Shown one piece after another: positions 1 through 64,000 of a stretch of DNA of 64,000 bases; position 1 is the first letter of the stretch, and the number at the start of each line of letters is the position of its first letter. The position numbers and the translations under genes were made by a program. A model generated the notes under the pieces. It saw only the letters and a list, made by a program, of their open reading frames with translations. It did no database searches and had not been told where the DNA came from. The stretch is from a virus, in IMG/VR virus record IMGVR_UViG_3300043395_003072, positions 64,001 to 128,000 of that record. One strand, written 5' to 3'.

Positions 1-1
1 A

Positions 2-100
2 CAAGAGCAAGAGACTCCAGTTGTTCAAGAAGAGAAGCCTAAGCGTCGTGGTCGTCAACCTGCCCAAGATAAGCAAGAAGACGAAGAAGATGCCTTGTAA
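2..100 (+). CDS. 3' end of a hypothetical protein (truncated by window edge)
   Basis: Frame +2 is open from the edge to TAA 98-100 (QEQETPVVQEEKPKRRGRQPAQDKQEDEEDAL*) and overlaps the ATG of the next gene. Not in the ORF track. Confidence 0.6.
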   Translation, partial: QEQETPVVQEEKPKRRGRQPAQDKQEDEEDAL

Positions 101-221
101 TTGTAAGAAAACTAGAACTAAAGAAGCTAAACAAGATCTTGACTCACTTAAGCAGAAAGCACAAGAACTTGAGAAACTTCTTCAAGAGTTAAAAGCTAGG
201 ACAGCTCCTAAAACCAATTAA
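90..221 (+). CDS. small basic coiled-coil hypothetical protein (43 aa)
   Basis: ATG at 90 overlaps the upstream ORF end (MPCNCKK...heptad coiled coil). The track's TTG start at 21 lies inside the upstream gene. Its stop overlaps the convergent gene's stop (TTAA 218-221). Confidence 0.55.
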   Translation: MPCNCKKTRTKEAKQDLDSLKQKAQELEKLLQELKARTAPKTN

Positions 222-445
222 TTGATATTAGGAATATCCTCTAGTATAGAAACTCTACGCTCTAGAGATATTAAAGTCTCTTGGATTACAGCAAGCTCAG
301 TACTTATAACTGTTAAAAGTTCTTGAGTCTGAGTTGCTGATACAAATTGTGTTTGAGCAGTAAGTATATCTCTTACTCGCTCTTCTAAGTTAGCGACTCT
401 TCTTAATAAGAGTGCGTCGCCTGGGTTATTGCTATCTAATGGCAT
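218..445 (-). CDS. small coiled-coil hypothetical protein
   Basis: GGAGG SD 6 nt upstream of ATG at 445, TGATG coupling with the upstream gene, heptad repeats (RVANLEERV, ISLERRVSILE). Confidence 0.7.
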   Translation of the reverse strand: MPLDSNNPGDALLLRRVANLEERVRDILTAQTQFVSATQTQELLTVISTELAVIQETLISLERRVSILEDIPNIN

Positions 446-783
446 CACTCACCTCCAAGTAGTTTAACTACAAATGCGCTCACTAAACCACCGCCAGCAC
501 CCCAACTAAGTTTCTCCGCCATAGAGATCTTAAGACCAGTAATATCCTTCTGGATCTTCTCGTCTTCTTTGCGGAGCTTAGTTAACTCTTCCTCCAGCTT
601 CCCAACTTTAACTTCAAGAGTAGCTTGAGCAATTACATTTCTATTTAGTTGTTCAATAATAGAGTCGATCTTATCAGAGATTTTGTCCATGCTACTTTTC
701 AAGTTATTCTCCGTCTCTTTCAGACGGTAAGATATTAAAGATAAGTCTTGAGGTATAGGTGTCTGTGATTTAGAGTCCGACAT
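445..783 (-). CDS. holin-like / XhlA-like coiled-coil membrane protein
   Basis: Long coiled coil followed by one C-terminal hydrophobic helix (WGAGGGLVSAFVVKLL). Sits right after the tail fibre gene. AAGGA SD. Confidence 0.5.
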   Translation of the reverse strand: MSDSKSQTPIPQDLSLISYRLKETENNLKSSMDKISDKIDSIIEQLNRNVIAQATLEVKVGKLEEELTKLRKEDEKIQKDITGLKISMAEKLSWGAGGGLVSAFVVKLLGGE

Positions 784-826
784 TTTTAGCTTCCTTGTTG
801 TTGGTTGATAGCTTTTTTATAACAAA

Positions 827-3025
827 TTAGAGCTTTAATTTACAATATGCTAAGCTAAATTCTACCAATGGAGCTATTGCTTCTCTTTGAGTTGGATTAA
901 AAAGATCTTTACTTCCGGAATATTTACTAGTCCAAAGATCGTCTATAAACTCATAAAATGTATTTCCGGTACTAAAATTGCCGTCAATATCTAACAGGTC
1001 AGCACATAATTTGTGTGAATCTGAGATATTCAAACCGTAATCTACTACGCCAAGTATACCACCTAAATCTACTCGCCCCCCTACTTCAGAATCATAGTTA
1101 TATTTCTTAGTGACTACTCCTATAAAGTTCTTTTCATTAAGCACTTCATTACTGATAGTTTCTATTTGGCTATTACTAAAGTCCTCCGCTACTAGGTAGC
1201 TTCCAAGTTTTTGATTAAAGTATGTATCTGAAATACAAAAAGTCACCTCTTTATTAACAAGTCCATACCTTCTATTTATATAAGAAGGACAAGCATATAG
1301 TTTATCTGAAACATTATACGTTCCCAGTATCATAACTAAAGATTCTCCTTCAGTCATGATATCTGTTTCTGTTATAAGATTTTTATAAATACTAAAGTAG
1401 GAATTCTCTGTATTATTTGCATTTAAAAAATAATTACCTTGAATTCTTTCGTACGTTTTATCACTTCTATAGATTCCAACAGCGCTAGTACCCATATTAT
1501 AAAAAGCTTCTATTCCTGCTTCCCACCACAAGGAATGAGAGCTCATTACTCTTGATTTTGGATCTTTCAACTCATCAAATAAAGTTACTGTTTCTTCTAT
1601 TTCACTTGAATATTCTGCATAAAGGCTCGCATTTGAACTTAAGGGATACTTAGCGTTCTTATAAGCAAAAGCTAAAGTGAATGGTACTTTCTTAATAATG
1701 TGCCCACTAATCGATATATTTGTTTTCAATATATCTAGTCCATAAGAAATTGCAGGGCTTAAGGATTTATAGTCTTTATACTTTGCAATCTCCCACTTAT
1801 TACTACTCTTTTTGTAAGACAAAGTATTGTGGCTCTTAAGAAGAGTATCTTTTTCTTCAAAAGTATAGTCTTGTTTTGTATTTATGATATTAGAGTTTTG
1901 ACTAGATGAATATAGTTGCGCCTCTGTTACTGAAGGGCGCATCTGTATGTCTTCCCAAACAATAAGCCTATTTATAAATTTCTGGCTAGCAGAATCATAA
2001 ATTAAGGTATGCTTGTTAAGTAAAGCGTTAGGATTATTAACATCAGCTAGATCAAATATGGAAGATTCCTGTAGCTTTTCAAAAGCAACATCTTTGATAC
2101 TTTCTCTAAATAGATTTGTCTCTTCAGCTTCTACTGCATCAAACTCTAAAGATTGAATTAGATGTTCAGTGGTTACAGCCAAGTAGCTACTCCCACTTGA
2201 ACTATCGCTTGGCCCCGCCATTAAAGCTATATCTCTTACTGTTGCTACTTCCAAAGTACCGCTTACTGTCTCTGTTGCTTCTACTGTACTAACTGATCCT
2301 GCAATCCATTCTCCATTATTATAAACTAAAGCTTGTCCATTAGACACTACATCTACATCTACATTTGTTAGATCATTTAACTCTAAGCTTCTATTTAAAT
2401 TTAAACTTAATGCTGGATATGTTGATCCATCATTAAGATTTTGAATCAAAGATAAATCTAAGCCGCTGGTTAGTTGAGTCAAGATCTCATAAAGATGTTT
2501 ACTTAATGGCCAGTTTAGTAAATTATTTTGACTGCAACTAAAATTGTATAAACTGCCAAATGAATCTTTTCTGAGTCTCTCTAAGTTAAATCCATTACAA
2601 GCAATTTCATCTACAAGCCCAGTAATATCATTAACCACTGCTTGAGCTTCTACTACCCTATCTACTACTGACTCGAATAGATAATCAAAAGATTCTTTTA
2701 CAGTACAAGGTCTTCCCTCTCCAGCGACAACACCTGCTTTCCAATATAATCCGCTTTGAAAGCTATCGTTACCTTGCTCTTCTGGATAAGTAACTACTGT
2801 TAACCCACTGATTCCTACTTGGGCTGCATCATAAGTATATCTTGGTCCAGAAGCTAAACTTTTAAATCCTGGTACAATAAGACTGTTAATATAATTAGCA
2901 ATCTTATTTAGATCATCTCTGCTTCTTTTAGTTGTTAAAAGAAATGCGTCTTTGTTTTCTGTATTAGAAATAGCCGCTGTATTTATCTTAATGATCTGAT
3001 TCAGATTGTTTAGATAGTTTGCCAT
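827..3025 (-). CDS. tail fibre / receptor-binding protein
   Basis: Fibre-type repeats LNDLTNVD...GQALVYNNGEW and IFDLADVN...TLIYDSASQKF, plus an ATETVSGTLEVAT fibre repeat. Distal end of the tail module. Confidence 0.65.
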   Translation of the reverse strand: MANYLNNLNQIIKINTAAISNTENKDAFLLTTKRSRDDLNKIANYINSLIVPGFKSLASGPRYTYDAAQVGISGLTVVTYPEEQGNDSFQSGLYWKAGVVAGEGRPCTVKESFDYLFESVVDRVVEAQAVVNDITGLVDEIACNGFNLERLRKDSFGSLYNFSCSQNNLLNWPLSKHLYEILTQLTSGLDLSLIQNLNDGSTYPALSLNLNRSLELNDLTNVDVDVVSNGQALVYNNGEWIAGSVSTVEATETVSGTLEVATVRDIALMAGPSDSSSGSSYLAVTTEHLIQSLEFDAVEAEETNLFRESIKDVAFEKLQESSIFDLADVNNPNALLNKHTLIYDSASQKFINRLIVWEDIQMRPSVTEAQLYSSSQNSNIINTKQDYTFEEKDTLLKSHNTLSYKKSSNKWEIAKYKDYKSLSPAISYGLDILKTNISISGHIIKKVPFTLAFAYKNAKYPLSSNASLYAEYSSEIEETVTLFDELKDPKSRVMSSHSLWWEAGIEAFYNMGTSAVGIYRSDKTYERIQGNYFLNANNTENSYFSIYKNLITETDIMTEGESLVMILGTYNVSDKLYACPSYINRRYGLVNKEVTFCISDTYFNQKLGSYLVAEDFSNSQIETISNEVLNEKNFIGVVTKKYNYDSEVGGRVDLGGILGVVDYGLNISDSHKLCADLLDIDGNFSTGNTFYEFIDDLWTSKYSGSKDLFNPTQREAIAPLVEFSLAYCKLKL

Positions 3026-5013
3026 TATATAACCCTAACTTGGATTTGATCTATTTTGGGAGTAACTCTCTGGTCGAAAGTTTTAAGGATAGCCTTTATG
3101 TATAAAAGGTTATTATTTTCTTCCAACTTTACTCTGGTTTTGCAAGTGATTTCAAAGTCTTCAAGCTTTGAATCTCCTACAGTAGTTTTATTTTTAATTT
3201 TAAAGTAAAGACCTTGAGAAGTTTCTACAATAGTATAAATCCCAAAATCGTTATCACTTAAAAATCTTTGATTTGATACTTCTTTTAAAGCATGCGCATA
3301 CACTTTATCAACACCAATATACTCTTTTACCCCTCTAAATACCGAAGAATAATCAAAGCCTTCAATTACGTATTTATGATTAAATGGATATAATCTATCT
3401 ATACTTCTTAACTGTCTAATTGATTGAACTGATCGCTCATCTATATCTAAGTCAATCCAGTTTTCTTTAGAAGTTTTAAAGCTATGAGTTCCAAAAGTTA
3501 AAAATACTTTTCCATTTACAATTCTACCATTTAAAAGTGCAGATGCATTTCCAAGATTAATATATCTGCCTTCTGGTTGAGTAATCTCTATTGTAGTACA
3601 GTATTTACTTCCATCAAATTCCCAACCACTACTGGCTTGATATGTTTTACTATCTTTATTTGATAATACGTTCCTTTTGATACTAAGGCTTTCTTTTATA
3701 AACAGCTCCTTGTTCTCTGCGCTTATATAGTAGTTTAAAAGCTTTTCATTGTTTTTAAGAGTTATCTCCTGAGGAATACTCTCTGCTAAAAAGCCAAGAC
3801 TGCTTTCAGAATCTACTATCTCAAATATATCATTCTCAGTTTCTCCAAACTGAACTACTTGTCTTGATTCTCCATTAAAGTCTGCTTTTAACCAATTAAC
3901 ATTATCTTTGCTTAAATAAATATCTACTGTAGTTTTTTCCGGAACAATACAACAAGTTCCACCTTTGATTGTTGCAAGGTTAAAGTTAATAGGCTCAGAG
4001 TTTTCATCTAGGATTTCGTATGGTCCTAGATAGGCTACTGACTCTTCATTTATTCTATAAGCAGATTTTGTGTGCCCTATAAAATCTAAAGAAAATACAT
4101 AACCATAATCATTTGCTACTTTTATATCATAACCTCGTTTAGTAATAACTAGTCTTAGTCTCTTAACATTATCTTGATTTACTTCTACATAGTTTTCATT
4201 ATTTGTAACTCTTAAATCACTTTCAAATACTTGAAAGTAGTTACTCCCATCCTTCGTATACAATACGCTATAACTTTGCTTAGAATTGATCTCTAAAGCA
4301 TCTGTAGTAAATTTCAATGTACCAATAGACCTTCCTGTAGGTTCTGAAAAACTTGTCTCTACAATAAAGTCTACTACTTCATCTTCATACTTGGAATATG
4401 AAACCACCTTGAAGAAGGTTCCATCTTCTTTAAAAGCATTTGAAAAGGCATTGTAGGCAGTTTCTCTTAACTTCCCATTACCTCTATGCCTTACATGATA
4501 TTGAGTATTACCAAACTCAAAGCTTTCTGAAGCTACTTTATCAAAGCCTACAGTAAGCTTACCATTGAAGAGATAGATGTTACTCCTATCCATATCTATA
4601 TTTGAGTAGTCGCTAAAATCTTCAACTATTCCATAGTTGTAAATATCTGATTTACTATAGAGTAGTAAGTCTTTATTTAGATTACGCTCAAGCCTCTTAA
4701 CCTCTCTAAATGTCTCATCTATCCTTCCAGAATAAATTCTGAAATTATCTTCAAGCATTTTAGATTCAGATTCTATTTTCTTAAATAGCGAATCTAAGTC
4801 TTCATGAGCTTTTAAAAGAATATCATTGTAATGTTCACTTGAAGATTCTGCTCCTACCAAGAAGTAGTTTTCTATACCCCCGGCAAGCATTCCGACTTCT
4901 TCAGCTTTTCTATTTGTTTCTATATAATTGTTATATAGAACATTTAATTCATTTCTCTTCGGAGCTCTGTTATTCGCTCTAATAAAATCTTTTAATAATT
5001 TATTCTTAATCAT
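3025..5013 (-). CDS. baseplate/fibre-attachment structural protein (paralog 3)
   Basis: N-terminal coiled coil, EDFSDYSNID motif, beta-rich body. Probable start MIKNKLL at 5013, just after the upstream stop (track start 5028). Confidence 0.6.
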   Translation of the reverse strand: MIKNKLLKDFIRANNRAPKRNELNVLYNNYIETNRKAEEVGMLAGGIENYFLVGAESSSEHYNDILLKAHEDLDSLFKKIESESKMLEDNFRIYSGRIDETFREVKRLERNLNKDLLLYSKSDIYNYGIVEDFSDYSNIDMDRSNIYLFNGKLTVGFDKVASESFEFGNTQYHVRHRGNGKLRETAYNAFSNAFKEDGTFFKVVSYSKYEDEVVDFIVETSFSEPTGRSIGTLKFTTDALEINSKQSYSVLYTKDGSNYFQVFESDLRVTNNENYVEVNQDNVKRLRLVITKRGYDIKVANDYGYVFSLDFIGHTKSAYRINEESVAYLGPYEILDENSEPINFNLATIKGGTCCIVPEKTTVDIYLSKDNVNWLKADFNGESRQVVQFGETENDIFEIVDSESSLGFLAESIPQEITLKNNEKLLNYYISAENKELFIKESLSIKRNVLSNKDSKTYQASSGWEFDGSKYCTTIEITQPEGRYINLGNASALLNGRIVNGKVFLTFGTHSFKTSKENWIDLDIDERSVQSIRQLRSIDRLYPFNHKYVIEGFDYSSVFRGVKEYIGVDKVYAHALKEVSNQRFLSDNDFGIYTIVETSQGLYFKIKNKTTVGDSKLEDFEITCKTRVKLEENNNLLYIKAILKTFDQRVTPKIDQIQVRVI

Positions 5014-5014
5014 T

Positions 5015-7816
5015 TTAAGCCATTTCAAGATTTAAATTATAAATAATAGGCGAATAATATTTTTCTATTCCTTCAAGATTTAATCCATCTGGTTTTTCTA
5101 ACCATAAGAATTTGATCTTATTATTAACTGGAAGCAGCTCCTCGGTATATACTGAGATTCCGTTTTCAATTTTAATATTAGTTATCTCTTTAAAGATATC
5201 ATACTCAAAGTAAACATCTGCAATTGAGTAAGATACATCTTTAATCGTACTAGCTTCTATAGCTTCTTCTGTATAGATAACTCCATTTGTATAATCTACT
5301 GAGTACTTCAATACTTCTTCTTTGGTTCCAAGATAATAGTACTCTACACTATAGCCTTTACTAATAGAGTCTTCTTCTTTTAAATCTATGGTGCACACTC
5401 TTCCGTTTACAGTAGCAGTGCCTAATTCTTCGTTTCCTTTGAAAACCTTTACTTTAAATCCTTTTTCTAGATAGGGAATTTCTACTAAAGTAAAACTTAC
5501 TTTTCCAGATAAGTTCTTTTCTATATTTGGTACTGGATCGTTTTCCATGAAGTTGAGGTTCAAGAACTCTGTGAAGCCGTCAATATAATCTACTTCCTTG
5601 TATAAAACATCTTCTCCAAACAAATCTTCACTTAAAGTTAAACTTCCTTCAATAATATTACTGTGCTTCATTATAAAGCATTGGTTACTATCACTCGTTC
5701 CTCTTCTCTCTACGTAGCTTTTATTTATAGAGTCGTAACTTCTTGTAGAGCTTTCTTTTAGCTTCTGAGTTATTTCATCTATATATAGGCTATCTTCATA
5801 GAAATATAATCCATTAATTACATTTTCCTTAGCCCATATTTCGTATTCATTTTTATTTAAAGTCTTTTCTTTGAAGAATTTATAGATGCATTTTCTTTCA
5901 GCAGTAGAATTAGCATCATAGTAAAGTATTCCGTCTTGGCTATTTAGCTCAAAATCTTCCACTGCTTCTTTAATCCAAATATTGTTTTCCAGATAGAAAA
6001 GCTCAAAGCTATCTGAGTCTAGATTCTCTTCTTTTAAAAAGAAACGAGACTCTTCTTTAGGTAAAAATTCAGTAACCCTCTCTGAGCTTCCATATAGAGA
6101 GGTTACTTTAATTTCATCTTTATCATAATCAAAACTCTCGTTGATTGGAGAGTAGTAGCCTTCAGGTTTCTTTATTATGGAGGCCCTTAACGGTATCAAA
6201 GATAGCTTTGGCAAGTAAGTTCCACCAGTAAGATTTACAACTATCTCTTTACCATTCTCTCTTACGTAAAAACTTCCATTTGAAACTACTTCTGCCTCAG
6301 TACTTTTATTTACCCAGTACTCATTATTCATCTGAAGCTTTATCTCACTACGCTTTATATTGCTCTTATTGAGATTGTAAGGTAACGGAATAATATTCTT
6401 ACCCTGGTTACTTACTGTACCGAGGCTAATTCCATTTTCTTTTCTAGAGAGAACTTTAGGTTGAACAACTTTCAATGTTTTCCCATTGAAGCTTTCTAAG
6501 CTGTAGTTCACTGGAGATATATTTCTATTTATATTCTTTGTTACTTTTTGAACATTCGCAAAGAAGTTCTCTGTAACTATATCTTCTATAAGATTATTTT
6601 CTCTTGTTAATTTATAATTAAAAATTAACTCTTTTGACTTTCCGTCTAATATAGCTAGATTGTTTGTAATATCTAAGTACTCGCCACCTTTATCAAAACT
6701 AACTTTTAGGTCTTCCATATAAGTAGCTGATTTAACCGGAAATAAAGATCTTGTCCCTTTCAAAGAGTAAAGTCCTTCTGGGGTTTGGTAAACAGAGGAA
6801 CTTAACTCGCCGCTCTCTTTATAAACGTTAGAGTAAAATTCTAAGTTCTTTATTCCTAGCCCAAATACTTTCTCTCCCACGCTATTGCTATACTCAGAAG
6901 TTTCTAAAGTAATTGCAATCTTAATTGCTCGTACTGGTAAATGCTTAATGGGTAGTGAATCTGAGTAAGTGTAAGAGTCTAAATTTAACTGTTGATAGCT
7001 TTTATTAATCAACGAATCTAAGCTAACTCTTCTCCCATTACTATCTGTATAGATGAGCTCTTTTATTTTAAAAGATAAGCTCCCATTAGTATTCATTCTT
7101 CCGATTACTACTTCGTTGATAATCTCTTCTCTATTTAAATCTAATATTAGTTTTACTTTTAAGGGGCCGCTACCTTTCTTGTGTATCTCAAAACAAGTAT
7201 CAGGATTCTCATCTATTAGATTGTAGATTAGCTTATTCTTCCCAGTCTCTGGGTTGCCTGGTATCCCATTACTTTCCTTTGAGATTAATATTTTGTTAAT
7301 CCCGACCTTGCTTCTTTTCTCAATAGGCAGTGTCGCTACTTCAGCTACAGTATCTACACTTAAACTAACGCTACTATTTCTAGAATTATCAATATTATAT
7401 AAATTTATAAAATCTTCTTTGATTGCAAACTTAACACTATCTTTGAATTTAGAAATTAAAGACGCCTTTTTTCTAAGCTCGTTTGTCTTTCCAATCAAAC
7501 CAAGCTTTTTAACTTCTATCTTATTGTAATATTCTTTAATTAAATCTAATAAGCGTTTCTCAAGAAATACAATCTCTTTAATCTTATAATCAATTAAAGC
7601 TTTTTCATTTACTTCTTGTTCAATATTTAGCTGAGTAAAAGTGTTTCTCTTTAGTACTCTTGTATGTAAAAGTTCCTTATAAGCTTCAATATCTAAAGCT
7701 AAAGATTCAGCTGCATTTCTTTCTTCTACGGTTATGAAACTACTACTCTGGATGGATGATACTAACGACTCTTGAAGTGCTAAATTAGGCCTGTTTATTA
7801 AGCTATTAAATGACAT
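5015..7816 (-). CDS. baseplate/fibre-attachment structural protein (paralog 2)
   Basis: N-terminal coiled coil, EDFINLYNID motif, discoidin-like NLIDENPDT segment. Probable start MSFNS at 7816 with GGAG upstream (track start 7855). Confidence 0.6.
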   Translation of the reverse strand: MSFNSLINRPNLALQESLVSSIQSSSFITVEERNAAESLALDIEAYKELLHTRVLKRNTFTQLNIEQEVNEKALIDYKIKEIVFLEKRLLDLIKEYYNKIEVKKLGLIGKTNELRKKASLISKFKDSVKFAIKEDFINLYNIDNSRNSSVSLSVDTVAEVATLPIEKRSKVGINKILISKESNGIPGNPETGKNKLIYNLIDENPDTCFEIHKKGSGPLKVKLILDLNREEIINEVVIGRMNTNGSLSFKIKELIYTDSNGRRVSLDSLINKSYQQLNLDSYTYSDSLPIKHLPVRAIKIAITLETSEYSNSVGEKVFGLGIKNLEFYSNVYKESGELSSSVYQTPEGLYSLKGTRSLFPVKSATYMEDLKVSFDKGGEYLDITNNLAILDGKSKELIFNYKLTRENNLIEDIVTENFFANVQKVTKNINRNISPVNYSLESFNGKTLKVVQPKVLSRKENGISLGTVSNQGKNIIPLPYNLNKSNIKRSEIKLQMNNEYWVNKSTEAEVVSNGSFYVRENGKEIVVNLTGGTYLPKLSLIPLRASIIKKPEGYYSPINESFDYDKDEIKVTSLYGSSERVTEFLPKEESRFFLKEENLDSDSFELFYLENNIWIKEAVEDFELNSQDGILYYDANSTAERKCIYKFFKEKTLNKNEYEIWAKENVINGLYFYEDSLYIDEITQKLKESSTRSYDSINKSYVERRGTSDSNQCFIMKHSNIIEGSLTLSEDLFGEDVLYKEVDYIDGFTEFLNLNFMENDPVPNIEKNLSGKVSFTLVEIPYLEKGFKVKVFKGNEELGTATVNGRVCTIDLKEEDSISKGYSVEYYYLGTKEEVLKYSVDYTNGVIYTEEAIEASTIKDVSYSIADVYFEYDIFKEITNIKIENGISVYTEELLPVNNKIKFLWLEKPDGLNLEGIEKYYSPIIYNLNLEMA

Positions 7817-9686
7817 TTGATGTTGCTCCGTATTGGCTCTCTTCAAAAGTTTCATACTCTATATAAGCTTGCTCATCTTGAGCTTTCTCTTCTATCAGCA
7901 CCCTGTACTTAGAAAGTATACTGGATTCATTCATCTTGCTTTCGCTTCTAAATATTAACCTTGGTCTTATAAAACCAAAACTATCAGAGAGAAGCTTTGA
8001 GAATATCACTTCGCCATTTACCAATTTTAAGGCTTTGATTTCATCTAAGTAAAACTCGTCATCAAGTATATACTCTACTGTATATACTGATTCAAACTCT
8101 GGAAAAGACTTTAGCTTTATCCAAAAATAACCAGCTATCTTTTCTTTGATCTTCTTGCTCAGCTCTTCTGAAGTTATTACTGTTTCTTCAAAGGAGTCTT
8201 TTTCGTTAATAGAAACAAAGTAGTCATTAAACATTGTTAATAATTCTTTGTTTCCATTCTTAGTTTTATAAACCTTAATGCTGTTAGATAAATTTATATC
8301 TTTATTTATCTTAGGGAAAAGTAAAACTTTAGCTTCTCTGTTCTTAAAAACTAAGACTTCTTTTTCTTGATACTTTCCATTTGGAAGTGAAATTACTTTA
8401 TTGTATCTTGGGGTTTTAAAGCTTTTATTTTTAAAAGCTTCTATGTTTGTTTCCCCATAGAGTACAACATGTAAGCTCTTCTCAATAAAGCATTCAGGGT
8501 CTTCATAGATTAATTTATAATCCATAAAAGCTGATATAGGTTTACTTACTGGAACTATTTCAGCTTCTCTATAAAAACCAAAAGCCTTATTAATTCTAAG
8601 TGAAGTTTTTATTTGTTTAATTGAAAGATCATATATTCTATAAGATTCACTCTCCTGGAGTACTGGATACTTATTCAAATAAGATTTAAAAATGAGCTCA
8701 TCTTCTTTAGATGATTCGCTATAGCTAACATTCTCAAAATACTTTGTTTGAATTAGCTTTATCTTTAATTTTTTAGTTCTAGTCTTATTGAAGAAAACTT
8801 GTTTTCTATTATACTCCTCTGAGACACAAACACCTTCTAGAGCTTTCCAACCAAACTGCTCATCAAAATAGAATATGTTTCCTGTCTCTAGGTTTACTGG
8901 TAGAGATGATGCGCTCTCTACGAACAGATGATTAAGCTCTTGTTCTCCATTGAATCTCAATACAAGGCTTACCGATACTGGTCTATGCACTCTTCTCTGA
9001 CCATCTAAAGAGTTTTCCTTCTTGCCAACTATATACTTCCAGGTTCTATCTTCCCTGATTAAATCAAAGTTATCTTTGCTTATATCTATAGGCTTATAGG
9101 TGTCTCCAAGGAAAGACTCTTCTGCTAGTAAGTCTATTTTTACAATAGATAGCTTTTGTTCATAGAGTAATGGAGACTCAATTGAGTCATCTTTAAATGA
9201 TACTTGATCTTCCTTTGTAAAACGCATCCCCGTTTTGGAATCTACTAAATCATAAGACTCTTGAAAGTCTTTCTCTTTAAATAAAGAGACTACTTTTACT
9301 TTGTTGTATTTGCTGTTTAATTTTAAATTAATCTCTTCTATCTGATCTTTAAATACTTTTAAATCTTTATTAAAAGACTTAAACCAGTTTTCAGTTTTGT
9401 TATAAAACGAATCTAATACTTGATCTACTGTTTTCATTTTTGAGTTGTACATATAAAGCATATAGCTTAGGTTCTTGAAACTAAAAGAAAACTCTTCAGC
9501 TCTTATAAGTCTATCGTATTTTAAATCTTGAAATTTAAAACGTTCAAACTCAGATATCCTTGATAATAAAAAAGCCTCGATATCTCTATCGAGGTCTTTA
9601 ATTCTAGAATCGCCTCTTAAGGAGAGTCTATATTTTGCTGCATCCCGCGCAGCAAATGTAAAATCAAATAGTTCATTACGAATCAT
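7806..9686 (-). CDS. baseplate/fibre-attachment structural protein (paralog 1)
   Basis: 626-aa ORF with the same coiled-coil plus beta-sandwich layout as its two downstream neighbours. Confidence 0.55.
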   Translation of the reverse strand: MIRNELFDFTFAARDAAKYRLSLRGDSRIKDLDRDIEAFLLSRISEFERFKFQDLKYDRLIRAEEFSFSFKNLSYMLYMYNSKMKTVDQVLDSFYNKTENWFKSFNKDLKVFKDQIEEINLKLNSKYNKVKVVSLFKEKDFQESYDLVDSKTGMRFTKEDQVSFKDDSIESPLLYEQKLSIVKIDLLAEESFLGDTYKPIDISKDNFDLIREDRTWKYIVGKKENSLDGQRRVHRPVSVSLVLRFNGEQELNHLFVESASSLPVNLETGNIFYFDEQFGWKALEGVCVSEEYNRKQVFFNKTRTKKLKIKLIQTKYFENVSYSESSKEDELIFKSYLNKYPVLQESESYRIYDLSIKQIKTSLRINKAFGFYREAEIVPVSKPISAFMDYKLIYEDPECFIEKSLHVVLYGETNIEAFKNKSFKTPRYNKVISLPNGKYQEKEVLVFKNREAKVLLFPKINKDINLSNSIKVYKTKNGNKELLTMFNDYFVSINEKDSFEETVITSEELSKKIKEKIAGYFWIKLKSFPEFESVYTVEYILDDEFYLDEIKALKLVNGEVIFSKLLSDSFGFIRPRLIFRSESKMNESSILSKYRVLIEEKAQDEQAYIEYETFEESQYGATSNVI

Positions 9687-10116
9687 CTATTTCAACTCCT
9701 ATGTAGAGTCGCCTTGTATCGGCTGTATCATTTCCAATGAACTTTAATTTTACAGTAAAAGTTCCAGCGTTATCTAGAACTGCTTGTGGTAGCAATATTT
9801 TATTTCTATAACTACTACCATTTTCTAAATTAAAAGCAATCCACTCTTCATTTATTTCTACAAATAAACCCTTAGGTTCCTCTAAGGAACCCCAGTGAAT
9901 TATATCGTTATAATCTTTACTTAAGCTATTTTCTATAGGGTAGCTTATTTCTCCTAAAGTACTGCTAGCTTTTAGATAAATACCTGGACTAGTAGTAGCT
10001 TTATCACTAAACACCTGAAAAGAAATATCTTCCCCAGCTAAAAGTTCAGATCTAAGTTTTAACAAGTCTGATTCTTGCAAAACCTCTCCTGTTATTTTTC
10101 TGAATATAAAACTCAT
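9676..10116 (-). CDS. hypothetical virion structural protein
   Basis: 146-aa beta-rich ORF, ATGA-coupled to the upstream gene. Confidence 0.6.
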   Translation of the reverse strand: MSFIFRKITGEVLQESDLLKLRSELLAGEDISFQVFSDKATTSPGIYLKASSTLGEISYPIENSLSKDYNDIIHWGSLEEPKGLFVEINEEWIAFNLENGSSYRNKILLPQAVLDNAGTFTVKLKFIGNDTADTRRLYIGVEIDDS

Positions 10117-12128
10117 GTTGCCATAACTCCAAAAGTGTTTCCGTCAGGATATTTATCAAATCTACACTTGTAGTAATAAACCTTACCTATCTCTACTTCA
10201 TCATCTATATATTCAATTACTTCCTCTTCATCAGAAATAATTTCAGCTATATCAATGAAGCCAAAACCATTCTCAATCTTCTTACTAAGAATGTAACTAC
10301 CTTCACCTTCCCAGCTTATTGTTAACTTTATTTCACCGCTAATAGAGTTATCTAAAGATAAGCTTGGCTTCGGATATACATAGTCTACAATGATATCTAT
10401 ACCATGGGGAAGTTTCCTTCTTAATAATGACTCTACTTCTTCTGGCGTATAATCTCCACCCATGTTTTGAAGCAAATCTATTGGCGCTTCTAAATACAAG
10501 ATGTTATTCTTTTGAACTACTTGTCCAAACTCGCCATACCCGTGTTTAGACTGCAAGATCTTCCATTGGTTAGCAAGTAAATCTTTGTAGTTGTTCTCAT
10601 TGGTATAAGTAGCTTCTTTAACTTCTACTTGGTTTATTTCATCTAAGTAGAAATCCTCTTCTAGAGAAACTTCTCCTAGTTCCATGTACTGGTATGAGTT
10701 TTCATATCCATAACAATAGTTTGCTCTAAATTCCCTGATATTCATTCCAATAACAGTACTCGTATTAAACACTGCTCCAACCTTGAGTTTCTTTGAATCT
10801 TCTGAACATTCAAGTATTCTTCCATCTTCATCAAGTACTAAGTGATGTATGCTTCTTGAACCCCTAGCAGCATTACTTAATAAATAGAAATAATACTTAT
10901 TATAAATCATGTTCTTGTTTTCTAGAGGGTTTACAGAGATTTGACTATAAAGATAGCAGTCAGTCTTGTAACAAAAATCTGCTTTGATTATTTGACTAGC
11001 GTCTATATCAAACTTCATCTCTACAAAGCCATTGAACTCATCCCACGAGTCAATATCGTTATCATACTTTATCTGCGTATTTGAATACCTGGTACCTACT
11101 TTTCTTAATTCTGTTGTTGAGCATTTAACAAGATTCTCTAATTCATCATAAATAAAAATATTTAAATGAATTTCATCTTCAATTTTAACTTTAATTTTAT
11201 TAACAGGAAGTTTAATTATATTTCTTTTAACAAGATTACATGTTTTATTATGAAGCTTAATTAAACCAAATTCAGGGTCAAATGGTTGATTCTCAAATTC
11301 AGGCAACCAGTATTTCTTTTTATCAAGCACCCAACCATTTTGTACTCTGAGTATCCATGGATTTTCCAAAGAGAAACTCTCTGGTTTTATTAATCTAATA
11401 AGATTCTCTTCAGAGCCTCTTACATAAAGTTTTTGACTTGTTAAATCACAAGCGTCTATCTCGTCAAAATTTACTTTGAAGTAATAACCAGTCTCCTGCT
11501 CTTCCTTAGTGTATACATCTCCCACCAAGTCTCCTGACTCTAAATCAATATCTTCCCAGCTAGCTTCTTTTATTGCTGATACAAGATTAAGTAAATCATT
11601 AACTCTATTTCCTGAAGCATCTACTCCTGTTACAAAATAAACTCTATAACTTCCGGTTTCTGGATTGTAGAAGTTTTTATAATTAGTATATATCCAATCA
11701 TTTACTATTTTGAATCCATTGCTAACAGAGAACTCATCTCCACTTTCTATATAATGTATCTTGGCTTCTTTAAGAGGCTTGTAGTGCTTATAGTAGAGTG
11801 GTTCTTCTTTGCCTTCAATGTTTATATATGTTTTATTAGTTAATTCTACATTTGAATAAGGCGAGTAAAATGCATTGCCTTCTATCTCAATCTCTGAATT
11901 TCTTTTTAGAAAGTTTGGATTATTAGAAGGCACTCTCCAAGAAAGATCATTTATATAAAGATTATCTCTTGAGTTTACTTCTTCTGATTCTAGATAGCTT
12001 ATAGCTACGCTTCTATCATCAATGAATTTAGAAAACTCAAGTCGCTCTAAAGGAGAGTTTACTACTGAAATTACGTTCAGTATTAACTCTTCAGAAAGAC
12101 TTTGATTTATAAGCTCTAGATTAAGCAT
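10113..12128 (-). CDS. baseplate structural protein with C-terminal FN3/Ig-like domain
   Basis: The C-terminal IKLTISWEG..SYILSK...YIDDEVEIGKVYYYK fits the fibronectin type III pattern. Baseplate region. Confidence 0.6.
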   Translation of the reverse strand: MLNLELINQSLSEELILNVISVVNSPLERLEFSKFIDDRSVAISYLESEEVNSRDNLYINDLSWRVPSNNPNFLKRNSEIEIEGNAFYSPYSNVELTNKTYINIEGKEEPLYYKHYKPLKEAKIHYIESGDEFSVSNGFKIVNDWIYTNYKNFYNPETGSYRVYFVTGVDASGNRVNDLLNLVSAIKEASWEDIDLESGDLVGDVYTKEEQETGYYFKVNFDEIDACDLTSQKLYVRGSEENLIRLIKPESFSLENPWILRVQNGWVLDKKKYWLPEFENQPFDPEFGLIKLHNKTCNLVKRNIIKLPVNKIKVKIEDEIHLNIFIYDELENLVKCSTTELRKVGTRYSNTQIKYDNDIDSWDEFNGFVEMKFDIDASQIIKADFCYKTDCYLYSQISVNPLENKNMIYNKYYFYLLSNAARGSRSIHHLVLDEDGRILECSEDSKKLKVGAVFNTSTVIGMNIREFRANYCYGYENSYQYMELGEVSLEEDFYLDEINQVEVKEATYTNENNYKDLLANQWKILQSKHGYGEFGQVVQKNNILYLEAPIDLLQNMGGDYTPEEVESLLRRKLPHGIDIIVDYVYPKPSLSLDNSISGEIKLTISWEGEGSYILSKKIENGFGFIDIAEIISDEEEVIEYIDDEVEIGKVYYYKCRFDKYPDGNTFGVMAT

Positions 12129-14799
12129 TTACATATCTGCCAGTAATATTTACGATTGCATCGTTTAAGTTTTCTATTATTTCTACTTCAAATCTAATAT
12201 CATTCATCAACACTCTTCTAAATCCTACTGGCGCATCTGCTTGAAAAAGGTTTTCTGCCGAATTTACAGAATTAAAACAAAGCTCTAATAAATTTACATT
12301 ATTTCCAGCTTCTACAAATACGTTTCTTTTATACTCTGTTCCTAATCCAGCATTATATTCATGCATTTTAAAATGTACATATTTTGGTTTATCGAATCTT
12401 ACTAAATAATTAGTTCCACTTATTCTAAAATCTGCTGTAAAATAATCTGACTTATTTATAATTAAGCTTTTTTTGTTTTTTTGATTAAAGTTTTGAAATT
12501 GGAATATAATGTTTTTATTACCAGTAGTATTGTAAACTTCTCTATCGTTTTCTAAAAAGTTTCCTATCATTTCATAATTTAAAAATTTAAAATCAACTTC
12601 TTCTTGAAGAAGATAAGCTGTTATGTTCTCAATTTTTTCTTCATTATCGAAAGAAGTAGTTTGAAATACACTATTTTTATTATTTAAAGCTTCAAACAAA
12701 TAATTTTTTGAGCGTATAAATATTCTATAAGGATCTACAATTTCATAATCACTTAACTGGTAATTATAAATATATTTTTTATCAAATCCAGAAACATCAA
12801 AAGTATTAAATATGCTAGGCTCTTCTTCATCGTCTAACAAATCTAGAAAACCAGCTTCAGCCCATCTTCCATCTGAAACCTTTACAGAGTCAAAAAAACT
12901 TTTTGTATTTTGTGTTGTACTTATTTTTTGATCTATTTCATAAGTTTCTTTTAAATAATTTGAATCTACTTTTTGTACAATCAAACCTCTTTTATAGAGG
13001 TAGTCCAAGGTTTCAGATATATTATAATATTTTGTATCTTTAGCTTTGGATTCTAAAATTATATTATCAGATAATATATCTATATTATTTTGTTTTAACT
13101 CAACTTTCTCTTTATTTAAAATAATCGAGCCATCATTATCACTATCTAATGCATTTACATAAGCTTTAAAATATTCTTCTTCCTCAGCTTTTTCTTTAAT
13201 TTCTATTTCAAATTTATTACTTTGAGTCTCAATACTTTCTTCTGAAATAATCCTTATCAATCTTCCTGAGTTAATTTGAGTTTGATCGCTGCTATAGCTA
13301 AGTATGTTTTGTGTATCAAGCTCAATCGCTTCTCCATTTCCTTCAAGAATTTTAGGAGTGTGAAGATTGATCCCGTACATAGCCTCTAAATTTATTCCTC
13401 CAGCTTCTACATTTATTGCTTTATAGTTACTATTAGTTATTTTAAGATCTGCACTATCCTCTCTATAGATTGCACAATCTGGACTTGTAAACAAAATAGG
13501 TTGGCTTTGATAACCTTCTGTAGTCTCTAATGTTGGTGAATTTTTTATAACAGTATTAACTATAGGGCTAAGTGAGTTAAAGCTTGTAGCTCCCATTAAT
13601 AACGTACCAAGCATTGCGTTGTTACCATTGTTCAAATTAGAATCTAAAGAAAAGCCACTCCGATGAAGATACATGGGAAAATGGTTATTTGGTATAGAAG
13701 ACTCTCCATATACTACACTAGAGTACTCAGAGAATTTATCTATAAGGCTTTTAACGCTAATCCTACCTTCACCGAAGCTTCCATCGTGCTTGTGAAGATG
13801 CAGCTTATTTCTTAGATCGTCAATGCTCGTAGTAATATCAGTACCTACAGTAATAACGCAAAACTCATGATCTACGCAAAGTGAAACACCTTTGATATGA
13901 ATCTCAGTTGGACTAATAAAATAATAATTAGCGTTTTGATAAACTTCGTTAGTAGTTAAGTTCTTTACTACAAGAAATCCTTCAGGGATTGAGTCTCCAT
14001 TTTCAAACCTAGGCAGATCTCCTTCCCACATCCACCCAGGAAGTTTAAGCTCTACCCCATTGTTAAACTCTCCAGCATTTAAAGAGCTTAATAGCAAAGA
14101 GTCTTTTGATTTAATTCCTGATTGTTGATGAGTGCAATTTCCTAGATCAATTGAGTAAGCGTTAACTTCATTAGCTAAGGCTACTACTGAAAGTTTACTT
14201 GGTTGATTAGGATCAGGAATAACATTGAAGCTTGCGCCTTCGTAGTTAGGTCCTCCAAATATTCCTTCGCTTGAAGTCTCATAAATTAAGCTTCTATTTA
14301 CTCCACCTGGAGTTGTATTTGAAAAATAGATAATACCGTTACTTACTCTAAATTGATTTGTTCCAGTAAAGTAATCGGTTTCTACTCTTGTAAGAACTGC
14401 TCCGCCTCCAGCTGAAAAGCTTCCATCATTATAAGGATAAGCTAGAGTATATTCCATTACTAAGCCAGAAATACTCTCTGCCACTAGCTTATCAAATTTA
14501 AGCATCTTAGGATTCAAGTTGCTAGCAGGTCCAATTAGCCTTGCAAGGTTTACTATGTCTAACGGTCTGCCTTCAGGGTTAGGCTCGTAAGGGTTCCAGG
14601 CACCAGTTAAATGCGTGTACTTATTAGCATCAGAGACATGAGGATATCCTTGGTCTCTAATATCGCCAATAGCTTTTGAGATATCTCTAAGAGATCTAGC
14701 GAAGTATTCGTTCGCTGCGTTAAACTTATCAGCTGAAGGCTTTTCTCCGGCTGAAAACTTAATAATATTAGAAGTGAGTGTATGTAGTTTGTCAGCCAT
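12121..14799 (-). CDS. tail/baseplate structural protein (fibre- or spike-like)
   Basis: 892-aa ORF with an N-terminal FSAGEKPSADKFN anchoring-type motif, an HKHDGS motif and a central beta-helix-like repeat stretch. Confidence 0.55.
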   Translation of the reverse strand: MADKLHTLTSNIIKFSAGEKPSADKFNAANEYFARSLRDISKAIGDIRDQGYPHVSDANKYTHLTGAWNPYEPNPEGRPLDIVNLARLIGPASNLNPKMLKFDKLVAESISGLVMEYTLAYPYNDGSFSAGGGAVLTRVETDYFTGTNQFRVSNGIIYFSNTTPGGVNRSLIYETSSEGIFGGPNYEGASFNVIPDPNQPSKLSVVALANEVNAYSIDLGNCTHQQSGIKSKDSLLLSSLNAGEFNNGVELKLPGWMWEGDLPRFENGDSIPEGFLVVKNLTTNEVYQNANYYFISPTEIHIKGVSLCVDHEFCVITVGTDITTSIDDLRNKLHLHKHDGSFGEGRISVKSLIDKFSEYSSVVYGESSIPNNHFPMYLHRSGFSLDSNLNNGNNAMLGTLLMGATSFNSLSPIVNTVIKNSPTLETTEGYQSQPILFTSPDCAIYREDSADLKITNSNYKAINVEAGGINLEAMYGINLHTPKILEGNGEAIELDTQNILSYSSDQTQINSGRLIRIISEESIETQSNKFEIEIKEKAEEEEYFKAYVNALDSDNDGSIILNKEKVELKQNNIDILSDNIILESKAKDTKYYNISETLDYLYKRGLIVQKVDSNYLKETYEIDQKISTTQNTKSFFDSVKVSDGRWAEAGFLDLLDDEEEPSIFNTFDVSGFDKKYIYNYQLSDYEIVDPYRIFIRSKNYLFEALNNKNSVFQTTSFDNEEKIENITAYLLQEEVDFKFLNYEMIGNFLENDREVYNTTGNKNIIFQFQNFNQKNKKSLIINKSDYFTADFRISGTNYLVRFDKPKYVHFKMHEYNAGLGTEYKRNVFVEAGNNVNLLELCFNSVNSAENLFQADAPVGFRRVLMNDIRFEVEIIENLNDAIVNITGRYVNA

Positions 14800-14808
14800 T
14801 TTGATCTC

Positions 14809-17211
14809 TTATAAGTATAAGTTGATTTGATTAGTGATTAATGGATTGATAGTTATAAAGTTAGCAAATCCTAATCCTGAACTATCATCATTATCTTCGC
14901 TAAAGAATTTAAATCCATTCTCCTTGCCTTTCAAGAAGTTTGGAAGATCTAAAGACATTCTTATGTCGTTTGATCTTATTGTTCTTCCTGTAGCTGGATC
15001 TGTCCCTGTAGCTTTGATTGTTACAAGCTTACCATAATAAAGCTTATATCCTGCAATCAAGTTACTCTTATCTGTGATTGAGCCTTGAGGTATCAGAATA
15101 TTATCATACCAAACATAATTATTTGCTATTCTACTTGGTTTTATTCTTACAAATAAGTCTTGGTCTTCATTATAACTGTAAGCAACTCTTTCAACTCCAT
15201 TACCATTAAATTCAATTTCATTTCGTTTAAATATTACAATTTCATTTGGGTTAAAAATATCTTCATATCTTTTCTTGTCTAGGAGAATAATCTCGTCTTT
15301 ATTAATCTTGTGAATTAAAAGTCTTCTTGAAACTAGAGAATCTTGATACAGATAAGCATACCCGTAGTTCCCTACTAAAGGTTGACAGATATCAAAGCTG
15401 TTAGCGACTTCATCATTTCTTTCCAAGACCTGATAAGTTTCATACTCCTCCTCATCTTCTATGATCTCTGAGAGCTTAATCTTTATTAACCTTGTTGAAT
15501 CATCTAGATCTTCGCCGATATCCCAGCTTTCAATACTAACTTTTCTTCCTAGATCCCCATAGTAGGGATCTGTTTTTAATACTTGGAACAAATAGAAATC
15601 ATCTAAAGAAGCGCTCAAACTACTCTCTTCTAACCTGACTCTTGAGCTGTTTCCTATATGTTCTATCTCTACATATTCAAATCTATCGTAATCTGAGTAG
15701 GGTACACTATAAGTTGTCTTTGCTTCTCCAAGCAAATTAGCGACTTTAGTTGAGCTTAAACTATCACCTTCAAACCTTCCGTACTCCGCTTCAAACTTAA
15801 TGTTAATACCTTCTACTGGTTTATCATTTCCATTTAATGCCGTTGCTTTTATTATTGAATAATCACCTTGTATGAATAACTTATCATACACATTCATACC
15901 TATTAAGTTTTTATCTGCCTCTAGTTTAATTTTAGCTAAATGCTTTTCTTGAGGAGATATCTCAAGAATCCCACCGCTATCAATTTTTTGATATGGCTTT
16001 ACATTTATATTGTTGTCCCAAAATAAAGATTCTTTAATTTCATAATCTATTCTTGGGTAGGCAGTATAACTTATATATAGATCTAAGCCTGAATCTAAAA
16101 CTAGGCTCTTCTTACTTATAGATACTTCAGAGCCTCTATTTAAAGTAGGCTCTCTATCTTGAGTATTTAAAATTAATTTATATTTAGTTTTTTCTTTATA
16201 TTCTAAATTATTATTAATAATTCCAGTCTCTGGCAAATCGTCGGTGCTTTCAAACAACTCTAAAGCAAAACCAAGATCTTCTTTAATAAAGACTTGTTTT
16301 GTCTGAAAAGTATTAAAGCTAATTTTCCCAGAATGTTTATCGACTACAAAGTTGTAATCTATCTCAGGCTCCTCATTGAATGAATCAATTTCTTTCAATT
16401 CAATAAATGTTGAAGAGTCTTTTATCATTACCAGCTTAATATCATCTATGGGGAAGTACTCAGTGTACCCAATACTCCTATTGGTGCTTCTTCCAATGAG
16501 CTCCCAGTTACTCTTGATAGCTTCTACTGTATCTGCTTGTTGATCTCCTATTTGGATTTCTCCAAGCTCTTGAAGTACTAAAGTTCTTTCAGCAAAATCT
16601 TCAGTAGGGCTTACATCTGAGAGGAATGAAAAGCTTCTTCCAGAGGCTTCTGGAGTATCATCATAATACCACCTATATGCTGGTATATTATTAAAACTAC
16701 TATCTCTCTTAAAAATACAAATCTCTACTGAATTTAACATTGCTAATTCTTCAAGTAATACTTGAGTAGTCTTTGCAACTTTTGAAGTAGAGTAATTAGA
16801 GAATAGCTTTTTATTAAAATGATAAATAGAATAAACGCCTGTTTCTAATTTAGGCACCCATTTATATCTGCTCGTTATATCTTTATAAGCTTCTATAGTT
16901 TTAATTTCGCATCCGCTAAGCACTCCCCCGTACCAGTGCTTAGCTTTAGTACCTTCTTCTAGATTATACTGGTAGCCTCCAACATGTTCATTAATACGAG
17001 TCTCTATATTCCTTAAATCTTGAGGAAATGTTTTATTCCAGAGCCAACCCTTAACACCAGCATACGTACCAGTTAGAGGATAGAACTCTTCTTCTGTTTT
17101 GATGTTAGATTTTATAGATACACTAACAGACTCTTCTACTGACTCTGTCTCATTACTACCTAAACCTTTAGTTATTAAGGTTGAGAATAGTCTTCTAGAT
17201 ATTAAAGACAT
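14809..17211 (-). CDS. baseplate structural protein with Big_1 (invasin/intimin) Ig-like domain
   Basis: SIIKATALNGNDKPVEGINIKF...ANLLGEAKTTY matches the Big_1 consensus. Confidence 0.65.
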   Translation of the reverse strand: MSLISRRLFSTLITKGLGSNETESVEESVSVSIKSNIKTEEEFYPLTGTYAGVKGWLWNKTFPQDLRNIETRINEHVGGYQYNLEEGTKAKHWYGGVLSGCEIKTIEAYKDITSRYKWVPKLETGVYSIYHFNKKLFSNYSTSKVAKTTQVLLEELAMLNSVEICIFKRDSSFNNIPAYRWYYDDTPEASGRSFSFLSDVSPTEDFAERTLVLQELGEIQIGDQQADTVEAIKSNWELIGRSTNRSIGYTEYFPIDDIKLVMIKDSSTFIELKEIDSFNEEPEIDYNFVVDKHSGKISFNTFQTKQVFIKEDLGFALELFESTDDLPETGIINNNLEYKEKTKYKLILNTQDREPTLNRGSEVSISKKSLVLDSGLDLYISYTAYPRIDYEIKESLFWDNNINVKPYQKIDSGGILEISPQEKHLAKIKLEADKNLIGMNVYDKLFIQGDYSIIKATALNGNDKPVEGINIKFEAEYGRFEGDSLSSTKVANLLGEAKTTYSVPYSDYDRFEYVEIEHIGNSSRVRLEESSLSASLDDFYLFQVLKTDPYYGDLGRKVSIESWDIGEDLDDSTRLIKIKLSEIIEDEEEYETYQVLERNDEVANSFDICQPLVGNYGYAYLYQDSLVSRRLLIHKINKDEIILLDKKRYEDIFNPNEIVIFKRNEIEFNGNGVERVAYSYNEDQDLFVRIKPSRIANNYVWYDNILIPQGSITDKSNLIAGYKLYYGKLVTIKATGTDPATGRTIRSNDIRMSLDLPNFLKGKENGFKFFSEDNDDSSGLGFANFITINPLITNQINLYL

Positions 17212-17221
17212 ATTTCATTCC

Positions 17222-17773
17222 TTATTTAGTAGGTCTTGGGCTTTTGTAAGTAAGTACTCTATGATAAGGGTTGCTATTAGTTGGCCCTCCGCTAGCTCCA
17301 AATAGATTGAACTTAGTGATTTCGTTTCCTTGAGAGTCTTTAATAACTAACTGGTTATTAGCTATTTGCCACTCACCTTCTTCTATATCAAGTAATCTGG
17401 TTACTAGAGCTTCTAAGTACTCAGCGCTAGCTAATATGCTATCAGCTTTTGTTTTAATAAGCTCTGCGCTAGCTTCTATACTCTCTGCAGTAGAAGGTAA
17501 GTAGTCGTGCCTTTCGAGCCTATTGATGATGTAACGCTCTCCAGGAGGAGTAGCTTCGCCAAGATCTATCTTAACTAGATAGCTATCCTCTGAAACCAGT
17601 GCCCAGTCAAAGCTATATTTATAAAAGCCATCACCCATCTCAGTAATGGTTGGAGTTGGCGTTAAAGATTGACCATTGCTTACTGCTTTGAATGTAGCAA
17701 AGCTAGGGCTTAGTCCATTTCCAACAACGCCGCCTACTTCTGCATATAGAGTATATGTAACTAGCTTGCTCAT
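17222..17773 (-). CDS. virion structural protein
   Basis: Ig-like N-terminus (ITEMGDGFYKYSF), short coiled coil, and C-terminal GEWQIANNQLVIKD..G.EITKFNL segment. Confidence 0.6.
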   Translation of the reverse strand: MSKLVTYTLYAEVGGVVGNGLSPSFATFKAVSNGQSLTPTPTITEMGDGFYKYSFDWALVSEDSYLVKIDLGEATPPGERYIINRLERHDYLPSTAESIEASAELIKTKADSILASAEYLEALVTRLLDIEEGEWQIANNQLVIKDSQGNEITKFNLFGASGGPTNSNPYHRVLTYKSPRPTK

Positions 17774-18571
17774 TTATTTCCCCCAATAAGTGTTTTGTTT
17801 TTCAAGAACTTTATTAAAAATCTTAGCACCTTTTTGAGTTAAATTTCCGGTTTCATCTTTTGATATATTCTCAAAGCTTAAATCATTTAAAGCAATAGCT
17901 TTAATAGGCAGCCATTTTAACTTGAAAGGAAAATCATCATAAGAAAAAGTTACTTCTCCATAACCTCTAGAACCTTTAATAAACAACTCATCTTCTTGTA
18001 TGTAAAAAGAAGAGTCATTAATTAATTCTATTTCAGTGGTTTCGCTAACCAGCTCTCCTTGAAAATCTTTTATTTCTGTAATCTTATCCTTAGGAAGTAA
18101 TGATTGGTAATTGTCTGTTTCGTACTTAAGATAGTTTCTTCTTGAATCTTGAGGCATCAAGTTTTCTGTTTTTAACAACTCCCAACTATCTGTATCATCA
18201 AGAACTTCAACTATAAAATATTCTTCTAGAATAGTCTTAAAATCTCTTAAGTATTTCAACTCTCTTAAAAGTTTCTTATAAAGAACCTCTTCTACTTCAT
18301 AAATTATTAATTCACTTGAAGTTATTTCTATATTTAAATTATTTAAATTCTCTTTTCTATTTATTAAAAATACATCTTTATCTTGTAAAGAAGTTAAATA
18401 GCCAAGAGATTTATAAAAAGAATCTTTCTCTTGAACTGATATTTGCAAACAAGCTTTTAAAGTTCTTTTAAAGAAGTTATCGATAGTTTCATTCGTCTCT
18501 CTTACTAGTCCATATTTTAAAGCAATTTCATCTAATGCAGTACTATTTCTATTTCTCTTTGCTTTAATCAT
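17774..18571 (-). CDS. baseplate wedge protein
   Basis: N-terminal LDEIALKYGLVRETNETIDNFFKR resembles the LD..G...GL.R...E.D..(Y/F)R.R motif of wedge proteins. Confidence 0.55.
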   Translation of the reverse strand: MIKAKRNRNSTALDEIALKYGLVRETNETIDNFFKRTLKACLQISVQEKDSFYKSLGYLTSLQDKDVFLINRKENLNNLNIEITSSELIIYEVEEVLYKKLLRELKYLRDFKTILEEYFIVEVLDDTDSWELLKTENLMPQDSRRNYLKYETDNYQSLLPKDKITEIKDFQGELVSETTEIELINDSSFYIQEDELFIKGSRGYGEVTFSYDDFPFKLKWLPIKAIALNDLSFENISKDETGNLTQKGAKIFNKVLEKQNTYWGK

Positions 18572-20366
18572 ACGACACCTCTTCTAGAATAACACCGTTA
18601 TCTATACTTACTTCTATACTATCGTACTTCTCTAAAGTAACTCCCTCCCCACTCTCGTAATCAAAAAGAAAATAATCTTTATATTCTTTTATTTTATATA
18701 CGCTTTGATTATTCTCTTCAAACTTAATTACAAACAAATCGTTACTTATACCTTCATAAAAAATTCCAAAGTTCTCTCCTGAAAAACCAGTTTCAATACT
18801 ATACTCTGGTAAAGAATATTCGCACATCATACTATAATTATTTATATAAACCTCATACTGTTCTGTATTTGCAGTGTATGAATTTAATTTTGTTACAAGA
18901 TCTTCTATCTCAAAAATACTTTGGTTTTTTATTTGTAATAAAAGTAAATCTTTTGTTTCTGTTGTAAAAGATATTATATGGAAATTAATTTGCCCTATAC
19001 TATCAAAATAATTTTCAAATTCAAAAGAGTCTGCGTTTTCAAAAACATCAGCTCTATCTCTACCTTGAAACAAATGAATTGAATTTCCCCAAGAATTGTC
19101 TTCTTGCAAAGAGCTGTAAACTCCATTTTTTTCTTTTAAAACTATATAATTTACAACTGGACCTTTTGGTCTTTCTAAATAACCATAAATTTTTGCTGTT
19201 TCATATAAACTTACTTGCTGTCTAATGCTCTCTAATGAGAAATCAATAAGTTTAGTTCTTCTTAAAATGCTTTGATTAAAGCCTGTTTTTCCAATTTTAT
19301 AAAATCTAATTACTCCTGAACTATCAATTGTTGTAAGTTTATTTCTTACAGTATCAAAACAATAATCAACAATATCAAGGTTTTCTCCTGAAGTACCAAG
19401 TAGTGTTTGAGAAAATAGTATGTCCTGAAATGCTTCAGGAGACTCTATGTCTGCTACCCTGTATTTATTTCCCATATCGTAATATCGATATATATAATCC
19501 AAATATGTAACTTCGTTTTCTTTTCTTAATTCAAAGAAACCTTTATTTTCTATCAAAGAGTTATTCTTATTAACCCTGTCTGATTTTTCTACAAACAAAG
19601 AATAAGTATATTCTTTTGCTTGTATATTATAAGGCTTTATATAAACTTCTATCTCTCCATCAAAACCTTCTCTTTCAATACTTTTGCCACCTTTAATATT
19701 GAACTTAGGCTCTCTTTTTAAAGCCTTTATTTCTTTAAAATAATTCTTAGTTTCATAGAATCCGTCATCTTTTATAAAGATGGTTTCTTCTATCGGAAAA
19801 TCTGCAATGTTTGTCCCTCTTATAGTTATAAAATAATTATAATCGAACTTTTCTTTTGTTCTTGAATCATAATAGTAGTCACTGTTTTTTATATTAAAAT
19901 AAACTTTATAGATTTTATTATTAAAGTTCCAAGATTCTTCTTTTGTTTTTTCTTCTTTGTTAAAAGAGGTTATTTTAAAATCTATTCTTGTATCATGTAT
20001 TTCAATTTCAGTTCTTGTTGGATATTCCAGGCATAACTGTTCGTAAGAATTGCTTTCTCTTAATAGGACACTGTTCTCTCCAACAACACCTGTAATAGCA
20101 ATACTTGAATACTCTTTATTTTCCTGTGTATGCCTTACGTATTCATCAGAATCGCTTAAATTAAAATTCCAAAGATGCCCGGGCTCTGCAATTGGTTTAC
20201 CTTCTAAAGTTTTTAATTGATCTTGCATTCTTAAGCTAGATACTCTTATTAACTCTATCGACTCTCCGATACTATCCAATACTCTTCCTCCTACGGAAGA
20301 ATCATCTCTCCTTATAGTACTCCAGAGTGGAAATCTGTTTCTAATTGATTGTCCAATGAAGCTCAT
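18564..20366 (-). CDS. baseplate wedge protein (downstream of J-like gene)
   Basis: 600-aa ORF coupled (ATGA) to the baseplate J-like gene. N-terminal FPLW...GRVLDSIG helical segment. Confidence 0.55.
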   Translation of the reverse strand: MSFIGQSIRNRFPLWSTIRRDDSSVGGRVLDSIGESIELIRVSSLRMQDQLKTLEGKPIAEPGHLWNFNLSDSDEYVRHTQENKEYSSIAITGVVGENSVLLRESNSYEQLCLEYPTRTEIEIHDTRIDFKITSFNKEEKTKEESWNFNNKIYKVYFNIKNSDYYYDSRTKEKFDYNYFITIRGTNIADFPIEETIFIKDDGFYETKNYFKEIKALKREPKFNIKGGKSIEREGFDGEIEVYIKPYNIQAKEYTYSLFVEKSDRVNKNNSLIENKGFFELRKENEVTYLDYIYRYYDMGNKYRVADIESPEAFQDILFSQTLLGTSGENLDIVDYCFDTVRNKLTTIDSSGVIRFYKIGKTGFNQSILRRTKLIDFSLESIRQQVSLYETAKIYGYLERPKGPVVNYIVLKEKNGVYSSLQEDNSWGNSIHLFQGRDRADVFENADSFEFENYFDSIGQINFHIISFTTETKDLLLLQIKNQSIFEIEDLVTKLNSYTANTEQYEVYINNYSMMCEYSLPEYSIETGFSGENFGIFYEGISNDLFVIKFEENNQSVYKIKEYKDYFLFDYESGEGVTLEKYDSIEVSIDNGVILEEVSYD

Positions 20367-21604
20367 ACAAGCTGCTCCTCTACGGTAATCTCAAGTATTC
20401 CAAAAGATATTCTTTCTTCTCGCCTTACCGTATAGCTTGTACTTAATAGCTCTTGTTTCTCTTCAGGAAGGAATCCTTCTCTATCTGTTTTTCTTATATA
20501 AATATTTTCAAATAAATTACTGTTTGAGTTTCCAAAACCAACTATGTTTGAATCTTTAAATTCTCTTTTTATTATTGAAGATATTTCGATAAAAGAAATA
20601 GTTTTAGTAAATTCTTTTTCTTTAATTGTTTTTATAATAAAACGTCTTGCATTTTCTTTTGCTCTTATTTTCTCAATTTCACTAATTCCAGCTTTTACAA
20701 AAACTCTAATATTAAAATCAAAGTAAACTTTTATCCCATTGCTTACGATTATTCTTTGTCCTGGTATTTTTAATTCATTTAATCTTTTTTCTAAAAGATT
20801 ATTTATGTTTCTGCCGGACTCTCTACCGCTTCCAAATAGAACTACCCCTGTAGTTCCTATTCCATAATAAGAAGGTATTACCTCCAGATCCAAAACTCCA
20901 GGAAGCTCTAATGCTTTTAAAGTAATCGCGTCAATGTTTAAATTAACTTTAGCTTGTAAGTAATTTGAGATTCTAAATCTTAGAGAGTCATCGGATTCTA
21001 TATCTGACCCCGATACAATTGGAAATGTGTTACTTATCTTTAAATAACCATTAATCGACTCCGTATAGTTCGTATAGTTGTGATAAATTAAACTATCACT
21101 ATCTACATTATACGAACTTCCAACATTAAACGCTTCTACGTTGCAATAAGAAATTCTATCGTTAGCATTCAATATAGTATCGGTTACTAACCTATATACA
21201 ATGCTATTTGTACTATTAACTATCTCGGTAGAGATTAATGTTCCTGCAGGAATAGAAATGCTATTCCCTGAATTTATTGTTCCGAAAGAGCCAGTAGTTG
21301 TATAAAAATATACATTTCTTTCTCTACTGTCAGAAAAAGCAAACGTAGCAGGCTTCCTACTTATCCCATACATATTGAATGCTAAACTATCTAAATCTAA
21401 ACCCGAAGCATTCGATACTTGAATACTATTATAGACTTGAGAAATCTCTCTTCTCATCGATACTAGTTCACTACCTACTACATCTCCTATTAAATTAGAA
21501 GTTGAGTCTTGAGAAGTGTTTGACTCTCCGAGTCTACTTTTTATTCTATTAGATAGATTTCTTTTTAGGACAGATTCATTTTCATTAGATATTATCCTAG
21601 CCAT
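20363..21604 (-). CDS. baseplate J-like wedge protein (T4 gp6 / P2 gpJ family)
   Basis: ASGLDLDSLA...GISRKPAT, ISIPAGTLIST, GSSYNV, SGSDIESDDSLRFRI and ALELPGV..V are the classic baseplate-J motifs. Confidence 0.9.
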   Translation of the reverse strand: MARIISNENESVLKRNLSNRIKSRLGESNTSQDSTSNLIGDVVGSELVSMRREISQVYNSIQVSNASGLDLDSLAFNMYGISRKPATFAFSDSRERNVYFYTTTGSFGTINSGNSISIPAGTLISTEIVNSTNSIVYRLVTDTILNANDRISYCNVEAFNVGSSYNVDSDSLIYHNYTNYTESINGYLKISNTFPIVSGSDIESDDSLRFRISNYLQAKVNLNIDAITLKALELPGVLDLEVIPSYYGIGTTGVVLFGSGRESGRNINNLLEKRLNELKIPGQRIIVSNGIKVYFDFNIRVFVKAGISEIEKIRAKENARRFIIKTIKEKEFTKTISFIEISSIIKREFKDSNIVGFGNSNSNLFENIYIRKTDREGFLPEEKQELLSTSYTVRREERISFGILEITVEEQLV

Positions 21605-22035
21605 CCTAAACTCTCTTTCGGATTTAAAAATCTTTGAGCGATTTTATTAACTCTTGTATCATAGTTAAAGTTAAGAATTAAATCATTGCCATACTTATCT
21701 TTCCTATATACTCTTAAAAAGAAATCTAAAGTTAGTCCATTCCCTGGTAACTCTAAAATTTCTACTTCATTTATGCTAAGTAAACCGTCTGATATTAAGA
21801 CTCTGAATATCTCAGACTTTATATACTCAATCATATCTCTAGTTAATCTTTCCCCTCTAAATGAATCTAAAGAAGCAAATAGAACTGAATTGGAGTCCCA
21901 GTCGCTTGATGAGCACTGTAGTCTTCTTAGAATAGTATCTATGAGTATCTGGTTGTAATCGTCATTTATTATTTCTAAAGAATTGTTCTTCGTTAGAAAA
22001 AAATCTAAATCTTCAGTTAGCTTAATATCCTTCAT
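21592..22035 (-). CDS. gp25/gpW-like baseplate sheath-initiator protein
   Basis: 147 aa, MKDIKLTEDLDF...ILRRL...IKSEIFRVL pattern, immediately upstream of the J-like gene. Confidence 0.65.
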   Translation of the reverse strand: MKDIKLTEDLDFFLTKNNSLEIINDDYNQILIDTILRRLQCSSSDWDSNSVLFASLDSFRGERLTRDMIEYIKSEIFRVLISDGLLSINEVEILELPGNGLTLDFFLRVYRKDKYGNDLILNFNYDTRVNKIAQRFLNPKESLGWLG

Positions 22036-22376
22036 GATAAAGCTCCAGCTACCAAAGCGTAAGTTGTACTTATATTTATTAAGTTTGGTATTTCATAAAC
22101 GATTGGCATATCAAAAGTTTTTCTAGGAGTCATATTAGTTAAGCCTGGTAAATAATCTGCAGGTAAAGATGACTGTCTATGTAGGGGGCCAGTTACTGTT
22201 AAGGTGTTCAAGTATAAAGCATTGCCAGGACCAGGCTGAATATTAATTCCTTTAGGAGTTACTTCAATCGCAGCCATCTTTGATTGCCCACTAAATAAAG
22301 CTACAGTTTGAAAATCTAAGAAAATGCCACCGAGGCACATCTCATTAAATTGAGCTTTTAAGATTTTGCTTTTCAT
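22032..22376 (-). CDS. small baseplate (spike/tip-associated) protein
   Basis: 114-aa ORF with short beta repeats, ATGA-coupled, between the hub and gp25-like genes. Confidence 0.45.
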   Translation of the reverse strand: MKSKILKAQFNEMCLGGIFLDFQTVALFSGQSKMAAIEVTPKGINIQPGPGNALYLNTLTVTGPLHRQSSLPADYLPGLTNMTPRKTFDMPIVYEIPNLINISTTYALVAGALS

Positions 22377-22879
22377 TTTTCAAACCTAAACCAAGTTTCA
22401 CCTGGTCCTTGTGATTTATTGTTCATAAAGTTTCTGATCGTACTCGTTGGATTTACATTGATTCCTCCAAAACCACTAGTTGAAATATACGTATTACAAA
22501 GTTCGTCCTGGTAATAGTTATTTACACCAATCCCTATCTCCAGTCTTGCATACATTATATCTTTTTTACTTGAGCTTTTAGAGTGGATTATACAATTCCT
22601 ACCAATGATATTCTCATCCACTCCATACACCATCCTAAGCATATCATAACTTTCTCTCCAATAAACTGCATTTACTTCTGCTAGTTCTTTAATCCCTACA
22701 ATAAAAAATATTCCGCTATAAAAAGACTCACTATAATATTTTGATTTAGGATTATGAGCTCCGCAAATATCTAAAACAACCCCACTATAAGACTCTTCTG
22801 TTTTCTGTTTTGATTGAATTAAAAAATCACTAGACTGTTGTTCTTTAGAAATAACAGATTTTCTTCCGAATCTTGCCAT
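22373..22879 (-). CDS. baseplate protein, possibly spike OB-fold domain
   Basis: 168-aa ORF directly after the hub (TAATG coupling). YSGVVLDI fits a gp5/gpV OB-like start. Confidence 0.4.
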   Translation of the reverse strand: MARFGRKSVISKEQQSSDFLIQSKQKTEESYSGVVLDICGAHNPKSKYYSESFYSGIFFIVGIKELAEVNAVYWRESYDMLRMVYGVDENIIGRNCIIHSKSSSKKDIMYARLEIGIGVNNYYQDELCNTYISTSGFGGINVNPTSTIRNFMNNKSQGPGETWFRFEK

Positions 22880-25800
22880 TATCTACCTACTCTTTCTGGA
22901 TTTAATTTATAATTTATTACACTCAAGTCAACTTCACTAGCTTGAACCGAATCTTCAATAATCCAATCTGGTATGTCTGCGAATACCGAAGACTTCCCAT
23001 AAGACTCGATTAAATGTTTATTTTCGTTATATCCTTTATATCCATCTGATAGAGCACTATATATATTACCAAGTACATTATTAAATCTTTCTGCTTCCGA
23101 GTGATTCTCAAACCCTCCAGCAAGCAAAGGCCTTCCATCTTTTACAAGCGGAAAAACCTTAATAATATTATTATTATCTACTTTTGAAAAAATTGTAGGT
23201 CTAAATATATTTTTACCAAGCCACCCAGATTGAAGGCTTTCTGAAAGAAAGTTTCTTATACTACTTGGCATTAAAGCCCCTGCAGATAACAATCCAGTTA
23301 AAGTTGCTCCAACTAAGAATGGGATTCTTCCAGTTAACCTTGTTGCTCCCATATAATTTATTCCGTTTGTTTTAAAGATTTGATAAATTGCAGCTTCTAA
23401 TCCTGTTATTCCAGCTGTAGTTGCTGCACCAACTCCTAAAGTTTTTCTAATTGGAGACTCTAATTCAACTGGTAACCTTGCATTCTCTCCAATCATGTCC
23501 TGCTGAAAGAATGGCTGATATCCATTTTTATTTTCAAAATACTGTATAAATTCTTTTGTTAACTGAGCTTTTACTTTATTAAGCACTTCTTTGTCTAAAA
23601 CATTTCCTCTTTGAAAGAAATCTATTCCTTGTAAATCTTCTCCTTCAAGCAAACTATCAAAGAAGTCATCAATCTTTTCACTAACAATCTCTGCAATTTT
23701 TTCATTACCTTCATTAACATAGTTAAAAGCTGCTCTACTATAAAAGCTTTCATAAAGCTCTTTTCTACTTTCAAAGAAAACTGTTTGATGTAACATTGGG
23801 TAGGTTAGAGTATCTGATACTGGAGCCACTATTGCTTCGACTTCTATATCAGTTACAAAACCAGTTTGATGACTAAACATATGTGTTACTGCTTTTACTC
23901 CTACCGGCCCGTACATAACGTTAACATTATCATTTAATATAATCGCATCGTTTGTATTTATTTTTGAATTACCAAGTACAAGCAAAGATCCTTCATACAT
24001 TTTCTTTGCACCATACAATAATCCTGCAGTAGCATATCTAGAAGCATTAGAAATACCTTTAATATTATCTGTCTTCAAAACATGATCTCTTAAACTCTCT
24101 GGAGGAATGTTACTATTTGCTACCGCTTTCCAAACTGAAGTACCGTCTACTTCTGAAACATCGTTACTGTTAGACATTAATGAATAGTGCACCGTGATTG
24201 AATTGTTTACATTGTGTCCGCTTACGATAATATTGTTTGCTATTAGATTTGTTCCTGAATTTACTAGATGGTACTGCCTAAATGGTACAAATCTATCTTT
24301 CGTTTTTTTCAACCAATCTTTCAAAGCAAAATCAGTAAAGTATTTTCTTTTATCTATAAACTTTGATAAGATATTATTTTTCTTATTTAAGATTGTCCAG
24401 TTAAAACTCTCTATTGGAAATAACAAGTTTATATCTTCTTCTGAAAGCAATTCATTTTGATTTAATTTTGATATTTTTTTATAAATATTATTTAAGCGAT
24501 AAATATTATAATTACTCATATCATTTCTGAAATACCTTTGACCTGGTAATCCAAAGAACACTCTATACTCCATAGTTTTCCCATATGGCCTAACGCCATA
24601 AACATATCCTGGGTGCCTTAGACTCATTTCGTGTAGCACTTCCCAAAAGGTTTGGGATGTTACAACATATTCATTTTCGAATCTACTTGTGTCTAAACGC
24701 TCATCAATGAACCCTCTACTTTTTCTAATAGCATCATTTATCAACGAGCTAGATGAGTCTCCTTGCAAATCAATAAACATTCCTGGAATTCCCATAAAGG
24801 AATTCGAAACTAAATTACTTTGTGAATAATAGTATTTTTTAAATGCTGTTATTAATCCAGAGTTATTTTCGTTATTTCTTTTAAGGTAACTTTCTGGCCT
24901 TGGACACCAGAGGTTATCATCTTGTGGTGATATCAATATTTTTCTAGTATAAGGTCTTTGGCTCTCATTAAAGAATGAGAGTAAACTATTGTATAGATTT
25001 ACTAAAGTATCAGTAGCTAATAAAGGTATTCCTATAGCAGTAGATATGAGTACATTTTTACCTGCGAATCTTGCCGCTGGCCAAAACCAACTATTAATAA
25101 AATTAGAAAACCTTTGAAGTCTAGTTAAACTCGTAGCGCTTGCAGTTACTACATCCGCTCCTAAAGCTGCAAAAGCTCTAGAACCCCCCCAGCCAAAAGT
25201 TGCAGTCAAGAAACCAAGTTCTTCTCTAATGACTGTTTGTACTACTGAATTTATTTGAGGTTCAGTTAAGGCACTAACACGTCTTCCACTCCTTGCTATT
25301 ACATCTGCAACTTTTTTAGTTAGATTTGCGCTAAGACTAATTCCATTTATAGTAAGCGTACTTCCTACACTTCCTGTTACTGTAGTAAGCCCACTTTTAG
25401 CTAAATCATCAGCTAATTTAACTAAATCATCTATCTCACTTTGAACTAATCTAGTACCTCCCCAATTATTCATTCTTTGCCATAAAGGTTTTATGGTCAT
25501 ATTAAAAGCTTTACTTGTAACACTACCAACATTGCCTACTATTGGACCAAAGATTTTTGTAGCTCCACCAAGGCTAGTCAATTTACTGCTAACAGCATTT
25601 ATTCCACTTCCTACTTTTCCAATTATTGCTGTTTTGCCTAAAGCATCCTTTAATATTTTTAAAGGTCTAGCTCCAATCGAAAGTATTACTCCACCAATTA
25701 AAATCAATCCTGAGTTATCTACAATCCAGTCATTCCAACTATTAAACCAGTTAAAAGACCATCCCCCTGACCTTGTATAAGTTTCCATATCTATGGATGG

Positions 25801-28593
25801 TATTTTAGATTCAAAGGTTTGAAATAGTTTTCCAGTCTTTACTCTACCAAAATGTTTGAGTTGAGGACTTAAGAGTAATGTTCCTAGAAGTTGATGCGTA
25901 GAATAAAACTTATTATTAATTTCGGCTTTGCTTGAAGTTCCATACTTTAACGATTCAAGCTCAATTCCATAACTTTGAACTACAATATTGCACAGCATAT
26001 TATCACCGGAATAAGATATTTCTGTAACAACTCCAGAAATTAAAACATCTAAATCGTTAGTATTACTGGCATATCCTGCTCTTAGTTGAACATTTACTCC
26101 CTTCCTTAAAACTACGCTTTCAATAGTAGGTAACACTTCTTCTGCATTTTGATTTACATTTCCAATATCAATGTCTCTAAGCATCCCCTTCCTTGTACCA
26201 TCTAATAGTCCAGATATATTTTGTAATTGTATACTTGCTGTACTTGTCGCTAACTCTCTATCACTATGCACATTGAATGAGATAACTGAGTTGTAATAAA
26301 AAAAGTCATCAAATGCTAAAAGTCTATCACTGTAAATTGCATCTTCTTCTACTAAATAGAGTCTAAAAGTAGGAAATGCTTTTTTCATTCCTTCTGATTC
26401 TTTTAAAGACAGGAAAGAATCTTCGCACAAATCAAAGAATTTTTCATCATTTACAGCTGATGATTCTTCTTCAAAGTAAGATAACGCCTCTTGATTTTCA
26501 TAAGCAAACTTACTTCCAAAGTTGCTTCTTAATTTTATTAAAGCTTCTTTTTGATTTTTAATTTGAGTTTCATAGTGAGCCTTTAGCTCACTTATATAAT
26601 TCTCAACTTCATTTTCTGGTACTGAATTTAAAGTCTTATTATCTACCAATAATGATAGTTTTGCATTGTTTCCATCTGTTGAATTAGGATCGTTATTGTC
26701 AATTTTTATTTCTGCATCTCTATTATCATATGATAAGTTTCCAAAATTAAACAAAATACCAGAATCAAAAATAGATACTGCTTTTTCTTCTGATTTAGAA
26801 ATCACTCCTTTATCTTTTATATTTTTTATAAAATCTAAAGATTTCGTTAAGATTTTATTTCCTCTAGATCTTTCATTTTCATTCATCTCGGAAAGATAGT
26901 TGTTTATTTTAAAGTAGTAAAAATCTATTGGAAGTCTATTTGCACTGTCTTTGAAGCGTGCAATTACTGGATCTTTAGGAGTTATAATATCAGGGTAAGC
27001 ACTGTCTTCTAATAAACTAAAGACATCTTGTTCTCCAAGCATCCTTGCTAATGCTGGATCTGTTTCTGCAATAGTATCAAAATTATTAACGGCTACTTCT
27101 TCTAAAAGACTGTCTAGTAGCGTCTTTAAATAAGCAATTGTTTTTCTATTTTGCTCTTTTAGTCTTTCTTTATTTTTACTAAAATATCCTTGTTGTAGAG
27201 CTGTAGATGCTTCATATCTATTGTTTTCTAGTTGATAGTCAAAAAGGTATCTTCCTGTACCGACTTTTTCTCCTGACTGATAATAACCTTCTTCGCCAAG
27301 TGAAGCATATATATCATTAGAAGTTACCGTTCCATTTACATTTATACTAAATACATCTACAGCATCTTCTTCATCTGCACCAAATTCGCTTAAACTTGGA
27401 AAATTTAAAATAAAGTTCAAGAAGCTAGAAATCTCAGCTCCAATAACTTCATTAGAAAATATATTTAAAGTTTTTTTATCTGCTTCTCTTTCTGATTGGG
27501 TATTTTTACTTCTTAGTAGTTCACTTACTCTTGCTCCCACCTTTATATCTGAAGCTAAACTTTCTAAAAGTTTAAAAGAACTACTTTGCATATAAACTTC
27601 TTCTACAAAATATTCTATCGCTTTATCTATTTCATCTGAAGTTCCTACTGATTCAAAGTAATTTTCATAATTAAAATCTTTATTAGTATTATATCTTAAT
27701 ATATCTTTGAAATAATTAGCATCCATCCCTTCTAAAGACAAGCCTACCCCGCCTCGCATTATTCTTTCCAAATTTCTATTACTACTTCTATCTTCAGTTA
27801 AATCAAACAAAAATCCATCAAAATTTGTTCCAGCAACTCCAAACGCTAAAATACCTAAAGCTATCCAGCCAATCGGATTTGTTGCTGCAAAAGTTATGGC
27901 TGCTACAGCTCCAGCTGTTAAAATATAACTTCCTAAAGCAACTTCTGTCGCAGTCGTAATGTATCTAAATATTAATGATTCATCTTTATATATTAAAGCG
28001 GTCAAATAGTTATAAAACGATGGCACTATTTTAAATTCATTACCAAAAGTTTTTTTAATAAAATCTAGTTCTGCATTTACTTCATTTTGATTTTCACAAT
28101 AAACCTTTGGTTCAATAATTAATATTGATGCTAAAAAAGCAAAATCTTCAATAGCTTTAATACTAATGTTGGTAGCTGCTTTTACAAAATTTTGTTCAAT
28201 CACTTCTATCTTTGGTACTAAGATACTATAAGAACTTTCTCCACCTAATGCATTACTCCCAATAGTTGAAACTTTATACTGCCTTCCAAGCTCTAGTCTT
28301 ATTGCTTCTATTTTTTCTGCGCTGTCGTAAGTAAAAGCATTCATGCTAGTTTGCATCATTACAAATTCAAACTCATCATTAACTTCAGTATATTGCTTAG
28401 ATACGTTACGTTGCTGCTCTTCAGTTAAATCTTTAAATTTAACAGTTTTAAATGATAAGTTATTATCTTTTATTTTTCTTACATTTTCTTCACTAAAAAA
28501 ATTATTAGGAGAAAAATTAACTTTTGAACTATTGCTTATTTCTCCGTCTCTAGTCTCGTTTGCATCATTTTCATCTAGTTCAAAATCTGCCAT
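22879..28593 (-). CDS. large baseplate hub protein (T4 gp27-like core) with hydrophobic insertions
   Basis: STASIQLQN, GVNVQLRAGY, LISGVVTEI, IVVQSYG, TFWEVL and YEGSLLVLGN...VTHMFS..GFVTDI are hub-type motifs. True start is probably MADFEL at 28593 (AGAGGAG SD, TAATG coupling); track start 28629. Confidence 0.7.
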   Translation of the reverse strand: MADFELDENDANETRDGEISNSSKVNFSPNNFFSEENVRKIKDNNLSFKTVKFKDLTEEQQRNVSKQYTEVNDEFEFVMMQTSMNAFTYDSAEKIEAIRLELGRQYKVSTIGSNALGGESSYSILVPKIEVIEQNFVKAATNISIKAIEDFAFLASILIIEPKVYCENQNEVNAELDFIKKTFGNEFKIVPSFYNYLTALIYKDESLIFRYITTATEVALGSYILTAGAVAAITFAATNPIGWIALGILAFGVAGTNFDGFLFDLTEDRSSNRNLERIMRGGVGLSLEGMDANYFKDILRYNTNKDFNYENYFESVGTSDEIDKAIEYFVEEVYMQSSSFKLLESLASDIKVGARVSELLRSKNTQSEREADKKTLNIFSNEVIGAEISSFLNFILNFPSLSEFGADEEDAVDVFSINVNGTVTSNDIYASLGEEGYYQSGEKVGTGRYLFDYQLENNRYEASTALQQGYFSKNKERLKEQNRKTIAYLKTLLDSLLEEVAVNNFDTIAETDPALARMLGEQDVFSLLEDSAYPDIITPKDPVIARFKDSANRLPIDFYYFKINNYLSEMNENERSRGNKILTKSLDFIKNIKDKGVISKSEEKAVSIFDSGILFNFGNLSYDNRDAEIKIDNNDPNSTDGNNAKLSLLVDNKTLNSVPENEVENYISELKAHYETQIKNQKEALIKLRSNFGSKFAYENQEALSYFEEESSAVNDEKFFDLCEDSFLSLKESEGMKKAFPTFRLYLVEEDAIYSDRLLAFDDFFYYNSVISFNVHSDRELATSTASIQLQNISGLLDGTRKGMLRDIDIGNVNQNAEEVLPTIESVVLRKGVNVQLRAGYASNTNDLDVLISGVVTEISYSGDNMLCNIVVQSYGIELESLKYGTSSKAEINNKFYSTHQLLGTLLLSPQLKHFGRVKTGKLFQTFESKIPSIDMETYTRSGGWSFNWFNSWNDWIVDNSGLILIGGVILSIGARPLKILKDALGKTAIIGKVGSGINAVSSKLTSLGGATKIFGPIVGNVGSVTSKAFNMTIKPLWQRMNNWGGTRLVQSEIDDLVKLADDLAKSGLTTVTGSVGSTLTINGISLSANLTKKVADVIARSGRRVSALTEPQINSVVQTVIREELGFLTATFGWGGSRAFAALGADVVTASATSLTRLQRFSNFINSWFWPAARFAGKNVLISTAIGIPLLATDTLVNLYNSLLSFFNESQRPYTRKILISPQDDNLWCPRPESYLKRNNENNSGLITAFKKYYYSQSNLVSNSFMGIPGMFIDLQGDSSSSLINDAIRKSRGFIDERLDTSRFENEYVVTSQTFWEVLHEMSLRHPGYVYGVRPYGKTMEYRVFFGLPGQRYFRNDMSNYNIYRLNNIYKKISKLNQNELLSEEDINLLFPIESFNWTILNKKNNILSKFIDKRKYFTDFALKDWLKKTKDRFVPFRQYHLVNSGTNLIANNIIVSGHNVNNSITVHYSLMSNSNDVSEVDGTSVWKAVANSNIPPESLRDHVLKTDNIKGISNASRYATAGLLYGAKKMYEGSLLVLGNSKINTNDAIILNDNVNVMYGPVGVKAVTHMFSHQTGFVTDIEVEAIVAPVSDTLTYPMLHQTVFFESRKELYESFYSRAAFNYVNEGNEKIAEIVSEKIDDFFDSLLEGEDLQGIDFFQRGNVLDKEVLNKVKAQLTKEFIQYFENKNGYQPFFQQDMIGENARLPVELESPIRKTLGVGAATTAGITGLEAAIYQIFKTNGINYMGATRLTGRIPFLVGATLTGLLSAGALMPSSIRNFLSESLQSGWLGKNIFRPTIFSKVDNNNIIKVFPLVKDGRPLLAGGFENHSEAERFNNVLGNIYSALSDGYKGYNENKHLIESYGKSSVFADIPDWIIEDSVQASEVDLSVINYKLNPERVGR

Positions 28594-31500
28594 TATGATC
28601 TCCTCTTGAAATAACCTTGTTGACTCCAAACAAAATCTTTAACTTCATCAAAGTATTTATGCTTTTCCATAGCTTCTTTCAATGTATACATTTTTAACAT
28701 TTCATTCAATGCTGTAGTTTCGTTTACCACAAGACCATCATGTATCTCATAGTGCCACCATTCAGTTCCCTTAAAATTACCTTTAGTTAAATAATCATCA
28801 ATTGGTGGAATTCGTACAAAACCTTGATCTTCTAGAATCTTTGTAAGATTAAAAGCTTCTCCTGTCCACTGATATGTACTTTGGTTTTGAAGAGTCTTTA
28901 CTAGACTTACAGTAAAAGTTTGATTTGTTATTAATCCTGTTTCATTTAGTGCCGCATTATATACTGCTTGATCAAAATCAGGTCTAGTTTTAACTATTGG
29001 ACACCATACCGTATAAAGAGATTTTTCATTATTTGGATTGTCTCTTATTACTAAATACACTGTGTCTTCATTTTCATTTATGTTTCCATAAAGACCGCTA
29101 TAAGCTCCAAGATCAATAGCTCTTCCAATATTGTGCATCCCTAATCTGGGCTTATCTATTGTTGATAAGTCTCTTCTTCCTCCACCAGAAGTTAATACTC
29201 CACCAAGCGCTATTATCTTATTATAAGCATTCATATATTTATCTTCAAATTCACTGCTAATACTATTCCGATTATAAGAAACTCCACCATTTTTAATCCC
29301 GAATGCTGGTACTTGCGACCAAGTGAATATTTTTTCTGGTCTAGTACTAGGTATATTTGTTTTTGAATTGTTTATAGCCTCTAAAACTTTTGCTCTTATT
29401 TCATTTTTAATTTGTTCTATTCTTGTTTTCCAGAAATGCCCAACGCTATCTTCTATAAACCTATCGTCTCCACTTTTTCCAACCCATCTTCTTCTTCCAT
29501 ATTTAAACTCTTCAAAAGAGTAAGTCCCTAAAATGCTTTTAGTACCAGCGCTATGATCTTTATTTAGCTTCGCGTTAAGATCTATATGAACAAATCCGTT
29601 ACTACCGGAACCATCCATTACCCTGTTTTCGTTATAGCTATTCTCTCCATATATTCCTAAACCAAATAAACCTAATCCACTATTAAGCAACATTTTAGGA
29701 TTTTTAAGATAGTTTTCTTCCATTAAAATTTCTATAATTCCACAAAGCTCCATAGCGTTTAAGCCATTTACTCTAATGTCTGCCGCTGAGCCATGATAAT
29801 GATTTGAAACAGTATCTCTAATTCCTGTATCTGAACTATCAAAAGTAGAACCTAAAGTTATCTTTAATGGTTTATTAATAAAATTATAATATGGACTATA
29901 ATTATTTAATAAATCTTGAAGAACATCTAAGCAAAGGCAAAGTTGGTATGCGTTGAAGTCTTGATTTAAATCGCTTTCTTCTTCAGTATTAATATAATTT
30001 ACAAGATTAGTTTTAATTTTTGTATTTTTAGAATACCAAAGCTGGCTATTGTAGTATTTTGTTTTCCAATTCAAGAACACATAGCCCTTACTGCCATTAT
30101 TTAAAGCTTCTACGGCTACAGGTTTGCCTTGATTGTCTTTTACGGTTGCTTCGGGATTATTAATCTTAATAATGTTATTTGATTTTAAATTCGAAAGTAT
30201 CTTTCTTTGAAAATCAGACCCAATCTTATTTGAAGCTACTGGTCTTAAATTTTCTTCTCTATAAGATTTACTTTCTCCAAACCTAAAATTTAAACCTGTA
30301 GTATTCGGAGAGCCTTCAATAGTGAAGGTATCTAATGAAGAAATACTAAAGTTTGGTTGAAAAATTCCTATAGTCTCCCCTTCTGCTTCAACAAGAAGTT
30401 TATTTGATTCTTTATAAGAACCAAGAAGTCTTGTAATGAAGCACTCTACCATAAAATTCCCAGCATCAGGTATCGCTGAAAAATTCTTTGCATAGTATTG
30501 AGAGTTAGCTCTTCCTTGTTCAAGAAAGCTTATAATATTTAAATCTACTGCAATATTATCTTTTGCTATGATATTGATCTGAAATTCAGGCTCAATAGAT
30601 CCTAAAAACTGATGTGTTGGGTATTCTTGTCCAAGGATTGGGATAGAACTAATTATATTTCTTAAACTACCTGATACTGCTGTTATTGCATGCCTAGTCG
30701 TTTTTAGATCTTCTTCTGCAATTCCGTATTGCAACATCTCCTCATTTAATATCTCCCTACCAATAATTGCTTCTAAATCTTCTTTACTAAAATCTAAATT
30801 CACTTCACTTATAACTTTTTCTAAAACATTTTCTAGACCTTCAACCCCACTGTATATACTAAAGTTATCATCTATATATTTTTTTAATTCTTTAAAATCA
30901 TTTGCATAAGTTGTTTTTGTTTTCTCTATTCTTGAACTCGAAGTATTAACACCTCGTATATAATAATCTACAATTTCTTTTGATGTAGTGATTGAGCTTT
31001 CTTCTTGATCAATGAAGCCAATTAAAGTTCCTTTTTTTATATTTGCTCTTGCCCATCCATTTTTAACACGCTCAAAAGCACGCAAGTTAAATACTCTATC
31101 CAAGATATTCATTGGGCAGTACATACCTTCAACTTTAAACTCAACATCATTCTTAAACTTTGCTACAAAAAGATTTTCGTCCCAAACTAAAATCTTACCA
31201 TCTTCAGGACAAAATAAAGGAAATATTGCATATCTATCTGAACCTAATTTTCTTTTATTACCAACTATCAAGTTGGTATCACTTGCACGCTTATAGTAAG
31301 GAGTATCTGTTATTGGGTAATAGGTATATTTATTTGCTTCTGTTTCTGGAATAATTGGTATTTCAAAATTTCGCTCATTAGGTTTTAAACTTTCAAAAAC
31401 AACTTCTTTTGAACTGAACATCTCTGGTTTAATTTCTCCAGAAATGCCTTTTAACAAAATCTCAAAATTCTCTTTTCTTTTTGCTTGTTTCTTTTCTAAA

Positions 31501-32459
31501 ATATCTTCTGGGCTCACTCCTTCATCGATAATACTTCTTAGGTATTTATAAAATTCTGGAGTGTATTTTAACAACGCAAAACTTCTAAAATAAAAAACAG
31601 TAGTAGAAGATTTAAATAACATCTTCTCAATCAATTCATTCCTGAACTTTAATAAAGCATTATCTCTTACTGAATGGAAACCTTCAGTGCCTTGCTCGAA
31701 TTTACTCTTTACTAAAGAGTATTCATTTAAATTTTTAATTACAATCCCAAAATTTTCTTCTAAAGAAACTGATTGCAAATAATTAGAATATCTTACGTAG
31801 GCTTTAGAATCTTTGGGTTCTGTTACTGCAAACGAAACTATCGGATTTAAAGCACCAGCCTCTGATTTTAGAGAATTCTCTATTTCTCTAATAGACAAGT
31901 TCCCTGACTCTTCTTGTTTTGTGATAGAAATTATATTTTCTTCACCTTCGATACAGCTAAAGCTAACTCTTTGCTTTTGATCATTTTTTACTAAATCGTA
32001 CCCCCAATCTTCTACATATCTTAAATTTGCATCATATACTTTTTCATTAAAATATCTAAGATCTAACTCAACATTATAACTTCCAATTGAGCTTGGATGA
32101 TTTATAATGTTGAGTCCCATTACTGTAAAATAAAAAACATCACCATTTGATTTTGTATTATCTATTGTTTTTTGTATCCATGAATTTTTAATAAAAACAA
32201 ATGGATTATTTTTAATTTGACAAATAAGTCTATGTAATTGAACTAAACCATCTGGTGGAAAGGTTAAGTTTATTTGCGCATGATATATGCCATTACCCGA
32301 TAAAACTTTTGTAGACACTCTAGTCCTTAATGACTTGATTGAATAATTTAAACCTTCTTTATGCATAGATATACTTGTTGGAGGAACAAATAAACCTATA
32401 TCGTTTATCCAAAAGTTTGGGTCAATATTCAAATTAATAATATTATCAAGTCCACGCAT
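28593..32459 (-). CDS. baseplate hub-associated tail lysin with two peptidase M15 domains
   Basis: Distal-tail/tube-like N-terminus, then Zn-ligand sets SNHYHGSAAD...FVHID (about 29578-29807) and MHNIGRAID...EWWHYE (about 28746-29138). Confidence 0.75.
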   Translation of the reverse strand: MRGLDNIINLNIDPNFWINDIGLFVPPTSISMHKEGLNYSIKSLRTRVSTKVLSGNGIYHAQINLTFPPDGLVQLHRLICQIKNNPFVFIKNSWIQKTIDNTKSNGDVFYFTVMGLNIINHPSSIGSYNVELDLRYFNEKVYDANLRYVEDWGYDLVKNDQKQRVSFSCIEGEENIISITKQEESGNLSIREIENSLKSEAGALNPIVSFAVTEPKDSKAYVRYSNYLQSVSLEENFGIVIKNLNEYSLVKSKFEQGTEGFHSVRDNALLKFRNELIEKMLFKSSTTVFYFRSFALLKYTPEFYKYLRSIIDEGVSPEDILEKKQAKRKENFEILLKGISGEIKPEMFSSKEVVFESLKPNERNFEIPIIPETEANKYTYYPITDTPYYKRASDTNLIVGNKRKLGSDRYAIFPLFCPEDGKILVWDENLFVAKFKNDVEFKVEGMYCPMNILDRVFNLRAFERVKNGWARANIKKGTLIGFIDQEESSITTSKEIVDYYIRGVNTSSSRIEKTKTTYANDFKELKKYIDDNFSIYSGVEGLENVLEKVISEVNLDFSKEDLEAIIGREILNEEMLQYGIAEEDLKTTRHAITAVSGSLRNIISSIPILGQEYPTHQFLGSIEPEFQINIIAKDNIAVDLNIISFLEQGRANSQYYAKNFSAIPDAGNFMVECFITRLLGSYKESNKLLVEAEGETIGIFQPNFSISSLDTFTIEGSPNTTGLNFRFGESKSYREENLRPVASNKIGSDFQRKILSNLKSNNIIKINNPEATVKDNQGKPVAVEALNNGSKGYVFLNWKTKYYNSQLWYSKNTKIKTNLVNYINTEEESDLNQDFNAYQLCLCLDVLQDLLNNYSPYYNFINKPLKITLGSTFDSSDTGIRDTVSNHYHGSAADIRVNGLNAMELCGIIEILMEENYLKNPKMLLNSGLGLFGLGIYGENSYNENRVMDGSGSNGFVHIDLNAKLNKDHSAGTKSILGTYSFEEFKYGRRRWVGKSGDDRFIEDSVGHFWKTRIEQIKNEIRAKVLEAINNSKTNIPSTRPEKIFTWSQVPAFGIKNGGVSYNRNSISSEFEDKYMNAYNKIIALGGVLTSGGGRRDLSTIDKPRLGMHNIGRAIDLGAYSGLYGNINENEDTVYLVIRDNPNNEKSLYTVWCPIVKTRPDFDQAVYNAALNETGLITNQTFTVSLVKTLQNQSTYQWTGEAFNLTKILEDQGFVRIPPIDDYLTKGNFKGTEWWHYEIHDGLVVNETTALNEMLKMYTLKEAMEKHKYFDEVKDFVWSQQGYFKRRS

Positions 32460-32460
32460 A

Positions 32461-35400
32461 TTAATCCCTTATGGATTTTGTAATATAAGAATTAGAGATA
32501 GGCATTCTTCCATCTTGTATACCAAGAAATGCATTGCCTCCAGCGCCAACTACTTTTCTTGCAGACATCATCGCTTCTGAATAAGTTGGTGCTTCTCCAT
32601 ACATTCTGATTGAAGAGTTTCTAGTTACCATAGTCTCTCCTAAATTGATAGGTCTATCGTAAGTATTCATAGGTTCTTCAAATCTACTGGGTGCTACATT
32701 AGCATGCTCTTTATGGTTCATATTGTAAAGATGACGACCGCCTAGTGACTCTCTCGCTCTCATATCAGAAAACTTATTTTCTGCCTCAAGAACTTCAGGA
32801 GAATTTTTTACTCCAACTAAGTATCCTGCTCCCATTGCAGCCGCAGCTAAATACCCACCACCTCTCTTTGAAATAATATCCATATTCATCGCTACAGTCT
32901 CTCTAAGGTTCCTTTGAGCATTCATAATTTCTTCAATTCTATCAACATTAATATCTCCGCTGAATCCACCTTCCATTGAAGAAGCTAAGAGACTCATTAC
33001 TTGCCTCATTGAGAAAGCATCTCCAGATTCTAACACTTTATGCAGTCTTGAGTTTGATCCTAAGTTATGCAAGCCTCTTTCTTTTACAGTTCTTGCCATT
33101 ACATCAAATGTTTCTCTTAAACTATCTCTGTTTAACTGAACGTTATTTAAAGATTCTCTTAGAGACTTGCTTGCTTCTCCTTCTGGAATATTTAGAAACT
33201 CAATATTTCCTAATGTAACGTTGCCTCCTGTTTCGTAAGCAGTTCCCTTAAAAATATTCTGATCAAAGAAATTAAATATAGCTTCTCCACTACCAGAACT
33301 ATAAGAGGTTTTTAGGGCTGATAAGAATTCCACACCAACGTCTGCTGCTACCTGTAAGTGCTTAGCTTTAATGATCAAAGATTCCTGAGCAACCGCAACT
33401 AAAGATGCGCCAGCTCTTAATCTATTGAAATAGGTTCTCATAGCGTCTTCTCCCCCTGCTCCACCTTCATCTACTGCTGCTTGAGCTAAGCCCAACATAC
33501 CTACTTTTATTTGTACGTCTAAGCCACCTACTGACTTAAGAATTCTTTCTTTTTCATATTGATCTAATCTGAAATCCATTATGTTTAATGAGCTAGCCCC
33601 CATTCTTTCTCCGTAAACATCCATACCTCGACCTAGCTCTTTCATATTGATCAAGAATTCAGCACCAGTTCTATATAATCCGTGGAAAGACTCAGCGTTG
33701 TTTTTGAAACGCTCTCTCATGACATTAGTGGTGTCATGATAGACTTGATATATATCTGCATCGAAGTCACCAATTGAAAATCTGCTAAAGTCCATACGTG
33801 ATTCATATTGTAAAAGTTTACCTTTAGCATCATACATTTGTTTGCCTTCTTTAAGTAGATCAGCTTTCACATCTATCTGAGGAAAATAAATTATACCTCC
33901 ACCAACGTCTCCATATGTTTGATGGTAACTAAGTCCTCGCATTAACAGCTTATTTATTCCCTCCCTTACAGTCGTAGTTTGCTCTCCTTCAGCTGTAGTA
34001 TATTTTATCTGCTTATCACCAAAAGTTTCGTCTAATTTTTTTAAATCTTCAAGTCGTGCAATCCTCTTACTCTCTGTTGCTTCTTGTAAAGCCAAAAACA
34101 ACGAGTTAACTCCACCAACTTTATTCCCAGTAGTTTCTATAAATTTCCTGCCTTCTTGACCTACAGCAGCTCTTACAGCTGCATCTTCTTCTGGAGATAT
34201 CTCGTATTGCCTATTTTTAAAGATTTGCCTTCCATCTATTACTACGGGTTTTCCAGCCTCATCTAGCACTGGTGTTTTTCCTTTATTTACATCAGCCATC
34301 AACCTACTTAAGTCAGAATCATATAGTTCTTGCAATTGTGCTTTTATACTTGCAAATTCCGCCCTACTAGCTTCGTACTCTGCTTTAGATGGGAGCGTAT
34401 CTAAGGATTCTGTAAGTTGTTGTAGTCTTGCTTCTTTCGCTTTCACAACATCATCATATTCTGTTTGTACAGCAGCTAGCTGAGCGTTTCTCCCCGCTAT
34501 TAGCTCTTCACGTTTTGCTTTGTAAGCTGCTTTTGCTTGAGCTTGTTCCTCTTTTAAGCTTTCAAAATGAGCAAAAGCATCATTAACTTGTCCTCTTGCA
34601 GCTTCTATTTCTGGACTAGTCATTACTCTTTTAACACTTCCATCTTTATCAGTAATGTCTTTAAAACTTATTCCGCCTGACATTACTGAACTTAAACTTC
34701 TCCTTAGTTCATCTGCTTGTTCTCCTTGAAGATCTCCTCTCAAGACAAAGAATTCAATTACATTATTGCTTTTTATTCCTGAGCTTTTGCTTCCTCTTTC
34801 AATACGCTTAGCCATGTTCTCTTTGAATGCATTTATTCTGTAACTTTTATTCCTAATAAAGTCTCCAACCGTAAAAATACCAGCTTCTTTTAGTCCTGCT
34901 TTATTATAAAGTCCGTAAAATGCTCCTAGTTGTTTTTCAAAACTTGTGCCTGATTTAAACCTCTGAGCAAAATCACCTATCGAAACAAGGTCGTCTGCTC
35001 TGGGCAAGTTCCTTCTTTCTAATTCAAATAAATCTTCTACTTGTTTATCTACAAAAGACAATCTTGCTCGTTCTCTTGCTCTTCTTTCTAATTTTTCTAG
35101 CGCACGTTTCTCTTTTGTAGCAACATTACCTCTTCTTTCTTCACTAGCAGCTTCTCTTTGTTGAAGGTTTTCTTCTTCAACTCCTTCTAATGAACTTAAT
35201 CTTTGCGCTGCTCTATTTTCAGCTCTAGTTAAATCTGCAACCTTAGCTGCCTTTGCTTCACTGTCTTCCTCTTTTGCTAAAGCTGCAAGTCTTGCTCTTA
35301 TATCTCCTAGGCTGCGTCGTCTTTTTTCGATTTCCGTTTTTACTTTAGGCTTTATCTCTCTTGTTACTATTCCTGCTTCTCTTTTTTCAATGATAGCTTT

Positions 35401-38400
35401 TGTTTTAGCAATAAACTCTTTTTCTTTTTTTGTATAAGGAATAACTCTATCGTCGCGAGTTCTACTTAAAATATCATTTACTTCTCGAACAATGTTTTGA
35501 TTTACTCTACCTTCTGTAAAAAAAGAAGATGCCAGTCTATATGCTTTGGCTATTTCATCTGATAGTTGATATCTTGTTTTTCCTGAAGTGCCTTGTCCAA
35601 GTAAATTTAATCTTAACTCTGAGAAAGTTTTACTTAAAGTATCGATTGTTTCGCCTGCTTGCGTTTGTGTAGTTTCGGCCACTAACTGTCTGCTTGTTTC
35701 TATTACATTCTGAAATAAAGCCCCGGAGATAATAGCATTAGTAATCCCAATCCCCTTATACTCAATGTGTCCGTAACCTTCTATTTCTTGAAAAAAACGC
35801 CTACTTGAATCTTCTGGAGATATTTTCATTTCAAGACCAAGAATGCTTCTTAATGTACTTTCTACTTGTTCAAGATGCTCTCGATTAGTGTCGTATTCTT
35901 TTAATTTATTTTGAGCTTTTCTGACAGTTTTCAAAACATCTAAATCTTGAGAATCTGGACCTCCAGATAAAGTATATCTATCATTCTCTGGTCCATATCC
36001 AAAAATGTACTCACCATCACCATGCCTGACTATTGACTTAGTAAAAAGATCAAATACATCTTCTCCTCCTTTAAAAGTACCTGGAGATTCAGGGTTGAAA
36101 ATAGGTTCTCTGGCTAAGCCCCTATGTTCCAAATACGATACTTTACCCTCTCCTTTTCCTACATAATAACCTGTAGGCTTTAAATACCCCTTATCTATTA
36201 AAAATTCTTCAAACGTATTTCTATATTTTGAATCCCCACTCAAATCTATATAATCAGTTATTGCTTGCTTGAATAAGGTTTCATTTCCCTTAAATACATC
36301 TTCAAAAACATTAAGTTTATTTTTTGTTTTTCGTAGTATAGGATCACCTTGTTGGATCTCGAACTTCTTTAAAGTTAATCTTTGTTTAGCTGATTCAAAA
36401 GCTTGATTAACTTGATCAACATAACTGCTTCTAGTACTTTCTCCAATTAGTGGTTCAGAACCTATAATTCTATTTTCACCTAATAAAATATCAGTATCAG
36501 TTTTAACAACTTTTCCTTCTGAAGTTAAAAGCTTAGCATTTGAATCTCCATCACTATCAACTCCCAAGTGCCTTGCATAAGGTTGATTACTAACGCGTTC
36601 TAGCCTTAGGTTAGGGACTTGCTTCATTAACCTCGCTAATCTTTCGCGTTGCCTTGTGATATAATCTGTTTGGGAATATTGAAGCTCAAGGATTCCACCC
36701 CTAATAAAATCTGGGATGTTTTCTCCAAAGCCACTTGAAAAAGGCATTCTAAAACGAATCGAATCTAAAATATCTAGACCTTTATTATACCCCAGAGTAG
36801 AATCAGTTGGATTTACTCTATATTTTACAGCTGCTTGTTTAACTAAATTATTCACAATATTTCTTGCATTAATGCGCTTTTCATAAGCTTCTCTTTGTAC
36901 CCTTTTAAGGTTATCTTTTGCTTGGTCTATTCTTTGTGATGCGCTAGCAAAACGACCCTGAACACTTTCTACGACAGCTTTAGCGGCTTTTAGCTCTGTT
37001 TCAAATCGCTTAGCGTAACTACCTGTAGCGATATTCCTCTCTGCTCTAGTTCTTGTAGCTACAAAGATACTTTCTCCAGCTTTAGTTTTTAAATCTGATT
37101 CTTGAATAGAATCCAAAAGTTTACTTTTCTTTTCTATTTGAAAATCTAAGTTCTTTTTTTGAGGATCTGTATCTTCTAATGCTTTAGCTTCAGTTCGCAA
37201 AGCTGCAATTTCTTCAGTCAGCTTAGTTCTTAAAGCTTCTGCATCGCTAGCAAGTCCAACTCTATAAGTCTCAGTTACAAGTTTAACCCCACCACTTCCA
37301 TCATCTACATAACCTCCCATAATATCTGCTCTTCTTGCATGAAGAGTTTCTCTTGCTAATCTTAGTTCCCCATATATTCTTGCTTTTTCTTGATACACTG
37401 CAGTTACGTCTCTTATATAACTGTTTGTACCGTCCGTTCTCGACTCTATTTTGTATTCGAAGCTATTTTCAATTAGCTCACTCCCAACTACCTCATATCT
37501 TCCTGTTATTTTATTAAACTTTCTTTTTTCTCTAGTCCTCTGTCTATCTACAATTCTATTTCCTTCACTATCAGTTTCAAAAATAGTTTTTCCAAGGATT
37601 CCATGTAGCTCTGCTTTTCTCTCTTTTAGAGCTACAATTTGTTCGAAGCGACTAAGTTTTGCTGCTTCATATTCTTCAAAAGAATTAAATTTAAACTTAT
37701 CTCCATATAAGGTTTTTAATTTTTCATACTTAAGTTGATTCTTTCTTCTCTTTATTTCTGCTTTTCCTTCATCTGTAAATTTAGTCTCATCATATTCGGG
37801 ACCGCCTGAAATTAGCTTAATGAACGGATCGTCCTCTCCTTCTAAGAAATCATAGCGCATGATCTCCATGCCAGGCATAAAGTGAGCAAAATAAATATTT
37901 GGGTTACGCTGTACTGTTGCAAAGATACCTTTCTTTTCTTTATCGTACATTCCAAAATAAAAGTTGCGCATAGCTTCTGTAGTTCTGCGTTCAATTTCTG
38001 CAGCTATTTCAACTTCGTTACCATTAGCAAACTTATCAAATCTTAGTTGACGAGCTGTAGCTTCTTTGAAAGTAGTCATACTATCTAAAAAGCCTTGGCT
38101 ATCTTGAAACAGTACATAGCCTCTTTTCTGGTTGAATGCATCAAGCAAACCCTGTCTTATAGCTGATTGCTCCCCTCCACCTAGCGTTGGAAGTAAAGAA
38201 GAACTAGCTGCATCTTTTCCAAAAACAATTCCTTGCCCCATATAAGTCCCTGATCCACTAATCCTCCCAGTCAATGCATCTCTAAGAGCATATCCAGAAA
38301 CCTTTGCAATCGAACCTCTAGCTGCTTTGAATCCGCTTAAAGCGTATCCAAATTTCACATCGTTTCCACTACTATCAAACATTCCTGAAATAGATGCATT

Positions 38401-41400
38401 TAAGTCTGTAATGTATCGTGTGAATTCATTTTCTATATTTATATTGTCTCCGCTTTTTCCTACTACGAATCCTTCCAGATTTTCTAAAGTTGAAGCTCCT
38501 GGAAGATATATTTTACTTTTTCCACCTGTAATATCTAATATTCTTTTTAGATCCGTTTGATTAGTAAAAAGCTCTTCCAAATTTAAAATAGATCCAGATG
38601 CTCCACCCCTATTTATCAGGAAGTTTTTAACACCTGCTTCATCAGCTCCAAGCCTTATTAACTCTTGAGCTTCAGCTCTACTTAGGGATTTTAAGCTTGA
38701 GATACCTTTTATTTGATTTTCAAAATCAACATTTCCCATTTGACTTAAACTAAAACTAGTTAATTTCATTCCAAGTAAAGCTTCGGGTCTTCCACCAATA
38801 TTATCTTGGCGAGCCAAAAATGATCCAAGGAACCTAGTAGCACTAGACTCATCTAGCCCAAAATTCATTCTCAATGATGAATACAAGTAATTCATAAAGC
38901 GCGGTTCTATCTTTGCAAGATTTCTTGCGTAGTCTGTATGTACGCCACCGCTAGAAACATAATGCGCAGTAAAAGTAATACCTCTTTTAATCTCTTGCAT
39001 AGTTTTATTTGAGTTAAGCCTTGCTCCGCTAGCAAGTCTTTGCTGCACGATAGTTTCAAACTCGCTAGTAGTTAAAAACTTACCAGACCTATCATAAGCC
39101 CCTCCGAGTATTCTCCCCACATCAGCCTCAGTTAAACCGTGAGTTTCTGCAAGATTTAAAACAGCTTGTACTGAAGCACCCATATATGCTTTCTTACGAC
39201 CTAAAGCTCCTGCAGAATCAAGACTGGTGTACGCTTCTCCAGTCATTGAATTGATTGCTTTTAAATAAGCATCGTCGCTTCCGATTAATTTCTTCATCTC
39301 AGCTTCATAAAGATTTCTACCGACTCCAAACAACTCAAGAGACCCAGCTATTTGCGAGCTGATAAATTGAGGTCCTTTCTTAAGTTGTTCAGTTGTAGTT
39401 AACAATGTTTGATTATGTTTCACATTCAAGTCTGTAAAGAAGCTAGATATTTCACTATCACTCAAACCAGCCTGCTTTAACTTTTGTTGCATTTGTGCTT
39501 CTGTAATACCAAAAGTAGTATCTTTTAAGATTGTAGAGAACATCTTAGTTCTATCTAACCTTTGGACCATCTCACCGCTTATATGTGATCTGGTTCGACC
39601 ACTCTCAAAAGAGCTTTCAACAATCCCTAATGTGAAATTCATAATTCCTTTTTTTCTAGAGATAGCAGCTACATCTTCATCGCTAAGCCCTAAAATAGCT
39701 CGACCTTGCCTATCTCCAAATTCTTTAAAGAATTGGTCAACGCTATAGTCCCCCCCCTCTCCAATTACCAAGAAGGGGTTCTTGGTGCCAACTCTGCTTT
39801 TCAAAGTACTAAATAATTTACTTTCAGTTAATCCATCATCATATACAGTCTGATTAATTGAAGATTTTACTTCTAGTGTCCCTCCAAAGTAAGACATACC
39901 TTCACCAAGACCTAAGCCTTGACTTACATTACTACTTAACATTATTGCTCCAAGATTTACTCCATGAACTCTCGAGGCTGTCTTATTTATACCAATCAAA
40001 TCTCCACCACTACCTACGCTTGCTATTGTTCTATTCTTACCAAACCTATAACTTTTATCTACTCCCACTACTCCTGCACCTAATTCATAACGTCCAACCA
40101 TCTGAAAGTCACGTGCAGTTTGCTCGTTGATAACTTCATCTATTCTCCCATAAGGAGCCATTACATTAAATGCAGATTCATTTGCTCTTGCCATTGTTAC
40201 ATCAGTAAAAGAAAGCGTTTTATTTCTATTAAATGGATCTTCAACTCTTGTTATTATTGGATACCCTGTTCCTCTCACATCTTCTGGGTACATTTGCATT
40301 AAGCGCTTAACTAGGTTTTGTTGCATTTCTCCAGGAAAATCTTCTAACCCTGCTATGAGAAATCTAGCACTTTGAACGCTTCTTGCAAACTGCATATTTT
40401 CTTGAAATTGCTTACTTATTAAAGATACTCCTCTTTCATTTTGTATCTCACTAAAATTTGTGAACATTCCTCTTGGAGCATCAAGTCCAGGCATTCTTAA
40501 GAATTCGTAAAAGTTTTTAATGTCTCGCCTAGACATATTATTTAAACTACCAAAATCACCAAACCCCTTAGATACTCTTTGAAAAATATACTCTTCATAA
40601 GAGTAAGAACCCTTCCCTGAGTAAAGATTCCCCCCTCTTGCGGAGGTTAAATCTATATTATTAAATATTTCAGGAGCATTTAATACTCTTTGTGGAGCAA
40701 TATATCTTGTGCTTAAATTCTCTGTAGCTCTAACAACTACCATTCCATTTCTATCTCTAGATAAATAAAGTGGAACTTTTACTGAAGAAGCTTCGTTACC
40801 TACTCTTAAATATAAATTTTTAATTCCTGTCTTGTCAGCATTATCTTCGAATCCAAGCAAACTTACATTATCTGCTCCACCTGCCATTTTTACATAATTG
40901 GCATATCTTGTACGAACTTCATTAACGTCAGCCCCCATATCCTTCAACGTTGCAGCCAACCTTGAGTCTCCTAACCCTGAAAACTCTTCCATCTTAACTT
41001 GTCTCTCTAAGTTAAGAATCGTAGAGCTATCTCTTCCAGATAGAGTGCTTTTTATTTTATCTAATTGCGCAAACTTTCTTCTAAATTTAGAAAGAAACTT
41101 ATCGTTGCTAGCAATGTAAGAATTATAAGAGCTTTCAAGTCTATCAATTTGTTCGCTTGTTAGATTTCCAGTATTATATCCTGATTTTATGATTTCTTTT
41201 AAATCACTTGATCCTAATTCTTTTAAAGAATCATAAAGGCTGCCTAGTAGCGCTCTTTTATCTTCTATTGAAGCATCTGAACTTTCCAATACAGTTCTTA
41301 TTTGAAGATCGTTTTTAAAATCAGCTAGAGCTTGTGTTTTTGCTGCGTTTTGCAATTCTTGCAAAGCCATTGAATCTCTTCTTAAAGAAGAACCTACTCT

Positions 41401-41601
41401 ATTAAATTCACCAGAACCCGTACTGCGGAAAGATCCTATTTTAGAATTTACTTCTTGAACAATATTAGAGCCTTGAAAACTTTTATATCCTGCATACCCA
41501 AGCGCCCCAACTGTTAAAGCTTCTTTACCTATAGAAGACATCTTTTCTTTTACTTCGCTATTATCTTTATTAAATAAGCTTCTTAAAAGTTCACTCGCCA
41601 T
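32461..41601 (-). CDS. giant virion protein, putative single-chain two-barrel DNA-dependent RNA polymerase (tape-measure position)
   Basis: Ordered motifs GEG(567), K686..K693, LTGRISGSG(1110), R1232-N-P, GGGIIYFP(2567), GDFDADIYQV(2611), KSVGG(2689), QESLIIKAKH(2739). Long coiled-coil insertion. GGAGG SD. Confidence 0.7.
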   Translation of the reverse strand: MASELLRSLFNKDNSEVKEKMSSIGKEALTVGALGYAGYKSFQGSNIVQEVNSKIGSFRSTGSGEFNRVGSSLRRDSMALQELQNAAKTQALADFKNDLQIRTVLESSDASIEDKRALLGSLYDSLKELGSSDLKEIIKSGYNTGNLTSEQIDRLESSYNSYIASNDKFLSKFRRKFAQLDKIKSTLSGRDSSTILNLERQVKMEEFSGLGDSRLAATLKDMGADVNEVRTRYANYVKMAGGADNVSLLGFEDNADKTGIKNLYLRVGNEASSVKVPLYLSRDRNGMVVVRATENLSTRYIAPQRVLNAPEIFNNIDLTSARGGNLYSGKGSYSYEEYIFQRVSKGFGDFGSLNNMSRRDIKNFYEFLRMPGLDAPRGMFTNFSEIQNERGVSLISKQFQENMQFARSVQSARFLIAGLEDFPGEMQQNLVKRLMQMYPEDVRGTGYPIITRVEDPFNRNKTLSFTDVTMARANESAFNVMAPYGRIDEVINEQTARDFQMVGRYELGAGVVGVDKSYRFGKNRTIASVGSGGDLIGINKTASRVHGVNLGAIMLSSNVSQGLGLGEGMSYFGGTLEVKSSINQTVYDDGLTESKLFSTLKSRVGTKNPFLVIGEGGDYSVDQFFKEFGDRQGRAILGLSDEDVAAISRKKGIMNFTLGIVESSFESGRTRSHISGEMVQRLDRTKMFSTILKDTTFGITEAQMQQKLKQAGLSDSEISSFFTDLNVKHNQTLLTTTEQLKKGPQFISSQIAGSLELFGVGRNLYEAEMKKLIGSDDAYLKAINSMTGEAYTSLDSAGALGRKKAYMGASVQAVLNLAETHGLTEADVGRILGGAYDRSGKFLTTSEFETIVQQRLASGARLNSNKTMQEIKRGITFTAHYVSSGGVHTDYARNLAKIEPRFMNYLYSSLRMNFGLDESSATRFLGSFLARQDNIGGRPEALLGMKLTSFSLSQMGNVDFENQIKGISSLKSLSRAEAQELIRLGADEAGVKNFLINRGGASGSILNLEELFTNQTDLKRILDITGGKSKIYLPGASTLENLEGFVVGKSGDNINIENEFTRYITDLNASISGMFDSSGNDVKFGYALSGFKAARGSIAKVSGYALRDALTGRISGSGTYMGQGIVFGKDAASSSLLPTLGGGEQSAIRQGLLDAFNQKRGYVLFQDSQGFLDSMTTFKEATARQLRFDKFANGNEVEIAAEIERRTTEAMRNFYFGMYDKEKKGIFATVQRNPNIYFAHFMPGMEIMRYDFLEGEDDPFIKLISGGPEYDETKFTDEGKAEIKRRKNQLKYEKLKTLYGDKFKFNSFEEYEAAKLSRFEQIVALKERKAELHGILGKTIFETDSEGNRIVDRQRTREKRKFNKITGRYEVVGSELIENSFEYKIESRTDGTNSYIRDVTAVYQEKARIYGELRLARETLHARRADIMGGYVDDGSGGVKLVTETYRVGLASDAEALRTKLTEEIAALRTEAKALEDTDPQKKNLDFQIEKKSKLLDSIQESDLKTKAGESIFVATRTRAERNIATGSYAKRFETELKAAKAVVESVQGRFASASQRIDQAKDNLKRVQREAYEKRINARNIVNNLVKQAAVKYRVNPTDSTLGYNKGLDILDSIRFRMPFSSGFGENIPDFIRGGILELQYSQTDYITRQRERLARLMKQVPNLRLERVSNQPYARHLGVDSDGDSNAKLLTSEGKVVKTDTDILLGENRIIGSEPLIGESTRSSYVDQVNQAFESAKQRLTLKKFEIQQGDPILRKTKNKLNVFEDVFKGNETLFKQAITDYIDLSGDSKYRNTFEEFLIDKGYLKPTGYYVGKGEGKVSYLEHRGLAREPIFNPESPGTFKGGEDVFDLFTKSIVRHGDGEYIFGYGPENDRYTLSGGPDSQDLDVLKTVRKAQNKLKEYDTNREHLEQVESTLRSILGLEMKISPEDSSRRFFQEIEGYGHIEYKGIGITNAIISGALFQNVIETSRQLVAETTQTQAGETIDTLSKTFSELRLNLLGQGTSGKTRYQLSDEIAKAYRLASSFFTEGRVNQNIVREVNDILSRTRDDRVIPYTKKEKEFIAKTKAIIEKREAGIVTREIKPKVKTEIEKRRRSLGDIRARLAALAKEEDSEAKAAKVADLTRAENRAAQRLSSLEGVEEENLQQREAASEERRGNVATKEKRALEKLERRARERARLSFVDKQVEDLFELERRNLPRADDLVSIGDFAQRFKSGTSFEKQLGAFYGLYNKAGLKEAGIFTVGDFIRNKSYRINAFKENMAKRIERGSKSSGIKSNNVIEFFVLRGDLQGEQADELRRSLSSVMSGGISFKDITDKDGSVKRVMTSPEIEAARGQVNDAFAHFESLKEEQAQAKAAYKAKREELIAGRNAQLAAVQTEYDDVVKAKEARLQQLTESLDTLPSKAEYEASRAEFASIKAQLQELYDSDLSRLMADVNKGKTPVLDEAGKPVVIDGRQIFKNRQYEISPEEDAAVRAAVGQEGRKFIETTGNKVGGVNSLFLALQEATESKRIARLEDLKKLDETFGDKQIKYTTAEGEQTTTVREGINKLLMRGLSYHQTYGDVGGGIIYFPQIDVKADLLKEGKQMYDAKGKLLQYESRMDFSRFSIGDFDADIYQVYHDTTNVMRERFKNNAESFHGLYRTGAEFLINMKELGRGMDVYGERMGASSLNIMDFRLDQYEKERILKSVGGLDVQIKVGMLGLAQAAVDEGGAGGEDAMRTYFNRLRAGASLVAVAQESLIIKAKHLQVAADVGVEFLSALKTSYSSGSGEAIFNFFDQNIFKGTAYETGGNVTLGNIEFLNIPEGEASKSLRESLNNVQLNRDSLRETFDVMARTVKERGLHNLGSNSRLHKVLESGDAFSMRQVMSLLASSMEGGFSGDINVDRIEEIMNAQRNLRETVAMNMDIISKRGGGYLAAAAMGAGYLVGVKNSPEVLEAENKFSDMRARESLGGRHLYNMNHKEHANVAPSRFEEPMNTYDRPINLGETMVTRNSSIRMYGEAPTYSEAMMSARKVVGAGGNAFLGIQDGRMPISNSYITKSIRD

Positions 41602-41602
41602 A

Positions 41603-44600
41603 TTATCCTCCTAGTGCTCTTGCAATTAACATTTGCATTTCAGGCATTCTATCATCAGTGTAATGTATCTCTGCTCTAGATTGTTCTCCAGTACTAATTC
41701 TATTTAATACAATTTTACTTGAATCTAAATCTGATACATAATTGCTATTTCTAATTAAAGCATTACGAGTCGCATTTCTATGCATACCACCAGGCTGATA
41801 CATAAAAAGATCAGCCCCTTCAAGATAAGGTTTTCTTGATACGTTTCTCACTTGAGATTCCCACATGTCGTAATCGTGTATTTCTTGACCTGAATTATCT
41901 ACATATTTGACTTTAATATCTTCTATATCCACATCCTTATGCCAGCCTATCCAATCTACACTAGGCATTGGTTTATTTCTAAAATACTCTTCCATAAGGT
42001 ACATTTTCTCTCTCATATACTCTTCATCAATTACTGCCTTATCACTAGATAATAAAGAAACATTCTCACCAGAATCTATCCTTGACCATATATTCTGATA
42101 TAAATGCTTTTGATCTTCAGGTACTAGCTCAAGGATTCTTTCTCTTTCATCTTTTTGAGCATTAGCAAAAGCATCAAAAAATCTCTTATCTGCATTTGGT
42201 AACGCCAAATAAACAGAAAGTGCATCTCCATTAGGATTCACTCCTGTTCTAGTTCTAGCTGCTAAACTTATATATCTATTTCTATCTTTTTGGTTTTCAG
42301 CTTGCTCTGCTAATTGCATGTATTTCATAAATTGAAGTTTATCAAAATGCTCATTGATTTCTTCTTTTTTCGTAACATGCATAGGTTTGCTATCAACGCC
42401 CATTATTCTCGCTGCTGAATACATTGCTGGCCTGAACCAGTCCCTTATAGGAGAATCCCAGAAAGGGTTAGCTGTACCGTAAATTCTTTCTGTTTCATAG
42501 ACTTCTATAGCATCTCTAGTGTGTCCTAGAAGTTTAGAAGCAGGTCTAAAACCACCAGGAACTAAATACTCTGCAGCAGATAATCCAGTACGTATTGCAC
42601 TAGTGCCTTTTTCGTACATATATTGAGTTATATCGGAAGCTATAGGGATTCTAATAGCGTTAGGGTGTGGCTCATAGTCTCTTGTAGCAGCAAGTCTTTT
42701 TTGATGGTTCTCTACAATGTTATCGAGCATTTTAGATTCATGCTCTGTTAAAATTCCAGCAGCTTTTCTTTCGTAAAGCTCTTGTTGCATTTTAATTGTT
42801 TGTCTGCTTTGCGGAGCTACATCAGCTAATATCTTATACTTATGAATTAATGGATAGTCTTCAGGGTCTAGTCCAGCTACATCAGGATTTAATGCTTCGT
42901 ACCCTTTACCAGGTAATCTTGCTGAGCCATTAGCTATTGCTCTATAAGGGTCTCCTCGTTTTAACTTCTCCGGGATATAAGAAGGCATTGAGTTTATTAA
43001 TGGGTTATAAGCCTCTATTTCTGCTCTTGGTCTTGGGAATAAACGTCTAATTGGCTCTGACATAAAACCAAAGCCACCAAGTTCTTTTTCCCAATAATCT
43101 CCAATAGAAGAATCCATTGCAGTAGAAGTTGCATACACCGGACTCATCGTTCCTAATACTTCTCTACCAGTAAAAACTTTTTGTATTATATTTTTTGTAT
43201 AACCAGTCAAACCTTCTATTTCTCTAAATGCATACTGAATTCTACCAAGTGCAGGCATTCCTTGATACGGAGAAACTGGTGATCCTGGAGGTATCTCTCC
43301 TAACTCAGGAGAAGAACCGTAGCCTTTAATATAAGCTTGCTCCACTTCTCCACTCTCTTGATTCAATCTAAAGAGCTCATCTTCATGCATCAGTTTAGGT
43401 GGTTTTAATATCTGCCCAATTGTTGATGATAGTAAAGGCCCAAGCACTGGCATATCTTCAAAAGCTGCACCTGTCATTGGGTAGGGTCTATCTTGATAGT
43501 TCTTTTCCTCTAAGTAATAGGTGAAGTTCTTAAGCATGAATCTTGTTATTGGGTTAAAGTTCTCATAATCTTCCCCCCAAACAGATTTCTCATCAGACTT
43601 AGTCATTAACATCTTATAAGCGTGGGGTCTAAAATATGAAGTCTCCCCGCCTTCATAAGGAGTACCTCCAGCTTCCCACCATCGACCTTTCTTTATCTCT
43701 ACAAGCTTCTCTCCTTCATATACTGCTTTAAGCTCATCAGGATCCTCCATCATTCCAAAGAATGCGCCAGTCATCATTTGGTGTATAAAGGCAGTACCTA
43801 ATACTAATGCTCCAAATCTTTTAACAATTGGAGCTGCGCTTAATGATTCTGCTACTTCTTCATAAGTTTTATTTCTAACAAAACTTCCATCTTTAGCTCT
43901 TACATCTTGCTGAACTCCCCCTAGCTTGATATCTACTTCACCTTCAAGGGTAGCTCCAAAAAAAGAATGCACCATTTCTGCACCAAATATTTCAGTGCGC
44001 CTCATCATATTATTAATGAATCCAGATCCTGTTGAATATCTATTATTAATTTCTACGATTTTATTTAATAAAGATTTATTTAAATCATTATCTTTATAAT
44101 ACCTTGTGTGAACTTCAGATCTTGTTGCGTGTGTTAATTTATAGTTCGTATCAAGTATTATTGATTTCAACCTTCCGCTATCTTGCTCATTTAACATTTC
44201 CCTTAAAAGCACTTCATTGTCTGAAAAGAAGCTTCTTAACTTTGATCTGGATTCTTTATCTAGATTATCTAAACTAACATTCTTTATTATAGAATCTAGC
44301 GAAGACTGATACCTTTCTAGAAGTTCTGTTTTTATCTGACCTTTCTGTAGTCTTTCTGCAATTGGATTATACTTTAAGAATTCTTCTGTATGTTTATCTG
44401 CAATTTTCCCAAAACTAATAGCATTAAAAAGTGTTCGCATTTGGATATCTTGTCTTGATCCAGGCAAAGTCACGGATCCGACGATCCCAAGCCTATTTTC
44501 TATTGCTCCATAAACTCCTCTAAAAGCATTATCAAAAGAAGATGAAATTCCTTGCTTTGGTACAGGTTTTCCTTCGGCTCTAGCTTGTTCTCTTAAAAGA

Positions 44601-46039
44601 AAGTCTTGGCCATAGTTGGTATAAGATAAAGCAGCTGCTCCAAGTCCTAAAAATAATCCAGTCGTAGTTTCTGTAAATCCAGGGAATAATCCTTCTATTC
44701 CCCTCCTGATATAAGACAATCCTGTATATTTTCCAATATAAGAACGCGCTATATCTAAATTTACTGCTGTTGTTGCAATACCTTCTTTAATACCTTCATT
44801 AAATCCAGGAAGCAACATCTGTACTGCAAATGCTGCAGCCCCTAACTTGGCTGTTCCTTTTAAATCTTTAGTTGCATTGAAATACATTCCAGCAAGACCA
44901 AGGCTTATTCCTGTAGAAGCAACAAGATTTCCAGCAACTCCAAACTTTCTTCTATAGTGATCTACCGTTTCGAGCCCCATATAAACTGCACCTATTTTAG
45001 ATGCTTTTAATCCTAACGAAAGAAACTGTTTATAGAATGGTCCTGGCTCTGTTTTTAAAGATAAACCCGTATACTCACTAAACCTACCTAGCAGTTTTCC
45101 AACTACAGGCATTTGATTAAGCGTAGCATCTATTAATCTATTGTAACGTTGTATACCCGCAGTCAGTTGGGCTGCAGGTATAGCGGTTCTTCTTTTTAAA
45201 TCACTTAAACTCTCGAGTTTTCCTCTCACTGATGGAACTAAAGCTAACCTGCTAGAATCTTCTGTGACCGAATCCACATACATGTTTGCATAGTTAATAT
45301 CTTTTACATCCAAGTTTTGTAATATAGCTTGAGTTACAGGATTTAATTTAGTACGTGAGCTTGATGCTTCTAATGCATCAAGAGGTTCGTATGCATAACC
45401 TCTGAGCTGTACTGCTACATCATTAGATATTAAAGTTGGCTTTTTTGTTTTAGATGGTTCTAACTTTATTTTCTTTTCAATGACTTTTCCTGAATCATCT
45501 TCAATTTTTTCAACTGTTTCATCTAGTTCTTCAAAAAATAAACTCCCCCTACCTCTTGCCTCTATGTCTTGCTCATAAACAAGCCTGTATCTATCTGTAT
45601 TTATTCTATGACTTATTTGAGCATAAGCTTCATCTCCAATAGTTGCTCTTAAAATATTTTGACTATCTTTGTTATTCTTTATAAATCTTGATTCAAATAC
45701 ATATCTCCCAACTTCTTTATTTGGATCTTGTAAAGAAGCAGCTTTTTCTAATTCTAATGCTGCTGGACTTAATCCTATTGAAGCATACTCTGGAATTCTT
45801 AAAGTGTTTAATAGCCCACCAAGCTTTTCATTAAGAATATTTCTTACTTGTTTTTGACCTATATCATATACACTATATTCGCTTCCTTGCGAATAAGCTT
45901 TAGAAGCTAAATAGCGCCCACCAAAGTACAAACCACCATAAGGCAACAAGGACATTCCAGCTTCTACTAAAGGGTGCATTTCTGGCTCTTGTTGAAGTGC
46001 AGAGTAGTATACCCCGCCTTGTCCTTGCTGAGTATACAT
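41603..46039 (-). CDS. large virion protein, tape-measure-like / ejection protein
   Basis: 1478 aa directly after the tail chaperones. Several Gly/Ala-rich hydrophobic helices and an aromatic KGRWWEAGGTPYEGG..YFRPH motif. Confidence 0.6.
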   Translation of the reverse strand: MYTQQGQGGVYYSALQQEPEMHPLVEAGMSLLPYGGLYFGGRYLASKAYSQGSEYSVYDIGQKQVRNILNEKLGGLLNTLRIPEYASIGLSPAALELEKAASLQDPNKEVGRYVFESRFIKNNKDSQNILRATIGDEAYAQISHRINTDRYRLVYEQDIEARGRGSLFFEELDETVEKIEDDSGKVIEKKIKLEPSKTKKPTLISNDVAVQLRGYAYEPLDALEASSSRTKLNPVTQAILQNLDVKDINYANMYVDSVTEDSSRLALVPSVRGKLESLSDLKRRTAIPAAQLTAGIQRYNRLIDATLNQMPVVGKLLGRFSEYTGLSLKTEPGPFYKQFLSLGLKASKIGAVYMGLETVDHYRRKFGVAGNLVASTGISLGLAGMYFNATKDLKGTAKLGAAAFAVQMLLPGFNEGIKEGIATTAVNLDIARSYIGKYTGLSYIRRGIEGLFPGFTETTTGLFLGLGAAALSYTNYGQDFLLREQARAEGKPVPKQGISSSFDNAFRGVYGAIENRLGIVGSVTLPGSRQDIQMRTLFNAISFGKIADKHTEEFLKYNPIAERLQKGQIKTELLERYQSSLDSIIKNVSLDNLDKESRSKLRSFFSDNEVLLREMLNEQDSGRLKSIILDTNYKLTHATRSEVHTRYYKDNDLNKSLLNKIVEINNRYSTGSGFINNMMRRTEIFGAEMVHSFFGATLEGEVDIKLGGVQQDVRAKDGSFVRNKTYEEVAESLSAAPIVKRFGALVLGTAFIHQMMTGAFFGMMEDPDELKAVYEGEKLVEIKKGRWWEAGGTPYEGGETSYFRPHAYKMLMTKSDEKSVWGEDYENFNPITRFMLKNFTYYLEEKNYQDRPYPMTGAAFEDMPVLGPLLSSTIGQILKPPKLMHEDELFRLNQESGEVEQAYIKGYGSSPELGEIPPGSPVSPYQGMPALGRIQYAFREIEGLTGYTKNIIQKVFTGREVLGTMSPVYATSTAMDSSIGDYWEKELGGFGFMSEPIRRLFPRPRAEIEAYNPLINSMPSYIPEKLKRGDPYRAIANGSARLPGKGYEALNPDVAGLDPEDYPLIHKYKILADVAPQSRQTIKMQQELYERKAAGILTEHESKMLDNIVENHQKRLAATRDYEPHPNAIRIPIASDITQYMYEKGTSAIRTGLSAAEYLVPGGFRPASKLLGHTRDAIEVYETERIYGTANPFWDSPIRDWFRPAMYSAARIMGVDSKPMHVTKKEEINEHFDKLQFMKYMQLAEQAENQKDRNRYISLAARTRTGVNPNGDALSVYLALPNADKRFFDAFANAQKDERERILELVPEDQKHLYQNIWSRIDSGENVSLLSSDKAVIDEEYMREKMYLMEEYFRNKPMPSVDWIGWHKDVDIEDIKVKYVDNSGQEIHDYDMWESQVRNVSRKPYLEGADLFMYQPGGMHRNATRNALIRNSNYVSDLDSSKIVLNRISTGEQSRAEIHYTDDRMPEMQMLIARALGG

Positions 46040-46042
46040 TTA

Positions 46043-46756
46043 TTAACCTTTCTTTCTTGCGTCTAGCTTTCTCGCCATTGCTTCTTTAGATAACCTAGCT
46101 CGCTCTTCTTCTATGAATCTTTGCTGAGCTTCTTGCACTTCCCAATATCCGAGCTGCTGTTCTTCATACATAGGATTAAAAGCTACTTCTTGTTGAGGCT
46201 TTTCTTTTTTCTTTTCCTCAACAACTGCAGTTTCTTCTATCTTTCCGTAAAGCTCTTCATAAATCTTTTTAAGATCCATTCTTTGGTAACCAGGTACACT
46301 TTTACTTAACTTGTTCTCAGCTGATACAAAGTTAGATATAAACTGTTTCTCGGTCATCTCTTCTATATCTTTAGGAACCATAGAGGAGAAGGCATAGAAT
46401 ATAGTGCTTTTCATATGTTCGTATAGAGAGTCCGGAGACTTCTCTTGTCTTTCTTTTGCTATTTCTAGTAAGAATTCTTCACCACTTTTAGCTCCTGATA
46501 ATTCAAATATTAAACCACCAGTAGATATGATATATCCAGCTGGGATATTTTTATTTAAAAGCTCTACTTCACCAAGAAAACAAATATTAAAAACTTCTTC
46601 ATAAATAAAAAAAGGCGGGATCTTGCCTGCCTTAATTAACTTATTAAAGAAGTTAAACTCTTTTATTTTTAAGAGTTTAAAATCAAAACTTAAATAATCA
46701 TCAAATACTATTCTATAGAGCTCAGAATTTAATTCTAAAGCTCTTGTTAATTTCAT
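46043..46756 (-). CDS. tail assembly chaperone (second, GT-like)
   Basis: PAGYIISTGGLIFELSG is paralogous to the upstream gene. PKDIEEMT..QF resembles a GT-type C-domain. Precedes the tape-measure-position genes. Confidence 0.6.
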   Translation of the reverse strand: MKLTRALELNSELYRIVFDDYLSFDFKLLKIKEFNFFNKLIKAGKIPPFFIYEEVFNICFLGEVELLNKNIPAGYIISTGGLIFELSGAKSGEEFLLEIAKERQEKSPDSLYEHMKSTIFYAFSSMVPKDIEEMTEKQFISNFVSAENKLSKSVPGYQRMDLKKIYEELYGKIEETAVVEEKKKEKPQQEVAFNPMYEEQQLGYWEVQEAQQRFIEEERARLSKEAMARKLDARKKG

Positions 46757-47643
46757 AGCTGAGTCGTTAATAGCATCGCTTGTTGAGGTGTTAAGAAGCC
46801 GCTATTAAGTAGTATCATCTGATACAGAGAATCTAGCACTCCAGCCTTACAATACTCAAGCCAGTTATTATTGAGGCTAGGATAGAGTACGCAATACATT
46901 ACCACTTTCTCTTTAAGCTTCTCCTCTACTTCATCAGCATCCTCGCTTTCACGAAGCTTATTCATTAGCTCTTTAATCTTCTTCCATTCGCTTCTAGTGA
47001 GATGGTGATATACATATACTTCGCCTTCTCCAAAAGCCATTACATGAATACCTGTCCTCCCATAACGATCTTTCCACGCTTGGATAGTATCGTATGAAGG
47101 AGGATTAGGTTCTTGAGCAAGTAGCTCCATAATTTGGTCTCTAACTACAAATGGCTCTTGTCTTGGAGTTTCTTGAACTACTGGAGCTGGGGGAGGAGCT
47201 GGAGGAGCTTTCTTTCTTTCAATTTCATTAGAAAGTTTATTAAGCTCTGCATCTAAATCAATCATAGGTTCTACCTTTTCAATAGGTTTAATTAGCTGCT
47301 CAATTATAGTCTTGGGCTCTTCAACTATAGGAGCCTCAATAGGCTTTAGCAACTCTTTTTTTGCTTCTAAAGCTTGTTGCCTTTTTCTTTCTCTGCGATA
47401 CTTTGGAGCGTTTAATAACTCTTCAGTTTCTCTTTTTTTTTGAGCCTCAAGTTCTATTGCCCTTACTTCTTCTTCAATAGCTTTTACTTCTTGATCCATA
47501 GGAATAAAAGCAGAAGGAGGCAATGACTTGATAATAGAATCTGCACTAGGAGATTTTCTTTTAAGTGCATTAAGAGCTTTTTCTGAAACAGGGCTTCCAA
47601 ACATTACTAAGTTGTCATCTAGTTTTCTGCCTTCAAATCCCAT
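46753..47643 (-). CDS. tail assembly chaperone (first) with low-complexity N-terminal extension
   Basis: C-domain IQAWKDRYG..IH....YVYHHLTRSEW...CVLYP...KAGVLDSLYQMILLNSGF is TAC-like. Pro/Glu-rich N-half. Confidence 0.65.
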   Translation of the reverse strand: MGFEGRKLDDNLVMFGSPVSEKALNALKRKSPSADSIIKSLPPSAFIPMDQEVKAIEEEVRAIELEAQKKRETEELLNAPKYRRERKRQQALEAKKELLKPIEAPIVEEPKTIIEQLIKPIEKVEPMIDLDAELNKLSNEIERKKAPPAPPPAPVVQETPRQEPFVVRDQIMELLAQEPNPPSYDTIQAWKDRYGRTGIHVMAFGEGEVYVYHHLTRSEWKKIKELMNKLRESEDADEVEEKLKEKVVMYCVLYPSLNNNWLEYCKAGVLDSLYQMILLNSGFLTPQQAMLLTTQL

Positions 47644-47644
47644 A

Positions 47645-48073
47645 TTATCTTACTCCATTTATTAAGTTTCTTCCAATAAAAGAATATTCCTCAAGAATTA
47701 CCTGCTCGCTTATTTGAATAGTTTGACCCATTGATACAAGAAAGCAACTTTGAATTATTCTGCTTTTTGATTTATCATTTCCAAATATTATACTTATATC
47801 AAATTTTGGCAATAAAAAATTGCTATTAGCACTATTGTCACCACCTAAAAGATTAATTATATAGTTTGGCTCAGTATAGTTGATTACAAAATTTCCTTGA
47901 ATTATTTCTCTTCCAGGAAGCATAGCGTCAAAACTAGTCGAGCCATAACCATATATTGGTTGCTGACTATTCTGAAGAGAATAAGATATACCCGCGCACT
48001 CTATCAATTTATTATTATTGACTTCTATATAAGTATTGGCACCTGAAAAATATTGATAGTTGCTAAAATTCAT
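47645..48073 (-). CDS. tail tube paralog (tube initiator / baseplate-proximal ring)
   Basis: YFSGAN...GISYSLQNSQQPIYGYGS...GREIIQGNFVI...ILEEYSFIGR aligns by eye with the tube protein. Confidence 0.75.
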   Translation of the reverse strand: MNFSNYQYFSGANTYIEVNNNKLIECAGISYSLQNSQQPIYGYGSTSFDAMLPGREIIQGNFVINYTEPNYIINLLGGDNSANSNFLLPKFDISIIFGNDKSKSRIIQSCFLVSMGQTIQISEQVILEEYSFIGRNLINGVR

Positions 48074-49623
48074 TTACTTTCTCCAAATAAGTAATCTGTT
48101 AAACCACGGCGTTTTCCAACATTTATCTCTTCTTCAACGTTTCCAACATTTATTCTTTCTACAATATTTTCTGCTCCACTTGATATTGTGTACGCTTCTT
48201 TTATTGTTTCTTCAGTGTCTGTTTTTGACGCCCTAAACATTGCTACATCTTCCGCTACAAACTGAATTACAACTTCCGTTACCATGTCGTTTACCGAAGT
48301 AACAATACTTTCTCCAGTTATCTCAATACCCTTAATGATCATAGAAGCTCCACCGAAGTTATTTTCTTTCTCGTTATAAACTTCTGTTTGATATCTTAAC
48401 ATCAAATTAAATTTGCTTATCAAACTGCTTAGTTTTGAAGTACCAAAAAAAGATGTGTTAATTTTTCCTGTCAAACTCCCTCTTCCTTTTTCTTGATCTA
48501 ATGAATAGTAATAGTAATTCAAATCAATATTTGACGGATCTTTTGCTATTAAACTTCTTAATGGATGATCTTCAATAATTAAAAATACCATAGTTCCAGC
48601 AATAGTTCTTATTGCTTTTGTAAAGCCTGAAACCCCTACATGCCCAAGTCTTCTAACTGGAGCCTTTGCATCATGTATTGATACTGAGATTGTTGCTAAA
48701 GAACTTAAGCGCACAGGACTATTTAACCATTTAAATAAAATTTCGTCTTTATAACTCTCGTCAACTATATCACTTTTTATCAATTTTTCTTCTTTTATTT
48801 CTTTCATTTCCATAAATTTTCCATACTGTGTTTTATAAACTTTAAGTTTATAATCGTAAACTTTAATGTCACTATCATACTTTTCTTTATCTATTTTATA
48901 TTTTTCTAAATTAGCTAAATGGTTAGCTAGTAATATATTATATGCTATAACCTCTGCATCATAAAGAAGTTGCATGTCTAGATTGTAAACGAGTATTAAA
49001 TCATTTGCACTTTCAAAAAGAAAAGATCGAATATCACCTTCTAGTAAACTCTTACTTTGATCAACAAAATCTTTTCCTTCTGGACCTAAAGATTCTCGAG
49101 CTGCTATTAATAAATTCAAAAATTGATCTATAATGTTTACATAATCATTTAACTCAGTATCATCTGCCAACCCATCAACTTCACTAAAATATGTATTTTT
49201 TATATAATCTGGTTTAAAACTACTTAAAGTTAAACTAATTAAATCTTCTATTTGTTCTTTTTGTGCCTGGCTAAGACTTCCATCATTATTAGGATCAGAG
49301 GGTAAATTTAATATTTCATCTATTTTATTTAAAATAGTATTAGATATATTATTTAACTCATCATTATTAGGGAGGTAATTTAATGCTTTTAAAACCGGTG
49401 GATCTTTTCCTAACTCCCCTGGATCTAAAGGTTCTGTTGGTGGCGCTGGCTTTATAGGCTCTTCCATGTTAGGATATCTTTTTTCATATCTTGTTACAGT
49501 TTCAAAATATTCAATAGTTTTAGTTTTTTTTCTTTTACTCGCTTCTTCGTATATCTTGTCTGTACCTTCAAACCAAGCATACGCTTTGCAGTCAGCTCCT
49601 GAGTATGAATAAGTATATGTCAT
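48070..49623 (-). CDS. tail tube paralog with ~285-aa insertion
   Basis: SYSGADC at the N-terminus and TISVSIHDAKAPVRRLG...RTIAGTMVF...SVNDMVTEVVIQFVAED align with the tube. AGGAGG SD. Confidence 0.75.
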   Translation of the reverse strand: MTYTYSYSGADCKAYAWFEGTDKIYEEASKRKKTKTIEYFETVTRYEKRYPNMEEPIKPAPPTEPLDPGELGKDPPVLKALNYLPNNDELNNISNTILNKIDEILNLPSDPNNDGSLSQAQKEQIEDLISLTLSSFKPDYIKNTYFSEVDGLADDTELNDYVNIIDQFLNLLIAARESLGPEGKDFVDQSKSLLEGDIRSFLFESANDLILVYNLDMQLLYDAEVIAYNILLANHLANLEKYKIDKEKYDSDIKVYDYKLKVYKTQYGKFMEMKEIKEEKLIKSDIVDESYKDEILFKWLNSPVRLSSLATISVSIHDAKAPVRRLGHVGVSGFTKAIRTIAGTMVFLIIEDHPLRSLIAKDPSNIDLNYYYYSLDQEKGRGSLTGKINTSFFGTSKLSSLISKFNLMLRYQTEVYNEKENNFGGASMIIKGIEITGESIVTSVNDMVTEVVIQFVAEDVAMFRASKTDTEETIKEAYTISSGAENIVERINVGNVEEEINVGKRRGLTDYLFGESK

Positions 49624-49640
49624 TTTGCTTTCCTCCTAAT

Positions 49641-49663
49641 GAAAAAGGGGCTTACGCCCCTTC
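49641..49663 (-). terminator. intrinsic terminator after tail tube gene
   Basis: Minus strand AAGGGGC-GTAA-GCCCCTT followed by more Ts: GC stem, GNRA loop, U-tract. Confidence 0.85.
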
Positions 49664-49695
49664 AATTACATTTTATATTTTATATAACTTATTAA

Positions 49696-50655
49696 TCAAA
49701 TTCTTTGACGAACCCAATCAACCGCCCCATCGATAGCAATGCTTGCGGCATCAATTGCACTGTCTACGCGTCCGCCTATAGTTTGTTGAGCAGAGCTCGG
49801 TTGTGTTTCTACTTGTGCTTGCTGAACTTCAGAGTAGCCACTAGCGCCCTTTAAACCACTTCCATTTCTATTGCTACTACCATTATTCCAATTATAAAGC
49901 TGTTCACGTGCTGAATGGCCACCAATTTGCATATCAAAAGTTCTCCAAGGAAGAATTGTGCGGCACACATAAGTCATTTGGTTTTCAATTACGATATCAT
50001 CAATCGAGAAACCAGAACCCTCATTAAGAATCTCACAACCATATAAACGCATTTGAGCCGATTGGCCATATTCATTAACTGCAAGAATTGTTATATCAAA
50101 AGGAAGTATTTGATCTACATAAAATACAGGGGCAATAGCATAGTTATTACCAACCTGGTTAACATCATATGTTCCTCCAACTTGTAATCTCTGATACGCT
50201 CCGCTTGCAGTTGCACCACTTTCTCCAATTTTACCCTCGTTATTATTTAAAGTAGATCCAAACTGAGCGCCTCCAACATTTACTAATGCTACTGAAGTGT
50301 CGGTCTCGTTGTTAACATTTCCAAGTGCTTTTGTATCAGCTGCTCTATCTTTTCCATTTCCAACTTGAGCAAACACTTCATCCTTGTCTCCCAGGTATTT
50401 CTCTCCAGTAAATACTGGAGACATTAAGATGTGAGTATCAAGCATTAGTGAAATCATAGTACCAGCAATACCACGCTTACCGCGAGAGTAAGAGATTGGA
50501 TCTACTGAGCCCATGACGTAGATAGGAGCTTTCTCACGCTGAATAGCATAAGACAAAGCTTGCATTGATCCAGCTTGCTTGCCGTTGATAATTACACGAA
50601 TATCAACGCCAGAATAAGATGTATAAGTTCTAGAAAGATCTAGTGAAGTTGCCAT
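49696..50655 (-). CDS. major tail tube protein
   Basis: Directly follows the sheath. TSYSGVDI...QALSYAIQREKAPIYVMGSVDPISYSRGKRGIAGTMI...GCEILNEGSGFSIDDIVIENQMTYVCR. Followed by a terminator. Confidence 0.85.
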   Translation of the reverse strand: MATSLDLSRTYTSYSGVDIRVIINGKQAGSMQALSYAIQREKAPIYVMGSVDPISYSRGKRGIAGTMISLMLDTHILMSPVFTGEKYLGDKDEVFAQVGNGKDRAADTKALGNVNNETDTSVALVNVGGAQFGSTLNNNEGKIGESGATASGAYQRLQVGGTYDVNQVGNNYAIAPVFYVDQILPFDITILAVNEYGQSAQMRLYGCEILNEGSGFSIDDIVIENQMTYVCRTILPWRTFDMQIGGHSAREQLYNWNNGSSNRNGSGLKGASGYSEVQQAQVETQPSSAQQTIGGRVDSAIDAASIAIDGAVDWVRQRI

Positions 50656-50684
50656 GTTTCTTTATCCTTTATAATTAGCGTTGA

Positions 50685-53228
50685 TTAAGCTGCAGGAGGT
50701 GCAAGAGTAATATCGATTGTAACAGCCTCGATGGAGAGAGGAGGTACAAAAGTAACCGATGCACGAAGCACGCCGTTAATACGATCAAGCTGAGATGCCG
50801 TCAGGTTCACTGTGATTGACTGTGCATATCCAGCAATAACCATAGCTCTCATCTGACCATCAATGCTTGAACGCAATGAAGCGATTTGCTCATCACGATA
50901 AGCAGTACCAATTACGCTATTGCAAAGCCCTCTCAGGCGAGCGATGATTGCGTTTGCAGATAGAATTGAAGATACCTTTGAGTAATCGGAAGTGCGTAGC
51001 GCTGCAGTGTAAATTGAAGAGATCACGCCAGTCTGATCAACCATACAAACTCTTAGAGCTGCAAGGTTATCAAGTACTGCGCGAGGTGTACGCTGCTGAG
51101 GAGTGAAGCCTGTGATTCTGCCTCTTACTGGGCCTATAGGCTCTGTTCCAGGAGCAAGGTTGGCAAGGATAGCGGCGATAAGAGGTCCAGCTGAACCAAA
51201 CTTAGAACCTTGCTGAGTTGGGATTAGCTGCCTGCCACGCTGGCCAGGGAATAGAGTCTTGGGATCAGGAGTAAATCCATAAGCTCCTACGACGACTACA
51301 TGCTTGCCAAGATCGATAGGATTGCCTGAACGATCAAGTGCTTCATCTTGGTCATCAATGCCGTAAGGAGTTTGGTTAGGGAGACTATCGCCATTGGTGA
51401 GGATGATACCACCGAAAGCAGCACCATCACGATAATCAACTGCGCCAGCAAGTAACTTGGTTCCAAGCACCCCAGTACCATTTTTAGTTACCTTAATAGC
51501 GCCATCTGCCTGAACAGTGTAAGTTGCAGGATCTCCAGCCCAAGTAGCAACACCGCTAGCAGAAGCAGGTGCGGGGCTTGTAGGAACGATAGCGATAGTC
51601 TGAGAATAGTTTGTTGAAGCGCGATAAGCAGCAGTGGCAGCCTGGTGCAAGAATGACACTTCGCGAACTTCCTCAGCAGAAGCAACTAGCTCGACAGAGC
51701 TCTCGGCTCCATCAGAAGGGAAGCTCATTAGGCGTAGTGTTACAGCCTCAGGTACGAGCTCGCCAGTTAAAGCAAAGTGACCATAAACAAAAGGATCATT
51801 GTTTACGCGCTCTGGGCTGGCAAGTAGATAATCAGAAACAGCTCTGCTTGCGCCAATTAGTGAGGGGCGAAGGCGAACGGTAGAATCTAGGCCATTAGTA
51901 AGCACTCCTCCGATGATGCTCATTGAGCAGAAAGGGGTCTCTACAAGAAGCGCATCCTCACCTTCAGAAGGAGCGTTCAAAGTTACGTGACACTCAATCA
52001 TACCCTTGTCATTAGGGAAGCACTCGATTGCAGTCTCAGCTCCAGCAACAGCATGGAAGTGAATCTCAACCATGTTGAGTAGATCGCCTACGAGCTTCTG
52101 GTCAGCGCTAAAGCTATAAGAGATTCCATCATGGGTATAGTTGCCTACGTTAGCTGCTGCAAAAGGATCTTTGCGACCAAACATATACATGTAAGGGAGT
52201 CCATTAAATTGAAACTTCCAGAAATAACCAAGTTTATGCTTAGCCCAATCTAGAACTTCCTGAAGGCTGCTTGAAGCACTAAGCTCTACAGCAGCTGTAT
52301 CAGCATAGCACTTCTCACAATAAATGAAATCTACATTCTCAAACTCAAGCTTCTCATAACCAGCTTCATTCGCAGCATAACGCTCGCAATGATCAAGATA
52401 CTCTTTGGCAGAACCATCAATCTTGCTAACTGTAATTGCTGGATCTGCATCTGCGAGGCTTACGACTGTTCTGCTAAACATATCAACTAGCTCTAGTTGG
52501 CTAGCCAGGCTAGTTGTGCTATTGAGATTTCCAACGTTAGAAAGTAAGAAAGACGACTGACTTGATAATACGCTAAGATCAGAGTCAGAGAATCCATCAG
52601 AAAGTCTATCGGCTACTGCGAAAGCATCCTTAGTATAAAGAACGTAACCAGTAGGAACATTTAGCTCTACGCTGAATACTGAGTCGCCATCAATCCTGAT
52701 TAGTCTCTCAGAGTCAAAAACTACGAAAGGTCTCTCTCCCTTACGATTGCCAGAGTAAATAATTACGCGCTGACGGACCAGGTTACCTTCTTCGAAAGGA
52801 AGAAATACCGCCTTAAGTCCTTCAAGAGTATTGATGATACCCCTGGCACTATCAGCCTCTTGTACTGGAAGAGGTTGAATATTAACAAGAGTATCAAGTT
52901 CAAAAGAGCCAGGGATAGCTTGTTTAATTTGAACATGGAAAGGCTTTGCGCCAATGCGAGAAACTGAAATGTTTGCAAAAGGATTGCTTTGCTTTGCAGC
53001 AGTAACCACTTGCATGATTTCTGAACGGCTATCAAACTCTTCTACTGTCGAAGTAGCGTTTGTTACGCGGAAAACTTCTTTAGCCAAACCGCTTAAAGCA
53101 GTTGCTTGAGCATGAATGCGTAATCCAACTGCAGGATCTGCAGGTAGATTTCTACGCATGTTGTTATCATTGTAGGTGGTAGTGATTTCACCAGCAATGT
53201 TACTCAACGTAAGGTTTGTATATGGCAT
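50685..53228 (-). CDS. contractile tail sheath protein
   Basis: Sheath C-domain (SDYSKVSS...IGTAY...LRSSID..M..MV..GY...GVLRASVTFVPPLSIEAVTIDITL). N-terminal SRIG motif. High-expression codon bias. AGGAG SD. Confidence 0.9.
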   Translation of the reverse strand: MPYTNLTLSNIAGEITTTYNDNNMRRNLPADPAVGLRIHAQATALSGLAKEVFRVTNATSTVEEFDSRSEIMQVVTAAKQSNPFANISVSRIGAKPFHVQIKQAIPGSFELDTLVNIQPLPVQEADSARGIINTLEGLKAVFLPFEEGNLVRQRVIIYSGNRKGERPFVVFDSERLIRIDGDSVFSVELNVPTGYVLYTKDAFAVADRLSDGFSDSDLSVLSSQSSFLLSNVGNLNSTTSLASQLELVDMFSRTVVSLADADPAITVSKIDGSAKEYLDHCERYAANEAGYEKLEFENVDFIYCEKCYADTAAVELSASSSLQEVLDWAKHKLGYFWKFQFNGLPYMYMFGRKDPFAAANVGNYTHDGISYSFSADQKLVGDLLNMVEIHFHAVAGAETAIECFPNDKGMIECHVTLNAPSEGEDALLVETPFCSMSIIGGVLTNGLDSTVRLRPSLIGASRAVSDYLLASPERVNNDPFVYGHFALTGELVPEAVTLRLMSFPSDGAESSVELVASAEEVREVSFLHQAATAAYRASTNYSQTIAIVPTSPAPASASGVATWAGDPATYTVQADGAIKVTKNGTGVLGTKLLAGAVDYRDGAAFGGIILTNGDSLPNQTPYGIDDQDEALDRSGNPIDLGKHVVVVGAYGFTPDPKTLFPGQRGRQLIPTQQGSKFGSAGPLIAAILANLAPGTEPIGPVRGRITGFTPQQRTPRAVLDNLAALRVCMVDQTGVISSIYTAALRTSDYSKVSSILSANAIIARLRGLCNSVIGTAYRDEQIASLRSSIDGQMRAMVIAGYAQSITVNLTASQLDRINGVLRASVTFVPPLSIEAVTIDITLAPPAA

Positions 53229-53247
53229 TTAAATCTCCTATTAAGGA

Positions 53248-53967
53248 TTAAGAATTAGGTAATATTCCGATATCAACTAGGATTGTTCTAATGATTGAAT
53301 CTGCTTTTGCATCAAACTCTCTGAATCTTAAAAAGAATCTGAGAGGTCTACTAAATAGTCTTTGTCCGCTAATTGTTTCAAATTTATCTTCCATTCTTTC
53401 TTTAAAGAAAAAACGTTCAGCTCCACGTACTTCATATGCAAATGCAGAATTTATTAATAACTTTTCTAACCATATTGCACGTTTATTTGCAAGTTTATTA
53501 GACAAAGCCCAACAATTTAATTCTATTACATGATCAACAGGTCTACTTTCAACTGTTATTACTTTATTAGGTAAACCAGGGCGCATTTCTTGATGTGAAT
53601 AAGTTGCTTTCCTATGGGGTCTTGAAACACCTTTAGTATCCATCATACCAGGTTTTCTCTCTACTACTTTGAATGATATAACTTCATTTCCATAAATAGA
53701 GATATCTTCTGGTGGGTACTCCTCTACTACTTTAATTAAAGCTGTTTCATCAACACCTTCTCTTAATTGAGCATCTTGTACTAGCTTTTGAGTTATTGAG
53801 AAAAACAAATCTAATGTCATTGGCTCCGTATTAGGAAGGAATGTACTAGCTATATTTACATTGTATGGATTGCCTATAGTGAATTCATTTAATACTAAAT
53901 TGTTTAGTATCTCCCCATTACTATCTACTACATTGATAATTACAGTTTCTTGTAAATTTCTAGCCAT
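53248..53967 (-). CDS. tail terminator / tail completion protein
   Basis: Immediately upstream of the sheath. DHVIELNCWALSNKLANKRAIWLEKLL...RPLRFFLR fits a gpU-like fold. Confidence 0.65.
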   Translation of the reverse strand: MARNLQETVIINVVDSNGEILNNLVLNEFTIGNPYNVNIASTFLPNTEPMTLDLFFSITQKLVQDAQLREGVDETALIKVVEEYPPEDISIYGNEVISFKVVERKPGMMDTKGVSRPHRKATYSHQEMRPGLPNKVITVESRPVDHVIELNCWALSNKLANKRAIWLEKLLINSAFAYEVRGAERFFFKERMEDKFETISGQRLFSRPLRFFLRFREFDAKADSIIRTILVDIGILPNS

Positions 53968-53969
53968 CT

Positions 53970-54524
53970 TTATCTTCTCTCTCTAATAGAATTAAACTCT
54001 TTACAATATACAGCAATATACTCAACACGACCATTATCTGCTCTATATTTTTGTATACTTTCTGGTCTATAGATCTTTTCTCTTTTATAAGGTATTATAA
54101 GATTTCCTTCTAAATCAAGACTCAATTCTACGATTTTATCATTATATGATATTTTTTCGTCATATCTTAGATAAAAGATCTTATAGTCAGTAGCAAGATT
54201 ACCAGGTCTATAATCCTCAATCTTATCAGCTTTACCTCCTACTGATCCGCTAAGAGTAGAATAACATCTAGTAAATCTCTCGTTCCAAATGAAACCTTCT
54301 CCTAGACAATATTTGCATTGGTTTTCTTGGTCAGGCTCATCAGTTAACTTTGAACTACAAGCGCATTTTATTTTCTTTCCAGAAACATCAATAGCTGTTT
54401 CTCTTATTAAAGCTAAATGATTATGAGGCATATTATTATTCGCCCCATAAACTAGCTCATCAAATTCTTTTCTAAGATCAAGCTCTCTAGTCCCAGGGCG
54501 TTGTCTTCGAATAGGAGGGATCAT
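53970..54524 (-). CDS. neck / head-closure (stopper) protein with Zn-binding insertion
   Basis: KCAC...CKYCLGEGF Cys cluster in a stopper-type beta protein. Position between adaptor and terminator. Confidence 0.65.
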   Translation of the reverse strand: MIPPIRRQRPGTRELDLRKEFDELVYGANNNMPHNHLALIRETAIDVSGKKIKCACSSKLTDEPDQENQCKYCLGEGFIWNERFTRCYSTLSGSVGGKADKIEDYRPGNLATDYKIFYLRYDEKISYNDKIVELSLDLEGNLIIPYKREKIYRPESIQKYRADNGRVEYIAVYCKEFNSIRERR

Positions 54525-55597
54525 TATCTGCCTCCTCTTTGAACTCTAGTAACTGAGGAATAATAGTATTCATTCCATCCAGAGTATCCATGCTTGTACT
54601 TCTTCTCTCCATGAGCTCTATACATAGAGTTTTGAGTAGGTTGCAAGAATGGTTCGTTCCATGGGTCGTGCCATTCTCTTGAGCGTTGATTCTTATCAGC
54701 TCGCTTATCTCCTTTAAGGGCTGAAGTGGGACCGAGCCCTTGACCAGGTACAATACAACCACCTGCATTGACCACTCTCCACCACTCATCTCTCTCTGCT
54801 TTTAACTCATCTATTAGTTGCTTAAGATTAAAATCTAAGCTTCCTCCATTTTGAATTAATAAATCTCCAAGTTGCTTTTGCTTTCCTGAACTTGGAGATG
54901 ATGCTCCTACTGGCATGCTAAATAACTTGATAGCCGCGTCAAACATTACAAATCTTGTTCTAGCAAAGAGATATCTCTCTGATGTTGGGCGTACCCCAGT
55001 TATATTATCAGCTTCTAAAGAGGACCAATGTATTGCTAGAGCGAGAGTATCATCACGTACTAAATCTACCCAATTACCCATTTCCATACGAAGCATTTCT
55101 GTTGAACAATAAAAAGGATTATATTCCGTTGAAAATGAATAAAAGAGATCACTATTTAAAGAAATTCCATCTTCGCTTGATATTTCTTTAAACAATTTAA
55201 CCACTATTAATGAATTAAAATCTAAACCACAATCAGCTGCACTAATTACCGGATTATTAATTACTTTTATATCTTTTTCAAAAACAATTGCTTCACCATT
55301 AATTGATACAAGCCAACTCTCTTTCCAATCACCAAGTATCGGAAAGCTAGTTTCATAATAATAGAAACCTAAATCTACTCTTACAGGATCAATGTCTAAG
55401 ATTACTGTTCCATCAGGTCTTGTTAGAAAAACATTTAATTCTGCTGGGTCAATTAGTTCTCCACAAGAATCTTTAAATAACATCTTTGATTTATATGTTT
55501 TGTTTAAAACATAACAATCGCATTTTACTTTTGTTGTTTTTCTAGGTACTTGTGTTGGATTTGCACAAGAGCTATTTCCATTTGAGCAATTTGACAT
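54524..55597 (-). CDS. head-tail adaptor (neck) protein with N-terminal Ig-like domain
   Basis: N-terminal Ig-like domain (LTRPDGT...GFYYY....GDWKESW). Helical adaptor-like C-half (PFYCS..LR...KQKQLGDLLI). AAGGAG SD. Confidence 0.6.
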   Translation of the reverse strand: MSNCSNGNSSCANPTQVPRKTTKVKCDCYVLNKTYKSKMLFKDSCGELIDPAELNVFLTRPDGTVILDIDPVRVDLGFYYYETSFPILGDWKESWLVSINGEAIVFEKDIKVINNPVISAADCGLDFNSLIVVKLFKEISSEDGISLNSDLFYSFSTEYNPFYCSTEMLRMEMGNWVDLVRDDTLALAIHWSSLEADNITGVRPTSERYLFARTRFVMFDAAIKLFSMPVGASSPSSGKQKQLGDLLIQNGGSLDFNLKQLIDELKAERDEWWRVVNAGGCIVPGQGLGPTSALKGDKRADKNQRSREWHDPWNEPFLQPTQNSMYRAHGEKKYKHGYSGWNEYYYSSVTRVQRGGR

Positions 55598-55608
55598 CTT
55601 ATTTCTCC

Positions 55609-56787
55609 TTATAGCTCTAATATTATTTTGTTATCTTCTACTGATATTATTTTAAATACTTTACGCTCTCTATCAGATCTAGTTCCATTTGGACCATCAA
55701 AGGTTCCGCTAACTGGATAAGATAATAACTCAACGCTCGACTGAGTTATTGTAGATGCATCTAGATTTTTGTTAAACTCAATAACTATTTGTTTCAAACC
55801 AAGATCAACATTAATTGCGCCATCATAAGGGGTGATTGATACTACTCTTAATTCTTCTGGATTTACTACGCCTCCAGGTAATTGAGGAATCAGGCTTTCA
55901 TCTACTCCTATTGGACTTGTAGAAGTATACTCTGGATACACATAAATTGAATCTGTACCAGTTTTAAAATTAATCAAATAAGAATTAACAAGCTTAACCT
56001 TACTGTAGCATTTAATAGTAAAGCTTTCATTTAAACTAAAACTTGATTGCTCAAACTTTACCATCACTCCTCTATCGCAACTTCTCCACCTTTGTACGCA
56101 TCTACTTAATCTCTGAGAGTAATACGCTTGGGCAGGTGCAGGTTCCACCTCATCACTAAACCACCAAACATATTTAGCTTCAGAGCCAACTCCTGCTGTA
56201 ACTATCTTTATATTTAAAGTAGCTAGTTGCTCATTGTTTTTAGGCTCGTAACTTCCATAACTAGATACTCTTGTCTCTAAGACTCCAAGCTTACTAGGTG
56301 AATAAATGGTTCTTTCAGTTATGCATTTGTTCTTTGATATAGGCACTAGTACGTCTGGAAGACCATCTATATTCTCAATATTTGAACCAACCAAGAATAA
56401 TGAATAGCTTGTATTTTCTTTTAAAGGCTCCTTAGGAGTTACCTTTATAAGAGTTCTTATCTCGCTTCTATCTATTAGATTGACTCCTTCTTCAAAAGAT
56501 ACAGGTGTAGTGTCTAGTACTGTAAGCTCTTCAAACTCACACTCTACAAAACCTTTAAATCCTGGAGATCTAAGAAAATAAGGATTCTCTCCACTAGAAG
56601 CGTTAATCCATAAAGAGTTATTGGGCCCCGAAGTTCTATCAAAGTCAGGCCCATATACAATTACAGATTCTTTTACCGACTTTAAATCTACTGCATTATC
56701 AAATGCTAAATAGAACTGCTGCCCAATAGGAAATTGAGTTTCATTGTTCTGAGGGAAGCTCAGGTCTGCTAGTAGTTGTATCGCCAT
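55609..56787 (-). CDS. head/neck-associated protein with two Big_5 (SbsA-like) Ig domains
   Basis: FPQNNETQFPIGQQFYLAFDNAVD and VVSITPYDGAINVD....IVIEFNKNLDASTIT match the Big_5 pattern. Confidence 0.7.
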   Translation of the reverse strand: MAIQLLADLSFPQNNETQFPIGQQFYLAFDNAVDLKSVKESVIVYGPDFDRTSGPNNSLWINASSGENPYFLRSPGFKGFVECEFEELTVLDTTPVSFEEGVNLIDRSEIRTLIKVTPKEPLKENTSYSLFLVGSNIENIDGLPDVLVPISKNKCITERTIYSPSKLGVLETRVSSYGSYEPKNNEQLATLNIKIVTAGVGSEAKYVWWFSDEVEPAPAQAYYSQRLSRCVQRWRSCDRGVMVKFEQSSFSLNESFTIKCYSKVKLVNSYLINFKTGTDSIYVYPEYTSTSPIGVDESLIPQLPGGVVNPEELRVVSITPYDGAINVDLGLKQIVIEFNKNLDASTITQSSVELLSYPVSGTFDGPNGTRSDRERKVFKIISVEDNKIILEL

Positions 56788-56932
56788 CACTGTCCTCTTC
56801 GTTTCGTTTTATTTTGATGAATTCGCCTTCATCTTCTATAGTAAATTTATTATAAATTTCATCATCTGCATATTTAAAGTTTTCTTTGATATAAATCTCT
56901 AAATCAGTTGGTTCTGTTTTAAAAAATCCCAT
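56741..56932 (-). CDS. small acidic hypothetical protein (63 aa)
   Basis: AAGGAG SD 6 nt before ATG at 56932 (MGFFKTEP...). The track's start at 57004 runs through the terminator. Confidence 0.55.
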   Translation of the reverse strand: MGFFKTEPTDLEIYIKENFKYADDEIYNKFTIEDEGEFIKIKRNEEDSDGDTTTSRPELPSEQ

Positions 56933-56944
56933 AAATAGCTCCTT

Positions 56945-56980
56945 AAAATAATAAAGGCAGATATTGCTACCTGCCTTTAT
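56945..56980 (-). terminator. intrinsic terminator after major capsid gene
   Basis: Perfect inverted repeat ATAAAGGCAG / CTGCCTTTAT. Minus-strand RNA GGCAGGUA-GCAA-UAUCUGCC then UUUAUUAUUUU. Confidence 0.8.
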
Positions 56981-57022
56981 ATTATATTTTGTTGACCTTC
57001 GCAAGGAAGGTCTTGCTAATTA

Positions 57023-58360
57023 TCAGAGGTTAGCGCGAACAGCAGCCTCAGTGAGATCAGCAATATCGCTAGGAGCAGCATCGATTGAGCCATCCCAGCG
57101 GTTCTCAGCGCGCTTGACGTTCTTGAAGACGCCAACGCCTTGACCCTCATGAGCAACAGCAAAGCCGTAACGCTCACGGATCTTGACCTTGACAGTCTCA
57201 GTGTTCTCATCGCGCCACTCAACAGTAGTAGCCTCCTCGTCAACGAGGTGGAAACCAACGTTACCTGAAGAGAGAAGGAAGATATCGCCAGTCTCTGACT
57301 CAGGATCGTAGGGGCAGAGAGGAGATACAATGATACGGAAGTTAAAGGGGAAGTAGCTGGGGAGCTTAGGAGCAGAGGTCATCATCTGACTACGCTCAAG
57401 GTTACCAGTTACAGACTCACCTGAAGCTCCAACACCAGAAGTACCAATGCCGCGAGGGTTGACAACGCGAGTGCCCATTGTAGGACCGCGTGAACCCATT
57501 GAGCCATTGCTGTAAGGAGCAAGAGGACCGGGATCGCCAGTGTAGGGATTGAAGATTGAGCCGCCACCATGAGCAAGCATCATTGTACGGAGTACAGGAT
57601 CTTGAACAAAGGTGTAGTAGAAGAGGGGGTGCATAAGTAGGGTGTCAGGAGTGAAACCCTCCTCGCTCATGTGAGCCATTGCACGCATGAGGTTCTCCAT
57701 GGTTAGAGAGCCATTAGCGACAAGCTGACCACCAACAAGGCCACGACCGCTGCAAACGCCATAGATTGACTGCGCAGGATTGAGGTTGTCAAAGAGTGAA
57801 GTGCCGAGTTGCTTGAGGAAAGCAACAGCCTTCTGCTCCTTGTGACGAACGAGAGCAGCGCCCATGAGCTCGAGGTTCTTGGCCATGATATCGAAAGTGC
57901 TGTAACGGAGAGCCTCATCGGTGAAGCTTGCAGCGATACCGCTCTTACCGATATAAGCAGTGCTTACAGCGCCACCCATCTGGAAGCTTACCTCAGGGTA
58001 AGTACCAGACTCTTGCACGTCGCCAGCGTAAACAGCGCCCATTGCGCCAGCAAGGATCTGAGTATTGAGACCCTTAGCAGCTACGCGAGTAAAGAGGGGT
58101 GTGATGGTGAGCATAGGCTCTACGGGCTCACGAATAAGGATCTCCATTGACTCCTGAAGGAAAGGAGTAATCTCTGAAGAAGAGATTGCATCACGATTCT
58201 TGGGAGAGATGGTATTCGCAAAAGACTCCCAACTTACAGATTGCTCTGAGTCAGGAAGCTCACCGCGATTACGAATCATGTCTGCGAGATAACGAGCAGC
58301 AGCCTTGCGTGAACTAGGAAGCTGAAGCTCCATGCCGTCAGTTAGCTTTAATGTAGCCAT
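57023..58360 (-). CDS. major capsid protein (HK97 fold)
   Basis: IREPVEP, VQESGTYPE, IGKSGIAASFTDEALRYS.FDIM...MG.ALVRHKEQKA, PDTLLMHP and KIRERYGFAV motifs. Strongest codon bias. Followed by a terminator. Confidence 0.92.
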   Translation of the reverse strand: MATLKLTDGMELQLPSSRKAAARYLADMIRNRGELPDSEQSVSWESFANTISPKNRDAISSSEITPFLQESMEILIREPVEPMLTITPLFTRVAAKGLNTQILAGAMGAVYAGDVQESGTYPEVSFQMGGAVSTAYIGKSGIAASFTDEALRYSTFDIMAKNLELMGAALVRHKEQKAVAFLKQLGTSLFDNLNPAQSIYGVCSGRGLVGGQLVANGSLTMENLMRAMAHMSEEGFTPDTLLMHPLFYYTFVQDPVLRTMMLAHGGGSIFNPYTGDPGPLAPYSNGSMGSRGPTMGTRVVNPRGIGTSGVGASGESVTGNLERSQMMTSAPKLPSYFPFNFRIIVSPLCPYDPESETGDIFLLSSGNVGFHLVDEEATTVEWRDENTETVKVKIRERYGFAVAHEGQGVGVFKNVKRAENRWDGSIDAAPSDIADLTEAAVRANL

Positions 58361-58394
58361 ATTATATTAATCCTTTTTGTATAATTCTAATATA

Positions 58395-59663
58395 TTATTG
58401 GAGCTTGACGTTGATGACAGCGATCTCGTCAGCAACGGTCTCACCAAAGTGAGCAGGGAAAGTGATGAGGTCAGAGAAGCCACCAGTTGCGCTACCAGGC
58501 ATCTTGGCAGTAGCATCGAACTCATCGCCATCCCAACCAGTACGAACGCGCTCAAGGTGACCACGAGGCTCCTTGAACATTGCAAGCAGACGACCCACTA
58601 CGAGGTGATCAGCATGATCCTCATCGCTAGCAACTACGAAGTTGCTCATCGCGTCGAAGCTTACGAAATCGCCAGGACGACCATCGCCAACGAACATCAC
58701 CATACGCTCCTGAGAAGAAGCTGCAAGGGTATAATCAAACACTGAGAAGCCAGTGAGTCCAGTAGGAAGCCCATTGCCACCTTGCTCCCAAAGGAGAATG
58801 ATTCCAGCGTCAGCATCAAGAGTCCAATCGCCAAGCTTAGCAAGTAAACTAACATCTGCACGATGACGAGTAGAAGCCATTCCGCTCACAGTCACAGGGG
58901 TGCGTGAAGTGTGTGAAGCGACCTTGCCAAGTCTGAGATCATAACCAACAACATTGTCGCCAGAAGCAATGAGTCCAGCATAGCGAGGCATTGCTGAGAG
59001 CTCCGCTGAGGTAAGAAGTGTTGCTGCGCCAACAAGTACAGTAGTAGCTTCCTCAGCACAAACGTGAGCAGCCTTCATCTGGATATCAGTGAAGAACTGA
59101 ATTAGATGCTGCTTCTGATAGTTGGTGAAGTGAAGGTTTGCAGGATCGTCACCAGCCCAGACAAATACGTCATAGGCAAGGATACCTACAGGAGCAGAAA
59201 TGAATGCGCGAGCAATTGCCTTTGCGCCAGCAAGATCATCAGCAGCCTCATCAAAAGAAGTACCTGCCCAACCAGAAGCCTTCACTGCAGTTGCAAAGTC
59301 CTCAAGGCTTACAGTGTCAGCAGCTGTAACGAATGCGCCAGTACGAATATCAATTACGCGAGCAGCAACATCGTTAGCAGTATACTCAAGAATTGTGTCC
59401 GCAAGTGCGCCAGCATCAAGGCAACGACGGAGAAGCCCTGAAGGAACAACTCTGCCAGCGCCGTCAAGGCTTACAACCTTGCCAGAAGACATAACAAAGT
59501 AATCCTTGCTACGCTCATTCTGCCAAAGTACGGGAAGCCAAGCAGCAGGCTTCCACTCGCCGTGAGGAACTGAAGCGTTCATCTGCACGACGTTATTGGG
59601 TGTTAAGTGATCCATTAGATCAGTACGGGTCTTGAAACGACTCTGGAAGCGACTAATAGCCAT
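58395..59663 (-). CDS. head decoration / capsid cement protein
   Basis: Between protease and MCP, with the same high-expression codon bias as MCP. GKVVSLDG.G and PGDFV..D...NFV...VVGR beta-tulip-like segments. AGGAG SD. Confidence 0.7.
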   Translation of the reverse strand: MAISRFQSRFKTRTDLMDHLTPNNVVQMNASVPHGEWKPAAWLPVLWQNERSKDYFVMSSGKVVSLDGAGRVVPSGLLRRCLDAGALADTILEYTANDVAARVIDIRTGAFVTAADTVSLEDFATAVKASGWAGTSFDEAADDLAGAKAIARAFISAPVGILAYDVFVWAGDDPANLHFTNYQKQHLIQFFTDIQMKAAHVCAEEATTVLVGAATLLTSAELSAMPRYAGLIASGDNVVGYDLRLGKVASHTSRTPVTVSGMASTRHRADVSLLAKLGDWTLDADAGIILLWEQGGNGLPTGLTGFSVFDYTLAASSQERMVMFVGDGRPGDFVSFDAMSNFVVASDEDHADHLVVGRLLAMFKEPRGHLERVRTGWDGDEFDATAKMPGSATGGFSDLITFPAHFGETVADEIAVINVKLQ

Positions 59664-59697
59664 ATTTATTCTCCTAAAAGATTAAATCTTTTTTCTA

Positions 59698-60522
59698 TTA
59701 AAAATTCTTAGGATTAAAGCCACGGGGTAGGTATTTGGCTTGAGTTGAGAACCAATTGTCTGCGAACTCTTCACCATCTTTATTTAGGATATTTCTATAA
59801 GTATCTAGAACTTTTTTCTCATAAGCTCCCAGATTATCATCTAGGCTCTTAGTTGTAATAACAGTTGTATCTTCAGTAACTACTTTTTCTTCTTGTGCAT
59901 GATTAGAAGGATTCTCTACTTTTTTGTCAAGAATATTATTAGATACAGGATTATTGTTAATTTCAAGTTCATTTACAATATTATTATCTACAATATCAAT
60001 TTTTTCTTCTGTTTTATTATCAGAAGCCTTAACAAGATGATTTAGCAGTTCTTTGAATTGATTTGCAAGATTATCATACTTAGCTTGCAATTCTTCGAAA
60101 CGAACATCAAGTGAATCCTTACTCTCAGAAGACTCACAGCTCATTCTAGAAGCCTTCTTATTTACGCAAGCCATGATCTTAGCTTTGGTTGCATCAGAAG
60201 CCTTAGCTCTGCCAATCAAACGCTTAGCTGCAGTTACATGTGCGCAATCAGGGATGGGGAAGCTTCTGTTGGGTCCGCAGAAGGAAGACTCAGGTAATGA
60301 GTTGCGCTTCTCTGCCGAGAGCATTGCATCCATCTCAATTGTTAAGGCTTGTAATGCAAGATCAAGAATTTCCCAATCGATATCATCATCGACAACAACT
60401 TCAGAATCTTCCATATCAGGAGCTTCATCGAATTGAGCTTGCTGAGCCTCTGTAGGCTCATCAGCTACTTCAAGAAGATCCTCATTACCTTCTACTTGAA
60501 TATCTAGCTCTTCGTTATCCAT
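59698..60522 (-). CDS. putative scaffolding protein from in-frame internal start of the protease gene (274 aa)
   Basis: AAGGAG-AAGAAC-ATG at Met621. The product is acidic with a coiled coil. Confidence 0.5.
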   Translation of the reverse strand: MDNEELDIQVEGNEDLLEVADEPTEAQQAQFDEAPDMEDSEVVVDDDIDWEILDLALQALTIEMDAMLSAEKRNSLPESSFCGPNRSFPIPDCAHVTAAKRLIGRAKASDATKAKIMACVNKKASRMSCESSESKDSLDVRFEELQAKYDNLANQFKELLNHLVKASDNKTEEKIDIVDNNIVNELEINNNPVSNNILDKKVENPSNHAQEEKVVTEDTTVITTKSLDDNLGAYEKKVLDTYRNILNKDGEEFADNWFSTQAKYLPRGFNPKNF

Positions 60523-62382
60523 GTTCTTCTCCTTCTTCGCAGAACTCTTTTTAGGATGCCCTGCTGGTAATAGATCATTATCTACGGTGTATTTAGGGTT
60601 AGATGGTCTTCCACTAGCTACTAGCTTCAAGAACGCATTTACTCTAGCTACACCCCAACCAGAACGAGACATTCCAGGTCTATGTGTACTTGAGAATGCG
60701 CCGGCTCCTCTACGATATACAGCCTTGAGCATACCGAGAGAAACCTTCTTGCCTTTCTCACTGCCATGCTTTTCATTGTGAGCTTTAGCTTTCTCTTTCA
60801 GAGAGTTAAGCACAGAGCCAACTTCGATCTTTCCAGAAGCTTTAGAAGCAGAGCCTTCAGCATTAACCTTAGAGCCTTTGATTCTCTCGGAGGGCTTAGC
60901 TGGAGTCTTAGCTCCTTTCCCTTCAGGGGAGGAGCGAGAAGCGTCTTGGCTTAATGACTCAGTTTGGGCTGAGTCATTTGCGGCGCTGATCTTGATTGCC
61001 CAGTCAACTCCGGTAGTTCCTCCCCAGCCGAGCCAAGCTACGTAGCCTCTATCCTTCCAAGGCTCACTCTTGTACTCAGGAGCGACTACAGCGTTCTTCC
61101 TGTGCCTGTTAAACGCTGCCATGCGTTTAACTGTCGACAAGCCAATCTCAGCTTTGCTAGCCAGTTGTCTGGCTCGGGCCCAGCCAACCGGCGTCATTCC
61201 CTTAACTTCGGAGCCGTACTTAGCTTTCCAGTCGAGTACCTGTTGAGCATTCCCTTTTGCCCCGGCGGGGACTTTAAAGGTTTTCTCATCTTCGATCAGC
61301 CCTGTCAAGGAAAAAATCTCTTCCGTCTCCAGAAAATCTTTTTCCATGCTTCCAGAGTAAGTTACTTTAATAACCATTCTCTCTTTGCCTGAGCTTTGTT
61401 GAACATATGTCTCTCCATTCTCATGGAGCTCCATCATGTTTTGATCACTCAGAGCCATAGAGTGGTCATACTTTACTTCATCTTCTTTTTCTTCGCTGGA
61501 GCTTTCTTCTTCTTTGGTGGCATCATGGGTGCGTTCTTGGTTTGCTTGTAAGCCATTTTGATCTCCTGTATCAAATAGTGAATCGGTTAGAATGATTTCT
61601 TGTAGATTATCTCTCTTGGTATCTTGAGTATTATCAAGAGAGTCTGTGATTTCCATTGCTAGGACTTGTGATAGATCATCAGCAGGGGTATTAACAATAC
61701 TACCCTCAAGAACAATGAAGTCTCCTGTAATGAATACACAGGTTTCTCCATCGTATTGTTCGCCATGTCTATGCTCACAAATTCCGTCTGTAGCCCAGTC
61801 GTTGTCACAAATAGAGCATACGTGGCGGTTAGTAGTGCTGCCTGCGCTAAAAGTAAGATAGCGACCATCAAGAAACTTTTTAATCGCGTCTTCATCTGTG
61901 ATATTTGCCTGCACTCTCATGCGACCTAAGCCGGGCCACTTCTTATCATTTAAAAGGTTATTCTTCTTTAAAGACTGATAGATCCTCTTAGGATTGTCTT
62001 CAATAAAAGCGTTCCTAAAATCAACAAAAGAATCTTGGCTACTAAAGAACTGCTCTAACCCGTCAGTAGTCTCTTGCCAAACACCAGATACAAAACGACC
62101 TACAGGCTCGCTATGTTGATCATGGTTCTTTAAGATTGGCTTTGGATAGGGGTTAGTAAGAGAGTCAATACCTCTCTGTTGTCCTTGAGTAGAATAAACT
62201 CTGTTATTGATCTTTCTACCTGAATGAGAGAGATCATAAGTTACAAGCAAACCTTTTCCTTGAGTATAAGCTCTAGTAAGAAGAGAATCCGTTAAGACAA
62301 TCTTCTGCTCTTTATCTAAAGTTAAAATTCGTTCATCTGGATTGATTTGAATGTAATCATTATATTTAATAATTTTAGACAT
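59698..62382 (-). CDS. prohead maturation protease fused to accessory modules and scaffold
   Basis: PKPILKNHD..EPVGR (His), DGRYLTFSAG (Ser), CSIC...CEH Zn ribbon and EGSIVNTPAD. Position between portal and capsid genes. Confidence 0.85.
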   Translation of the reverse strand: MSKIIKYNDYIQINPDERILTLDKEQKIVLTDSLLTRAYTQGKGLLVTYDLSHSGRKINNRVYSTQGQQRGIDSLTNPYPKPILKNHDQHSEPVGRFVSGVWQETTDGLEQFFSSQDSFVDFRNAFIEDNPKRIYQSLKKNNLLNDKKWPGLGRMRVQANITDEDAIKKFLDGRYLTFSAGSTTNRHVCSICDNDWATDGICEHRHGEQYDGETCVFITGDFIVLEGSIVNTPADDLSQVLAMEITDSLDNTQDTKRDNLQEIILTDSLFDTGDQNGLQANQERTHDATKEEESSSEEKEDEVKYDHSMALSDQNMMELHENGETYVQQSSGKERMVIKVTYSGSMEKDFLETEEIFSLTGLIEDEKTFKVPAGAKGNAQQVLDWKAKYGSEVKGMTPVGWARARQLASKAEIGLSTVKRMAAFNRHRKNAVVAPEYKSEPWKDRGYVAWLGWGGTTGVDWAIKISAANDSAQTESLSQDASRSSPEGKGAKTPAKPSERIKGSKVNAEGSASKASGKIEVGSVLNSLKEKAKAHNEKHGSEKGKKVSLGMLKAVYRRGAGAFSSTHRPGMSRSGWGVARVNAFLKLVASGRPSNPKYTVDNDLLPAGHPKKSSAKKEKNMDNEELDIQVEGNEDLLEVADEPTEAQQAQFDEAPDMEDSEVVVDDDIDWEILDLALQALTIEMDAMLSAEKRNSLPESSFCGPNRSFPIPDCAHVTAAKRLIGRAKASDATKAKIMACVNKKASRMSCESSESKDSLDVRFEELQAKYDNLANQFKELLNHLVKASDNKTEEKIDIVDNNIVNELEINNNPVSNNILDKKVENPSNHAQEEKVVTEDTTVITTKSLDDNLGAYEKKVLDTYRNILNKDGEEFADNWFSTQAKYLPRGFNPKNF
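61473..61556 (-). CDS. possible overprinted 27-aa Lys-rich peptide inside the protease gene
   Basis: AGGAG-ATCAAA-ATG GCT, giving MAYKQTKNAPMMPPKKKKAPAKKKKMK* in an alternative frame. Confidence 0.35.
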   Translation of the reverse strand: MAYKQTKNAPMMPPKKKKAPAKKKKMK

Positions 62383-62415
62383 GAATTAACCTCTTTTGTA
62401 TTTAAAATAAATTAT

Positions 62416-63999
62416 TTATTTATTTATTTCAAGATTATGCAAAAGATCAAGTATATTTTTTCCAGATTCAATTTCTTTAAATAAAGATTCAACATCTGAG
62501 TTATATTTTGGAGCTAATCTCTCTCCATTTTGATTAGCAGGTCTTGATCTATTATTAGATAAGTTCCTAGCCCCTTGAGGCTCTCCAGGTTTAGCTCCTC
62601 TAGTCTCTCTAGAAACATTCATTGCTTGAGCCTCTTCTTTAGCAACACCTTCCTTAGTAATAGCTGAGGTTGGTGATTCTGCTAAGGCTTGTGAGCTTGC
62701 TGTGAATGCGCCCATAGTTTTTAATAAAGCTAATGGCTCCTGATAAAGCTTAAAGTAAGTTAAGTCTCTATCTGCATCCTCTACTGGTTGTTCTCCTAAA
62801 CGCTTACGAGCTTCTTTCTCACCAATGAGATTGTTAAGCCAAAGCTGAATAGTCTGGTTCTCATCTTTAGCGCGCTCTTCTTTATCTACAGTACCAAATC
62901 TAATATAAACCATCTTCTCTGGATTGGTTAAAGCATCATCATAACCGCCTTCTAGCAAAAGCTCATTAACCACGTAAGTCTCAATAAAAGTCTTAACATT
63001 CTTCTGTAAAGCTTCTACATCTTGAGTTGCTATCTTAGATAAAGTATTTGCAGTGCTTCTATTAGCCATATCACCTTCGCCCATATCTATAGGCGATACT
63101 CCAAGCCCTGCATAAACTCTCTTCTTAAAGTAATCTAAGTAATCTTTGATATCTAATGCTTTACCCTGTGCACCTACTACTTCAATATTATGTCTATGGT
63201 CAGATACAAATACGCCTCCAGAAGGCATATACTCGATTGTCTGCTTAACTAAGTCAGACTCCTTAATACCATCAGGACTATAACGCTCAGGCATATTATC
63301 GTTACCAACCTTGTAATGAAACAAAGGATGCAAGTTACTATCAATCATATTCTCAATAGACTCTTCCATCCTTCTAAGCAAAGCTAAATCTTCTAGTACT
63401 GGAAGTATCTCTGGAGTCCCCATAGTGAACCCAGGTTTTCTATTAGTATAGAAGTGAATAACATCTTCAGGAGAGAACTCTTTCCACTCACCAGTATTAG
63501 GTTGCTCTTGCATTACTTTCTTGATCTCGCCATTCCTCTTAATCTTAAACCAAAGATTCTCAAATGGCAGAATATAGTAACCTGCAACTGGATCTAAAGC
63601 AGCCCCATCTAGCTGTCTAATTTTGCCTGTAGATGCATCTTTACTACGCACCTTTACCCAGGCACAGTTAGAGTATCTAATGAGATCGTGGGCCAAATCA
63701 GACATCAATAAATCAAAGGGCTGACCAGAGACCAACTCGATCTCTTTAATCCTGCGCTTAATATAATCAACAGTCTCTCTGTCATTACCTACGAACTCCC
63801 AACCTGCTAAAACAAAGCGCTGTACTTTCTTTTGAATAGCTTTGAACAAGAAAGCATCAGTATCTTGAGCTATTTGAATTTCAGTTAAGTCGTACTCAGG
63901 CTTGAACCAATTACCTCTATGTCTATCTGCATAAGGCATAGACCTAGCATTGATTCGCTTGACGCGCACCCCAGAGATTCTTTCTGCATTAATAGGCTT
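62416..63999 (-). CDS. portal protein (5' end beyond window)
   Basis: DLIRYSNCAWVK, FSPEDVIHF....GFTMGTP, HPLFHYKVG, YLDYFKKRVYAGLGVS and VYIRFG portal-type pattern. The frame stays open to the window edge beyond the track's GTG at 63969. Confidence 0.88.
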   Translation of the reverse strand, partial: KPINAERISGVRVKRINARSMPYADRHRGNWFKPEYDLTEIQIAQDTDAFLFKAIQKKVQRFVLAGWEFVGNDRETVDYIKRRIKEIELVSGQPFDLLMSDLAHDLIRYSNCAWVKVRSKDASTGKIRQLDGAALDPVAGYYILPFENLWFKIKRNGEIKKVMQEQPNTGEWKEFSPEDVIHFYTNRKPGFTMGTPEILPVLEDLALLRRMEESIENMIDSNLHPLFHYKVGNDNMPERYSPDGIKESDLVKQTIEYMPSGGVFVSDHRHNIEVVGAQGKALDIKDYLDYFKKRVYAGLGVSPIDMGEGDMANRSTANTLSKIATQDVEALQKNVKTFIETYVVNELLLEGGYDDALTNPEKMVYIRFGTVDKEERAKDENQTIQLWLNNLIGEKEARKRLGEQPVEDADRDLTYFKLYQEPLALLKTMGAFTASSQALAESPTSAITKEGVAKEEAQAMNVSRETRGAKPGEPQGARNLSNNRSRPANQNGERLAPKYNSDVESLFKEIESGKNILDLLHNLEINK

Positions 64000-64000
64000 G

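What the first reader, a model, noticed from the sequence alone, without database searches (positions are those of the whole stretch)
32461..41601. Giant tail-module protein looks like a virion-packaged single-chain two-barrel RNA polymerase
Seen: motifs occur in the order GLGEGMSYF (E567), TKMFSTILKD (K686/K693), LRDALTGRISGSG (1110), ATVQRNPNIY (R1232), GGGIIYFP (2567), SIGDFDADIYQV (2611-2620, nt 33754-33771 for GDFDAD), KSVGG (2689) and QESLIIKAKH (2739). Established: two-barrel polymerases have a beta-type DPBB with an acidic (ED/DG) motif and two lysines (E. coli beta DKMAGRHGNKG), then a beta'-type DPBB reading RQNLLGKRVDYSG...VLLNRAPTLH...GKAIQLHP...NADFDGDQMAV. Single-chain members (QDE-1-type RdRPs, SPbeta YonO, crAss-like phi14:2 gp66) fuse them in this order and continue with G-containing and ..AK helices. 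Inference: this ORF is such an enzyme. Its position between the tail chaperones and the hub suggests it is a virion component injected to transcribe early genes. That would be a virion RNAP in a contractile-tailed phage with strong SD sites, a different setting from crAss-like podoviruses, and it would normally be annotated as a tape measure.
Basis: partly seen in the sequence, partly recalled or inferred. Interest (0 to 1): 0.95.

Follow-up and report, generated by a model that had tools for sequence, protein, structure and literature searches.

The report
RNA polymerase in phage tape-measure slot
A 3,046-residue protein encoded where a contractile-tailed phage normally keeps its tail-length ruler is a one-chain RNA polymerase of the cellular type, with its catalytic barrel interrupted by a 1,300-residue insert; the phage probably injects it to switch on its first genes, which include a second polymerase.

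Summary
Confirmed. ORF 32461-41601(-) is a single-chain two-barrel RNA polymerase. Across 89 full-length homologues D2612 and D2616 (89/89), D2614 (88), R1232 (89) and K686 (88) are near-invariant; K693 is K/R in 88; E567 is acidic in only 65. An AlphaFold2 model of a short-insert homologue (pLDDT 91, pTM 0.90) returns 19 RNA polymerases as its top 19 of 48,161 chains (QDE-1 Z 10.1, P74-26 gp62 9.6, P23-45 gp96 7.4). One DPBB spans both sides of the variable insertion (Arg-to-Asp distance 110-1,493 aa). The tail module matches Bacillus phage 0305phi8-36 and Acinetobacter phage ME3 gene by gene; this ORF fills the slot of gp146, a mass-spec-confirmed virion protein called the tape measure. Cultured ME3, WH1 and KLEB27-3 carry polymerase motifs in that slot. 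This genome and three complete relatives also encode a second putative polymerase in a divergent GC-rich block, as in Thermus phage P23-45. Packaging and activity are inferred, not shown. The closest precedent is P23-45 gp96, not crAss gp66. This scan has noted tape-measure-slot polymerases before in other genomes.

The parts
32461..41601 (-). 3,046-aa single-chain two-barrel RNA polymerase gene (P0001), in the tape-measure (gp146) slot of the tail module
40165..41601 (-). N-terminal region (aa 1-479); aa ~220-470 align with the N-terminal part of beta/Rpb2 subunits
   Evidence: own model pLDDT 91.8; rows aligned from model residue 23
38917..40164 (-). beta-type barrel region (aa ~480-895) with E567 (nt 39901-39903), K686 (39544-39546), K693 (39523-39525)
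   Evidence: Z about 10 to beta/Rpb2 over model 19-459; conservation
38257..38916 (-). Helical connector / clamp-like region (aa ~896-1115)
   Evidence: aligns with the N-terminal clamp of beta'/Rpb1 chains (rows 9, 14-16, 19; rows 18, 37)
37828..38256 (-). First half of the beta'-type (catalytic) barrel, aa ~1116-1258, with R1232-N-P (R at nt 37906-37908)
   Evidence: R 89/89, P 89/89; DPBB hits start at model 681
33940..37827 (-). About 1,300-aa hypervariable, charged (33% D/E/K/R) insertion splitting the catalytic barrel
   Evidence: about 25-33% identity even to a homologue that is 94% identical in the catalytic segment
33727..33939 (-). Second half of the catalytic barrel (aa 2555-2625) with the Asp triad D2612/D2614/D2616 (nt 33754-33771)
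33202..33726 (-). Bridge-helix / trigger-loop-like helices (aa 2626-2800), with invariant E2685 and K2747
   Evidence: QDE-1 alignment extends to model 1177; naming of the helices is by analogy
32461..33201 (-). Conserved C-terminal region (aa 2801-3046): a Gly/Ala-rich helix and a terminal module, candidate virion-anchoring part
   Evidence: conserved in the family; function inferred
41603..46039 (-). 1,478-aa orthologue of 0305phi8-36 virion protein gp145; alternative candidate for the true tail ruler
   Evidence: BLASTP 8e-23 to gp145, 8e-43 to ME3_35; length 1,308-1,478 in relatives
46043..47643 (-). Two tail-chaperone genes (296 aa similar to gp143; 237 aa in the gp144 position)
   Evidence: 6e-7 to gp143, 3e-15 to ME3_33; second gene by position only
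47645..50655 (-). Tail tube (319 aa) and two tube paralogues (517, 142 aa)
   Evidence: 4e-34 to gp140, 2e-9 to gp141, 2e-8 to gp142
50685..53228 (-). Contractile tail sheath (847 aa)
   Evidence: PHROG 16991 tail sheath 1.5e-12; ME3_29 2e-11
22879..32459 (-). Baseplate hub, split into 1,288-aa and 1,916-aa genes (gp147 equivalent)
   Evidence: gp147 6e-12; ME3_37 2e-22 and 2e-5
20363..22035 (-). gp150-like and baseplate-J-like (gp151) genes
   Evidence: Baseplate_J Pfam in the same slot of relatives

Best explanation
P0001 is an active single-chain, two-barrel DNA-dependent RNA polymerase. It is made late with the tail proteins, built into the virion through the tape-measure-slot assembly pathway, and ejected on infection. 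In the cell its two barrel halves fold together, with the 1,300-aa insert looping out. It then transcribes the GC-rich block at the genome end (G000 144.5-158.5 kb), whose genes include a second, non-virion two-barrel polymerase (2,119 aa) that would take over later transcription: a P23-45/N4-like relay. Supported by computation here: the fold, the conserved catalytic residues, the insertion, the slot orthology and the second polymerase-like gene. Inferred: activity, packaging, ejection, template choice and the relay. My estimates: two-barrel polymerase fold 0.97; active 0.9; virion-packaged 0.8; relay to the second enzyme 0.65.
For: Conservation in 89 homologues. AF2 model of P0051:440-1630, pLDDT 90.7, pTM 0.90. 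Top 19 of 48,161 chains are all two-barrel polymerases: QDE-1 Z 10.1 (rmsd 4.7, 388 aligned), RDR2 9.8, gp62 9.6 (4.4, 320), gp96 7.4 (4.8, 316); stand-alone DPBB domains align over model 681-953, across the insertion site. The window's own aa 200-1270 model (pLDDT 91.8) has beta/Rpb2 chains as its top 9. The two own halves dock with score 0.63 against a best control of 0.00 (mark reached by 58 of 80 solved and 2 of 110 mismatched pairs; runs share at least 55% of contacts; partner pLDDT 47-54). In that model aa 1228-1232 pair with 2618-2623 and G566/E567 touch the Asp-bearing half; halves of one domain tend to pass by likeness to solved structures. Gene order is conserved in every relative examined and orthologous to 0305phi8-36, where gp145 and gp146 are virion proteins by mass spectrometry. 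A second DxDGD protein lies in a divergent GC-richer block in this genome and in 3 of 3 complete relatives; one has BLAST 2e-7 to the YonO-like gp99 and one a weak PF05183 hit, E 0.002.
Against: There is no virion, expression or activity data for any family member, and no cultured phage has a sequence-detectable homologue. The full two-barrel model is of a homologue (34-46% identity in the core), not of P0001. Z-scores are moderate (10.6 at most) and Foldseek gave no E below 0.001. E567 is not invariant. gp146 itself, the slot protein with virion evidence, has no DxDxD and no detectable similarity to P0001, so packaging is inferred from position. The second polymerase was not folded, and its family has Gly in place of the conserved Arg.
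Confidence: 0.78

Rival explanations
1. The polymerase chain is itself the tape measure. It lies unfolded in the tail tube as the ruler, the variable helical insert tunes tail length, and the enzyme refolds after ejection. This is a refinement of the best explanation, not an alternative to the polymerase identity.
For: It fills the slot assigned to the tape measure in 0305phi8-36 on the basis of tail length (PMC2147016). The insert is charged and hypervariable and grew at least twice independently. Its C-terminus resembles those of gp146, WH1 gp095 and KLEB gp034 by eye.
Against: About 1,650 aa are a conserved globular enzyme. No strongly hydrophobic segment was found. The neighbouring gp145 orthologue is length-stable and could be the ruler. 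The C-terminal likeness was not detected by an HMM.
Confidence: 0.25
2. It is a real polymerase but not packaged: a non-virion enzyme for middle or late genes that merely sits in the late operon.
For: No direct virion evidence. SPbeta YonO is a non-virion single-chain late polymerase (own knowledge).
Against: It is translationally coupled between tail chaperones, the gp145 orthologue and the hub (1-nt gaps). Late expression would be useless for a non-packaged enzyme. A separate polymerase-like gene already lies in the early block. The slot proteins are annotated as virion or structural in 0305phi8-36, WH1 and KLEB27-3 (mass spectrometry is stated only for the first).
Confidence: 0.1
3. It is a structural protein derived from a polymerase, and the giant insert has inactivated this copy.
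For: A 1,300-aa insert inside the catalytic barrel is extreme. gp146 shows that the slot can work without a DxDxD motif.
Against: All catalytic residues are retained in P0001 and its long-insert relatives. The catalytic segment is 94% identical to P0002 while the insert is about 25-33% identical, which indicates purifying selection on the core. The insert lies at a site that already carries 70-100 extra residues in all family members.
Confidence: 0.07
4. The enzyme uses RNA templates (RdRP-like) or acts as a primase rather than transcribing early genes.
For: The best single-chain structural matches are QDE-1 and RDR2.
Against: Those rows are tied within 1 Z unit with DNA-dependent enzymes. The characterised phage members gp66, gp96 and gp64 are DNA-dependent (PMC10770324; bioRxiv 2020.03.07.982082).
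Confidence: 0.05

Closest known systems
Thermus phage P23-45 gp96 (tape-measure-fused virion RNAP) with gp64 non-virion RNAP (Chaban et al. 2024, PMC10770324; PDB 8H2M/8H2N, gp62 8F5M)
   Same: Single-chain two-barrel polymerase in the tape-measure gene position; a second polymerase in an early block transcribed divergently from the terminase/structural genes; fold matches Z 7.4 and 9.6.
   Different: Contractile tail. The polymerase forms most of the chain rather than an N-terminal 1,100-aa addition to a 3,800-aa ruler. A clamp-like region is present, whereas gp96 is clamp-less. The Arg-to-Asp distance is 1,380 aa against 38. No sequence similarity was detected. The two polymerases here show no sign of being duplicates.
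crAss-like phage phi14:2 gp66 (bioRxiv 2020.03.07.982082; PDB 6VR4)
   Same: Large single-chain two-barrel polymerase, virion-packaged, transcribes early genes, rifampicin-resistant.
   Different: Podovirus (own knowledge); host polymerase handles middle and late genes; weaker structural match here (Z 5.6, rmsd 6.8, 486 aligned).
Bacillus phage 0305phi8-36 / Acinetobacter phage ME3 tail module (PMC2147016)
   Same: Gene-by-gene orthology of tube, tube paralogues, chaperone, gp145, hub, gp150 and gp151; sheath via ME3_29; related major capsid protein.
   Different: gp146 lacks a DxDxD motif and its only described polymerase is gp99 near the genome end. ME3_36, WH1 gp095 and KLEB27-3 gp034 in the same slot do carry Arg-x-Pro and DxDxD motifs but are annotated as hypothetical or structural.
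QDE-1 / RDR2 eukaryotic RdRPs and YonO-like phage enzymes (PF05183)
   Same: Fused barrels in the same order; best single-chain fold match (Z 10.1 and 9.8).
   Different: No PF05183 hit for P0001. The early-block second polymerase, not P0001, has the more YonO-like motifs.
phiKZ/AR9 jumbo-phage and N4 virion + non-virion RNAP pairs (PMC7824862)
   Same: Two-polymerase strategy with one enzyme packaged.
   Different: phiKZ-type enzymes are multisubunit; N4 enzymes have the unrelated T7-type palm fold.

Membership tests
Two-barrel RNA polymerase superfamily | DxDxD Mg-binding triad in the beta'-type DPBB | tested here: met
   89/89, 88/89, 89/89; lies in a loop inside the DPBB span 681-953 of the model
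Two-barrel RNA polymerase superfamily | Conserved Arg-x-Pro upstream, in the same barrel | tested here: met
   R1232 and P1234 89/89; its strand pairs with aa 2618-2623
Two-barrel RNA polymerase superfamily | Second (beta-type) DPBB with two basic residues | tested here: met
   Z about 10 to beta/Rpb2; K686 88/89, position 693 K/R 88/89
Two-barrel RNA polymerase superfamily | The two lysines lie next to the Asp triad | tested here: inconclusive
   coordinates not available; K686/K693 are not among the confident interface residues, which is no evidence either way
Two-barrel RNA polymerase superfamily | Acidic residue (ED/DG motif) on the beta-type barrel | tested here: inconclusive
   E/D in 65/89; E567 is in the interface with the Asp half
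Two-barrel RNA polymerase superfamily | Bridge helix and trigger loop after the catalytic barrel | tested here: met
   long helices at model 969-1075; alignments to QDE-1 and beta'/Rpb1 run through to model ~1180
Two-barrel RNA polymerase superfamily | Template-directed RNA synthesis | not testable with these tools
   needs an assay
P23-45 gp96-type TMP-fused virion RNAP | Polymerase encoded in the tape-measure gene position | tested here: met
   after the chaperones and the gp145 orthologue, before the hub; gp146 slot
P23-45 gp96-type TMP-fused virion RNAP | N-terminal polymerase fused to a long TMP with membrane and peptidase domains | tested here: not met
   only ~250 aa follow the core; no 19-residue window reaches hydropathy 1.4; no Pfam domain
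P23-45 gp96-type TMP-fused virion RNAP | Flat, clamp-less structure | tested here: not met
   a ~220-aa ordered connector aligns with beta'/Rpb1 clamp regions; model-based
P23-45 gp96-type TMP-fused virion RNAP | Second, non-virion polymerase in a pre-early block | tested here: met
   by motifs and position in G000, G001, G003, G004; fold not modelled
P23-45 gp96-type TMP-fused virion RNAP | Sequence homology to gp96 | tested here: inconclusive
   the whole-family HMM does not report gp96; only the short Arg-x-Pro block scores above 200 shuffles
P23-45 gp96-type TMP-fused virion RNAP | Present in purified virions | not testable with these tools
   indirect only: gp146 in the same slot is MS-confirmed
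crAss-like gp66 virion RNAPs | crAss-like podovirus context | tested here: not met
   sheath, tube and baseplate J present; capsid related to ME3 and 0305phi8-36
YonO / RdRP (PF05183) | Profile match over the curated cut-off | tested here: inconclusive
   no hit for P0001 or its genome; fold similarity to QDE-1 and RDR2
0305phi8-36/ME3-like contractile tail module | Sheath, tube plus paralogues, two chaperones, gp145, giant slot gene, hub, gp150, gp151 in order | tested here: met

The most novel reading that the evidence does not exclude
The tail ruler and the polymerase are one and the same chain. The enzyme is stored unfolded in a contractile tail tube, tail length is tuned by growth of a helical insert inside the catalytic barrel (Arg-to-Asp distance 110-1,493 aa across the family), and the two barrel halves must find each other after ejection to become active.
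Probability: 0.25. Interest if true: 0.92.

Novelty: new variant of a known kind. Interest (0 to 1): 0.72.

Why it matters
It extends the injected single-chain polymerase plus second polymerase strategy, shown so far in one Thermus siphophage group, to a broad lineage of contractile-tailed phages (89 full-length members here, several from Tara marine metagenomes) that Pfam, PHROG and PDB sequence searches all miss. The published survey filter (Arg-x-Pro, then 20-100 residues, then DxDxD) would reject all 89, whose shortest spacing is 110. It puts the tape-measure label of the gp146 slot in doubt and points to cultured phages (ME3, WH1, KLEB27-3) in which packaging and activity can be tested now. 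It also offers a natural series showing how large an insert a catalytic DPBB tolerates, and a system for asking how a 190-340 kDa enzyme passes through a tail tube.

Tried and rejected
Pfam, PHROG and PDB sequence or profile searches: nothing for P0001 or its alignments. tblastn of GenBank phages with P0001 and two distant members: nothing. GTDB genome scan: no relative, so no host assignment. Foldseek: no E below 0.001, although the lists were dominated by polymerases. ESM Atlas shape search: TM 0.21 or less, uninformative. hhalign and hmmsearch of the family against ME3_36, gp146, WH1 gp095 and KLEB gp034: not significant, so their link rests on slot, motif order and, for ME3_36, ESM features (0.91, 24 of 30 hits with PF05183) and two block scores (1/200 and 0/200 shuffles). 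A second DxDGD at aa 1682 inside the insert is rejected as chance, since it is absent from P0002 and P0003. Naturally split forms: P0021 is cut by a contig end; P0023 lies in a three-piece locus of a polished long-read assembly and was not resolved. Atlas features for the 1,478-aa neighbour were below 0.9 and uninformative. No paper on KLEB27-3 or WH1 was in the library.

Full report
Observation. The ORF at 32461-41601 (minus strand) encodes 3,046 aa. The window belongs to a 158,462-bp virus record, estimated complete. Pfam, PHROGs, PDB sequence search and GenBank phages return nothing for the protein.

Family and conservation. Three searches gave 89 full-length homologues of 1,514-3,265 aa. 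D2612, D2616, R1232, P1234, E2685 and K2747 are invariant. D2614, K686, G1116, G2567 and G2569 are 88/89, and position 693 is Lys or Arg in 88/89. Conservation falls into two blocks, aa 1-1258 and 2555-3046, with no conserved column between 1300 and 2500. The Arg-to-Asp distance runs from 110 to 1,493 aa (1,380 here), while the rest of the chain is 1,523-2,046 aa. In a tree of the core, the two groups with inserts above 1,300 aa are separate, so the insert grew at least twice. The insert is 33% charged against 23-24% in the core, and only about 25-33% identical to a homologue that is 94% identical in the catalytic segment.

Fold. Homologue P0051 has a short insert, so both barrels fit in one model: pLDDT 90.7, pTM 0.90. 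Against 48,161 PDB representatives the top 19 rows are all two-barrel polymerases: a plastid polymerase chain Z 10.6, QDE-1 10.1 (rmsd 4.7, 388 aligned), RDR2 9.8, P74-26 gp62 9.6, Rpb1/beta' chains 7-8, P23-45 gp96 7.4; phi14:2 gp66 scores 5.6. The N-terminal part (model 19-459) matches beta/Rpb2 chains at Z about 10. The C-terminal part matches beta'/Rpb1, and isolated DPBB domains align over model 681-953, on both sides of the insertion point. The window's own aa 200-1270 fold at pLDDT 91.8, and their top nine matches are beta/Rpb2-type chains. The window's two halves, folded as separate chains, scored 0.63 against a best control of 0.00. That mark was reached by 58 of 80 solved and 2 of 110 mismatched pairs; the runs shared at least 55% of contacts and the partner's pLDDT was only 47-54. 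Strand 1228-1232 pairs with 2618-2623 and G566/E567 contact the Asp-bearing half. Halves of one known domain type tend to pass this test by likeness, so it supports the split-barrel geometry but does not prove it. Z-scores are moderate and Foldseek reached no E below 0.001; the case rests on the uniformity of the hits together with the invariant residues.

Genomic setting. The order sheath, tube, two tube paralogues, two chaperones, 1,478-aa gene, polymerase, hub, gp150-like gene, baseplate J is kept in the relatives examined. By BLASTP it is orthologous, gene by gene, to the tail modules of Bacillus phage 0305phi8-36 and Acinetobacter phage ME3. The 1,478-aa gene is the gp145 orthologue. P0001 occupies the slot of gp146, annotated as a hypothetical tape measure and found in virions by mass spectrometry; that label rested mainly on tail length (PMC2147016). 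gp146 has no DxDxD and no detectable similarity to P0001. ME3_36, WH1 gp095 and KLEB27-3 gp034 in the same slot do carry Arg-x-Pro followed by DxDxD, and the ME3_36 catalytic region scores 0.91 by language-model features with RdRP-family clusters. These are not sequence-confirmed members of the P0001 family.

Second polymerase. Outside the window, the genome has a GC-rich block (58-62% against 31-38%) from about 144.5 kb, transcribed away from the terminase and structural genes. It encodes a 2,119-aa protein (149471-155830) with a conserved DG motif, two conserved lysines, a DSDGD motif and a downstream motif like that of P23-45 gp64; its family has Gly where the Arg is expected. All three complete relatives checked have a DxDGD protein in a comparable divergent, GC-richer block. 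One hits the YonO-like gp99 at 2e-7 and one hits PF05183 weakly. This argues against a chimeric assembly, although reads could not be checked. It mirrors P23-45, where the virion enzyme gp96 transcribes a terminal pre-early block that encodes the non-virion enzyme gp64 (PMC10770324).

Mechanism. The most likely reading (0.78) is a late-made, virion-borne, injected DNA-dependent RNA polymerase that transcribes the terminal early block and hands over to the second enzyme. Fold, residues, slot and second gene are computed results; activity, packaging and relay are inferences. Whether the chain is also the tail ruler is open (0.25). No strongly hydrophobic segment was found, and the length-stable gp145 orthologue is an equally good candidate for the ruler.

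Comparison and novelty. [quoted passage not shown] It works like P23-45 gp96 but is not a member of that family: no long TMP tail, a clamp-like region, a contractile tail, no detected sequence link. It is not crAss-like. I found no paper describing this family, and the published survey filter of 20-100 residues between Arg-x-Pro and DxDxD would exclude all 89 members. This scan has noted tape-measure-slot polymerases in other genomes, including 0305phi8-36-like ones; those notes are unchecked and are not counted as support. Verdict: new variant of a known kind, interest 0.72.

Noticed in passing
L010:9472-15831 (+), G000 149471-155830: 2,119-aa second putative single-chain two-barrel polymerase in a GC-rich early block; its family (16 sequences) has an invariant Gly where the conserved Arg is expected. 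Not folded.
   Followed up: partly
L010 about 4900-8140 (+), G000 144921, 146296, 147216, 148077: Four type II hammerhead-like ribozyme cores in intergenic spacers of the early block, each behind a repeated hairpin; two reach Rfam RF02276 at 26 bits, below the gathering score. Not found in the early blocks of G003 or G004; one pattern match in G001.
   Followed up: partly
early blocks of G001, G003, G004 (L026, L044, L035/L043): Repeated hairpin + T-run + short conserved motif ahead of early genes; candidate terminator/promoter elements for the phage polymerases.
   Followed up: no
L065:14173-18984 (ME3_36), L071:15277-22824 (WH1 gp095), L072:16634-23938 (KLEB27-3 gp034): Cultured phages whose gp146-slot proteins carry Arg-x-Pro and DxDxD motifs but are annotated hypothetical or structural; ME3 showed no second DxDGD-type protein in a motif scan.
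   Followed up: partly
L012 about 2467-7900 (G000 20.4-25.9 kb): JAB peptidase, ThiF/E1 and a ubiquitin-like gene: a phage ubiquitin-like conjugation cluster.
   Followed up: no
window 32461-32560 and 41603-41700: P0001 and the 1,478-aa protein end in a similar strand followed by Asp-x-Arg, also seen in relatives and, by eye, in gp145 and gp146; an HMM of the P0001 end did not detect the cross-match.
   Followed up: partly
window 22879-32459: The baseplate hub is split into two genes here and in some relatives, but is one gene of 2,600-3,500 aa in others.
   Followed up: partly
L006:5059-12691: The polymerase gene is in three ORFs (1,439, 188, 896 aa) with the breaks in the insert region, in a polished long-read contig; assembly error or a natural split, unresolved.
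   Followed up: no
P0003, P0015 and L026:12974-19501: Helix-hairpin-helix (PF12836) hits in two tail-slot polymerases (position not checked) and in the early polymerase of G001.
   Followed up: no
L011:13550-17497 (-): 1,315-aa protein with an SNase-like domain at the start of the structural module, conserved in size in G001.
   Followed up: no

What the first reader, a model, noticed from the sequence alone, without database searches (positions are those of the whole stretch)
48718..49569. Antigen I/II-like alpha-helix/polyproline stalk inserted into a tail-tube paralog
Seen: after the first tube strand (SYSGADCKAYAWF) come a beta-like segment (33-50), a PxxP run (PIKPAPPTEPLDP..DPP, 51-76), a ~130-aa helical domain, then a helix with aromatic residues exactly every 7 (Y221, Y228, H235, Y242, Y249, Y256, Y263, F270), before the tube fold resumes near residue 303. 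Established: streptococcal antigen I/II adhesins build a rigid stalk from a Tyr-heptad alpha-helix wound with a PxxP polyproline-II strand, with a domain at the tip. Inference: the same design in reverse order, projecting a helical domain from a tube-fold ring near the baseplate. I do not know this architecture from phage tails.
Basis: partly seen in the sequence, partly recalled or inferred. Interest (0 to 1): 0.7.

Follow-up and report, generated by a model that had tools for sequence, protein, structure and literature searches.

The report
Adhesin-style stalk on phage tail-tube paralog
A spare copy of the tail-tube protein in a large freshwater phage carries an inserted arm whose sequence copies the rigid helix-plus-polyproline stalk of streptococcal adhesins and holds a fast-changing helical domain at its tip; this would be a way of displaying a variable part on the virus tail that I did not find described in the papers I could search.

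Summary
Gene 48070-49623(-) is a 517-aa tail-tube paralog of a 158-kb freshwater myophage related to Bacillus phage 0305phi8-36. It carries a 280-aa insert after the first tube strand: five PxxP-spaced prolines (56-68), a four-helix bundle (80-213) and eight aromatics at exact 7-spacing (221-270). Both runs are the longest in the genome and beyond chance. Searched blind against PDB sequences, the helix ranks antigen I/II proteins, GbpC and the PPa miniprotein at or near the top, though E-values are weak (0.02-3). Relatives with shorter Pro runs have fewer Tyr heptads, fitting an antiparallel register. AlphaFold gives matching arm lengths, but I could not read contacts, so packing is inferred (about 75%). 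The beta-like segment is unsupported. The insert is confined to one clade; its tip is swapped (134-280 aa), near-neutral (dN/dS 0.6-0.9 versus 0.04 for the core), and one relative has deleted tip and helix in frame. It is probably a dispensable display arm on a low-copy, likely baseplate-end ring. It is not an antigen I/II member. The scan noted the tandem tube paralogs before in other genomes, not this stalk.

The parts
48070..49623 (-). Tail-tube paralog 'tube2', 517 aa (slot of 0305phi8-36 gp141)
49564..49623 (-). Residues 1-20: N-terminal tube motif and first strand, identical in all eight clade members
49477..49563 (-). Residues 21-49: proximal outgoing arm; helix or beta strand unresolved
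   Evidence: low pLDDT
49387..49476 (-). Residues 50-79: proline-rich outgoing arm (P51, P56, P59, P62, P65, P68, P75, P76), inferred polyproline-II strand, about 9 nm
48985..49386 (-). Residues 80-213: acidic four-helix-bundle tip (net charge -17), swapped and fast-evolving among relatives, no specific structural homolog
48769..48984 (-). Residues 214-285: long return helix; aromatic heptad run 221-270 at 48814-48963 with the antigen I/II-like Y-x-x-D-L-x-K spacing
48718..48768 (-). Residues 286-302: linker helix back into the tube fold
48229..48717 (-). Residues 303-465: tube-fold core under strong purifying selection (dN/dS 0.03-0.05 in most pairs)
48070..48228 (-). Residues 466-517: variable C-terminal tail, low confidence
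49642..49664 (-). GC-rich hairpin between the major tube gene and tube2, also present in relatives; possible terminator that lowers tube2 output (not called by the terminator scan)
49696..50655 (-). Major tail tube (gp140 homolog), 319 aa
50685..53228 (-). Tail sheath, 847 aa
   Evidence: phrog_16991, E 1.5e-12
47645..48073 (-). Third tube-family paralog, 142 aa, without insert

Best explanation
The protein is a minor tube-fold subunit of a contractile tail (fold and gene slot shown; ring formation follows from the fold family). Its first beta-turn, an insertion hot spot in this family, carries an out-and-back arm (shown by topology). The outgoing Pro run forms a polyproline-II strand that zips antiparallel onto the Tyr-heptad return helix, one proline step per heptad, as in antigen I/II and the PPa miniprotein (inferred, about 75%). 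Predicted register: M53-F270, P56-Y263, P59-Y256, P62-Y249, P65-Y242, P68-H235, L71-Y228, P75-Y221. This gives a thin, stiff, single-chain stalk of about 7-8 nm, 11-13 nm with the base, holding a four-helix bundle away from the ring. An arm of that size cannot lie under the sheath, so the ring most likely sits at a tube end, probably as a baseplate-side initiator ring (inferred, about 55%; neck end about 15%). Six arms would then be carried with the tube tip to the host envelope. The tip is an exchangeable accessory contact or decoy surface under relaxed or diversifying selection, not an essential part (role inferred, about 40%; dispensability suggested by a natural in-frame deletion).
For: Tube fold and slot: (the gp141 tube paralog is a virion protein by mass spectrometry). 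Non-random Pro and aromatic runs, each the longest in the genome. Helix profile vs 177,635 PDB sequences: PPaTyr 5lo2 first (E 0.024), AgI/II 3iox second (E 0.063), 6e36 (antigen I/II) and 6tzl (surface adhesin with the same helix) also among 10 hits. The single helix 225-272 ranks 6e36, 3iox, 6tzl first and GbpC fifth, with tropomyosin at ranks 4, 6, 7; 14 of 34 positions are identical to 3iox without gaps. A charged Tyr-containing control helix from sister protein P0037 finds none of them. Counts co-vary: 8 aromatic heptads with a Pro run spanning about 25 residues in P0001/P0002, against 3 heptads with a PxxP run of 8-11 residues in P0003-P0007. The invariant residues of both arms (P56, P59; Y256, L260, Y263) fall in the predicted register. 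The full AF2 model gives an extended 50-86 segment at pLDDT 70-79 and one helix 204-285; both bundle termini lie at the same end, and arm lengths match. Low-copy signs: GC3 0.10-0.22 against 0.50 for the capsid and 0.34 for the sheath; hairpin after the major tube gene. Variability: flanking terminator, sheath and chaperone proteins 93-100% identical, inserts of different types 31-49%; tip dN/dS 0.6-0.94 in most pairs. Tube-homologous initiator rings at the baseplate are the rule in myophages (bioRxiv 10.64898/2026.04.21.720040), and the initiator travels with the tube tip through the wall (PMC13433997).
Against: No atom-level contact was read from any model. In the insert-only model residues 51-69 have pLDDT below 50 (3-sequence alignment). 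The AgI/II matches are individually non-significant or marginal; the P0006 helix alone does not retrieve them, and the Pro run retrieves nothing relevant. The co-variation rests on two lineages only. P0008 keeps the Pro run but lacks tip and helix in four contigs. A 4-3 hydrophobic pattern near 103 degrees also fits a coiled coil. Position in the virion and host are untested.
Confidence: 0.62

Rival explanations
1. The Tyr helix is a coiled-coil strand: helices from two or three neighbouring subunits of the ring bundle together, and the Pro run is only a stiff, unpaired linker leading out to the tip.
For: Hydrophobic moment peaks near 102-104 degrees. Tropomyosin and plectin are among the weak hits. 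Distant relatives carry plain helical hairpins at the same turn (e.g. P0043-P0058, P0062). P0008 keeps the Pro run without the helix.
Against: The position three after each Tyr is mostly polar (D, E, N, K, Q), which leaves a thin stripe for a coiled-coil core but matches the AgI/II helix. AgI/II-family chains outrank tropomyosin. Pro count tracks Tyr count.
Confidence: 0.15
2. The stalk is real, but the tip has no binding job. The insert is tolerated cargo or a spacer at a permissive surface turn, drifting nearly neutrally and lost without cost.
For: Tip dN/dS 0.94 between the two closest alleles and 0.6-0.7 in most other pairs; GC3 0.10. In-frame deletion in P0008. Sister proteins lack any insert. 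The turn accepts 0-400 aa of unrelated sequence.
Against: The frame stays open in all alleles seen, the hydrophobic core is kept, the stalk arms are under purifying selection in most pairs (dN/dS about 0.2-0.5) and one tip pair gives 0.25. An average near 1 can also mix purifying and diversifying sites. Two different haplotypes coexist in one sample.
Confidence: 0.25
3. The arm is delivered cargo rather than a surface display: the ring enters the cell envelope with the tube tip and the bundle acts in the periplasm or at the inner membrane, for example as a counter-defence or membrane-spacing part during ejection.
For: Initiator rings are driven through the wall with the tube (PMC13433997). The neighbouring paralog in relatives (P0121 family) has a similar Pro-strand/tip/Tyr-helix layout with a hydrophobic Gly-rich hairpin and two invariant Cys, which suggests membrane contact for that arm.
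Against: This tip is acidic with no membrane-like segment (max KD19 0.85) and no catalytic fold match. The two inserts are not detectably homologous. The window's phage lacks the P0121 gene.
Confidence: 0.15

Closest known systems
Streptococcal antigen I/II adhesins (SpaP A3VP1, PDB 3iox/3ipk; also 6e36) and GbpC (5uqz)
   Same: Tyr-heptad helix and PxxP strand flanking a variable domain that would sit at the tip of a stalk (PMC7732690); the helix sequence pattern matches without gaps.
   Different: Order reversed (Pro strand first); tip is a small four-helix bundle; stalk about 8 nm instead of over 50 nm; base is a phage tube fold, not IgG-like domains with an LPXTG anchor; no Strep_SA_rep match. 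Convergence or capture of a short motif cannot be told apart.
PP-fold: avian pancreatic polypeptide and the designed PPa miniprotein (PDB 5lo2/5lo3)
   Same: A polyproline-II strand N-terminal to the helix it buttresses, the same order as here (PMC8616854; PMC11904010); 5lo2 is the top PDB hit of the helix profile.
   Different: There a short loop joins the two elements over about three heptads; here a 134-aa domain joins them over up to eight.
Bacillus phage 0305phi8-36 gp141 tail tube paralog and relatives (WH1 gp100, KLEB27-3)
   Same: Same slot after sheath and major tube; tube-fold homology; gp141 is a virion protein by mass spectrometry.
   Different: gp141 has no insert after strand 1 and carries its extra sequence at the C-terminus.
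Tube-initiator rings of myophages (T4 gp48/gp54, Goslar gp62/gp203, phage 812 gp113)
   Same: Low-copy tube-fold hexamers at the baseplate end, some with helical extensions.
   Different: The 812 extension is a C-terminal handle that binds baseplate parts; here an internal, hypervariable, deletable arm. Position is not shown for this protein.

Membership tests
Antigen I/II adhesin family | Helix with Tyr heptad repeat | tested here: met
Antigen I/II adhesin family | PxxP-repeat proline-rich region | tested here: met
   (five-member chain, 56-68)
Antigen I/II adhesin family | Helix and PxxP strand intertwined, Tyr into Pro pockets | tested here: inconclusive
   full model supports an ordered extended strand (pLDDT 70-79), insert-only model does not; coordinates not available
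Antigen I/II adhesin family | Domain order A - V - P | tested here: not met
   order is P - bundle - helix
Antigen I/II adhesin family | Ala-rich A repeats (Pfam PF06696 Strep_SA_rep) | tested here: not met
   no match at E up to 10 in the genome or in Pfam scans of the insert
Antigen I/II adhesin family | Globular V domain with binding cleft; C-terminal IgG-like domains; LPXTG anchor | tested here: not met
   tip is an all-helical four-helix bundle and the base is a tube fold; no LPXTG or hydrophobic anchor in the sequence
Phage tail tube / Hcp-like fold | Tube beta-sandwich fold | tested here: met
   Foldseek E 2.7e-5 to phage 812 neck/tube chains, many tube hits; VIA Z 10.8, rmsd 3.4, 126 aligned to phiCD508 tail chain 9gb1_S
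Phage tail tube / Hcp-like fold | Hexameric ring in the virion | not testable with these tools
   hexamer exceeds the size cap; no virion data
0305phi8-36-type tube paralog (gp141 slot) | Gene directly after sheath and major tube, before tail chaperones; homology to gp141-type proteins | tested here: met
   (phrog_9206, phrog_34314)
Baseplate tube initiator | Located between hub and first tube ring | not testable with these tools
   inferred only from steric argument and precedent
PP-fold | PPII strand precedes the helix it packs on | tested here: met
   order shown; top hit 5lo2; packing itself inferred
PP-fold | Short loop, about 36-residue miniprotein | tested here: not met
   134-aa domain between the elements

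The most novel reading that the evidence does not exclude
A clade of freshwater myophages uses an alpha-helix/polyproline-II hybrid stalk, so far known mainly from Gram-positive surface adhesins, as a modular display arm on tail-tube-fold rings. Stalk length and tip are exchanged among otherwise near-identical phages, so the tube-end ring, not only the fibres, carries a host-facing variable module; a neighbouring tube paralog may use a similar arm to carry a disulfide-clamped membrane hairpin.
Probability: 0.3. Interest if true: 0.75.

Novelty: new variant of a known kind. Interest (0 to 1): 0.52.

Why it matters
If the stalk is real it extends the helix/polyproline-II fibre from streptococcal adhesins and PP-fold peptides to a phage tail, in the reverse order, with natural length variants (3 against 8 heptads) that allow a direct test of the one-proline-step-per-heptad rule. 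It also marks the first turn of a tube-fold subunit as a site that takes 0-400 residues, and points to tube paralogs as an overlooked place for hypervariable, possibly host-facing modules in uncultured large myophages. The limits: both building blocks are known, the arm appears dispensable, and no ligand or host is known.

Tried and rejected
Complex prediction of helix 214-274 with Pro run 42-84: no answer (score 0.19, mark 0.32); not used as evidence either way. Pfam, PHROGs and PDB-sequence searches of the whole insert: nothing meaningful. ESM Atlas by features: no usable hit for this insert or the P0121 insert; by structure only TM below 0.5 by query; the atlas fold search returned tube clusters only. 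Foldseek and VIA on the insert: generic four-helix bundles (designed proteins, cytochrome b562 fusions, Z about 11, within the range expected for helical bundles), no family assigned; no AgI/II or PP-fold chain appeared in the listed rows, which does not exclude them. A profile of the insert against 1.84 billion representatives found only the three clusters already in hand; region-limited search found only itself, even missing P0002, so that search is weak. Origin of the insert by copying from the neighbouring P0121-type paralog: tested by hhalign, not supported (probability below 1%) despite a shared K-Y-P-N motif. Assembly artefact: rejected. Intein or homing element: nothing in the sequence or searches suggests it. 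Terminator scan did not call the intergenic hairpin. RNA contigs cover part of the helix region but cannot show transcription. Larson 2010 and Baker 2017 were not held; their content is taken from PMC7732690 and PMC8616854 or marked as memory. Literature searches for a PPII/helix stalk or hypervariable insert in a phage tube protein returned nothing relevant. A few long branches in the tree may come from poorly cut cores and were not interpreted.

Full report
Context. The window is positions 64,001-128,000 of a 158,462-base virus record rated complete, held by freshwater, wetland and aquatic runs. The finding lies inside ORF 48070-49623 on the minus strand, 517 aa. Upstream in reading order are a tail sheath (phrog_16991) and a 319-aa protein whose closest cultured relatives are the tail tubes of Bacillus phages KLEB27-3 and 0305phi8-36, Moorella phage MTATph1 and Acinetobacter phage ME3. 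Downstream are a 142-aa third tube-family protein and two genes in the slot of the tail chaperones. In 0305phi8-36 the gene after the tube, gp141, is annotated as a tail tube paralog found in virions by mass spectrometry. Our protein matches the same slot in KLEB27-3 and WH1 by tblastn, and its AlphaFold model matches tube proteins throughout. That it is a tube paralog is therefore shown. That it is in the virion follows from the gp141 precedent.

The observation. The eight aromatics at 7-spacing and the five-member PxxP chain are each the longest of their kind among 133 ORFs of the genome, and they occur in the same protein. Shuffles give 0 of 20,000 for the aromatic run, even when only the helix is shuffled, and 1 of 20,000 for the proline chain. 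An independent study holds the same insert with 33 differences, and a further allele at 88% identity exists. The one unsupported detail is the beta-like segment 33-50, which the models give as low-confidence helix or coil.

Anatomy. The full-length model (91 sequences, mean pLDDT 75.6, pTM 0.44) gives strand 12-17, helix 21-49, an extended segment 50-86 at pLDDT 70-79, helices 87-198 at about 90, one continuous helix 204-285, and the tube core from about 303. Structure search assigns residues about 79-213 to an up-down four-helix bundle with only generic matches. Such a bundle has both ends on one side, so the Pro run and the long helix must both run between bundle and tube domain. Lengths agree: 30 residues of polyproline II span about 93 A and residues 221-270 about 75 A; with the base each arm is 11-14 nm (textbook rises). 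I could not read coordinates, so contact between the arms is not shown. The insert-only model, from three sequences, leaves the Pro run below pLDDT 50.

Is the helix of the antigen I/II type? In antigen I/II, Tyr of heptad repeats interlock with pockets formed by PxxP motifs and lift the V domain from the cell (PMC7732690). I searched the helix blind against 177,635 PDB sequences. The eight-sequence profile returned the designed miniprotein PPaTyr first (E 0.024) and AgI/II 3iox second (E 0.063), with two more chains carrying the same helix among ten hits. The single helix ranked three such chains first and GbpC fifth, interleaved with tropomyosin; the ungapped match to 3iox has 14 of 34 identities. 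None of these E-values is strong alone, but the enrichment is marked, and a charged Tyr-containing control helix from a sister protein retrieved none. The helix of relative P0006 alone also retrieved none. The shared pattern goes beyond Tyr: Asp at i+3, Leu or Ile at i+4 and Lys at i+6 recur, and a three-heptad version of the motif occurs nowhere else in the genome but in all seven insert-bearing proteins. PPa has its polyproline strand N-terminal to the helix (PMC8616854), so the reversed order seen here is compatible with the same packing. That PPa was built from the S. mutans adhesin is from memory, and agrees with the near-identical helix segments in the alignments; it also means 5lo2 is not independent of 3iox.

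Relatives as a test of pairing. Seven full inserts are known. P0001 and P0002 have eight aromatic heptads and a Pro run spanning about 25 residues. P0003-P0007 have three Tyr heptads and two or three PxxP-spaced prolines. The invariant positions are P51-region residues, M53, E54, P56, P59 in one arm and Y256, L260, Y263 in the other, and these face each other in an antiparallel register of three residues per heptad. This is what a zipper predicts, but it rests on two lineages.

Evolution of the insert. The turn after strand 1 is a hot spot: homologs carry 0 to about 400 extra residues there, including helical hairpins and helix-plus-proline loops. The stalked insert is confined to one clade (99/95) whose sisters have none, and a profile search of 1.84 billion representatives found no other carrier. 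Within the clade the terminator, sheath and chaperone proteins are 93-100% identical, while inserts of different types are 31-49% identical, with tips of about 134, 150 and 280 aa. dN/dS is 0.00-0.09 in the tube core, mostly 0.2-0.5 in the stalk arms and 0.6-0.94 in the tip in five of six pairs (0.25 in the sixth). P0008, nested in the clade, has lost tip and helix in frame at a short TTA microhomology and is seen in four contigs. One sample holds both a window-like haplotype and one with 2,915 other bases in place of 1,238. The arm is thus exchangeable and apparently dispensable.

A parallel case next door. Most relatives have a fourth paralog between the major tube and this gene (P0121 family). 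Its central insert has a Pro-containing outgoing strand, a Gly-rich hydrophobic hairpin between two invariant Cys, and a Tyr-bearing return helix. It is absent from this genome and survives as a 111-base remnant in the closest relative. The two inserts share a K-Y-P-N motif but are not homologous by profile comparison, so I treat the likeness as a lead only.

How it most likely works. Shown: tube fold, insert site, bundle tip, the two periodic arms, hypervariability, natural deletion. Inferred: the arms zip into a helix/polyproline-II stalk (about 75%); the protein forms a low-copy ring, in line with low GC3 and a hairpin after the major tube gene (the terminator scan did not call it); the ring sits at a tube end because a 12-nm arm cannot lie under the sheath, most likely at the baseplate where tube-homologous initiators are usual; the acidic tip is an accessory contact or decoy surface (about 40%). 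Rivals are a coiled coil with a free Pro linker (15%), a real stalk with functionless cargo (25%) and cargo delivered into the envelope (15%); the last two share the stalk.

Comparison and verdict. It works like an antigen I/II or PP-fold stalk but is not a member of the antigen I/II family: order, A repeats, V domain, IgG-like domains and anchor all fail. It is a member of the tube-fold family in the gp141 slot. I found no report of this stalk in a phage tail in the papers I could search, which is a limited library. Earlier notes of this scan recorded the four tandem tube paralogs in other genomes and a P-globular-A order in an unrelated protein; none covers this stalk. Class: new variant of a known kind. 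Interest 0.52.

Noticed in passing
L001:6923-7990, L008:6914-7990, L011:4768-5997 (P0121 family; absent from the window): Extra tube paralog, a duplicate of the major tube, with a central insert holding a Gly-rich hydrophobic hairpin (KD19 2.0) between two invariant Cys, flanked by a Pro strand and a Tyr helix; conserved in about 25 proteins. Candidate membrane-inserting arm on a tube ring.
   Followed up: partly
L005:7899-7990: Remnant of the 3' end of the P0121-type gene between the major tube and tube2 in the closest relative; the window has no remnant. The lineage that lost this gene is the one with the longer stalk.
   Followed up: yes
L001:8001-9020 (P0008): In-frame deletion of about 349 codons removing tip and return helix at a TTA microhomology, leaving the Pro run; four contigs.
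   Followed up: yes
window 49696-49940: The C-terminal tail of the major tube is also hypervariable: DNA alignment to relatives stops near 49940 and the protein is only 70-73% identical while the sheath is 95-98%.
   Followed up: partly
window 49642-49664: GC-rich hairpin right after the major tube gene (z -2.65 for the spacer), present in L005 and L008 too; may attenuate the minor paralogs.
   Followed up: partly
P0043-P0058, P0062, P0063, P0090, P0092: Distant tube2 homologs carry 55-85-aa amphipathic helical hairpins at the same first turn; others (P0011, P0017, P0019, P0034) carry a helix followed by a Pro-rich return strand.
   Followed up: no
L014:3955-5709, L015:4048-5736, L017:4160-5731: Marine P0121-type paralogs end in long Asp-rich D-x-D-x-D-G repeats, possibly calcium-binding.
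   Followed up: no
window 50288-50325: An RNA-library contig (run X5) shows a cluster of nine G-to-A differences in the major tube gene (C-to-T on the coding strand); strain difference or deamination, no matching DNA run to tell.
   Followed up: no
window 22879-28629: 1916-aa protein after the hub-region genes has a long Gly/Ala-rich hydrophobic hairpin near residues 230-270, a second candidate membrane-engaging tail part.
   Followed up: no
L032 (GCA_046463975.1) and P0014/P0140: Contigs of this phage group are filed inside prokaryote bins, one labelled Candidatus Pacearchaeota; probably mis-binning, not a host assignment.
   Followed up: no
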